A stretch of DNA of 57,586 bases, counting the filler, from Dugesia japonica (Eukaryota): the NCBI GenBank assembly GCA_001938525.1. It is 6 parts of 6 records of this genome, joined end to end, with 100 filler letters (N's around TTAATTAATTAA, not from the genome) between each part and the next. Parts side by side here need not be neighbours in the genome. Positions count along the whole stretch, not along the records: positions 1 to 9,923 come from MQRL01498127.1; 5 more parts are not named here. One strand, given 5' to 3'. Within the stretch, counting starts at the first letter, position 1; the number at the start of each line of letters is the position of its first letter. Positions 1-57,586 of this stretch are shown in pieces. A model generated the notes under the pieces. The model was not told the DNA's origin. It made no database searches and saw only the letters and a program-made list of their open reading frames with translations. The translations under genes and the position numbers were made by a program.

Positions 1-222
1 ATGTACTACACATCAGACGATATTGTATGCCCTCTATGCTTAGACTATCTTGAAATACACCGAATCCTAGAATGAAGACATTTCTTTTGCTTTAACTGTA
101 TACTCAAGACCTTCCTCCTTTCCAATCTAGATCTTGTCCCTTGTCCAGTTTGCCGTTCATGTAGAATAGATTCTTTCCATAATAAGAGAGTTTCTTTTAT
201 AAAAATACCACCCTNAAAAGTA
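1..222 (+). pseudogene. C3HC4 RING-finger domain relic (TRIM-like RING), about 1 kb upstream of a retroelement PPT
   Basis: Frame 1 reads MYYTSDDIVCPLCLDYLEIHRILE*RHFFCFNCILKTFLLSNLDLVPCPVCR. Spacing is C-x2-C...(C>TGA)-x-H-x2-C-x2-C...C-x2-C. The ORF track misses it because of the stop. Confidence 0.75.
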
Positions 223-1116
223 GGACAGCAACTTAGTATGTTACTAATCCTCAAAGTTCCTTTATTTAACTGTAAAAGAATTATATTACCAAGAGAATAT
301 CCCCCAATTTGGAGATCTGGTCGGAAAATACAATAAAATAACTATCCAGAGAGATCTCATATTAATCAGCCAAATACAAATGATATGTTCACGGTCAAAG
401 TAGTAAATCACTCTAAAAAAGACAAAGATAAAATTTAGCTCCATCTTAATAATGAACTAAGACGTTTCAACAGCAGAATAAAGATACCAGACCGCTTCTA
501 ATTTGTTAGGAAATTTCACACCACTAAAACCGCCTCACAGTTTAACTTGTTTCATAACAAAGATATATCATCCCATAGACTATACTACCAAACGGGCCGT
601 TATCATAATCTTCCTGTCGATGGTGAACAATAAAAAGCAATAATTTAATCACCAATTTTTAAAGTAGCAAATGAATTCGTTGCAGAAGTTCAATCAATAA
701 CAGCAGAAATTGTAGAAGCAGGACATGCAATCCTGTACGTTGACCAAAAGATCACTATGACTAAAATTAAAATTATTACCCAAAAACTATTAGGCGATCT
801 ACAAAAATATGCACTCCTATTTAAACATTATGAATAAAGATTATTATAAAGAAAAAGAAAAACAAGAATTGTGGATAATTGTAAAAAATCAATAAGAAAC
901 GAACCAAAAACTTACAACCTCACCAGACAAAGACAACCCCTTGAGATATTTTCAAGACCAACGCCCCCATACCCTACCTTGCCAAATATCGAAGAAGAGT
1001 TTAACCCTTGTATATTCAACGAGCCTGGCTCTAGTACAATACCCTCCGGACTACATGATAAAAGATGTTCATTCTTTACCTTATTCCTTACTCAAGATGC
1101 AGGTGCATCTTCTTTC

Positions 1117-1130
1117 GAAGGGGGAACATC
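1117..1130 (+). other. Polypurine tract of an LTR retrotransposon
   Basis: GATGCAGGTGCATC hairpin, then TTCTTTC GAAGGGGGAA CATC, immediately followed by TGTTGGAG. This is a typical Gypsy PPT/3'-LTR junction. Confidence 0.6.
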
Positions 1131-2265
1131 TGTTGGAGAAAATACCAACACATAAGCATAAATGCATACACATAAAACATATAGAACACATTTTAATCAA
1201 TCAATTCAAACCAAATTGAGTTCAAATCAAATCCATCAGATAAGCAGTTCCAATCAAAATGAATTATTATTCGATAATCGACAATTGAATATCGACTTTG
1301 AACATTATACTTTTATTCGATCCTGTAAATTTTGTGAACATTATTTGACTATAATCAATTGAATTGAATTATCCTATGAACATTTTATTTTTATTTGACT
1401 ATTCGACCCTGTAAACCTTGTGAACACTATATTATTTTTATCTTGTAATTAATCTTGTAATCATTTTATTATTAATTTTTAATTAATTGTAGTTTATAGA
1501 TATCAAATTATTTCAATATTTACATTACAATTTTGAAATAATTTTACATTATTATTGCAGTTTTGAAATATTTATATTATCACTGTAATTTCGGAATATT
1601 CGAATTTTCATAATTTTATATTACTATTGTAGTTTTGAAATATTTATATTAAATGATGGTAACTGTATAATTTTATAGAAAATTTCTATTTTTAATAAAT
1701 ATTTTATTGTAAATATATATAATTTAATTAATTTATCGTCTTCATTTTCTAGTATAAATACTGTAGCTTAATTCATAAAAAACCACCTTTTTTTAGCTGT
1801 ACAACAGTTTGGATCTTCTCGAGATTCACAACTGAGCTTAATTTTCTTACAAGTATTAAACGCTCAATAAGGCATTAATCTTGATTTGTACAATTGTCGT
1901 ATTTAATCATATATTAATTTTTCAAAAAGTAAATTTATTTCTATAATATAAGGAACACTATGTAGCATATTTAAATCGATATTGTTTTATCTATTATAAA
2001 TCTATTAAGGAATATAGTGTTGGGGTCCCGCCTGAGTCAAGTGGAAAAGTTTGTGGCTGCGTAAAAACAGCCCTCAGGGAGGCCCGTTCAAGAATTTGAC
2101 CTAACGCCCCTAGGGTAGGTTTTCAGTTCATAGCGGTTGACCCTTCTCTTAATAGGAGGTACGCACCTATAAACCTTTATATTCGGGTTCATTATTTTCC
2201 CTATCAGTATTAATGAAAGAAAGAAATTACGATTTTGAGTGCATACATTTTATTTATGAAAATTA

Positions 2266-2394
2266 TTATTGCAAATCCAGTGCCCCTGGATCTAACCACT
2301 GGTTTGTTTCAGTCACCAAGAAGTTGAAGGCGGCGATGTCATCATCGTCGTCCCATTGTGTCACAGTTGGGTTGCCTATTTGTCGGGATACACA
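2266..2394 (-). CDS. Acidic peptide / terminal exon of unknown function inside the LTR-like element
   Basis: CVSRQIGNPTVTQWDDDDDIAAFNFLVTETNQWLDPGALDLQ**, followed by AATAAA. A homolog lies at 5939-6094(+). Confidence 0.55.
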   Translation of the reverse strand, partial: CVSRQIGNPTVTQWDDDDDIAAFNFLVTETNQWLDPGALDLQ

Positions 2395-2603
2395 TTAACG
2401 CGAGCAAGATTAGAGTTTAAGGTGTCTAACAAAGATATATTAATTACAAAACGGTTTCTTAAATATTTATAGTTGGATTATTTCTATTTAAAGAGCTTTT
2501 GGTAATATCTAAAGAGCCCACAACAAGAAACAAGTATCTAATAACCACCCAAACATTTATTCTAATTTATGAAAATCAAAATGTTGTCACATTTGTGTTT
2601 TTT

Positions 2604-3014
2604 TTATGCTAATGAATTGGGTTCCATATTTTCTAGAGCGCCGCCACTAGCTCGATTTCGTAAATCCCACAAGATATTACCAAGATCTATGGAGAATCTG
2701 GTGTCTCTGGGGATGTGGGCGGCAGATACTAGCAACAAGGCGGGTCCGTCCGGCCACACACTAATGGTCTGGTTACTTACTGGATCGAGGATGGTGGTCC
2801 TATGTAACACTTCTTGAGTGCGATCAGGACCAGCCCATTGATAAAAAACTTGGCTCTCTGCTGCGGCCCATTCCATTTCGTTGTCCATGTCTTCACTGGA
2901 CAAGTTGGAATAATCCGTTAAAACACCTGCATTACGGTCATGCGGGTTCTTATATCTTTTAAATATGTTACGCCCTGAGCGACGGTCCCACAGTAGTTCC
3001 AATACATGGTCCAT
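2604..3014 (-). CDS. 136-aa orphan accessory ORF in the LTR-like element
   Basis: Intact, GC-elevated ORF preceded by a splice-acceptor-like TTTATTGTAG (AG at 3026-3025). Confidence 0.55.
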   Translation of the reverse strand: MDHVLELLWDRRSGRNIFKRYKNPHDRNAGVLTDYSNLSSEDMDNEMEWAAAESQVFYQWAGPDRTQEVLHRTTILDPVSNQTISVWPDGPALLLVSAAHIPRDTRFSIDLGNILWDLRNRASGGALENMEPNSLA

Positions 3015-3173
3015 TTATCCAGTTCTACAATAAAGAGTACTTTTTAACACATGAAATAAATTACAAGAATAATTTTAATAGAATTTAACTCCTATGAGCC
3101 AATTTAAAACAACAGGCACGAAGTGCTGATAATCAAATTTAATTTCATCGAAACGGTCTTTAGTCAAGGAAGT

Positions 3174-3356
3174 TCACTCCTCATCGAGATCCACTGGAAT
3201 AGGTAGGAGAAACATCTCTGCAAAGCACGCTAAATCTGTGTCATCGGGATGTTCGATTACGCCGTGCGAGAGTATATGAGCTAGCAACTGCCTATTTCGG
3301 ATTTTACCCCTTTCAATTCGAATTAATTCCAGCATTCTTGATAAAGGATCGGCCAT
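3174..3356 (-). CDS. 60-aa orphan accessory ORF in the LTR-like element
   Basis: ORF MADPLSRML...DLDEE preceded by a strong acceptor TTCTTTTTGTTTTTTTAG (AG at 3371-3370). Confidence 0.5.
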   Translation of the reverse strand: MADPLSRMLELIRIERGKIRNRQLLAHILSHGVIEHPDDTDLACFAEMFLLPIPVDLDEE

Positions 3357-5938
3357 GAGACTGGATAATCTAAAAAAACAAAAAGAACATATTTTGCCTT
3401 TATTTCACCCCAGAATTCAAAAAAATCAGCAAGTAATAAGCTCGGAACGGTCTCTCCCGTTAAAACTAACATCTCCCGGATGGGGCCTAGAACCCGTAAT
3501 CATTGCACAATCCAAGTAAAATTGAGATCTCTAACCTACATGATGCTTGTAAGTCAAACTTGTCATTTTAATTATAGTTAAATTAGCCATAATTGTGTGA
3601 ATTACTGGTACCAGCGTTCTTTAGCTGAAAACATAATTCTCCTCTTATTTATTATTTCATTTCATAACTTCACTCTTATTTATGCGAATAATAATTATGA
3701 AAATTACAGACAACACGGTCGAAAAAGTTTACTTGGCGTTGGTCATTTCTTATGAAATATTATGCCATTAAATTTTAACCTATAATAATCATAACTTTCT
3801 TAAGTAATTTATTTCACCTAGTGAATTTATCTAGAACTTTAATTTAAAAAAAAATTTATGCTTCATGTTTTTCAGGTCACTGGATGAATATAAGCAAGAA
3901 CCACATTTAATGTATCAGTTATTTCCTGTAATTATACTACACCTTGTTCAGGATCGGAATTATTTATTTGACAGTTTAATAAAACTTTATTTCCATTTGT
4001 AGAACACCGGCCTAATTTAATGGTGATTATATTAAATAATTAACTGATTGATAGTTGAGATTTAATCACAGTGTATTTCTAAAAACCGAGGTTATTTAAA
4101 TTATGAAGGTTTGGGTTTCCCTTGGTTACGAGTCAAGGTCGCGAAACTATAATCAATTCACTCCAGTTACTGTACTGGGTGTGGCGGGATGCTGTGTGTG
4201 TGATAGACGCCAGGCAAGTTAGTGAGCAGAATGCATGGAATCAGCGTAATTGCTATGATGTCAAATATTAATTGGTTATGCACAGTAGTTATTGATGTAA
4301 TGATTCGTGCGATTAGAAATTTTGATGCATGATTCAACCAGACCATCGGCGGTATATTCGGCTAACAAACGGGACAATGATACCTTGCATGATTAAGATT
4401 ACGTTTACAGTAAAGTATTGATCTATTACCACATCTACTGCACTTGCTCCAGAATTTTTCTTTAAAAATAAATATCAACAAAATGATCAGTGATTTCTGT
4501 CATTAGAGTAACACACCTGGTAGATATAAAATAAACGCCTGCTGGGAAGGGAGTGGATTTCTGTCTTTTCAAGAAAATAACTATTAGCAAGACACACATA
4601 CTACGTTAATCTAAAACACCATGGTTTTCAAGCATTGATTTATTAATAACAGCATTACTTATTAAATTAAGTTAACGTTGATACTTTCTAAAAATAGCAC
4701 TGGCTAGTTATCTATCATATACAGCATCCTTTATTCAAATGATTAAATCAATTTAAATTAACTACTTTTAGAGATTTATTTGAGATTTGTTTTATTTATA
4801 ACAAAGAATTAGTAGTAATATTAACATAACATACATTTAATTAACAATAACATTACTAAAAATTTATTCAAATGGATTCTGCAACGGGTTATTTCTGTTG
4901 TGAGCAAATTTCTGGTATGGTCTGCTGTTTCTTTTTGACGATTAATCTTCTTGGACGATGGAACCAGTTTCTTTTTAATTCTATCAATGACTTTGATTAA
5001 ACAATTTAACAGGGTTTCGACCTTACTAATTTCCCTTGATTAACTCGGATATTCGTTCCTGATAAAATTAAGTTTCGACTGTGATGTCTTTTACCAAAGT
5101 ATTCTTGGTAATAAGAAAATTAATGGTTTGTGGTTTTAAGATTGATGGTATATTATGGTATTTTTCTAAAATCGGAGGGTTCCTTTTATAAGATTTTAAT
5201 AACACCCAAACTTTGTCATGATTCGTTGATTATTTTTAGATCCACGTTTTTCTGCTGTTATTGGTTCCAATGCCAATTTTCTACAATTTNATTCTAGTTT
5301 TGGTGCCATGATTGGCAGCTATTTTTAGAGAGGCACCTGACAATTTGTTCTTTGTTATATTTTTTTAGGTCTCTCATTGGCCGGATCTTGGAAGCCTTGC
5401 CGCACCCTTCTGAAGGTGGTAAGTTTTTCTTTCCGATAATTCTTAATGACCCTTGTTATTTTCTTCTGGAATTTTCTTGTGCCGTAGTTCTGTGATTTTC
5501 CGAAGCAAAGTTAATCGCATAAAATGAATTTCGACCTCGTTTTATTTCATTTTGAAATTAAATTAATTAATATTTTCTCTTCTATTAATTAATTGTTTTT
5601 ATTCCGATTTTCTTGGTGTTTATTATTATTTAAATAATTCTTCTTAATTCTGATACCTACATGAGTGATTTTATACCACTGAGTTTGTTGAACCGACTTC
5701 GATGGTATTTTTAATTTTCTTTACCTGTTAATTTCCGTTACAAATTTCCGAAATACAATTGCTTCCTTCTTTGAATTCCATTATACGTGAGTTTATGGGT
5801 TTTACTGTTCCTTTTTGTGGATTCCGGATCTTTTGGTCATATTAATTTTCTTCGCGGGTGTTTCACCCCAACAATAGTATTAATTCTTATAACGAAATAT
5901 ATATTGGGATTATCTTACTATTTAAATTGAATTACTAA

Positions 5939-6094
5939 ACTCACGCATTGTTGACTTATCTTGGTCAAATACCACAAGGTATCTCAACAGTAACATGAAC
6001 CACTTGGAATAGTGACGATGATTCGGCCGCGTTTGATTTTACAAACGACGAACCCGCTCAGTGGTTAGACCCGGAGGCGATAGATGTTTTGTAA
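5939..6094 (+). pseudogene. Diverged copy of the LTR-encoded acidic peptide
   Basis: THALLTYLGQIPQGISTVT*TTWNSDDDSAAFDFTNDEPAQWLDPEAIDVL*, followed by AATAAA. Confidence 0.55.
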
Positions 6095-7439
6095 AAATAA
6101 ATGTTTCTTATAAATCACCCTTCTTTGTTTTAATACTCATAAGTAGAAGGGGAAATATTAAACCCAAAATAAATGAGTGCGAGCACGTACCCCAAGTGTG
6201 CGTTGGGAGTCAACTGCTCCATTCCAAAAACCTGACTAGGGACTTAAGGTTAAATTCTTCGTGGGGTCCACTGAGGGCTGATTCCCCCCAGCCATGACTT
6301 TTATAACACCCAATCAGATTGAACCCCAAAAAAATAATTAATTAGTCAATTAAACATTCTTCAATGTTCACATCTTTAAAAATGATTTAAACATTCTTAT
6401 AGAACACAAAGGTAAATAATTTGATAAAATAAAAAATAAAATTTAAAGATTATTTAAGTATATTTTTTTGATTTTTATTGGATATTAATATCGCATAATA
6501 AATTAATTAAACTTTCGGAAATTTTAAAAGAAACACGTTTTACTATGAAATTTCACACAAAATTCTTATTTCCCTATAGATTCATTTAATACTTTTTAAA
6601 ATTTCTAATTTCATTTAAAAGAAAAATATTTATTTATTGATTAGTAAAATTGATTGTTTCACCATGAAATTTCATGATTTTTGTAAAGCAATTCTTCAAA
6701 TGATAATTTATTTTCGAAATCAGAACAATTAGCTTCACAAATTTTTATTACAAATTAAAACTATGGAAATATATTATAAACTTTTCTGAAAGAGAAACAA
6801 AAAATTTATTTAATTTAATTTCAACAATTTCTATTGGTTGAAATTTTTTAATTATTTTTTAATTTTTCCTTATAATTCTAATTGATTTTCTCTACATATA
6901 ATAATCTAGCATGCTTAAAAAATTTATGTTTCAGTTTAATTTGAAATTAATGAAACTTAAATATAAAAATTAATTAATTAAGATCAATTAAATTGAAAAC
7001 TTTGTTTTAATAAGAAAGGGTTAAACTCGAGATAATATAAAATGAAATAATGAGGAATTTGCATAATGAAAATTGATGTTTTAATGAAGTTTAACATATC
7101 AATTCTATAAAAAAAAATGATAAAATTAGATTTATGTAAACTTTATTCTGTCACGTTTTAAAGGTTTTCTCATGTGATTACGTGATACAAATGATCGATT
7201 TATTTTTATTCATTTAATTCACAGTCATAAATAAATAAATGTAAATATTTAATAAAAAATTAAGTTTTTCAAAAATTTTTACATTCTTTCTACAAATAAA
7301 AAAGTTTACTAGTTCAAGATCGAACAATCAAAATAATTTCAAATAAAAACCATTATTTAACTAGGTATTTTATCAGTAGCAAGCCGTCCCTTAATCAAAG
7401 AATGTGCATAGAAAAAAATATTTTTTATAGACAGTGATA

Positions 7440-7650
7440 AGTAGATAGTGCAGCACTGGCTCAGTAACCCCCTGTGCTTGTGTTTTTAAAAAAATTTTTA
7501 AAATGTGATTTTTGAAAAACTTTAAAAAATATACGCTGTGCTTGAATTATTTTTAAAAAAATTTTTAAATGTGCTGGACATTTTCAAGAAAATTTGTAAA
7601 TTGTGCTTGTGTTTTTTAACAATTTTTTAAAATGTGCTCGTGTTTCGCAA
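7440..7650 (+). repeat. Polinton-like terminal fragment with subterminal tandem units
   Basis: AGTAGATAGTGCAGCACTGGCTCAGTAACCCC resembles the start at 9537. It is followed by TGTGCTTGTGTTTTTAAAAAAATTTTTAAAATG-type units. Confidence 0.35.
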
Positions 7651-8410
7651 ATATACAAAGGTATTGTTTTACAAACCTCCAACTTTATCTCAAGCTGACA
7701 GGATGTAGCGCCTGGATTACCGTCAATAAAATTGCATAAAATGTCATTACCAATCAGTGACAGCCAAAACTTTTTTGCCTTATACAGAAGGTCAAAATTA
7801 ACACTCTCGAATTTCATGGTAAAATACTAAATCACTTTATTCAAAATCTTATTATTATGTTCCTTTGCATTACCTATGATTGACAGGAATATATTACTTG
7901 TTTTGTTTTAATACAGTAAACCAAAACTACTTTGTTGTATTTTTACTACACGTATACCACACTAAGATAAACTATATGTACAGCCAAAATACCCTCTCCA
8001 AGATTTTACGTTTTCGTTTGTGGAGTTGCTGTCAAAAAATGAATATCACAAAAGGAAGGTAGAAGATATGGGAAATCCTAGAATAGTTCTTTCATACCAA
8101 CTTCACTGTCAAAGAAAAAATCACTTTTAAAGAAAAAAAATCATTTGCAGAATTTATTTTGAATTAAATCTTTTTATGAATCATATTTATACAAAAGAAA
8201 AGACAAAAAAGATACATATTTACCGTCGATATGGCATGCAAATGAGCTCTGCCAAAAGGGTTCACACCAACCTCCCATCTTTTAGACACCTCGTTTCTGT
8301 CTTATTCGTTCGTTTGCTCAGGATTTGCTCGACATAAATGCCTTCCATTACTCTCTTTCTTCCCGTTTTCTAACGGACCTCTTGTCGGCTTTGATTTCCC
8401 CACCAACCAC

Positions 8411-8815
8411 TCGACTTATTTGGCACATCAATTAGCTCATAAAGGAAAGTTTTCCAATGTTTTGTTCTTGGCAGATTATTATATTGACTGAATTATTATA
8501 TTTGATGAGCAGGGTACTAATGCAAATATGTATTAAATTAGGAATGCACTGGAAATAAAGAAAATAATATAATGAAATATGTATTGAAAAAAATAATATT
8601 TTGTAATCTGAACAACACTTTAATGTATAAGTATTTAATGTCGTAGATTACAAAAATTTATGATGATTATTAAAAGGTATGACAATTGATACTCGAAAAC
8701 ATAAATGAATTTGTTGGACTATAGAGAGCGCAAATCTTTCTAATAAATCAATAATAGATTTTGTGGATCAAAGTGATACAATGAATAACAAACAAATTAC
8801 AGCAATAGTGAGATA
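8411..8815 (+). pseudogene. Possible highly decayed parvovirus/densovirus-like SF3 helicase fragment
   Basis: STYLAHQLAHKGKFSN...*IIIFDE (Walker-B-like), later LLKGMTIDTRKHK...LSN (B'/C-like). Many stops and no intact Walker A. Confidence 0.3.
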
Positions 8816-9536
8816 ATCCCAAAAGAATTAAGTAATAATATTCTATCATTTTCAGGCTAACAGAAGTTTTAACGAAAATCGAAATAATTATCAATAAAAA
8901 GCATGATGAAAAGAAATAAAAGATAGAAATTGTGATGTATTTTAAAAATATTTATTATTTAAGTGTGGATGTCGTCTAAATTTTAGTAACTTTATTGCTT
9001 ATCAATAACATAGCGTCACGATCATTGCTGGAGGAACTTATTGACTAGTTAAATGAAAAAACGATATTTTCCAAGAAATTTACAATCGGAGAAAATATTT
9101 CTATTCATATTTACCGAATTCGAAAAAATTGTCGAACATAAAATCGGGGATCACTTTTGGTTTCCAAAGTATTTTACATAGAATTTTTCGAAAAATAATT
9201 TCATCTCAAAATAGGTATATTCGATAGAAAATATTTCACTGATTCTAGACATGGTAACTTGAAATCACCAAAGTTAGCCCTCGATGAAATAAATGAGGTT
9301 TTGTAGTGAAAAACTCAAATTTAATATTTTAGCGCTCAAAGTTCTGTGCACAGATAACAGCTATGGACTCGAATCTGACATTCTTGACCTCAGGAGGAAA
9401 AAGCAACTGTACAAAGTTAAAATATCGTCTCGGCAAAAATGCTTCTTAACGAAGATATAAAGCTGTCCTCCTAGATTCGATAACTTTTTTCAAAAATATC
9501 AAATGTAACTCAACATTTATCGAAATTAATATATTT

Positions 9537-9923
9537 AGTAGGTAGATAGTAGCGCACTGGATCAGACCCCATGTCAAGGTCAAATTTTTCCAAGGTCAGT
9601 GATCTAATATACTCAATTTTGATTGGTGGAATATTTCAAGGTCCAATGAATGTAAGTCAAGATTAAATGACTGTAGGTCAAGGTCATTTCCTTGAGAATC
9701 ATTAGTAGGTCAATGTCAACTATAATCTGGGTAGATTTAATATTATTATTTCCCGGGCATACCTAATATTATTAATCCTCAGCCGACTTAATATAATTAA
9801 TCTTCGAACAGACATATTATTATCAATACGCGAGCAGACTTAATATTAAAATTCCCTGTTATCTAATTCATTTTCTAATTAAATTCTCGAAATGAATCAT
9901 TTCCCCAATGATTCACATTTCTT
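9537..9923 (+). repeat. Polinton/Maverick-like terminal inverted repeat start
   Basis: Begins AGTAGGTAGATAGTAG ((AGT)n-like terminus), then repeated CAAGGTCA motifs and ~27-bp GAC(T/A)TAATATT units. It is truncated by the contig end. Confidence 0.45.
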
Positions 9924-10023
9924 NNNNNNNNNNNNNNNNNNNNNNNNNNNNNNNNNNNNNNNNNNNNTTAATTAATTAANNNNNNNNNNNNNNNNNNNNN
10001 NNNNNNNNNNNNNNNNNNNNNNN
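9924..10023. other. Artificial contig spacer N44-TTAATTAATTAA-N44
   Basis: Six-frame stop linker flanked by Ns, exactly 100 bp. Confidence 0.97.
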
Positions 10024-10482
10024 ATTATTTTTAGAAATTAGACAGTTTAATGCAATAACAGAAAGATAAGCGCTTCCTATGCCAAATGTGGACGAAATGC
10101 TAGATTCTTTGAAAGGTACGCAATATAATAGCTCAATAGAATGGGGAAATGCATACTAATAAGTAGAACTCAGTGAAGATTATCAAGAAAAGACGGCATT
10201 TTCGACCAAACAAGGGCAATTTGGTTTCAATAGAATGCCTTTGGAATTGCAGTAGCACCAAGTACGTTCTAGGAAATGATGAATAAAGTATTCGGAAAAA
10301 TAAAAGGAGCGATGGTTTATCTAGATGATATTCTCATATTTACGGAAACAAAGGAGCAATACTATGAAATAATCAATACATTATTAACAGAAATTGAGAA
10401 GGCTGGTCTTAGAGTTAATCCGGAAAATTTTCAAAACATGCGAAAGGAGATCAAATTTTTGGGATACGCTATCAGTAAATAA
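10024..10482 (+). pseudogene. Ty3/Gypsy reverse transcriptase fragment
   Basis: PMPNVDEMLDSL, KTAFST..GQF.FNRMP and VYLDDILIF motifs, with stops and frameshifts. Confidence 0.9.
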
Positions 10483-10795
10483 TAATTTTAAATAAATAAA
10501 TTTCAGTTTTAGATTTTGAAAAATGATTACCAATGAAAACACGGGATTTTAATTTGTTTGTTTAACAAATATTGTTGGATATAGTTTCGATTTTCAATAA
10601 AGTGTTGTAATGAATTCGAATTTTGATATTAATGATACGTTGAGCTTCCAAAATCAGCTAACAATATTCATTTCTATTTCATTTAAAATACCAAGACCAA
10701 CTTCTTTAGATTTTGAAATCTGAGACATTTTATATATGTAAATAAATTTTGCCCCTGGAGCAGTTGCGAGAGATTTTTTTATTTAAATTTGTAAA

Positions 10796-10949
10796 AAGAT
10801 GCAAAAATATGTTTCTCGAGCCGAGATTTGTGAGGCAANATATAAAAAAAGATGTAAAAATATGTTTCAAGATGTAAAACGCTGTTTCAAGATGCGAACA
10901 TGATGTTTTAAGATGTAAAGAAAGTCCTCACTTACTCATCCTCATCCTA
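10796..10949. repeat. Tandem ~20-bp AAGATGTAAAA..TGTTTC units (possible MITE end)
   Basis: Five or six imperfect repeats are directly visible. Confidence 0.5.
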
Positions 10950-12316
10950 ATTTTATATAATCACTTATTCACATTAAATATTTATAGATAAAAAATAGAG
11001 AATATAAATGCAATGATTGTGGAGAAAAATTTTTGGAAAAGTTAAATTATATAATCATTTAGACTCTGCAAATTCTCTCTGTAAAACTGTATGAACTTAT
11101 GAATGGAAATGTCGTTATTGTAACGAAAAATTTTTTATAAGTTAAAAACAATTTTCTAAACATAAAAAAATTATGTTTCATTAATAAATATAAACTTGGT
11201 GGAGTTGAATATATTGAACAGCAAATTGAAGAAATTCATAACATCTTTGTATTGTAATTTATCTTTCAATAAAATTTATATAGAGCAGTTTTTGCTAACC
11301 CTAAAATCTTACGGCCCTTATTCGAATTGTAATTTTTATTAATTCATTTTGTATAATTATTGATTTTATTAAATAAAGTTTTAAATACAACTCGTTATCT
11401 TAATTATTTATTGATATTATCATATTAAATTATTATACTAAAATCACTTTCAAGCATTATAATAGTTAATTTGGAGTCAGAAATTTCAATTGTTAAATCT
11501 TACCCACGAGATTTAACAATATTAATGAATTTTTCTAATATTTATTTAAAATATTTTAATACTATTTCCTTTTTTAATATTCATGTTCTTTGAATTCTAG
11601 TTTTCTATTGAAATTCTTAATTAAATGATTTTCTTTCTTTACAAAACTTTGTTATTAAAAGCTTATTTCTTTTTTGAAAATGTTTAAATGTCTCGATAAT
11701 TTCATAACACTTAATTTCCCTATTTTAACACTATTTCAATATCTATCAAATATTTTATTAATTCCTAACCTCCACATTGTTACTAAAAACTATTATGTAT
11801 ATATTCTATAATTAATTTAATACTTATTAATTAAAAAATATATTTTCAACTTTTTCTTTAATGTTGTAATTTATAAGAATTTAGTATACGGACGTGGTTG
11901 TAAATAGTAAATTTGGAGGCGTATTTTTTATGAGATCTATTTTTTCTTCATTTGAGAAAGATAAAATTATGGTAGTAAAATGGTAATTCATTTAAATAAT
12001 AAGATTTTCACTGCTGTTTCCTAACCGAAAAAAAATCATGTTGGTAATAAACCAAATTCTACCTAATAAGAAAAACACTTTAATTAAAAAATATTAATTT
12101 AATTAAATAAATAAGTAAAACTATATTTACGATATTATCATCTTTTTCAGTAGAATTGATTTTGATGAAAAAGTTCCCTAAAGGTTTGAATTGTTTTTTA
12201 TGTAAATTGATTTCCCAAATTAATTTTCTTTAAATACATCGAAAATGTATTATTTTTAAATGCTACCTTGACATTATTCGAAATTTTGAATAGATTTATT
12301 GATTGTCGCGCAAACG

Positions 12317-15300
12317 ATGAACGGACAAGCATTTCTTGGCTGCAAAATAAGTCTTATTTCTAGAGCTGGAATACGTTATGAAGGAATACTTTATACAATT
12401 GATGCTAATAATTCTACAGTTGCTTTGTCTAAAGGTTTAATTAAACAAAATTGTTTCTAATTTAATATTCCTTTCGTTTTTTTTATTTCAGTAAAATCAT
12501 TTGGAACAGAAGATCGTTATGCTGAAACTCCAGTTCCGCCGAGAGATGAAATCTATGAATACATCATTTTTCGTGGATCAGATATTCAAGATCTTCATGT
12601 TTGTGAAGCTCCAAAGAAACACCCGCAAATTATGGCTCAGGATCCGGCAATTCTTGAAGTAAAAAAAATAAATACTTAACTGATAATTATTTAAAATTTT
12701 ATACTTTTACACAGATAACCGGAAAACCGCCAATTGCTACTCCATATTCAAGAAGAAGAGTTCAAGTAAATAGAATTTTATACTCATTTATTATTATTAT
12801 TATTATTATTATTACAATTTTCCCACTTAATATTATTTTAATATTTCAGTTTACGCCAAGATCATATCAAGGTATTGAGCAAAGTAATTTTTTCTTAATT
12901 TTCTTAAATATTTAGTATTAAATATCCTTATTTTCTACAAATTTTTATCTATAATTCCATTCACTAATTTATACTTGTTTGCTTATTTTTCCAACTATTT
13001 CGAAATATAATTAATCAATCATTCAAAAAATCCCAATATGTTTTAAGTTTAATATTTAAACGCTTTGTGAGAAGTTCATACTATATAGGCGTACTACATA
13101 GAAAAGTCAATTGTTAAATAAATAAGAAAATTAACTATTTCACAAAGGAAATGCAATATAAGAAAATCCAAACAAAGGTTTTAGCATTTTTATTAAAAAT
13201 ATATTCGTAGACCCAAATTTTCCTTTTACTGAATATGAATTGTTGGTGTGTGTAAATGGTTTTCTGATAATATTNGGCAAATTTTCTTTGGTTTTGAGAT
13301 TTTACACCCTGATAAAAATCTTTTCTTTTAAGGTGCAACAATGGCAGCAATACTTGAATTGGATGTATTTTCTATTTCATCATGATTATGATTAAGATTT
13401 GAAGGATAAAGGAAGATTTCTTTATTTGTAGAGTTGAAATAATAGACAACATAAAACAAAAAAAACAATTTTTTGTTATATTTTAAAACTAGTATTAATA
13501 GTGGTAATTATATTTAATATGATATTTAATGCAATTTTGACTGTAAACATATGTATTTTGGAGACGACGACATAAGCAAGTTTGATCGGATTCGAAATCC
13601 TTTTGAATTTCAGTTTACTGATTTAATTAGACAGGTACAAGTAGAACTGGTTGAATTAATATATAAAAGAACAATCCGCAGGCAGTTCAACAGAAAATCG
13701 CTGTTTTCATTCTGTATTGCATATTCTCAGGAATATCCACTGTTGTCAGATAAAGCTGTCAATGTTCTGTTGCCATTTGCAACGACTTGTGCGAATCAGC
13801 CTTTTCTGTGATTAATACCATAAAGACAAAATATAGAATCCAATATTCGTGTATGTCTGTCAAACATATAACCATGTTCGGACAAATTCTGCAGCACTAA
13901 ACAGGCACATACTTCACATTGATCAAGGATTTATTTCAATTTTAATAAATTCTTAATTATTGATTTTAATATAAATTTTTTATCTTATCTAATAAATTTT
14001 TCATATTTATGAGCAGTATCCTCAGAATAATTTATTGGCACTAGTCATTTTAGTACACGTCTTCCAATTTAATTTATGAACTTTTATGGCTTCATTTNTG
14101 GGTATGGGGCTCGCTATATAACAATCACATGCCGCGGAGTTCTGCAGCTTGTAAGAGTTTGAAAAACACTGATATATGGCACTCAGTGCAGCTGAACATT
14201 TATTGCCTCTGAATTTTGCTTACTGCATTTATGTCTTATAATAATTGTCACTAAAATCATTAAATTTTGTGTATGCTCCTGGTTTTTTCATTATATTATA
14301 AAATGTCTCCTCTTTCAACCATATAATATTTCTTTTACTTGTTTTATTTGATTCACATAAGATTAGTTAACTTTCTGTATAGACCTTATTGTGGCCCATA
14401 TAAATGTAAAGATTATTTATTATTAATGATTAAATAAAATAATTCATTTAAAATAAAAGCATCTATCAAAATTTTGTTTTTTGTTTTGAGATTAATTCGA
14501 TATTTCGACTTTGTCCTCGTCAGGAAATGAGTCAAAGTCAATTCCTGACGAAGACAAAGTCGAAATATCGAATTAATCTCAAAAAAACAAAATTTTGATC
14601 GAAGCTTTAATTTTAAATGAATTCTAAAAAGGATTAATGGTTACGCCCAACAATTATTCTCGCAATAATTGCAGTTGTTAAAATGAATAAAATAACTAAA
14701 TTAAAATAAAATTTTTATCGTAGTATAATTGGATTTCGATTTTTTTTCACAGACGATGTATAATATTAATAAATAATTTTGCTTATGTATATAATTAAAA
14801 ATCTATATAAATATATAATTTTAAAATGTGTGTCGGTCATTTCAGAATACAATTTTTGTTTAATAAATGCTAACCTCAACATACTTCCTTTCTGTCAGTA
14901 GTAAATATTTCAAAATTTAAATTTTGCATTAAATTTTTTTTGAAAATAAATTAATACATCTATACTAATATATAGCATACTATTATATAAATATACTATT
15001 AGTTATACAAAACATTTGCGTGATATATTATTTGAACGTGACCCATTGGATTAGAAACAGAGCTTTGGAAGACCTCGTATTGATAATTAGGATGAGCTAC
15101 TGACAGAAGTATTCAAAGCCATTTTTAAGCTCCGCTTCAGCAACATTTCAGAAGAGAAATTTTTCCGAAGAATAAAGTTCAAAGAATTGTTTCAAATGAA
15201 CATTTCAGATTTGTCCCCAAAAGAATATGTCCTCTTATTTCAGATTATTGATGTGGTGCCGAAAACATCGTCATAATGCATGGGGGAGATATGTGGATAT

Positions 15301-16751
15301 TGATTAGAAATAGTTTGAGTTATAAACTCTTCACTCCTAAAAATCCTTCACTCGTGAAAGATATCGTCCGAATAGCCCCAGAGAAAAATTTCCCATAATA
15401 AGCCAATCTAATTTGCGAAAAATAATGATATTAACTGCTATTGTGAAATCGAATTCAGAATATAATTTTAATGGTCTCATTGGCATTTGAAGGATTCAGG
15501 CGGACCACGAAGCCAAGCGATCATCAAATGACCACAAAAAGGTGGCATGTACAAAGTTGATTACACAATTAACAACTTTTACTATTTGACGCATGATGAA
15601 GTCATGTCTGCAGTTTTGAATAGGATGCGCTATTGTAAAAAGGTCTTCATTCAAATGGATAATGCTTGTCCACATGTTGGCAAAAACAATGTCAAAAAGT
15701 TAAATGACTTTGGGACAGTCTAATTCCAGCAGTTACTGTTATTAATCAGCCGGCTCAATCTCCTGAATTAAATATTAATGATCTTGGCTTGTTTCGTTTC
15801 TTGAGAAGGCGATGCCAAAACATATAAGATAAGCTGAATTCTGGTCTATTAAAGAAAAAACACTAACTTCTCTTTTCAGCATTAAGTCCTGTATCATTAA
15901 CCAGGTTAATGCTTTCAAAGGAGTGGTTGTTGATATTAAGTATTATTGATTTCATTGTATCATTTTTGTATTTATAAAATATACATTGTCATTCTAATTT
16001 ATCTGAAATCAACAAATTCACTTTTTTATGGTACAGAATTAGTATTTCGTTTCTAGTTTTAAAATATTTTTTCAAGTCAGTCAGGAAAACATTTTTTTTA
16101 ATTTACTAGTTTACTAAAAATTCTGTTATAATTCGCATTAAAATATTTATGATTTTGAAATGATTAAAATAAATAAATATAAACTGGTAACTCTAAAAAT
16201 TGTAATTGCTTTTATTTATTTATATCAAAAGGAGATGGAAGAGATATGCCCTATGTCGATGATATTCGATCTGGGAATTATTATCAAGGACATATGGATG
16301 ATGAAATGTATGAATCCTGGTCAGACAGAACACCATCGAGATCATACTATCCCAGAAATAGAGCTTATTTTCCGTAAGTTTATAATTAATTGTATTCGGA
16401 TAAATGATAAAGTTTAATAAATTTTTTTCTTAGAAATGGTAACAATTATCCAGTTAGAAACCAACCAATTTTCTATCCTGACATGCAAAGATATAATAAT
16501 AATCGTAGAAGATCTGGTTTCAATGGGACCAGTGTTAGAAATAATAAAGTAACATCTGTTCCAGCACCTCCAAGACGAAAAAATGCTACACTCAGAAGAA
16601 ATACAAGGAGATCTTCAAGTTTGAATGTTCGAGGTAGTGGTCAAACGTCTACAAAATTAGGTGAAAACGTTCAAGAAACATCAAGAGCATCAAGTGGTAA
16701 TTCTCGATCTACAAATATGTCTGGTCGACCAGAAAGTCAAAATGGATTAGA
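12317..16751 (+). CDS. LSM14: LSM14/RAP55/Trailer-hitch family protein, 5' part. Exons about 12317-12434, 12492-12658, 12715-12765, 12850-12883 (or -12871), 16232-16373, 16434-16751
   Basis: Spliced translation [48 protein letters not shown]...[18 protein letters not shown]...QDPAI is the Lsm14 N-terminal domain. Introns are GT-AG with compatible phases. The downstream R/S/N-rich exons are less certain, and the DFDF/FFD/TFG exons are not in this contig. Confidence 0.9.
13551..14171 (+). mobile_element. hAT (Buster/ZBED5-SCAND3-like) 3' fragment in an LSM14 intron
   Basis: [19 protein letters not shown]...IKTKYR...KQAHTSH* dimerisation-domain end. The 3' TIR is GTTTGAAAAACACTG. Confidence 0.85.
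14494..14528 (-). ncRNA. Minimal type I hammerhead ribozyme (inverted copy)
   Basis: Reverse complement reads ATTTC-CTGACGA-G-GAC-AAA-GTC-GAAATATC-GAATT, with one mismatch in stem I. Confidence 0.65.
14540..14574 (+). ncRNA. Minimal type I hammerhead ribozyme
   Basis: AATTC-CTGACGA-A-GAC-AAA-GTC-GAA-ATAT-C-GAATT. Stem I is AATTC/GAATT, core CUGANGA/GAAA, stem II GAC/GUC, palindromic mini stem III, AUC cleavage triplet. Confidence 0.75.
14884..16042 (+). mobile_element. Decayed DD39D-like (plant/Stowaway-type) mariner
   Basis: QMDNACPH...[16 protein letters not shown] with about 40 aa between the two D residues. Ends TA-CTTCCTTTCTGTC and GTACAGAATTAG-TA resemble Stowaway TIRs. Confidence 0.6.
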
Positions 16752-16960
16752 GTAAATTCATTGCTTTGATTTTTATAAAATAAATTTATAAGTAATTAAA
16801 TTAATCTTTTCAAAGTCATCCATAAAAACTTATTTATTATCACAAGTTTAATTTCATATGAATTTTAAAAGAAGATGTATTTATAATATTTAAACAAATT
16901 ATTCATGCCTTAAAATATTTTAATATTAAAATTTAAAATAAAAATATATTTTGAAAATTT

Positions 16961-19336
16961 TTAACACTAAAGCTAAGAAAATTTCATGTATTCCTATTCC
17001 TACCGTGAGCAGTCATATTAGCGCTAAAAAAAAACATTTATCCTTATATAGAATGATTTTTTACCCAATTAGATAGTAAACAAATATTCTCTTTAATTTA
17101 GAAAAGTTTTATTTTTCAGCCCATTTTTTACAAATTACAGGATTTTTTATTGAGCATTTACTACATACGTTTTTTTTACATTTTATGCACATCGTGTTAG
17201 TTTTATTGACTTTACAATATATTACTTGACACACTTACCGTCCAGGTGAATCTATAGTTGTATTTGCTATTGGTTTTGATAAANATTCTTTGTTTAGATG
17301 TCTTTTTCTGATGATATATCCCAATCTCTTCTGTCAATTGAAATAAAAATTATTACCTCAAAATTTCTTCACCCGTCGTTTCTTTATATAAAATCCAAGC
17401 ATTTATCCTGGCTAAATCTAAGATATTGAAAAATATTAATAGAGTCCATCTTTGAGATTTAGATTTCACACTATATTTTCTTACCATTTGATTGGTTACA
17501 TCTATACCGAATTTTGAACTATTGTAAAATCTAATTGTCTCTGGTATACTGGCATCACATTTTTCTATTTCAATAGAGGAATGCATTGAACTAAGTATCA
17601 ATACTTTTTTTATTAGGCATAAGTTTGTAAATTGTAAGAGTAAGATTTTTTGAATTATATAATATTGTTGATAAACGCGTCATACTATATTTGTCTGTGT
17701 CTCCAATTTTGGTAGCTCTCTTCTATTTTTCTGAACTGCTCCAATGTGCGTAGATTTATTTGCTAAATGTTTATTCGCTAATGAGACATTTGTAGAAAAA
17801 ATTATCAGTTATATTTCTCATAGGGCCCGTAAATATTTCAGGTAATTTCAAAGTCACTGAAGGTTCTCTCTCTTCATCTTTTCCTAAATATGGAATGCCG
17901 TTTAGAATATACTTACTACTTTCATTGGAAGCCAATCAAAATTTTCTGCCAAATTTGTCATGTATTGAGTAAATCTGCAATGTACTTTCGTTGGAAACAA
18001 TTGTTAATCTATCGAAAGATATGCTCCTGACTTATAACAGTTTTGACTGCTCACATTAAACTTGTATCAAATTTCAGAGATCAAAGCGAATGTTTTTTTT
18101 GTAAGCGTTGACTTCGTAGACCTTTGTTTTCAAACCGAATGAACCTCATAACTTCTGTAAATTTATTTCGGCTCATAGTTTTCGACAAATATGGACCCAA
18201 ATTTTAGACCCATTGACTGCTAGATAAATATGATATATCTATATTTTAGCCTCATATGCAAATAGAGGTCCTATGAATGTATATAATTTTGCAATATATA
18301 AATCCCATTTCGTTTTCAACACTGTAAATGCCTTTAATTCGTGTATTTTCTTACTTGCTCAATTGTGTTATGATTAATAATTAAGGAAAATGCTGACTCA
18401 ACTCTAATTTTCGTAAAATTTTGTTTAGTGTATCCCGTTGGTCCTGATATTTTCTTGAAAATATTTTAAATTGGTGCTCTTCCACAATTAGACCATTCTT
18501 TTATTTTTGCCGAATAGTTCTGTTCGTAGCAGTTTCAATATCTTTTTCATTTTAACTTTTGGAACAAATTATAAATCTCTTTCTCTTTTGTCCACTTCAT
18601 ATTCAAAATATTCTCTTCGCCTTTATTGCTGTCATATATTGCTGTTAAATATATCACAATCATTTCTAGTATATTATTATCCGTATCAGAAATTTCCTGA
18701 CAATCTTCAGAACAATCCTCGTCGATATTATTTATTTTGACTAATAAAGTAATACTCCTCAAATTTCTTGACATTTTTGGGGTGAATATACAAATGATAA
18801 AGTAAAAACTAAAATATATAAATGTAAATCAAACGGGGAAAAACATTGACAACACAAATACAAAAGGTTCAATTGTAAATCATAAGTGATTAATACATTA
18901 TAGGAGATAAAGGCAATGGACTTTTAAAATTGTAGGAATCTAGGTTATGATTACTAATTTCATCTGTCAATTGATCTGAGTTATTAATCAATTTAAAATA
19001 TCACGGTTTGAAAACTTAAAAAATTTAATCCTATAATAAATATGTTTTTGTTCACCTCTAACAAAAATATTTTCAGAAATGCGTTTTATATAGTTGAAAA
19101 TAACATAAATTATTCAAATAATCAAATGACCGCTCGTGGTAGGCTAGACACTCTATGAATTCTTTTTAGAAATTAAACAATAAGAAAATTTGTAAATATT
19201 AAAAAATGTATGTAAATGCATGTATACTATAAGAAAAATCAGTAAGTTACATGGCGATACAGTAACATTTGATACAAGTACTTCTAAAAAAATTCAAAAA
19301 CGGTTCCTTGACCGCACATGATAGGTTGAGTGTTAA
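16961..19336 (-). mobile_element. Decayed piggyBac transposon (PGBD4-like)
   Basis: FYNSSKFGIDVTNQM..YS.K....RW..IFFNILDLARINAWILY, a Cys-rich C-terminus at about 17150-17240, an acidic N-terminus at 18547-18774, and TTAA-CAC termini. Confidence 0.85.
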
Positions 19337-19573
19337 AATATATATTTAGCCTTTTAATTAAAATTTTATAAAAATACATTTTACTTTAATATAATTTTTT
19401 AAAATATTATTTAAATTATTATTATCTACAAACTAAAATACAATAATTACAATTACAATAATTTATAAATCATTAAAAATTTAAACAAGTTATTTAAATT
19501 AATTTCAAAATGAAAGTTGTGAACTAATTCTTACAATTTCATTAAAATAAAATAATAGCTTCGATCAAATTAA

Positions 19574-19673
19574 NNNNNNNNNNNNNNNNNNNNNNNNNNN
19601 NNNNNNNNNNNNNNNNNTTAATTAATTAANNNNNNNNNNNNNNNNNNNNNNNNNNNNNNNNNNNNNNNNNNNN
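19574..19673. other. Artificial contig spacer
   Basis: N44-TTAATTAATTAA-N44. Confidence 0.97.
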
Positions 19674-20172
19674 TTCAGTGGGTAGTCCAAATAATATTGC
19701 TGAATATTAACAATTTTATCTTTGCTTGCTAAAATCTGAGAAATTAATTGGGAAGTGTTACGTAAAAATTATGATAATCCAAAAAAAATGTTCAGAATAG
19801 TTTTCTTTTGCTTATAGATTGTAGAGTTTGTTACTATGAATTTTGTTTTAACTAATCAATTTTTTGAATAAAACTTACAAATCAAAATTTAGCAGTTCAT
19901 TTCAACTGAAACTAAGAAATACATTTTATCTAAAAATTGTATATTTTCATTGACATCAACCAACTGCTATGTAAAATTAGGCATTATAAGTGGTCTGAAG
20001 TACGAAGAATTAAGCGAAAAAATAAACTAGGAAACTTCATTTCGATAAGATATTATTTATAATTTATTATTTAATCTATTTATTATTCAATTTAAATTAT
20101 TTTATTTGGAAATGCAAGCCTACATAAATACATAAAAATTAGTTGAATTAAAAATCCAAATATAATTTAAAT

Positions 20173-20768
20173 ATTCATTTAAAATAAAAGCTTCGATCAA
20201 AATTTGCTTTTTTTGTTTTTGATAACAATTCAGAATTGTTATCGAAATACAAAAAAGCAAATTTTGATCAAAGCTTCTATTTTAAATTATATCTAAAAAA
20301 GCAATCAATGGTTAAGTCCAGCAATTATTCTCGCAATAATTGTAATTGTAAAATATTTTAAATAAATAATTTTATTTCAATAGTTTATTTCAATTTTTAG
20401 TATTATTCTGATTTTTATTGCTAATGTGTAAAACAGAACCAAACAATTAGAAAAACCAAAATTATTTCCAAAAATAATTTTTCATTGTCAACTTAATTTT
20501 ACAATTACAATTATTGCGAGAATAATTGTTGGACAAAACCATTGATCGTTTTTCAGAATTCATTAAAAGATATGCTTCGATCAAAAATTTATTTTTTTTT
20601 TTGATAATAATTCAAATTTTTGACTTTTTATTAGTCAGGAATTGACTTTTTTTGTAATTGAAAAATTTGTAGAAAAGTCAACTTCTGACGAAGACAAAGT
20701 CGAAAATTTGAATTATTATCTAAAACAAAAAATGATCCTTGACCGAAGCTTATCTTTTAATGAATTCT
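20173..20768. repeat. Two further inverted Penelope-like pLTR hairpins; hammerhead core retained at 20681-20714
   Basis: AAAGCTTCGATCAAAATTT arms are homologous to 14441-14682. The core reads CTGACGAAGACAAAGTCGAAAATTTGAATT. Confidence 0.65.
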
Positions 20769-21026
20769 TAATTTTTAACTTTAAAGATATTACAAGACAA
20801 TTATACAAATATTTAGAACATAATTTCACTAAAAATTTACAAACTTAAGTTTTAATTTAATTAAAACATTTAGAAAAATATTAAAAATAAATAAATATTT
20901 AAAATTCTTAACGTATGATTACAATAACAATAAAATTTTTAATTAAATTAATTAAGGTTATTATGTATGAAATTATATGAAATTAAATTATGTATGAATT
21001 TATTATGTATGAAATTTACTGCTTAC

Positions 21027-21125
21027 TAAGCGGCCAGCCATTAATGACGTCACGCACCTAAAGGGTATAAATATATTTCTGACGATATTTAACAGGGGAT
21101 TTTGAAAAATGTGATGTCACATCGA
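21027..21125. mobile_element. PIF/Harbinger-like MITE end
   Basis: TAAGCGGCCAGCCATTAATGACGTCACGC resembles the common invertebrate TAAGGGGCC.TCCATAAATGACGTCAC terminus. Confidence 0.35.
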
Positions 21126-21646
21126 AAATCGAAACGAATTAAATGTAATAGGTTATAATTTATTATGCGAATTGAGACAAAAAACATTTAAGAAATTTTT
21201 GACAAAATTTAATTAAAGAATTTTTGAGATTTAATTTTTAAAAAAAAATTATAATTTAAATAGACTAATAAAACTTCGATAAAAGATTAATAATTTTGTA
21301 GCAAAGATCGATTGTCATTTTGAATCCATCAAAAATTTATCATTCCTGAAGAAGACATGTGTCAAAAACTTGAATTTTTTTACAAATACATTTTATTTTG
21401 ATCGAAGCTTTTTCTTTGTTTTAATGAAATTGAGAAAAAGTAACAAATGGATTAGATTTTTCAAAAGAACAGAAAAGGTGTATTATGGAAACCGATCGCC
21501 TCTGAAAATTTTTTGGGGTCGAAAAGTTGAACTAGTAATTGTAGAACGAATTTAGAGTGGTGGAAATCGTTTTTTCAAAGAATATCATTGGAATTAAATC
21601 GATGAAAACACTCAGAATACGAATTGCGCCACATTATGACTGCATA

Positions 21647-22137
21647 TATATCATGAATCAACCTATACCATTTGTATTAAAAGTTTGCGATGAAGGACAG
21701 GAAAACTAACAAGCACCAGTCTTAGGAGTTAAGATTCAGATGCTATAGAAAACGAGACTCAATATTGCTCTTTACTTATCATTTTGGACAAAACTGTTGT
21801 TTTATTAAAAATAAAGAATATTTTGTACGTGAATTAGTTGACTATGATGAATTTAGNNNNNNNNNNNNNNNNNNNNNNNNNNNNNNNNNNNNNNNNNNNN
21901 NNNNNNATATATATATATATATATATATATATCATGAATCAACCTATACCATTTTTATTAAAAGTTTGCGATGAAGGACTGGAAAACTAACAAGCACCAG
22001 TCTTAGGATTTAAGATTCAGATGCTATAGAAAACGAGACTCAATATTGCTCTTTACGTATCACTTTGGACAAAACTGTTGTTTTATTAAAAATAAAGAAT
22101 ATTTTGTACGTGAATTAGTTGACTATGATGAATTTAG
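21647..22137. repeat. ~210-bp direct duplication around a scaffold gap and (AT)n; probably an assembly overlap
   Basis: 21647-21856 is nearly identical to 21927-22137, separated by Ns. Confidence 0.7.
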
Positions 22138-22139
22138 AA

Positions 22140-24355
22140 TTAAAAAAGACTTTTTTGTAGGTTATAAAGATAAACTCGCCAATTTAGATATCTAGTCAGC
22201 TAATTCGATAGTGTCTGATGACAAAGACGAAAGAATTCATATAAGATTTTACAATTTATCAAATTCCAAAAGAAAAAATTATAAAGGCACAAGAATGGGT
22301 AGTTTAAAAATCCGGGAAGAAAAAAACGAGTTCATCAGAAATATTTAATCAGAAAAATTAGAGGTGTACCATGTAAACGGATTGATTGATCGAATCAAAA
22401 AGGGAGATGACATTCCTTTAAAATATAAAATAAAGGTTATGAGATTAATAATAAAATGTGCTAACTTATTTAGTCAATGCGACACGGATATTGATCATTG
22501 TAAAAAACTAAAGCATTACATTGCCACTAAGTAAAGAGCGCCGGTTGAGCTTCCACCTATACAAATACCGATAGAACTTGAGAATAAAGTTGATAATTTG
22601 TTTGCAGATTTATTGAAAAAAGATGTTCGGGAAAAGTAAAAGTCCGAGGAATTCACATTTAGTGGGTATCATTAAAAACAACGGGGACATAAGATATGTG
22701 TCCATTACCATCAGTTAAACTTAGTCAGAATCAGATCAATATATCCAATTCCAGAAATTTTTCTGCATTTTGATGCACTGGATGGAGCAAAGATATTTAG
22801 TGTTTTAATGGATATTACAATGTCGAAGTAAATAAGGCGGATAAACAAAACCAACATTCTCTACTAGAAAAAGGCAGTATAAATATTTTAAAATGCTATT
22901 TGGACTGAGTTCAGCCCCAGTAATATTCCAACGACTAATGCATATGATATTGCAAAATGAAAATTGGAAACAATGTTCTATTTATCTGGACAATGTTTTG
23001 ATATTTTGAAACTCGTATGAACAAAGCTTCAGTCGGTTGAAAGTGGTTTCAGCTAGAGTAAAAGAATTGGAAGTTAAATTGAAACCTGACAAATGTAATT
23101 TTTTGATAATGGAAGTTTCGTATCTGGGACAAAGAATTACGGCAGAACGAATAAAAACAGATCCAATAAAAATAGGAAAGTTCGAAATTGGTCAGAACCA
23201 GGGCGTTACTCAGATCTTTATTTATTTTAGCTTTTTGTAATTATTATAGAAAATTCATAAAAGATTTTGAATATGTCGTACAACCTTTAGAAACTATACT
23301 AAAACAAGGCAAACAAAAAACAAATGGGAAATACAGCAAAAAACAAATAATTTGGGATGCTGAAGGAAAAGAATCATTTAAAAAGATAAAGGAACTTCTA
23401 ATCACAGTTTCAGTAGTAGCTTATCCTTTGAAAGACACAGATGCAAGTCACAGTCATATTGGAGGAATCTTAAGCCAAGTTCAAAATTGAAATGAAAAAG
23501 GTATCGCATTTGTCTAAGAAGCTGACAAATTCAGAATTGAAATATTGTTTTACTCGTAAAGGATTATTAGCTGTCTGTTTTTGTGAAACAATTTAGACAT
23601 TATTTATTTGAGAGAAATTTCAAAAAAAGAACTGATCATTAAGCATTATTGTGGGTGAAAATTTGAAAAATCTCAAATATGTCACAATATTTTATTTGGA
23701 TCACAGAATTAGAGGAGTATCATTTTGATATTGAACACTGACCTGGCAGATTACACATTAACACAGACTATATAACACAGACAATACCCAGCCATAATGA
23801 ACCAAAAAACGAAGAAATTTGAAACTGATCGAAAAAGAAAATGATGAGTAGCCAATTATTAGATTTTTAGAAATGATTTCACGTCTCCAAGAAAAACAGA
23901 AATAATGGAATATTATCATAACAACATAAATTATCCAGGATTTATAAAGACAAAGGAATTAATTTAGAATTATTATGACTGGAAGAATATGATTAAAGAG
24001 ATAGAAAACTTTATTGATAAGCGCATTCCATGCATAAATCGAAAGAATGGAATTATTTCAAACCACATTTCTGAGAAGCATTTTATAGCTAATGAGGCAT
24101 TTGAAAAATATGATTAGATATCACTCGACCATTACCAGAAAGTATAGGATATAGATACATTTTAGTAGTAATATATCTCTTCTCAAAATATGCCATGTTA
24201 ATTTCTCTTATAGACATCAGATCGATATAAGTAATGAATAAGTTATTTAAAAGATATTTTGGAAATGCTAAAAGTTATTCACTCCGACAACGGAAGTAAT
24301 TTTAAAAACAATTTTATCAAAGAATTTTTTAAAGTTCATCATCAAGGGAATGGAT
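22140..24355 (+). pseudogene. Decayed Ty3/Gypsy pol (RT-RNaseH-integrase)
   Basis: FGLSSAP..FQRLM, IYLDNVLIF, FCNYYRKFIKDF, TDAS...IGGILSQ, an HHCC relic and IHSDNGSNF occur in Gypsy order. Confidence 0.9.
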
Positions 24356-25789
24356 TAGTATTTCAAATACCAAAAATGTTAGAAAAATCTTCAAACCAGC
24401 GTGTATTTGAATTTATTCACATTGCCATTCAAGACATGGGAAAAATTAAAAGTGAAATAGTAAAAACTAATCAAAGTTTAACAAATAAATCTTTAAACTC
24501 TAATAAATTCCTTCAGAAATTCAAGTCGAATTTTGATACTAGCAAATGCCATCAAAGCACCTCCTATGAATCAGGGCTTACAAACCTTACTGAAATGAAT
24601 AATATAATGAACACAGAACTCGTCAAAAAAATATTCAGCGGAAATAACAAACATCAATTATTTAAAATTATTCTGGCTTACATGGGCCAGATCAAAATAG
24701 AAATCCTATCACGAAGCCAAATCATGGATATTTATGAAGAAATTATGAACGCAGAAAAATTCAATGATTTTTACATCACGTAGTAGTTCACTAATATCTT
24801 ATTAAAGAATTACAAAAATAATGGATTCGATATCTCTCAGAACTTCTTAAACTTTAAATTATTTTTAATTAAAAAAATAAAGTTAATTTCAAAAAATCCA
24901 AATTTTTAAAATAAAATCAACTTAAAAGGATATATTACAGACTTCTACAAAAAAGATACAAATTTTATCGAAAAATTTAAAAAATTTCTTCTATATCCAT
25001 AATAAAAGCTATTCTAAAGATTGAAAAAATCAAAACAAAAACTTGACGAAAAACTTGAACATGTTTCAAAAACTAAAATTCATTCTGAAAAATATACAAA
25101 TTCTGACAGAAAAATTGAAAATAGTATTAATTTTAAAAATGCAGTCGACAAAGATGAAAAATAATTTTAAAAATCCGACTAATAATTTAAAATAATTTGG
25201 AAAATTTCAATCCAATTGAAAATTTCGAAAATAATAGTAATTTTAATTGTTCCTTGTACAATGATTCAGAAAACTATAAAAAAATTAAAAATTTGACTAA
25301 CAAATCAAAGAAAATGGAAAATATCAGTTAAATTGAAAAATTAAATCATAAAATTTTTAATAATATTGAAAATTTAAATTTTCTTAATGGTATTATAAAT
25401 GAATATTTAACTGAAAAGAATATTGATAAAAATAATATTACAATTGAACTAGTTTACGGCAAATATGATAAATTTCAAGATTTAAAAGCTTTGAAAAAAT
25501 AGAAAATACCAAAGATATAGAACTGATAATAACGAATCAATTGAAAGATATCAAAGGTAAAATATTTCATAAAATTACTGAATTATTAAAAAAAATTAAA
25601 ACCTCAAAATGAGGATAAAACTTTCAAAAGAGAAATATTAAAAATTGATAGTAAAAAATATTTGAAAAAATGAAAATTTTAATATATCAAATAATTGTGA
25701 AAATAAAACAAAATTTGTTTATATAGTATTCCAAATTCCAAAATTTTTCGCCAACATTTTCATTATTATTATTATTATTAAAGAGAGCT

Positions 25790-28700
25790 GTTGATATACA
25801 ATAATCTGATTATTGTATTGATGTGGTAGTATGGTTCCACCGTAGTGTTTTTTTAGCTAGATATTTTACTGCCATAACTTTTTTGGACCACCAACTTTTC
25901 TGTAGGTATTTGCTGATACTTTGAATAATGTTATTTAATGTTTCATTGAAGTCAGAGATTTTTGAAGTCTCATAGATCCAGTCTTTGTCAACGTTGCTAA
26001 TTTTTGGATCTTTGGAATTAAAAGTTTTGTGTAAATGTACTGTGGATTGAATGTTGTATTAATCTAAGAGGTAGATAAAACCAAGACCCCACATTCAATA
26101 TGGCAGTATATGTAGTGATTACTATCAGTGCTACATTTAATAAATCTTCTAATTGTAAAATCGATGCCTTTGTGTATGTTTTCAGAGACTATAATTTTCC
26201 GCGAGTTTTCAAGATAGCACGTAGCAGTTTTTTAGTTTCTAAATGCAAAAATTAACTTTGATTGTATGAAGACTTTGTAAGCTGTAAGTTTTTGCCAGTA
26301 AGAAGGGCAGATTTTGAAATGTGTTGACTCATTTTGAATAATTTTGTCGTAAAGATTGTGTGGATTAATTTGAATCATTTGGCTTCTATGTATTCTTAGA
26401 TATTTATTGCGGTCTCTTCCTTGGAAAGATAGCACCAGATCATTGAACTATTGTAATCATCTTTAAAGCCAATGATGGCTTATTTCTTTGGGTGAAAGCT
26501 CATCATAGCTTAGAAGACAAAACTTTAGCAGTCGTCAATCATGTTTTTTAAGGTGGTTTCTTCTTGTGCTATGGTGGCAATATCATCTGCAAAAACGAGG
26601 CAACAGAAATTTTTATTGAGACAAATCATTAGAGGGTTTATGCCTATATTAAAGAGAACCATGGAAAGAAAGCAAATTGTCTTACTTCTCTGTTAATGTT
26701 AAAGGACCCATTTCTAGTGTTTTTAGATATGATGGTTTTAATTAGCTTTGTAGTATTAGTTGATACTCACGTGGTTGACTGTACCAGTGATGATTTCAAG
26801 TGACATTCTGCCAAAGGCATCAGTTAAGTTGAGAAAAGAGACAGAAAGTTTATTTTTGGCGTTTCTATGAGTGTCAATAATATAACTAAGGGCAAAATTA
26901 TGTTCAGAGCAGCCTTCCATTTTCCCAAGACGTTCTAATTAGGATCTAAGAAGTTTTCAGTGTTTAGCTAAGTTAAGAAATAATTAGTGAGACAACTGGT
27001 AAATATTTTGTACATGGTATTGACTAAGGCAATATGTCTCTAGTCTGAGAGTTTTTTTAAGACTTTTTTCCAGGCTTGGGTATGAGGACTGTGTTATAAG
27101 GTTTCCAAGCGTTGTGATGGGTAAAGAAAGAATTTGTTATATAAATGTAGATATTAAATAGTAAGATGATTAACAAGTTAAAAATAGCAATATTAAAACA
27201 AATCAAATTCATTTTAATATTTTTAATATCCAATTTTAAATATTCAATAATTTGAATTTCGATATATTTAAATATTATTATAATTTAAATATGTCACATT
27301 TGTCCCTTTGCTTGATCGATTTTGAGGAATTGGATTCCTTGTCATTCTTTCTGGATAACGTCTTCTGGAATCACTCTCAATTGATCGGTTAAGTTTTGTG
27401 TTTTCTTTTTACTGATATTTATGTGCTCCATGACTTTTAGGAAAGCTCATCTCTTGATATTTCTTTGATTTAATTGTAATTTCTTAAAATCAAAGTGCTT
27501 TTCAAGCAAATTGTAAGTATTCATTTATTTTCTTTATTACTTTAAATGGTCCAATAAATCTCCTTTTAAAACCATCATGTGTATTGTTTTTTATCAGCAC
27601 TTTATCATCAATTTTAATTTCATCTCTCCATCGATATTTGTCATATTTATCTGCTGTAACTTTATTATGCTCTTCTATATTTTTTCTTACATGACCATGA
27701 ATATTCATAATATTTCTTTTTAATTTCTACATATTTATCAGAATTCTTCATGATATTCGTTTCGGCTCATTTGAAGCCATGTTATATAAATGTTGATATT
27801 AAATAATAAGATTATTTACAAACTACAAATTATATTTCATGAAATAGCAATATTAAAACAAATCAAATTCATTTTAATATTTTAAATATTCAATAATTTG
27901 AATTTCAATATATTTAAATATATATAAATATCAGGATCGACTTTTTTGATATCACTGAAAAGAAAATTATTAAGACCAGTAGATGACCGTTTGCAGTTTT
28001 TAAGAATTCTCTTGATAGATTGTGGTGTGATTGTAGTAAAGTTGAAAATATTTTGGGTTCTTTTGATGGACAAGCAATCGTTCCAATCGAGAGGTTTAGG
28101 TTTGGTGGATTTTGCGCCATATTTGGATAAATTTTCTTGAGGGGTAGGAAAGCCTTCAGTGAAAGTCATTTCACTAGTTACAATGGCCATGTCTTTTTTG
28201 GGATTGAGGCTAAAAATGCTTTTGATGATTTACTTTTACTAGATTTTTTTTTGTGTTTTATTTTGTCGAAGATCGGCATTACGAGAGGGTTGAGGGATGT
28301 GTTTCTTGGCTAGAATAATCTGAGAGAATAAAGAGATCAGAACATTGACTCTTTAGTCTTCATTTGGTTTCACAGTTTTTTCAACAACTTGTACAGGGTT
28401 CAGGATTTCTGAGATTTGTAGTTCGAAATTGGAGAGATGTAAATGCTTGTATATCTTCGATTTTAAAATTGTACTTGTAGGCCTTATTTGAGAATAACTA
28501 GTGTAGTGCGTTGTAAGTGAAGTTACTTGGCTGGGATTTCACTGTTCATTTGAAGTTGAGGTAGCCAAAGTGATATCAATTGATGTTGTTTCGTTTGTTT
28601 TTCTTCGTTTTATGAATAAGAAAGGATAATTTGAATTAGAGTTCGGAATAAAGAAGCCATCAGTGTCTTTTCTTGAAGTTTTCTTTTTCTCTTTGTCTTT

Positions 28701-29110
28701 TTTGTTTGAAGGAGGGGCAGAAGGTTTCTGTATTTTGTGAGTTTGGTTCATTAGAGCACAGAGGGGTTGGCAATGTTTTACAAGGAGTTGGATGAGTTGG
28801 CAGGATTGTATCGAGCTGAAAGTCATCATATTTACTTAATTTTGTTTGGTTTTTAATTTTCGTATAGATTTATAAAATAAGGGGATTGGTCAAGTTTTGT
28901 ACCCTTTTGATTTGTGATATAGACTGCTTTGAATCGACCATGATTGTGTTTTGTAACTTTGGAATTTTAAAGAGATGCAAATATGGGTTGTAAACTGTCC
29001 GAAGTGTGCAAAGATTTGTTATTTGGTTATCTTCAGTTAATTTCATAATGGTGCCTTTTCTAATGTTCTTTGTGGTGATGAATCTTTGCAGGAATTCAAC
29101 ATGTTTTTGC
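25790..29110 (-). mobile_element. Decayed early-branching non-LTR retrotransposon (Utopia/NeSL/R2-like RT)
   Basis: WK...TVLIPKPGK, RHIALVNTMYKIF, EGCSEHNFAL...SFLNLTDAFG, LSMVLFNIGINPL and VFADDIA motifs. It is interrupted at 27135-27935. Confidence 0.75.
27135..27935 (-). mobile_element. ~800-bp internally deleted or TRIM-like Gypsy element with two ~160-bp LTRs
   Basis: Direct repeats at 27135-27298 and 27780-27935. PBS-like TGGCTTCAA follows the 5' LTR, and PPT-like AAAGGGACAAA precedes the TGTGAC 3' LTR. The internal ORF has an integrase GPY/F tail (DDKVLIK...FIGPFKVIKK). Confidence 0.65.
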
Positions 29111-29205
29111 TTGTTTTTTATTTATTCATTAGAGTAAATTTAGAAGGAATAAATCAAAAATTATAAGCAAAATAGATGGTAAAAATTAATAATAACCATC
29201 AAATA

Positions 29206-29407
29206 TTAGGTCTAGAAGTTAATTTAGCGGATTTTTTTAAAAGTCAAAATACATGTTTATGTAACAGAAATTTAATACAAAATTTAATTAGAATATTGTC
29301 CGTCTTTAGCAGCAATATTTCGCGAAATTTTTGGTAACTTGTGAACACCTTGGAAAAAAAGTTTTCTTCCTTAGACAAGATCCATTCCTCAAGCCATTTT
29401 TCTATGT
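29206..29407 (-). mobile_element. mariner 3' end
   Basis: KWLEEWILSKEENFF..GVHKLP.....AKDGQY C-terminus plus a TATTAGGT TIR. Confidence 0.7.
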
Positions 29408-29507
29408 NNNNNNNNNNNNNNNNNNNNNNNNNNNNNNNNNNNNNNNNNNNNTTAATTAATTAANNNNNNNNNNNNNNNNNNNNNNNNNNNNNNNNNNNNN
29501 NNNNNNN
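29408..29507. other. Artificial contig spacer
   Basis: N44-TTAATTAATTAA-N44. Confidence 0.97.
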
Positions 29508-30592
29508 TATTATTCTTTTATTGATTTGCCACAAAAAATTCCCCGAATCAACCTGTCTATTTAATTTACCTCACAATTATATTGCCAAGAAAACGGCAGC
29601 GGAAACAAATCGCTAGCTTGTAAAAATTCATGTTGAACATGCATCTTCAGATATGACATGCAAGAATTAGTTTTATCGACTTAGAAATGGCGATTACAAA
29701 ACCAAAGAATAGAGCTTGGAAAACGATCAAAAGATTTTGAAAATAAAAAATTGGCAATGTTGATCAGGCCACACACAATCTGAACTGGCTGTTGCATTAA
29801 ATGTAACCCAACAACATATTTCATAAAGTCTACAAGGCATGAAAATGAATAAAAAATTTGGGAATTATGTTCCACATGTATTGACAGAAAGAGACATTGA
29901 ACGAAAACAATTTGTGATGTTCTTCTTTAGAGACAGAAAAGAAAATGTTTTTGTATGGATTCACTATCAAAATCCCAAACGCAAAGCAGCTTGTGTGAAG
30001 CCAGATGAATCCAGTATATCAACACCGAAACCAAATATCAATGGTTCAAAATTAATGTTGTGTATCTGGTGGAATCATAATGGTGTAAACTATTATTATG
30101 TGCTAAAACCATCGAAAACCATAACTGTTGAATGTTATTGATTGTAATTAATTCGTTTGAAGCCAACTCTGGTTTAAAAGAGACCAGAATTAGAGAAAAT
30201 ACATTCACGATGATTTTGCAGCATGATAACGCTAGGCCACAGGTTAATTCGGTTCTTACGAATTATTTAGGAGTAAACTGGGAAGTCTTACATCACCCGC
30301 CGTATTCACAGGATATTGATACTTCGGATTAGCCTTTGTTTCATGCAATGTAATCAGTATTTTCTGCAGAGTTGTTCAATTCCGATGAAGATATTTGAAT
30401 TTTGGTAGATAACTGGATTACTTTTAAAGAGCTACAATTCTTCTTTTGTGGAATTCATTCGTTACTTGAATGATGGGCAAAGGTTGTAGCTTCAAATGGA
30501 ATTTATTCTGAATAATGGATTTTAAATAAAAATTTTAAAGTAACTCTTTGTTTTTTACTCAAAAAAGCCGGAGTCATATTTGTAAACTTAAT
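29508..30592 (+). mobile_element. Decayed mariner (DD34D) transposon
   Basis: YVPHVLT, WIHYQNPKR, KLMLCIWW, QHDNARP and HPPYSQDI..SD motifs, with a 3' TIR ending CTTAATA. Confidence 0.9.
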
Positions 30593-32408
30593 AAGTCAAT
30601 AATTTTCTGGTATTGATTTTTCACGAATTTAGAATTTAACTGAAATTTTCATGAATATTACTATTGATTTTACAGATTAATAGTTAAATAAGAGATTTCG
30701 ATAAACCACAACATTAATTTTGTCAATTTCAAGTTAATTAAAGAACTCACTGATATGAAATAATGTAAGTCGTACAAAATGAAAACTTTGTAAATTAAAA
30801 TTTTTGTAATCGAATTGTATTTATTGACGAGGACGGAAATTACTGGCTTCATTGGCTCAAACATAAAGAGGCAGAATTTACTTTGGGCCACTTCTAAAAT
30901 TTAGAACGTATCATTCGACTGTTGTACTACCAAGCGGAGGCTAAAGGGATGGAAGAAAAGATCAACCGATTATAGCATAAACTAAGGAAAGTCAAACTGG
31001 AAAAGGGTCATCTAGTTAACCCCTTGTGCGGTTGGTAAATAGCGTAAAGAAATAAGACACAAGAAAATATGAAATCGGAAGCAATGGAAAGTTTAGAACC
31101 GCCTCATCGGCTCAGACATATGAGGGTTGACCTGACCTCATACAAATAATCAACTTTTGTAGTAATGTTTAATGAATTGCTTTGATAATTGATGTAATTA
31201 TCGTAAATAAAAGTTTTATATCGTATGATTTTAATTTTCTTTTACCAAAGAGAGTCGAAAATTGTATTGACTTGCGAATCTCAAGTAACTAGTTCAAAAA
31301 AAGACTGATAAACCCTCTGGGCCGCTGAACCCAAACCAAATTGGTAGTTACTGCACTCTCGTGGAAGAGAGCCATTGAAACCAAACTGAGAGCAGACAAG
31401 AGACATCCGACATTAAAATCATTGTGGTTGACCACGAGATTCCCTTCGATCAAGTAAAATCGTGAAAACACAATAATATTATTGATAGTATGATTGCAAA
31501 TTTAATTGATATTATTGGTAATATTATCGATAGTACAGTCAACGGCATTATTGATTGTATTATTAATATTATCAATGGTATTATTGATGATATTATTGAT
31601 GGTATTGATGCTATCGTTAATGATGATATTAATGATAGTATAATTGATGCTATTAATTAATTAATGTTAAAATTATCTCTTTTATCATTGCTAGTTCAAT
31701 AAAATAAATTTTATTAATTGGTATGTTTTTGAGATCAAATGGCTTTTGCATTATAGTTTACAGATTATCCTATTTTCGTTTCTCGTTATCATTCGTGCTT
31801 TGCTCAATGTTCAATAACGTATTTTTATGTACAAGTTTGTAAAAAATGATTATAAAACATTTTTTTCACAAGATATTGATTATATTAATAATGATTTAGA
31901 ATCGATGGGAAAAGTTGAGGGACATAAATTGAGAGATGTGAATTAATTTAATTTATAATAATTAAAATCTACGTAGTCACTTCTGTTAAACAAATATTCT
32001 ACTTTTTGAGTGGGAAAAAATAATAAATATTTGCAAACTGAATTTCGTTTTGTTAAAGAACGCGAAGTTTCTGTAAAATAAATATATTATTTAATTGAAA
32101 TGATGTTAACTTGTTGAATGGCTCCAAAATTGTTAAAAAATTTTGAAAAATGTTTATTATTAGAAATGAATTATATTAATCGTTTAAACTGACTTACTTT
32201 TAAAAGCATTTTTAAATCAATAAAATATAACCGAAATATTCATTTAATATAAATGTGATTATGGAATAATTTACAAAAATTAAAAGTACAAAAGATTTAA
32301 AATCAAATTATTTTGTTGTTCGTTAATATTTGTGAGTTCTTCATAAAATTTGTCATATAAAATGAACTGATTTTGTTTTGAATAATTTTTAAAGTAAATT
32401 TTAATAAA

Positions 32409-34590
32409 GTACTCTCATATCTCAATTTAACGGACTTAAAGAGAGGAGTGTGTATCCGATAAATCCGATTGACCTTAGATTCTGAATTTTATTTTATTTA
32501 ATCAAACCGACAAAATTTTATTAATAAATCTTCAATTTAAAAACCAATTATCAATACATTATAAAAATACATGAAATATTTTGGGGATTAAAAGAAAACA
32601 AAGTTTTTAAAAACTTTGTATTAAAAATCGAGTTAAATTTTAAAATTATTAGAATTCATTTAAGTTTTAATTTTTCGATCGTATTAGTTTAGAAATTCAG
32701 AATTAAATTCTTTCGAGAAATAATTATTCAGAAAATTCTAAATATCGGTTGGTGTTTCTTTTGAAACGAGTGAAGATGAAAAAATCGCGTTCGCTTGATA
32801 CCTCAACTGATTGAGAAATATGATCGGATTTTCTAAAAAAGTCCAATGTCAATTGTTTTCCTCTTTTTGACCTTTCCTTGATTATAGAATCTCGAAAAAT
32901 TCGCATATTTTCATAGTAGGCACTAAAATCACTATTTTTACTATATTCTATAACATAAAAACTAGTATAAATAGAATTTTGAATTTTTGAAAGCTTTGGT
33001 AGTTAAATCGGCTCTTCATTATCATNNNNNNNNNNNNNNNNNNNNNNNNNNNNNNNNNNNNNNNNNNNNNNNNNNNNNNNNNNNNNNNNNNNNNNNNNNN
33101 NNNNNNNNNNNNNNNNATTCTCATCTAACAAAGTTTGAACATCCTCCAAGGTAATATTATTCTCACCTATATTATGTAACATATGAGGAAAATCAGTAAA
33201 TTCGATACCTTTTAACTTGTATTCGAGTTCAACATCAATAAGTAGTTTTTTTCCAGCTATTTGCTAGAGTAGACATTTTCAGATCTTTCCACGTTTTGTC
33301 AAAGTTTAATATAGCTGATTTAATAGTATCATTGAGCATATTTTGAAGGGATCTTAAACCTCTTGCATCATTTTCTGTATCATATCGTTTTCTATGACAA
33401 CTATAACTTCATTTAAATAATGCTTTTGATATCTTCTTTTGCAAGCACTAATAACACCTAGGTCCATTGGCTGTACTATCAAAGTGGTGTCGAAAGGTAA
33501 AAACATTGTACAGATTTTTCGTATGCTAATCAACTTATCTGCGCTTGGATGAACAGGTACATTATCTAAAATACGAAGAACTTTTCATAATTGGCATTTA
33601 TGTANNNNNNNNNNNNNNNNNNNNNNNNNNNNNNNNNNNNNNNNNNNNNNNNNNNNNNNNNNNNNNNNNNNNNNNNNNNNNNNNNNNNNNNNNNNNNNNN
33701 NNNNNNNATGAATTGGCAAGTTGTTCATACAATCTTTTAAAGCTCGAGGACGTGCTGATTTACCAACCACAACTAATTTATTTCTATGTGATTCATCGGA
33801 ATTAGCGCAACAAAGTATAGATATTCTTTCTTTAGAAATCTTTTTTTCCCTTTAGCCGTTCTTCATCTTTACTTGTCTGTGTATTTTAAGGCAAAGAGCG
33901 CAAAAAGAGCCCAGTTTCATTGGTATTATATTTCTGAAACTGCAAAAGCTTTTCTTTACTTATAATATCATGTAAACTATTTTGATAATGTTCCGCATTA
34001 GGTACATCTGTACTTCCCGCCTCACTCATACTAATAATATCACGCAATCCATGTCCGTTACGAAAACGCGATAGCCAACTATCACTTGCACCACAATCGA
34101 TATTTAAATGCTTACTAAGTTTTGGACATGTATCGCGTATAGATCCAGAGGCTATATTTGTACCACCAGCTTTTTTTGTACGTTCCATTTATACACTATT
34201 TCAAATAATTCTTTCTGGGCATCAGTTTTCATATGTTTGTGTGATTCCACAGATACTGATTTGCTTGAATATCCGTCAACACAAAATTGCAAAGAATAAT
34301 TCACAAGTTTACATTTTGATTTTAGAATATCAGAAACTGTTTGTTTTTTTACTCCATATTCTTCACATATTTGTTTAACACATGCTCCATTCTACATTTA
34401 ATTAAAGATTTCTTACTATTGTTAAATTTACTCTTTTCTTTTTTTTCTGGTCTAACTTTTTTGATGCCATGTTATATAAAGAATATTTTATTTAAATAAT
34501 CAGATTATATTTAGCAAATAATTAAATCAATTTCTATATACACACGTATTTCGGTTTAACGAACCCTTATTCAACGGATTTCGAAAACTG
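32409..34590 (-). mobile_element. Decayed pogo/Tigger (Jerky/TIGD-like) transposon
   Basis: CENP-B HTH (ASDSWLSRFRNGHGL), YNTNETGLF and FLP..TT..VQPMDLGVI motifs. Ends are approximate. Confidence 0.85.
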
Positions 34591-34861
34591 CCAATAAAGT
34601 ACTACAAATTAATTTCACATGATACTTTAGTTTGAAATATAGGTATAATATTGTCTTTCAAGAATTTTATTCCCAAATTAAATATAAAGAAATTGATTTG
34701 AAATTTTAAATTTCTGTAAATTTTATTGTAACAAATTTACTGTTTTTAGATTTAAGGCATTACAGATAGTAAAGAAAGATGACAATATAAATATCTTGTT
34801 TGAATTGAAAATAAATGTTATCAGACAAAATCGATTTTTATCCTGTATACCCAAATGCTAA

Positions 34862-34971
34862 CAATTATTATTATTAAAATTATTAATATTGTTATTTTTA
34901 TTACTATTATATTATAATTATNNNNNNNNNNNNNNNNNNNNNNNNNNNNNNNNNNNNNNNNNNNNNNNNNN

Positions 34972-35023
<52 letters not shown>

Positions 35024-35471
35024 AAATATTATTATTATTATTATTTGAAATAAAACTTTATACCTTATTCAATTTTTAAAATTATTACTACTTAATCAAT
35101 TCAATTTGAAAATAACCGATATTTGACGGTATTTAGTGTTAAAATAGTACAGCAAGAGTCAGGTTAATATAAATTCACTTCAATAAATATCAATAAAATT
35201 TTTATATCACTAACATTGACGATTACTAACTAAATTTTTTGAATAAAATCTACAATTTTATAACACTATTATCGAGTTACAAGTTTCAATTGCTTTACAA
35301 TAAGATTTCGTATTGTAATAAATTATTAGAGATAAATATGAATTTCAAAAAACATGCAGTTGATAAATGGTTGTAACAAATCGTAATGAAAGATAACAAA
35401 TCAAATTTTTTTTGCGAATTATTATAATTATAATTAACATTACAAATATTAATATTATTAATATGATTATG

Positions 35472-35526
<55 letters not shown>

Positions 35527-35576
35527 NNNNNNNNNNNNNNNNNNNNNNNNNNNNNNNNNNNNNNNNNNNNNNNNNN

Positions 35577-35629
<53 letters not shown>

Positions 35630-35660
35630 GTATTGGTATTATTATTATTATTATTTTTAT
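34862..35660. repeat. (ATT)n microsatellite tracts
   Basis: Long ATT runs at about 34862-35045 and 35418-35660, both spanning gaps. Confidence 0.95.
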
Positions 35661-36974
35661 CGTTGTTAATATATAACATAATCAAAAGCTAATCAATTCT
35701 TTCTTTGTTGAAAAATAAAAAGAATCAAATATCTGATTTTAATAATTTATGCCTTAATTAGTGCTTAAATTTTAAAAAATTAAAGATCGATTACAATTTA
35801 ATTTCCTTATTCTATATAATACTCGAAAAAAATTCCATAATCTGAGGAATTTAATACAAATATTCGATGATGTATGTATTAATTAAAACTTAACAAAACC
35901 AAAGTTTGCACAGTTTACGTAAGATTGAAATTTATTGATTTGTGCACATATTTAGTCTGAATACAATGATCAAATAAACGAAATCTATATTTGTGAAAAT
36001 AAATTCAGTTTCATTTATTGTTGAAAATTTCAATCGTTTAACTATATCATTATTACGTGATTTATAAAAAAAATTTCACTGTAATTGATGTATGAGAAGT
36101 TTTGTTTTTATGGAAATACACTTTAAGGAATATTAGTAATTTCTAGGTTTATTTTGGCTTTGTTTTTTGATATTAATAATAGATGATATTATTATTTCTA
36201 TTATTGGTGCTGAATCAATGGCATTATTGACAGTATTATTGATGGTATTATTGATGGAATTATAGATGGTATCATTGATGTTATTATTAATGATATTATT
36301 GATGGTAATAGTGATATCGTTATATATGATAATAATGATAGAATAATTGATGATATTAATAAATCATTAATATGGAAATTAATTCAATTAATTAAATTTT
36401 GGATCGGAAGTTTAATTAAATTATGGTTCGGTACAAATTGAGTAAAAACATAAAACAACAACGTAAACAAGGAAATCTTGAGGAGATTAATTTAATATTT
36501 GGAAATTTGCAAGTAAGAGCGGTTACAATCAAAGCAAAATATTAGAGATAGAGCTACTAAATCTAGATCTGCAAAGACTCTACAACAGTTTGAGACACAA
36601 GTATAAGTGTAAGACGTTCACAGACTGTGCAACAACTTAGCCCATCATTGGAAGTAAGTGTTAATATGGAAAGATTGAAATAGTTTGTAGTTACTTCATG
36701 CCAAGAAGTTTAAATTACAGTCGCAAGATATTTGCTTTAAAAATAAAAAAGTAAAATTCTGAATATAGATGGGTTTTCATTAAAATATGCAATAATTTGT
36801 TGAGAATTATANNNNNNNNNNNNNNNNNNNNNNNNNNNNNNNNNNNNNNNNNNNNNNNNNNNNNNNNNNNNNNNNNNNNNNNNNNNNNNNNNNNNNNNNN
36901 NNNNNNNNNNNNNNNNNNNNNNNNNNNNNNNNNNNNNNNNNNNNNNNNNNNNNNNNNNNNNNNNNNNNNNNNNN

Positions 36975-37400
36975 CTGAATCATGGAAACTCTAAAGTTTC
37001 TGACCAAGGGACGGATTCGAGTGACTTTTTCAATCTTCCAAAAAAGAAACGTTCTTATCACGTAAAATGTTTAAAAGCGATCTAAATGATATTCAGATGT
37101 CGCAAGGTTTAGCCAGTACGGTGATTGCACTAAAGTATCTCAATCCCGTTGTAGAAGTTTTTACCGGGTAACCAAAGACACTCGTAGTCTAGTATTGTCT
37201 TGATGAAACACATTATCATTTCTGTTAGTTTGTTCAGACCGCTTCTGAGTGATTGCTTCCTTTAAATTATTTAGTTGTGAACAGTATTTCTCTAAATTAA
37301 TAGTTTTGTTTTAAGGCTGAAGATCATAATAAATTATTCCGTTGAAATCTCACCAAATGCATAGCATTGCTTTCTTTGGATTTAAAGAGGAAATTTGGAA
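36975..37400 (-). mobile_element. mariner transposase fragment
   Basis: KAMLCIW*DFNGIIYY...TIN.EKYCSQL..L..AI...VFHQDNTR...SPY..NLATSEYHL. Confidence 0.85.
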
Positions 37401-37464
37401 GATAGGTTCACCTAAAATTTAATTTTCAAATGTAATGCTNNNNNNNNNNNNNNNNNNNNNNNNN

Positions 37465-38433
37465 GAAAAATGCATAGGAAAAGCTAGAATTAAATTAATT
37501 TGGAAAAAGCATATTGAGAAAGAAATAATTATTGTTAAAGATATTTGTCCAAATTTTATTGGTGCTATCGATATAATGGAAGCGTTTAGAATGGGAATAA
37601 AAGAGATCAATATCATAGATTCAAAAGATGTTATGCAAAAATAAAAAACTTGATAATAAAAAAATGAATGCACTCAAGCTAAATGCCAGCAATAGAATAA
37701 TTGAATTACTTCATAAAGATGACCACATATTTATGAATTCAAAATTTGATGTAGTGTTAACAAATATGACAATGCATATTATAGAAACTAAAGGAGAACG
37801 CGTATTGATAAATCCAGGAATCCAATGCACTTAGAAGGCAAGATAGAAGAAGTAACACAAAATATATTATCAGCAAATGTTATAAAACCTTGTCGAAGTC
37901 CATGGAATTCTCCAGTAGTGATTGTTCCAAAAAAAGATGGTTCTCTAAGAATGTGCCTTGTTTTTAGGAAATTGAATTCGGTAACTGAAAAATATTCGTT
38001 TCCTGTTCCAGATATAAATATGTCATTTGATACATTAAATGGCTCTATTTTTTTCATCAATTGATCTAGGACAGGCATATTATCAAATTGAGTTAACTGA
38101 GAAGTCAAAATTAAAAACAGCTTTCAGCACAAAAATAGGACAATTTTGTTTCAATCGCATGCCGCTCGGATTATGCACCGCGCCTGCAACATTTCAAGAA
38201 TTAATGCATAAAATTTTAAACAAGATGTTATTTACTGGAGTGCTTAGACACAAGAAATTCATGATAAACATTTGCAAAATGTGTTGGAATTAATTGAACA
38301 ATCTGNTCTAAAAATTAATCCTGAAAAATGTATATTTAGTGTATCAAAACTCAAATTTCTTGGTCATACAATCAGTTCTAGAAGTGTTGAAACAAATGAT
38401 GACATTATTAATAAAGCTGTTATTCCAAAATGT
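37465..38433 (+). pseudogene. Gypsy protease/RT fragment
   Basis: SPWNSPVVIVPKKDGSLRMC, SIDLGQAYYQI and KTAFST..GQF.FNRMPLGL..APATFQ. The YxDD region is deleted. Confidence 0.9.
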
Positions 38434-38533
38434 NNNNNNNNNNNNNNNNNNNNNNNNNNNNNNNNNNNNNNNNNNNNTTAATTAATTAANNNNNNNNNNN
38501 NNNNNNNNNNNNNNNNNNNNNNNNNNNNNNNNN
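38434..38533. other. Artificial contig spacer
   Basis: N44-TTAATTAATTAA-N44. Confidence 0.97.
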
Positions 38534-38645
38534 TACTGATAACTAATTTATTATTAATATTATGTTTAGCAATATTACTTCCACTACCATCTCTACGATG
38601 CTCCTGAATTCTTGTACAGAGACTTCCCGTCAGCTTTGCACAAGA
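38534..38645 (-). pseudogene. Penelope GIY-YIG endonuclease fragment
   Basis: TGSLCTRIQEHRRDGSGSNIAKH matches the T.R.L..RI.EH....S.IA.H pattern. Confidence 0.6.
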
Positions 38646-51273: not shown

Positions 51274-51693
51274 CTATTTATTAAATGTAAAATCTAATTG
51301 ATCATATAAAATTTTCATTTCAGATATTATCATGTCAAACTCACTATGTTGGATTGAATATAAAAAGTAAATACATAATACACCACATATTTTAGTACCA
51401 AAATGTTGTACTTGAATTTCATAATATTTGGTGACATAACTTTCAATTTGTTCTAAAGGTTTTAAACCAAATGAGTCAAAGTAAAATCCATTAGTGTAAC
51501 ATGTCCAATGTATTCCATTTTGATTTGAGTTTTGATAATTAAAAATAATATTTCCATCTAATATATCAGGTATCTCATTCTTCATATAAATCTCAAGTGG
51601 TATATCTAAAAAGTTAGCAATTGAATATAAATCAAAATTTGTAGTTGTGTTAATTCCAAATGTTTTCAAGAAATCTTTTAAGTTGTATTCCAT
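51274..51693 (-). CDS. Adenain-like cysteine maturation protease
   Basis: GIHWTCY, YFDSFG and Q......CG give an intact His/Asp/Gln/Cys catalytic set. Confidence 0.92.
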   Translation of the reverse strand: MEYNLKDFLKTFGINTTTNFDLYSIANFLDIPLEIYMKNEIPDILDGNIIFNYQNSNQNGIHWTCYTNGFYFDSFGLKPLEQIESYVTKYYEIQVQHFGTKICGVLCIYFLYSIQHSEFDMIISEMKILYDQLDFTFNK

Positions 51694-52003
51694 TTTCTAA
51701 ATGTAAAATGTTGATATCATTTTCTAAATTATCAATACTATTATTTAAATCATCAATTTCATTATTTAAATGTTCGATNNNNNNNNNNNNNNNNNNNNNN
51801 NNNNNNNNNNNNNNNNNNNNNNNNNNNNNNNNNNNNNNNNNNNNNNNNNNNNNNNNNNNNNNNNNNNNNNNNNNNNNNNNNNNNNNNNNNNNNNNNNNNN
51901 NNNNNNNNNNNNNNNNNNNNNNNNNNNNNNNNNNNNNNNNNNNNNNNNNNNNNNNNNNNNNNNNNNNNNNNNNNNNNNNNNNNNNNNNNNNNNNNNNNNN
52001 NNN

Positions 52004-52492
52004 ATGTAATAAATTTATTTGTTCAGTTTCACCTGTTTCAGATTTTACATAATTGCCTTTAACAATGTTACATGTTACATTTATTGTGTTAATATGTGAA
52101 ATGTCAACTTTATTTTCTGATAAGTATTCACCCGGTTGATAAGTTTTAACATCGAAACCTAAGATTTTATGGAAGAAAGATTTATCATTAAAAGTTAATA
52201 TCTTTTTTGTATTCATGATACATTTGGCAGTAGATATATCAGCTGTAACCTCTATTTCATATTTCTTTTTTAATTTTTCAGAAATTTCTTTAACTTCATA
52301 TGATCCAGGTTCAAGTGTATAATCTTTACTATCAACAGTAAATTTATTATTTAATTTTGAAATATTAAAAATAACATTGAATACACTAAAACATAATAAT
52401 CCAAGTTCATACTCAGAATCTAATTCTATAGGATATTTCAAATTAATTATTAAATCTTGTTCTTTACCTACTACTTAGAATTGATGTGACAT
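52004..52492 (-). CDS. Minor capsid protein (penton); in-frame TAA at codon 6; 3' end lies in a gap
   Basis: MSHQF*VVG...YPIELDSEYELGL...NI...NNKF...LEPGSYE...ILGF...INVTCNIVKGNY matches the Polinton penton pattern. Confidence 0.8.
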
Positions 52493-52549
52493 TTTATATA
52501 AAATAAAAAATAGCCACGAAGATTGTTGAATGTTAACATGTAACATGTT

Positions 52550-53488
52550 TCACTTAAAGTATTTCATTTTATATTTATCATAAATCTTGTTAGATATTAA
52601 ACCCATCATCTTTAATTTTTTAAATACCTTTTTAATTTCACCAGATAGATTATCATGTCCAGATTTTGCAGCTGATATTAATAATGTTAACTTTTCAAAT
52701 AAGTTAATTGGACTTAGATTTAGAGATTTACCTTCCTTTGGTTTATCTTCTATTGGTTTATCTTCTATTGGTTTATCTTGTCCAGTTGTGGGTGTAGTGA
52801 TTACTTTTTTACCACTTTTTTGTCTAAGTTTTGGTGGATGTATTATTGATTTTAAATATTTAATATATTCATTATTAATTGGTGAATTTTTTACTATATC
52901 ATTTAAATATATTTCAATATATTTTTTTGTGTCTTCATCATTTCCTATTTTTTCTTTTTTACCACAAATTATATCCACAATTTTCTCTGAATATTCATGA
53001 AGTTTACCTTTAACTGAAAAATATGGTTTTTTATCAAGATTAAAGAAAAATAAAGTCACGTCACTATCTTTATAAAGTAATCTTGTAAATTTTTTATTAA
53101 TCATAAATTCTGCTATACCAAATAAAGGTAATATTTTTCCTTTTATTACATTTTTATTAATTTCTATAATAGGATGAAATGGTGTTGTATTTTCTTCTAA
53201 TAATAAATTTAGAAAAGCTTCATTTAACATTGTTAATTCTAATTTATATTTATTTTTATTATATGTTTTAAATTTTCCATCTATTGTTTCGGGTTGAACT
53301 ATTGTTCGATCTATTATTGGTTTAGATTTTTCTATTGCTGTAATTATTGGTTTTTGCATGACAGATAATTCACTTTGTAAGTTTCTTGAATCAATAACAT
53401 TACCACAGAAAAAATCATTATATTTCTTTTGAGCATCAATTAAAGATTTTAATTCTTGAATTCTTTCATTAACCTGTCTCGTGTCCAT
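52550..53488 (-). CDS. Conserved Polinton/adintovirus protein of unknown function (312 aa)
   Basis: C-terminal P..L.EKL.LL..A..SGH....EI......L...GLI resembles the 'RL.LL....AGN' motif of Polinton proteins. It carries a DKPIE repeat. Confidence 0.65.
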   Translation of the reverse strand: MDTRQVNERIQELKSLIDAQKKYNDFFCGNVIDSRNLQSELSVMQKPIITAIEKSKPIIDRTIVQPETIDGKFKTYNKNKYKLELTMLNEAFLNLLLEENTTPFHPIIEINKNVIKGKILPLFGIAEFMINKKFTRLLYKDSDVTLFFFNLDKKPYFSVKGKLHEYSEKIVDIICGKKEKIGNDEDTKKYIEIYLNDIVKNSPINNEYIKYLKSIIHPPKLRQKSGKKVITTPTTGQDKPIEDKPIEDKPKEGKSLNLSPINLFEKLTLLISAAKSGHDNLSGEIKKVFKKLKMMGLISNKIYDKYKMKYFK

Positions 53489-53994
53489 CTCTATTTCTAT
53501 AAGGATTTAAATATATACCTTGACCATTTTTCCATGGTGCTAAAAAAAATACCATTACCATTTTTAATTATTTCAATTCCATCTTTAAAGTTTTTTGTTA
53601 CATCTTTCATGTCTGGATTAATATTTTTAAANNNNNNNNNNNNNNNNNNNNNNNNNNNNNNNNNNNNNNNNNNNNNNNNNNNNNNNNNNNNNNNNNNNNN
53701 NNNNNNNNNNNNNNNNNNNNNNNNNNNNNNNNNNNNNTCTTTTTGTTTTTTAATTGCATCTCTAGAATTTGAAACAGTTGATGCAATTCCAGATGCAATA
53801 CCTGTTGCACCTGCTAATGCACCAATTATTGCAGGTATTGCAGCTAAAAATGCAAATCCACCTTCTTTTGATTGTTTTTTAAGTTCATCTTTAACTTTTT
53901 TACTAATATATTAATTTTTACCATTAATTTTTACAGATTTACATTTCTTGGAATTAACTATCTTTTCTAGTTCTTCTTCTGTTGGATTATCCAT
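53469..53994 (-). pseudogene. Cupiennin-like/core (pVII/pX-like) precursor protein
   Basis: MDNPT...GKN*YISKK...KEGGFAFLAAIPAIIGALAGATGIASGIASTVS...[gap]...GNGIFLAPWKNGQGIYLNPY, with one TAA and one homopolymer frameshift. Confidence 0.75.
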
Positions 53995-53999
53995 TTTAA

Positions 54000-56900
54000 T
54001 TATAAACAATTTAATGTTCGATTTATAATGTCCAATCTTAAATGCCAGATGTCAAATTTTACACAATAACATTTATTACCATGTGGCCAAGTTCTAACAC
54101 CATTATCTTCAATGATTATATTCAAGAATTGTAAATCCTAAATATGGAAATTTGTTAAATTTTAAATTTGTTTTTGTCATGTGAACTGCTGCCATTGTAT
54201 CTATAATTTCACCATCTATTGTGAAACTTTTACTACTTAAATAAGTTGATTTAGATGCATACTTTTGAAATTCTTTATCAGTTCCTACTATTTCTACATT
54301 ACATCTATTCCTAATATTTTCTAGTGTTTTACCATAAAATGAATTATTCATATCTTTAAAGAATGTTACACCAAATTCATCACCATTACATTTAGATATA
54401 TTTCTTTGTTCTATATTAAAAAGTATGTAATCTATTAACCATGGAATTGTTGGTATTTTATATTTACTATGTATCTTTTTTAATTTCATACCTAATTGAA
54501 GATATAAATCTAAAGTTGATCCAAGTATAATGTATTTTTCTTTATCTAGTTGATTCATTCTTAATTTAATATTTTTATCAGTTAATTTTCTATTAAATGA
54601 TTTTTGATAATTACTTAACGTCTCATTTGTAATAATTATTCTGTCTGGCGCAAGTGGGAAATATTTAGTTCTATCATGTATTTCTTTAGGATAATCAAGA
54701 TCAACTTCATATAAATAATTCATTGTATCAGTTGCTATTTCATATGTTAAATTGTTGCATTCAATAAATTCACCTGTTGGTAATGGTTTTGTCATACATG
54801 ATGCATATAGTGAATTTGCATCAAGATATTTTTTATGAGTATCTATAAATAAATCATTAAGATATTCATCAGGAACAAACTCGTGTTCATTTAACATTTT
54901 TATTAGATCTTCAAACTGTGATTTATTTAATTGTTTAGTGTATGGATTTTTAGTATTATCATGACTAAATACTTGACGTTCACCTTCTTCACCAGAATAA
55001 CCACCTCTAACTCCACGTTCAAATTTTAAAAAATGTATCATAAGTTTCTTGTTTAGTGAATTTTAATTTAACTTCTGTAAATTTTGTACCAGCTACCCAT
55101 GTTAATCCAGATGCTGTATAACAATAACTTGGATCTATTTTATAAAAGTTTAAACAAATATTTCTAAAGTTTTCTACATAATCTGTTAAAATTAATACAT
55201 CCAATTTCATATAGTGTAACATGTAACACCACATATTTTCAAAGTTATCATAGTTATTTAAAAATTCTTGATATTCATTGTTTGATATTTCCTTTTGTCT
55301 TAATATATTAAAGAATTCTTTTTGAGTTGGTGTTTGATCTGATTTTAATAATTNNNNNNNNNNNNNNNNNNNNNNNNNNNNNNNNNAATCGTATGGAAAA
55401 TGAGCTTTTTTAGGTCTTAAGTTAAATGATGTTAATATTTCATGATTACTTGATTTAGCTAGTGTATCAGCCATTTTCTCAACTGAAGTTTTACATATTT
55501 TATATGAATCTAGAAATCTAATATTTTTATATTGAAATGCAAAATATTGATCATCTGAATGTGGTATTATTTTCTTTACTTCTTTTGGATGTTTATTTAA
55601 AAGTTGTTTGAAAAATAAATGATTGTCATAACCCATTGCATTATGGAAATAAAATGGGATGAATAGATTCTTTTTACATTTATTTTGAAGATTACATTCT
55701 TCATGTGTATATCCATAAAACTCACCATTGAAATGATTGTGTTCTTTAATTGGTTTTTCTATGATTGGTTTTTCACAATAATAACATTTTGTGTTAGATG
55801 TAAATTCACTATGCTCACCTGTATATTCTTTATGTAACTTGTTAAAAATAACATCTCTAAATTTATTATTAATATATTCAAGAAACTTTATAAAATCATT
55901 AATTACATTTTCTCCTGAGAATTCATAGTATTTACTTTCCATTAAATCTGGATAATCAGATTTTAAATATATTCCTAAACTTAATGGTTGTTGAATATTA
56001 TTTTCTTTGGTGTAACATTCAAAATCTCTATACATAACAAATAGTATTTTATTTTTAAAATAATTATTTTTAAATTCAAAGTATTTCTCTCTGGGAAATA
56101 TAACATTTGCTGTTTTATGATGTATACATTCTTGTTGATGTTTTAATAAAACTTCTATACTTGAATATTGATTCATACAACCTAAACATAAATGATCACC
56201 TGGTTTAACATCAAATAAAGTTTGTACATTTCTAACTAATACATAATGATTTCTATAAATTAACAAATTACATTTATTTTCTTCAGGATTAGGGTTTACA
56301 TCAAAATGTGAAATGTAAAGTGGTGTAATGTTATATTCTCCATTTAATTCAAAAACATTAATATTAAAGTTATTTAACTTTTCTAATTTCTTTACATCTT
56401 CAATTGCTGATGGAAAGTTCATTCCTGTTATTTTTAATTCTGNTAAATGTGGNATATAATTAGTTACACGTCTTGCATTTGGTAAAACATATTTATGTGC
56501 TAGAACTGAATATAATAAACATTTATCATCTTTGTTTTCAATATTAATCAATCCATATCTTTGTATTGGTAAATCACAATAAGTGAAATCACCACCAGTT
56601 AAAGATTGATATTTTTTTAATTCTATTTTAAAATTAATTATGTGATCCATATTCCAATTAGATTCACTTCTTTCTTTATCATGCATATAATTTTCTACTT
56701 CTTCAAACATTTGATTTATTTTTTTAAATATTGATGCTTTGGTATAAACGTTTCTATTTTTAGTGTATGAATAAAACTTAGTTATTCTACCTTCTTTACT
56801 ATTTTGTGAATTTATACCCATTCTCATTTTAAATTTATGACCTAATGCAAAAAACTCTCTAACAATATCTTCTATTTCTAGTTTAATCCTTTCTACTGAT

Positions 56901-57361
56901 CTTAATTTATATCTTTCAATATCTCTTGTCATCTCTAATCTACTATTTAGAAATATTTTAATATTATAATCTGGATATGTTTCATTATTGTAAACATGTT
57001 TAATATGTTTTAGTGGATTTCGATTTTTTACCAATCTATTAATAATTTTCATATGATTTTTACTTTTTAAATGTTCACTTAATAATTCTTAATTTGGTAA
57101 ATGTTTGTCACAAAATTCACAATATAAATTAATATTGGCACATTTAGATTTAGTCATGGGTATATTTAAACCAGATTGTGTTTTAAATTTTTTTTGACAA
57201 ACTTGACATGTTACATAATCTTCTGGATTTATAACTTCACATTTTTTAGATTTGATACGTGAATTTAATCCACGTTTATTTTTAAATGTTTTACTACAAT
57301 TAGAACATGCTAATGTATTCATTTTTATTTCTTCTTTTTTAATTATAAATAATTTAATCAT
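54000..57361 (-). pseudogene. polB: Protein-primed family B DNA polymerase with zinc fingers and an endonuclease-VII-like insert; disrupted
   Basis: Exonuclease motifs DFE, FHN..GYD and Y...DV. Polymerase motifs YLDANSLY and K...NSFYGK. HNH-like CYYC...HNH..G.F.G..H..CN. TAA at 57089-57091, frameshift near 55030, and the YxDTDS region is deleted near 54120. Confidence 0.92.
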
Positions 57362-57394
57362 ATGTTATTTTTTTTCCTCTTAAATTTTTGTCCT

Positions 57395-57586
57395 CTTAAA
57401 TTTTACATGTACCATTTTACATTTTTCATGCTCCATTTTACATGTGACCACTTTTAATATGACATTTAACATATGCATTTAAAATCTTACATGTGTCCAC
57501 TTTTAATGTGCCATTAACATATACATTTAAAATCTTACATTTTACATTTTTCATGCTCCATTTTACATGTGACCACTTTTAATATG
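57395..57586. repeat. Subterminal/promoter tandem repeats upstream of polB
   Basis: Repeated TTACATGTG(A/T)CCACTTTTAAT, TTTTACATTTTTCATGCTCCA and CATTTAAAATCTTACAT units. Confidence 0.8.

Follow-up and report, generated by a model that had tools for sequence, protein, structure and literature searches.

The Insertion Element and Its Boundaries

The window analyzed here is a 57,586-nt stretch of Dugesia japonica DNA (filler included). Near its start, a 3,856-bp insertion element occupies positions 2018–5873 on the minus strand and splits the LTR of another retroelement, referred to below as the host. The element is likely a solo LTR; its limits are taken from an empty-site joint, and it contains no internal direct repeat. 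The window reads TGTTGGGGT at 2018–2026 and ACCCCAACA at 5865–5873. On the minus strand the 5′ terminus TGTTGGGGT (5865–5873) thus forms a 9-bp inverted repeat with the 3′ terminus ACCCCAACA (2018–2026), which aligns near 6331, the end of the host LTR. The four letters ATAG stand on both sides, at 2014–2017 and 5874–5877. These termini alone prove nothing because similar pairs arise by chance: an inverted 9-bp pair starting with TG and accompanied by a 4-bp duplication occurs five times in the window and 0–3 times per shuffle (10 shuffles). The proof is the empty-site joint. In the DNA run X2, position 2013 is joined directly to 5874 with exactly 3,860 bases skipped and four ambiguous letters, the ATAG, which fit both sides (two contigs; the shorter side has 91 letters). 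Other host copies are joined from 2017 to 5882, 5895 or 5896. The initial annotation had proposed an exact, integrase-type insertion with these ends and a 4-bp ATAG duplication. The joint upholds it, and the termini, the ATAG, the TATAAAA and the AATAAA were all found at the positions it gave.

Several features are those of a solo LTR: TG...CA ends with a short inverted repeat, and a target-site duplication with a matching empty site. Neither a second LTR, a primer site nor pol turned up inside the element, and there was no internal repeat of either terminus and no internal CCAACA. A Pfam search of the element's frames returned no known family for any of them and no reverse transcriptase, integrase or transposase match, in agreement with the annotation. 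A variant lacking 2731–4624 is present in DNA (joint 2730→4625), so the interior is deletion-prone; a reading of this joint as a splice was rejected, as neither strand has GT..AG ends there and the joint occurs in X2, a DNA run. The 15 of 22 joints listed include one deletion joint inside the element and none of a clean insertion type, and among the 17 of 604 rows listed there were no loose ends at 2018 or 5873. Far more relatives share the two ends of the element than share its interior. Summed depth, which is not copy number, reaches 35,181 in the bin 1981–2200 and 46,442 in the bin 5281–5500, compared with 74–150 in the spacers. The first of these bins covers much of a U5-like tail (2018–2248, minus strand) and the second includes a core of about 45 bp (5298–5342), each common to very many relatives. 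The U5 of both LTRs folds no better than shuffled sequence (z −0.30 for the element tail). An Rfam search gave one match, far below the gathering score, and a tRNA gene search found none.

The Host Element and the Shared LTR End

In the host internal region (1–1155, plus strand) lies a decayed frame that has a RING finger at its N terminus and runs on across the purine tract into the LTR. This frame has eight stops, whereas the shuffle minimum is 20 (0 of 1,000 shuffles). Its zf-C3HC4 match (E 4e-4, 20.6 bits) is just under the Pfam cut-off of 21, and no Pfam match to a BIR domain was found in the 1.1 kb of host interior that the window contains. The polypurine tract GAAGGGGGAA (1117–1126, plus strand) lies 4 nt ahead of the TGT at 1131, bearing out the earlier placement of the LTR start after a purine tract. 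One contig of the run X8 matches from 1131 and differs upstream, and seven X2 contigs diverge at 1142. The left part of the host 3′ LTR (1131–2017, plus strand) has TATAAATA at 1753, the host TATA being 622 nt from the LTR start. The right part (5878–6331, plus strand) has a homologue of frame C, described below, at 6005–6094 together with an AATAAA, and has lost the terminal CA; depth drops from 294 to 7 past 6380. The host LTR is 1.34 kb long. A pol remnant is present at 23176–24783, beyond two assembly gaps; neither LTR has a pol linked to it in the window.

The element at 2377–2020 (minus strand) aligns with the host at 5976–6329 (plus strand) with a score of 121, while the best of 50 shuffles scored 65.5; tblastx gave an E of 2e-8 for this shared end. 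The homology that had been claimed for the last ~380 bp is thus real, though its length is about 360 bp, with 61% identity. No homology was detectable between the 5′ 3.5 kb of the element and the 5′ part of the host LTR (score 70.5, shuffles up to 87). The 3′ ~360 bp of the element are related to an LTR that has a purine tract and an internal coding region ahead of it, and judged by this alignment the 3′ end of the element is kin to a bona fide LTR end.

Small Genes in the Element

The shared end codes for protein and is conserved. Frame C, an acidic C-terminal block (2266–2355, minus strand; the frame is open from 2394), ends just ahead of the poly(A) signal. It matches host positions 6005–6091 in 16 of 29 residues, eight of them through different codons and with the stop codon in register; column shuffles gave 7.7 ± 1.8 identical residues. 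A word-indexed protein search found no relatives of frame C. In the host LTR there is no in-frame ATG for it downstream of the host TATA, a pattern consistent with a last exon joined by splicing to upstream sequence. The likely poly(A) signal, AATAAA at 2249–2254 (minus strand), follows the frame C stop by 11 nt and stands 236 nt short of the element's 3′ end, and its host counterpart is at 6096–6101. The annotation had picked this same AATAAA. The motif itself is nonspecific (15 copies in the element, shuffles 8.4 ± 2.9); what backs the choice is its conserved position, in each LTR directly behind the stop codon.

Frame B2 (2604–3014, minus strand) is an intact gene of 136 amino acids with no known family, open in 0 of 500 shuffles. 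It has a true relative in the protein P0006 (E 1e-11, 33 of 78 residues identical, 42%), which begins at the same first Met. A word-indexed protein search confirmed none of 31 candidates for B2, and one with the B2 alignment gave one of 151, which was P0006 again. A PDB sequence search gave no matches. Two AlphaFold models of B2 had pLDDT values of 41.2 and 41.6. A SET-domain assignment (Atlas score 0.90) was rejected: 129 of 256 features were found, below the 170 usual in true members, and P0006 does not have that C-terminal part. Frame B1 (3075–3356, minus strand; 93 codons, one internal stop) is likely a small gene with a strong T-rich AG at 3370/3361 ahead of its ATG. Its openness alone gives P 0.09; depth is 1,201 in the bin 3081–3300, against 74–150 in the spacers, and 351–1,201 over the B1 and B2 bins. 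The stretch 3404–2607 as a whole has three stops, compared with a shuffle minimum of 11.7 (0 of 1,000 shuffles).

The remaining two frames are weak. Frame Z (4856–5309, minus strand) is a possible decayed gene with at least three breaks, open in 20 of 500 shuffles (P 0.04), with no Pfam match. The ATG-free stretch 5219–4853 was considered as a leader and rejected (P 0.07), and may be frame Z. Frame A (4167–4503, minus strand) is possibly a decayed Cys-rich gene, with one frameshift and one internal stop; it has a T-rich AG at 4517 just ahead of its ATG, P 0.18 alone, and depth is not raised there. The frames have 37–48% GC, the spacers 22–30%. A T-rich AG within 35 nt precedes three of four starts tested, compared with 12 of 65 ATGs overall, a post hoc count. 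Stops or frameshifts are found in four of the five candidate frames, and the individual weakness of Z, A and B1 (P 0.04, 0.18 and 0.09) counts against the explanation preferred below. Altogether the element has two well-supported small genes and up to three possible ones. The earlier view that the LTR has real genes inside it is supported by the protein-level conservation of frame C and by the relative of B2 that begins at the same Met.

Promoter Candidates and Expression

A promoter would have to be upstream of frame C because what precedes the AATAAA within the conserved block is, in each LTR, coding sequence and not a TATA. The annotation's pick was the TATAAAA at 5669–5675 (minus-strand position 199). 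It is a candidate promoter mark of low specificity, the number of TATAAA motifs in the element (five, shuffles 6.4 ± 2.4) not being beyond chance. A second candidate, TATAAAAG at 5183–5190 (minus strand), is 684 nt from the 5′ end and may instead belong to frame Z. The two candidates conflict, with the TATA at 5190 within frame Z, and this too counts against the preferred explanation. Three sense CCAAT boxes (5380, 5315 and 5264; 5260–5380, minus strand) surround the widely shared core, which has an ATG at 5309 and loose ends at 5298, 5340 and 5342; the cluster was equalled in 54 of 2,000 shuffles. A sigma-70 scan is inapplicable to a eukaryote.

In two poly(A) RNA runs, depth was zero in all 16 bins over 1981–5500, read starts and ends formed no pile-ups, and neither run supports a start, splice or poly(A) site. 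The proposal that the solo LTR still expresses accessory proteins finds no support, given this zero depth in both runs and the four broken frames. Among 24 runs the record lists no RNA holder, a blank given no weight here. X8, an RNA run by guess, covers the stretch and was rejected as evidence; it contains the empty-site and deletion joints and so cannot show transcription. The copy described here is most probably a relic that is silent and in decay.

Origin of the Element

The element is likely a decayed, gene-carrying solo LTR. As to its origin, we lean, on balance, toward a reverse-oriented exact insertion in a related LTR, the inserted unit being the solo LTR of a large Gypsy-type element, long through the small genes it carries. 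A large Gypsy-type retrotransposon would have been integrated by its integrase into the related LTR in reverse orientation, and its interior would have been lost by recombination between its LTRs. The small genes would be read from a promoter in the first 700 bp to the AATAAA near the 3′ end, with a short U3 and a gene-bearing R of about 3 kb, and a single leader may be spliced to T-rich acceptors that immediately precede the individual small genes. The 5′ LTR of the active ancestor would have had to choose between its own poly(A) stop, giving accessory mRNA, and read-through, giving genomic RNA. Against this explanation stand the strong-stop DNA, which would be long to copy with a 3-kb R, the 5′ 3.5 kb of the element that do not align with the host LTR, the RNA runs, which back no start, splice or poly(A) site, the rows listed, which have no loose ends at 2018 or 5873, and the short contig pieces, which showed no paired copy around gag-pol. 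The published text drawn on for the rice element Retrosat2 offers a precedent for a 5′-proximal TATA and a multi-kb R (PMC3485330), which we count in favor of this explanation.

It is rather unlikely that the genes are instead in a very long U3, as in MMTV sag and lentiviral nef. They would then be expressed from the 3′ LTR of a full element by splicing from its upstream promoter, transcription of the LTR would start near its 3′ end, and a solo copy may be silent, as this one is in the two poly(A) RNA runs. This arrangement is already known, as far as the cited account covers it (PMC2664473), needs no 3-kb R, and suits a host frame C with no ATG of its own within the LTR. The TATAAA at 2181 would speak for such a start, but it is downstream of the AATAAA and is not kept in the host alignment. 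Moreover, neither LTR has a TATA between the frame C stop and the AATAAA, and the CCAAT cluster is in the most widely shared block, 500–600 nt from the 5′ end.

We give little credence to a non-autonomous derivative, which would be either a full element deleted twice (5′ LTR start, 3′ accessory region and LTR end) or a DNA unit moved by an integrase-like transposase, as in Ginger1. Such a derivative would account for a host LTR matched by the 3′ end only and for the deletion-prone interior, and internal accessory ORFs are described for giant planarian Gypsy elements in the portion of the report used here (PMC6431247). A two-LTR element deleted once would, however, retain a direct repeat, which is absent here; nor is there a purine tract with TGT ahead of the conserved 3′ block. 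Frame C is found within the host LTR, 3′ of the purine tract; LTRs of this group thus do contain genes. The TG..CA ends and 4-bp duplication fit Ginger1 too, according to the consulted part of its description (PMC6839031), but the inverted repeat is only 9 bp and there is no transposase. That a short LTR was swollen by unrelated nested insertions, with frames open by chance, is very improbable: the DNA is AT-rich and decayed, three of the five frames are weak and none is in a Pfam family, but B2 has a true relative, frame C is conserved as protein, the near stop-free run 3404–2607 is matched by no shuffle, and the joints listed include no clean insertion-type joint in the element.

Solo LTRs are usually regarded as mere promoter scraps. 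The LTR end studied here codes for a protein block that is kept in both of two LTR families sharing only 61% identity, and at least one further gene, of no known family, is present in the long form. If the cassette is between the LTR promoter and the poly(A) signal, solo LTRs would be mobile gene units, repeat annotation would hide unknown protein families, and reverse transcription must cope with an R of about 3 kb. If the genes are in U3, the locus would match, in an invertebrate, the arrangement of MMTV sag and nef, a lesser surprise and still noteworthy. Tentatively, and with some doubt, we suggest that, in an animal Gypsy-type group, a cassette of small accessory genes, varying from one to five, was moved into the transcribed portion of the LTR. 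Every LTR, many solo copies included, would then be a self-contained multi-gene unit; whether transcription of the 5′ LTR ends at the poly(A) signal or reads through would decide between accessory mRNA and genomic RNA, and solo copies could outlive the element as a source of protein.

Comparison with Known Systems

Ginger1 elements have terminal inverted repeats of tens to hundreds of base pairs. The TG..CA ends and 4-bp duplication are shared with Ginger1, and those repeats are 100–150 bp in GingerRoot, in the available part of the description (PMC6839031). The present element, in contrast, has no long inverted repeats and no integrase-like transposase (a non-autonomous copy would lack the transposase too), and its end is homologous to an LTR with a purine tract ahead. 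The names GLT and GLT2 we take to be LTR-type Repbase entries. The planarian GLT/GLT2 probes, in supplement entries truncated at about 400 letters (PMC8532177), gave no matches to six short element motifs, a motif comparison and not an alignment. In viral contigs, none of 235 pattern matches was confirmed, and a separate search for the terminus gave no matches; all three loci from a metagenome motif scan were rejected as 20-nt chance matches in DNA of 51–57% GC.

To call the locus an undescribed system, as the initial annotation did, was an overstatement: LTRs above 3.2 kb with a 5′-proximal TATA and a predicted 2-kb R (PMC3485330), and ORFs within LTRs (PMC2664473), are in print in the portions consulted. 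One of the closest descriptions is that of Burro/GYPSM1, the planarian giant Gypsy, with an interior up to 25 kb, a total above 30 kb and, by implication, multi-kb LTRs. In the sections used, its account shares with our locus the multi-kb LTRs, accessory ORFs, possibly RING-type motifs, an AT-rich genome, and Gypsy and Polinton-like neighbours (PMC6431247). Of the accessory motifs expected in a Burro interior (RING/BIR, BCL2 or MATH), the window offers the decayed RING match just under the cut-off. The likeness is by description and not by sequence, genes inside LTRs are not in those sections, and the host LTR here is only 1.34 kb. Ogre has LTRs of 1.9–6.5 kb in the same source (PMC6431247). 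The rice elements Retrosat2, RIRE3 and RIRE8 have LTRs above 3.2 kb, a TATA that follows a CCAAT motif and stands about 230 nt in from the 5′ end, a predicted 2-kb R with several AATAAA, and 429 solo against 162 complete copies in the text drawn on (PMC3485330). Ogre and the rice elements differ in being plant elements, and what those sources describe in the parts seen is an ORF0 upstream of gag-pol, not conserved genes between LTR promoter and poly(A) signal.

Multi-kb LTRs and LTR-borne ORFs are known separately, and we found no paper on a cassette of several sense-strand genes within a Gypsy LTR. Protein-coding LTR frames are described, in the part of the account consulted, for MMTV sag, lentiviral nef, bovine foamy virus and HML2/3/4/8, in LTRs of 0.5–1.3 kb (PMC2664473). 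There, sag and nef are in the 5′ third (U3) of the LTR. The HML frames are placed after a TATA-bearing module, as ours may be, but are mostly antisense, without a Met start and near chance length (PMC2664473). The frames of the present element, by contrast, are sense and several, and one is conserved as protein right up to the AATAAA.

Insertion boundaries and the empty site

The element (2018-5873, minus strand) lies in the first assembled piece (window 1-9923), which carries a single N at 5290. The termini, ATAG duplication (2014-2017 and 5874-5877), TATAAAA, AATAAA and purine tract described in the initial annotation were all confirmed. The ends alone are no proof of an insertion, because equivalent pairs recur in the window and in shuffles: the window has 5 inverted 9-bp pairs that begin with TG and carry a 4-bp duplication, versus 0-3 per shuffle (10 shuffles). 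Four of the 24 listed sequencing runs were compared with window 1-6600 at 88% likeness, and two contigs of the DNA run X2 join 2013 to 5874, skipping 3,860 bases, with four letters fitting both sides. More contigs join 2017 to 5882, 5895 and 5896. Taken together, these joints establish that the insertion is real and precise; the empty site in X2 is either an allele or another copy of the host. Among the contig rows listed (17 of 604), no loose contig ends fell at either terminus.

Kinship with the host LTR

The host is a related LTR retrotransposon on the plus strand, with a purine tract (1117-1126) followed by a 1.34-kb LTR (1131-2017 and 5878-6331). Other contigs part from it at positions 1131 and 1142; beyond ~6380, depth drops sharply. 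A decayed plus-strand host frame at 1-1155 contains 8 stops, where none of 1,000 shuffles had fewer than 20, and its N-terminal RING finger (zf-C3HC4, E 4e-4) falls slightly below the Pfam cut-off. Partial RNA reads of related families in the poly(A) run X16 match host 5933-5989, a predicted hairpin (-15.7 kcal/mol), and 20 reads leave at 5989.

The last ~360 bp of the element align with the last ~355 bp of the host at 61% identity (score 121 versus 65.5 for the best of 50 shuffles). The 5' parts of the two gave no alignment, and no internal repeat of the element's own ends was found within it. On the simplest reading, the element is likely a solo LTR of a family related to the host, although no paired copy of it was seen.

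The ends of the element are plainly common to many more relatives than its middle. Summed contig depth, which is not a copy number, is 35,181 at 1981-2200, 7,793 at 2201-2420, 46,442 at 5281-5500 and 2,413-3,283 at 5501-5940, against 74-150 in interior spacers; single long contigs give ~16-22. Very many otherwise differing relatives have in common a ~45-bp core (5298-5342; bin depth 46,442) with a CCAAT box, an ATG and a 6-bp inverted repeat, flanked on either side by loose contig ends and containing what we take to be a MEF2-like site. A variant lacking 2731-4624 (1,894 bp, covering frames A and B1 with most of B2) was found in the DNA run X2 and also in run X8; it reflects a deletion in DNA, and its reading as a splice was rejected.

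Small genes in the element

The proposal that genes lie inside the LTR held up, through the conservation of frame C and a protein relative of frame B2. The frame C block (element 2355-2266, host 6005-6094) aligns ungapped over 30 codons with the stop in register, and 16 of 29 residues are identical; at 8 of these the two codons differ. By codon position the mismatches number 12/8/20 (P 0.02), and AATAAA follows the stop by 1-11 nt in element and host. Column shuffles gave 7.7 +/- 1.8 identities, with 1 in 20,000 reaching 16, for a block that was picked post hoc, having been seen first. Judged from sequence, this 3' block common to element and host is coding.

Several ORFs had been claimed, and B2 alone is intact (3014-2604, minus strand, as are all these frames; 136 aa). 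None of 500 shuffles was as open, and in 5 of 500 the longest ATG frame reached its length. A search of 1.84 billion representatives returned one match, P0006 (E 1e-11), which begins at the corresponding Met and is identical at 33 of 78 residues; P0006 is itself a singleton, from an ENA contig of 512 bp. The others are broken: B1 (3356-3075) by one internal stop, the Cys-rich frame A (4503-4167) by one frameshift and one stop, and frame Z (5309-4856) by at least three breaks, with P values alone of 0.09, 0.18 and 0.04. Raised contig depth backs B1, with no such rise at frame A. GC is 37-48% in the frames versus 22-30% in the spacers, and, in a post hoc comparison, a T-rich AG lies within 35 nt of 3 of the 4 starts tested versus 12 of 65 ATGs. 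No element frame reached the cut-off for any Pfam family, a PDB search of the B1-B2 region found no relative, and no usable structure model was obtained for the element frames.

Promoter candidates and RNA

The TATA and AATAAA motifs picked out earlier are correctly placed, but the 5 copies of TATAAA in the element are no more than chance would give, and there are 15 copies of AATAAA. The first candidate promoter, the TATA at 5675 (minus strand), would serve frame Z. The second comprises CCAAT boxes at 5380, 5315 and 5264 (a three-box cluster matched in 54 of 2,000 shuffles), then TATAAAAG at 5190. This motif is 684 nt into the element from its 5' end, and the host TATA is similarly placed, 622 nt from its own start. 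Both candidates lie upstream of the supported genes.

Two of the seven raw RNA runs listed, both poly(A), were compared with the stretch, using roughly one quarter of either run: 13.6 million reads for X16 and 11.6 million for X19. Depth was zero in all 16 bins across 1981-5500 in both. Elsewhere in 1-6600 fall 53 and 2 reads, respectively, all partial matches and none 99% alike. Ongoing expression of accessory proteins by this copy, as first envisaged, is thus unsupported. The family may be expressed elsewhere, because the RNA runs are linked to the best-covering run by species label only, the stretch has no expressed control, and planarian Gypsy-related elements are described as PIWI-silenced (PMC8532177).

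Origin of the element

On balance, we lean towards a sequence of events in which a full element would have inserted in reverse orientation within the host LTR, recombined down to a solo LTR and then decayed; the LTR of the active family would consist of a short promoter region, a gene-bearing transcribed region of ~3 kb and a ~230-bp tail. It is rather unlikely that the genes sit instead in a long U3 and are expressed through splicing from the full element, a possibility favored by the host, whose frame C has no in-frame ATG downstream of the host TATA. We are equally doubtful that the element is a non-autonomous unit, whether deleted or Ginger-like. Ginger1 transposons share the TG..CA ends and the 4-bp duplication (PMC6839031), but the 3' end here aligns with that of the host LTR. 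That it is a chance composite is very improbable.

Other features of the window

Identical gap spacers (44 N, TTAATTAATTAA, 44 N) recur about every 9.6 kb, at 9924, 19574, 29408, 38434 and 48410. The window is thus stitched from pieces, and linkage across the spacers is uncertain. Its AT content and the neighbouring elements are consistent with a planarian source. A cluster of long minus-strand frames at 48708-57364 resembles Polinton/Maverick; it includes a protease-like frame (51274-51696; Peptidase_C5 E 0.067, below cut-off) and polymerase-B-like frames (54109-57088), judged by eye, with no matching Pfam hit. LTR-retrotransposon pol remnants lie at 23176-24783 (RT_RNaseH_2 at E 1.3e-4, rve at E 0.06, each below cut-off). 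Members of a dispersed, MITE-like family occupy 14433-14682, 20164-20771 and 40267-40536 and contain inverted repeats of 54-108 bp internally. Short frames at 17353-17679, 29827-30141, 33886-34188 and 41190-41528 we take, by eye, to be piggyBac, mariner, pogo and Tc1 transposase fragments.

Comparison with known systems

The element is a genuine, precise insertion that does carry genes and is likely a solo LTR, but it is decayed and without RNA support. Its billing as an undescribed system is too strong, as its features are each already known in other systems. The literature found holds no description of conserved sense genes within a Gypsy LTR, and the primary Burro papers, their supplements or Repbase may already cover such LTRs. 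Burro elements are reported with interiors of up to 25 kb and totals >30 kb, and Ogre with LTRs of 1.9-6.5 kb (PMC6431247); Retrosat2 has LTRs >3.2 kb in which a TATA lies at about position 230 and R is predicted to span 2 kb (PMC3485330), and ORFs within LTRs are described in MMTV, lentiviruses, a foamy virus and HML groups (PMC2664473).

What the first reader, a model, noticed from the sequence alone, without database searches (positions are those of the whole stretch)
2266..6094. Peptide under apparent purifying selection encoded inside two diverged LTR ends
Seen: 2266-2394(-) QI...TVTQWDDDDDIAAFNFLVTETNQWLDPGALDLQ* aligns with 5939-6094(+) QI...TVT*TTWNSDDDSAAFDFTNDEPAQWLDPEAIDVL*. Conserved residues differ at third codon positions (GAT/GAC, CCA/CCG, GCA/GCG, GCC/GCG, TTC/TTT). 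Both stops sit just upstream of AATAAA. Inference: a conserved LTR-encoded acidic/aromatic peptide or last exon, compositionally like a transactivation domain. It would be analogous to, but not shown homologous with, LTR-overlapping retroviral accessory genes. The ORF track does not show it.
Basis: partly seen in the sequence, partly recalled or inferred. Interest (0 to 1): 0.75.

Follow-up and report, generated by a model that had tools for sequence, protein, structure and literature searches.

The report
Hidden protein tail inside retrotransposon LTRs
Two diverged terminal repeats of a very abundant jumping-gene family, one inserted inside the other, both carry the same short acidic reading frame whose differences fall mostly on silent codon positions, so these normally non-coding repeats likely encode the tail of an undescribed accessory protein, possibly a transcription activator.

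Summary
The region is a 3,856-bp solo LTR (2018-5873, minus strand, 4-bp target duplication) nested in the 3' LTR of an older element (1131-6331, plus strand). About 240 nt before each LTR end lies a gap-free 28-codon acidic/aromatic frame that stops just before AATAAA. The two copies share 16 of 28 residues, with 17/21/9 of 28 identical bases at codon positions 1/2/3; 0 of 20,000 column shuffles and 4 of 20,000 block shuffles match this. An independent single contig differs at 9 of 10 third positions but 1 of 10 second positions. No RNA structure explains it. Neither copy has a start codon, so this is the C-terminal end of a longer accessory ORF, broken upstream in both copies. The solo LTR holds further coding-like islands (136 and 60 codons). 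No homologue was found in any database searched. A few oligo-dT reads come from relatives of one copy, none from this locus. Splicing and activator function are not shown. It works like an LTR-resident accessory gene (MMTV sag, HIV nef by position), without homology to them. Verdict: new variant of a known kind.

The parts
1117..1126 (+). Polypurine tract of element A, 4 nt before its 3' LTR
   Evidence: GAAGGGGGAA then CATC then TGTTGGAG
1131..2017 (+). LTR A, upstream part (AT-rich, 21% GC, 72-bp-spaced repeats); interrupted by LTR B
   Evidence: Start TGTTGGAG; GC; repeat D12
2014..2017 (.). Left copy of 4-bp target-site duplication ATAG
   Evidence: contigs of DNA run X1 join 2013 to 5874 (table 5)
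2018..5873 (-). Solo LTR B, 3,856 bp, termini TGTTGGGG...CCCCAACA (8-bp inverted repeat)
   Evidence: empty-site joints
2249..2254 (-). AATAAA, 11 nt after the stop of peptide B; candidate polyadenylation signal
   Evidence: function inferred
2266..2394 (-). Peptide B: 42 open codons plus stop, acidic/aromatic core W-DDDDD-IAAFNF...QWLDP; no start codon; frame closed upstream by a stop at 2397-2395
   Evidence: many diverged gap-free contigs cover it
2607..3014 (-). 136-codon ORF island in LTR B (47% GC), ATG-initiated, no known family; modest third-position bias
   Evidence: position counts 8 of 14 (p 0.058) and 5 of 8 (p 0.088) at third positions
3025..3089 (-). 65-nt GT...AG spacer, 18% GC, like the host's short intron; splicing not observed
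   Evidence: unspliced contig across it
3177..3356 (-). 60-codon ATG-initiated ORF island in LTR B, no known family
   Evidence: covered by gap-free diverged contigs (table 8)
4120..4450 (-). GC-richer island with a Cys/His-rich broken frame
   Evidence: no Pfam match; no alignment to element A's RING
5874..5877 (.). Right copy of target-site duplication ATAG
5878..6331 (+). LTR A, downstream part, ending CCCCAAAA (one mismatch to the family terminus); LTR A totals about 1.34 kb
5969..6094 (+). Peptide A: homologous frame, stop at 5996-5998 inside it, terminal stop 6092-6094; upstream similar residues lie in another frame
6096..6101 (+). AATAAA, 1 nt after the stop of peptide A

Best explanation
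The LTRs of this high-copy retrotransposon family carry a reading frame under purifying selection that is likely the C-terminal end of an element-encoded accessory protein, and its acidic/aromatic tail likely works as a protein-binding module, most probably a transcription activation domain. Shown: LTR location, nesting, codon-level constraint, conserved stop about 240 nt from the LTR end, absence of a start codon. Inferred: the mRNA starts upstream (inside the element, or inside the long U3-like part of LTR B), probably splices or reads through the coding islands at 3177-3356 and 2607-3014, and ends at the AATAAA next to the stop. The protein would then help the element's own transcription or counter host silencing. 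The two copies in the window are dead relics. My odds by step: protein-coding selection 0.9; end of an element accessory gene 0.75; activator function specifically 0.35.
For: A versus B codon pattern and shuffles. Out-of-sample test with the frame fixed beforehand: one single contig of run X10 (loose end before 2333, n=1) differs at 14 of 30 bases, namely 9 of 10 third, 4 of 10 first and 1 of 10 second positions; 6 of its 9 full codons change silently (hypergeometric p 0.0011). Long diverged pieces over the peptide have no gaps (20 differences over 2253-2369, 20 over 2262-2390, 28 over 2243-2388), against 35 differences and 14 gaps over the neighbouring 2388-2656 (table 8). At 2307 the listed difference is carried by 19, 10, 16 and 22 contigs in the four runs, against 0-2 contigs at rows 2427-2545 (table 3). 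One single contig of run X8 keeps the frame open upstream past the window's stop at 2397-2395 (table 7, n=1). The non-coding LTR end needs 15 gap openings to align A with B. Core composition: 8-9 acidic, 0 basic, 4 aromatic residues of 29. Oligo-dT run X15 has 11 reads at 6052 (9 starts; 9 with first mate on minus) and X14 has 2. Precedent by position: nef and MMTV sag in U3 (PMC12789967; PMC3621094).
Against: No spliced joint: 0 of 4 listed joints had intron ends, and contigs of runs guessed to be RNA ran straight through 2391-2730 and 2909-3362. No read 99% or more alike to the locus (0 of 71, 0 of 1, 0 of 7), and none on peptide B in the three raw RNA runs, of which about 25%, 25% and 6% were read. 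Indel rows alone are not significant (0 of 12 listed in the peptide, 1.3 expected, p 0.26; 9 rows hidden). The 136-codon island's bias is only suggestive (p 0.06 and 0.09). No DNA-binding domain was found upstream (Pfam; model pLDDT 41). 9aaTAD-like pattern 0 of 2. LTR A has no GC-rich islands and no similarity to B's islands, so its upstream coding part is unidentified. The TSS is not mapped, so U3 versus R is open.
Confidence: 0.55

Rival explanations
1. The frame is coding and selected, but the tail binds a cytoplasmic or nuclear host adaptor instead of activating transcription (for example a tryptophan-acidic kinesin-light-chain-type motif or an autophagy LIR; these motif names are recalled, not from a call).
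For: Two spaced Trp residues in acidic context; a LIR-like pattern in copy B. Accessory TE proteins are predicted to have many host contacts (PMC13547354 passages).
Against: LIR-like pattern in 1 of 2 copies only; the residue after the first Trp is not acidic in copy A.
Confidence: 0.15
2. The LTR carries captured pieces of a host gene; the selection signal was inherited from the host gene or from repeated captures, not from a function for the element.
For: LTR B has GC-rich islands separated by AT-rich GT...AG spacers like the host's 56-nt LSM14 intron.
Against: The frame sits at the same distance from the LTR end in two LTRs of very different length (248 and 237 nt). Many diverged LTR variants keep it gap-free with silent changes. 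No cellular homologue in 1.84 billion representatives or in word searches.
Confidence: 0.12
3. It is a short regulatory uORF or leader peptide read from the 5' LTR transcript.
For: It stops inside the LTR, ahead of where a primer-binding site and gag would follow.
Against: No ATG in frame in either copy; AATAAA follows at once; the frame runs on upstream in another copy (X8 single contig).
Confidence: 0.08
4. Conservation reflects a DNA or RNA cis-element (promoter, poly(A) or packaging signal) and the peptide is incidental.
For: It adjoins the most repeated part of the LTR (bin 2054-2207), and the non-coding end is itself alignable between A and B (160 of 224 ungapped columns).
Against: DNA identity in the core is only 47 of 84 with third positions saturated; folding no better than shuffles; no Rfam family; triplet periodicity in an independent contig.
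Confidence: 0.07
5. 2018-5873 is not a solo LTR but a short-TIR DNA element or a non-autonomous derivative.
For: No partner LTR or gag-pol for B in the window; 3.9 kb is long for an LTR.
Against: Its end is homologous to a repeat that follows a polypurine tract in element A and shares its TGTTGG...CCAACA termini. LTRs of 1.9-6.5 kb are on record for Ogre (PMC6431247).
Confidence: 0.05

Closest known systems
MMTV sag and HIV-1 nef (coding sequence in U3 of the 3' LTR)
   Same: Protein-coding sequence inside an LTR, so every LTR carries a copy (PMC12789967 and PMC3621094 passages).
   Different: No sequence similarity found (Pfam, PDB, HMMER). The host element is an invertebrate-type LTR retroelement with no env seen. 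Only a C-terminal piece is defined, and U3 position and splicing are not mapped.
Foamy virus Tas/Bet from an internal promoter
   Same: Model for a 3' accessory activator made from a subgenomic RNA (PMC12789967 passages).
   Different: No homology; no internal promoter, DNA-binding domain or activation shown here.
Additional ORFs of plant LTR retrotransposons (Ogre, Retand, Grande, RIRE2)
   Same: Family-wide conserved extra ORFs of unknown origin and function; Ogre also has multi-kb LTRs (PMC7264820 part 1 of 3; PMC6431247).
   Different: Those are described in the internal region, between pol and the 3' LTR or before gag; this one is inside the LTR and in sense orientation.
Burro/GYPSM1 giant gypsy-like elements of planarians
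   Same: Thousands of copies, long LTRs, extra domains including a RING-type one (PMC6431247); element A has a weak RING match upstream of its PPT.
   Different: Host species and element superfamily are not established here; no BIR, BCL2 or MATH domain seen; no LTR-resident ORF in the passages read.

Membership tests
LTR of an LTR retrotransposon | TG...CA termini with short inverted repeat | tested here: met
   B: TGTTGGGG/CCCCAACA; A: one mismatch at each end
LTR of an LTR retrotransposon | 4-6 bp target-site duplication | tested here: met
   ATAG on both sides of B; empty-site contigs join 2013 to 5874
LTR of an LTR retrotransposon | Polypurine tract next to the 3' LTR | tested here: met
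   1117-1126 before LTR A
LTR of an LTR retrotransposon | Paired LTRs around gag-pol; RT/integrase order giving the superfamily (Ty3/gypsy, BEL/Pao, copia) | not testable with these tools
   The window starts inside element A's 3' interior and no genome is held; the ORFs scanned in 1-1216 show only a weak RING
U3-encoded retroviral accessory gene (sag/nef type) | Coding frame inside the LTR under selection | tested here: met
U3-encoded retroviral accessory gene (sag/nef type) | Sequence homology to Sag, Nef, Tas or Bet | tested here: not met
   No Pfam family for the peptide or the islands; HMMER hits unrelated
U3-encoded retroviral accessory gene (sag/nef type) | Spliced or subgenomic mRNA | tested here: inconclusive
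   0 of 4 joints intron-like in contig runs whose RNA nature is a guess; too few raw reads
U3-encoded retroviral accessory gene (sag/nef type) | Lies upstream of the transcription start (U3) | tested here: inconclusive
   No start or end pile-ups (table 6)
Acidic transcription activation domain | Acidic residues interspersed with W/F/L, no basic residues | tested here: met
   8-9 D/E, 0 K/R, 4 aromatic of 29
Acidic transcription activation domain | 9aaTAD-like pattern (recalled pattern) | tested here: not met
   0 of 2 copies
Acidic transcription activation domain | Activation when tethered to DNA | not testable with these tools
   Needs a reporter assay
Burro/GYPSM1 | Giant polyprotein with BIR, BCL2-like and MATH domains in a planarian host | not testable with these tools
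   Interior not in the window; the primary paper was not held
SET-domain protein (136-codon island) | SET profile or fold match | tested here: not met
   Atlas lead 0.90 with 129 of 256 shared features and low recognition; Pfam none at E 0.1; PDB none; model pLDDT 41

The most novel reading that the evidence does not exclude
A high-copy invertebrate LTR retrotransposon family encodes its own multi-exon transactivator inside its LTR. In the 3.9-kb subfamily the whole gene, with introns and poly(A) site, lies within the repeat, so solo LTRs would be self-contained trans-acting genes scattered through the host genome, a complex-retrovirus style of regulation reached independently.
Probability: 0.2. 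Interest if true: 0.85.

Novelty: new variant of a known kind. Interest (0 to 1): 0.58.

Why it matters
LTRs are annotated as non-coding and solo LTRs as inert. A selected coding frame in an LTR family with very many copies means an unannotated protein family with no database homologue, and gene copies left behind by every solo-LTR event. If it activates transcription or counters silencing, it gives a testable answer to how such a family reached high copy number, and parallels the accessory genes of complex retroviruses.

Tried and rejected
No whole genome is held, so genome-wide tblastn and dN/dS were not possible.

Homologue searches were blank. Word searches: 0 of 387, 0 of 16 and 0 of 31 candidates scored. 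HMMER over 1.84 billion proteins gave 2 hits, both 2,900-residue repeat proteins matched in 5-14 stretches, rejected. Pfam gave no family for the peptide or islands; PDB best E 0.45; metagenome motif scan 0; 271 viral and 524 metagenome pattern hits, none confirmed. The Atlas gave a weak SET lead (rejected) and a blank.

The single-sequence model of the 136-codon ORF was too poor to search (pLDDT 41); no fold search was run. RNA structure was rejected. A suspected RING remnant at 4365-4499 did not align with element A's RING (score 25 against shuffle mean 25.6).

No RNA holder was listed in the run index, which is no evidence either way. Missing raw-read cover on peptide B is limited by partial reading of the runs. 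Contig depth was not used as copy number or expression. Rows where several contigs all differ from the window (7 second, 3 first, 1 third position) were read as changes private to this dead copy and not counted as support. Majority loose-end lines are not used as evidence.

Literature phrase searches for an ORF inside a retrotransposon LTR returned 0 papers; some searches gave listings only, apart from the papers cited. The library lacks most subscription papers and Repbase, and no supplements were read, so absence from print is not established. No complex prediction was run.

Full report
Setting. The window is AT-rich (16-41% GC per kb), full of transposon fragments, and holds a host LSM14 gene with a 56-nt intron whose nearest solved structure is human LSM14A. 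This suggests an AT-rich animal; the species is not established. No whole genome is held.

Anatomy. The two 'LTR ends' are nested. Element B spans 2018-5873 on the minus strand, has 8-bp inverted termini TGTTGGGG/CCCCAACA and is flanked by ATAG on both sides. Contigs of DNA run X1 join 2013 to 5874 or 5895, so the empty site exists in other copies (tables 5 and 5c). It is a 3,856-bp solo LTR. It interrupts LTR A, which begins at 1131 four bases after a polypurine tract (1117-1126) and ends near 6331, about 1.34 kb in all. Upstream of the tract lies A's interior with a broken RING frame (E 0.0033). The last 450-500 nt of A and B are homologous; their upstream parts show no similarity. The superfamily cannot be assigned because no pol of A or B is in view.

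The observation. Both peptides are as described and end 248 and 237 nt before the LTR ends. In the gap-free 28-codon core 16 residues are identical, 8 of them with different synonymous codons. Bases are identical at 17, 21 and 9 of 28 first, second and third positions; pS is saturated and pN is about 0.30. Shuffling aligned columns gave 16 identities in the best of six frames 0 of 20,000 times, block shuffling 4 of 20,000; the periodicity statistic was reached 96 and 46 times. The non-coding LTR end aligns at 160 of 224 ungapped columns but needs 15 gap openings, so the case rests on the codon pattern, not on DNA identity.

Independent copies. Laying four contig runs on 2230-3400 at 80% likeness (114, 51, 90 and 142 contigs laid) showed diverged copies concentrated on 2270-2389, 2830-3029 and 3190-3389. 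Listed long pieces over the peptide carry 20-28 differences and no gap; the neighbouring spacer piece carries 35 differences and 14 gaps. One single-contig loose end (X10, before 2333) differs at 9 of 10 third, 4 of 10 first and 1 of 10 second positions, p 0.0011 with the frame fixed in advance. One single contig of X8, a run labelled as a second organism, keeps the frame open upstream of the window's stop at 2397-2395. Against over-reading: 0 of 12 listed indel rows fall in the peptide, but 1.3 were expected (p 0.26) and 9 rows are hidden; only 40 of 240 substitution rows and 31 of 400 pieces were shown.

No RNA explanation. The peptide regions fold no better than shuffles (z 0.12, -0.88), nor do the LTR ends (0.34, -0.69). 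Rfam gave one chance-level match at E 0.15.

What it is part of. Neither copy has an in-frame ATG. Copy A has a stop at 5996-5998, and in both copies the similar upstream residues lie in another frame, so both are broken relics of a longer ORF. LTR B contains GC-rich islands (41-49% GC) separated by 18-27% GC spacers: the peptide, a 136-codon ORF (2607-3014), a 60-codon ORF (3177-3356) and a Cys-rich broken island (4120-4450). The 136-codon frame shows suggestive third-position bias (8 of 14, 5 of 8; p 0.058, 0.088). The spacer 3025-3089 reads GT...AG and resembles the host intron, and a donor-like site at 2680 and an acceptor-like site at 2426 have the same phase (one chance in three). Splicing was not seen: none of 4 joints was intron-like and contigs crossed the spacers unspliced, in runs whose RNA nature is only guessed.

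Expression. In raw oligo-dT run X15, 11 reads (9 starts) cover 6052 and 12-14 cover 6242-6270, mostly or all with the first mate on the minus strand, which in most stranded libraries means sense RNA; strandedness is not on record. X14 had 2 reads at 6052 and X18 one read in all. None was 99% alike, so they come from relatives, and none covered peptide B. Expression of the family is therefore low-level and indirect.

Homologues. None were found by word search, HMMER, Pfam, PDB, Atlas, or viral and metagenome scans. The SET lead for the 136-codon ORF failed its checks.

Mechanism. Most likely the frame is the C-terminal tail of an element-encoded accessory protein, made from an RNA that starts upstream and is polyadenylated at the AATAAA beside the stop. 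The tail has 8-9 acidic, no basic and 4 aromatic residues in 29, with both Trp, both Phe and the WLDP block conserved. That is the make-up of acidic activation domains and other short binding motifs (established knowledge, recalled). I commit to an activator-type interaction tail at about 0.35 for that function, 0.75 for 'end of an element accessory gene' and 0.9 for 'selected as protein'. Rivals are an adaptor-binding tail, captured host exons, a uORF, a cis-element and a non-LTR identity for B.

Comparison and novelty. Coding sequence in U3 is known for HIV-1 nef and MMTV sag (PMC12789967 and PMC3621094, passages), and foamy viruses make Tas from an internal promoter. Extra ORFs of plant retrotransposons are described in the internal region (PMC7264820, part 1 of 3), and GyDB calls LTRs normally non-coding (PMC2238898, passages). 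Planarian Burro elements carry accessory domains in their polyprotein (PMC6431247, passages); the primary paper was not held. Three phrase searches found no paper on an ORF inside a retrotransposon LTR, which is weak evidence of absence. Earlier scan notes from other genomes report LTR-resident genes, two with acidic proteins; they are unchecked leads, share no detected sequence with this one, and suggest the architecture recurs. So this works like an LTR-resident accessory gene but is not a member of any named family.

Verdict. Observation confirmed, interpretation partly supported, new variant of a known kind, interest 0.58.

Noticed in passing
window 1-330 (+): Broken RING-finger frame in the 3' interior of element A (zf-RING_2 E 0.0033 on 76-330), followed by further open frames up to the polypurine tract; possibly another accessory gene.
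   Followed up: partly
window 5936-5989 (+): A 54-nt piece matched by most RNA reads of run X15, with AT-rich unlike flanks on both sides and the opposite mate direction to the peptide reads. Probably a separate repeat; unexplained.
   Followed up: no
window 5288-5441 and 2054-2207: The two bins of LTR B with by far the highest summed contig depth in DNA run X1 (about 66,000 and 65,000 against 100-300 in the middle); likely family-wide cis-elements.
   Followed up: no
window 3014-3024 (-): A stop directly followed by ATG at the start of the 136-codon island, just after an acceptor-like site; a second frame (3043-2921) is also open over the same bases.
   Followed up: partly
window 12290-12760 (+): Host LSM14/Scd6 gene with a 56-nt AT-rich intron; closest solved structure is human LSM14A.
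   Followed up: partly
window 48700-57100 (-): Cluster of long ORFs that looks like a Polinton/Maverick element (B-type polymerase-like motifs by eye, recalled; adenovirus-type protease E 0.067).
   Followed up: no
window 10273-10479, 23176-23487, 26528-26692, 29827-30138, 33357-34391, 38039-38290, 41193-41796: Fragments of reverse transcriptases, RNase H and mariner, pogo and Tc1 transposases.
   Followed up: no
window 14448-14682, 20164-20771, 40267-40366: Copies of a MITE-like element with long inverted repeats.
   Followed up: no
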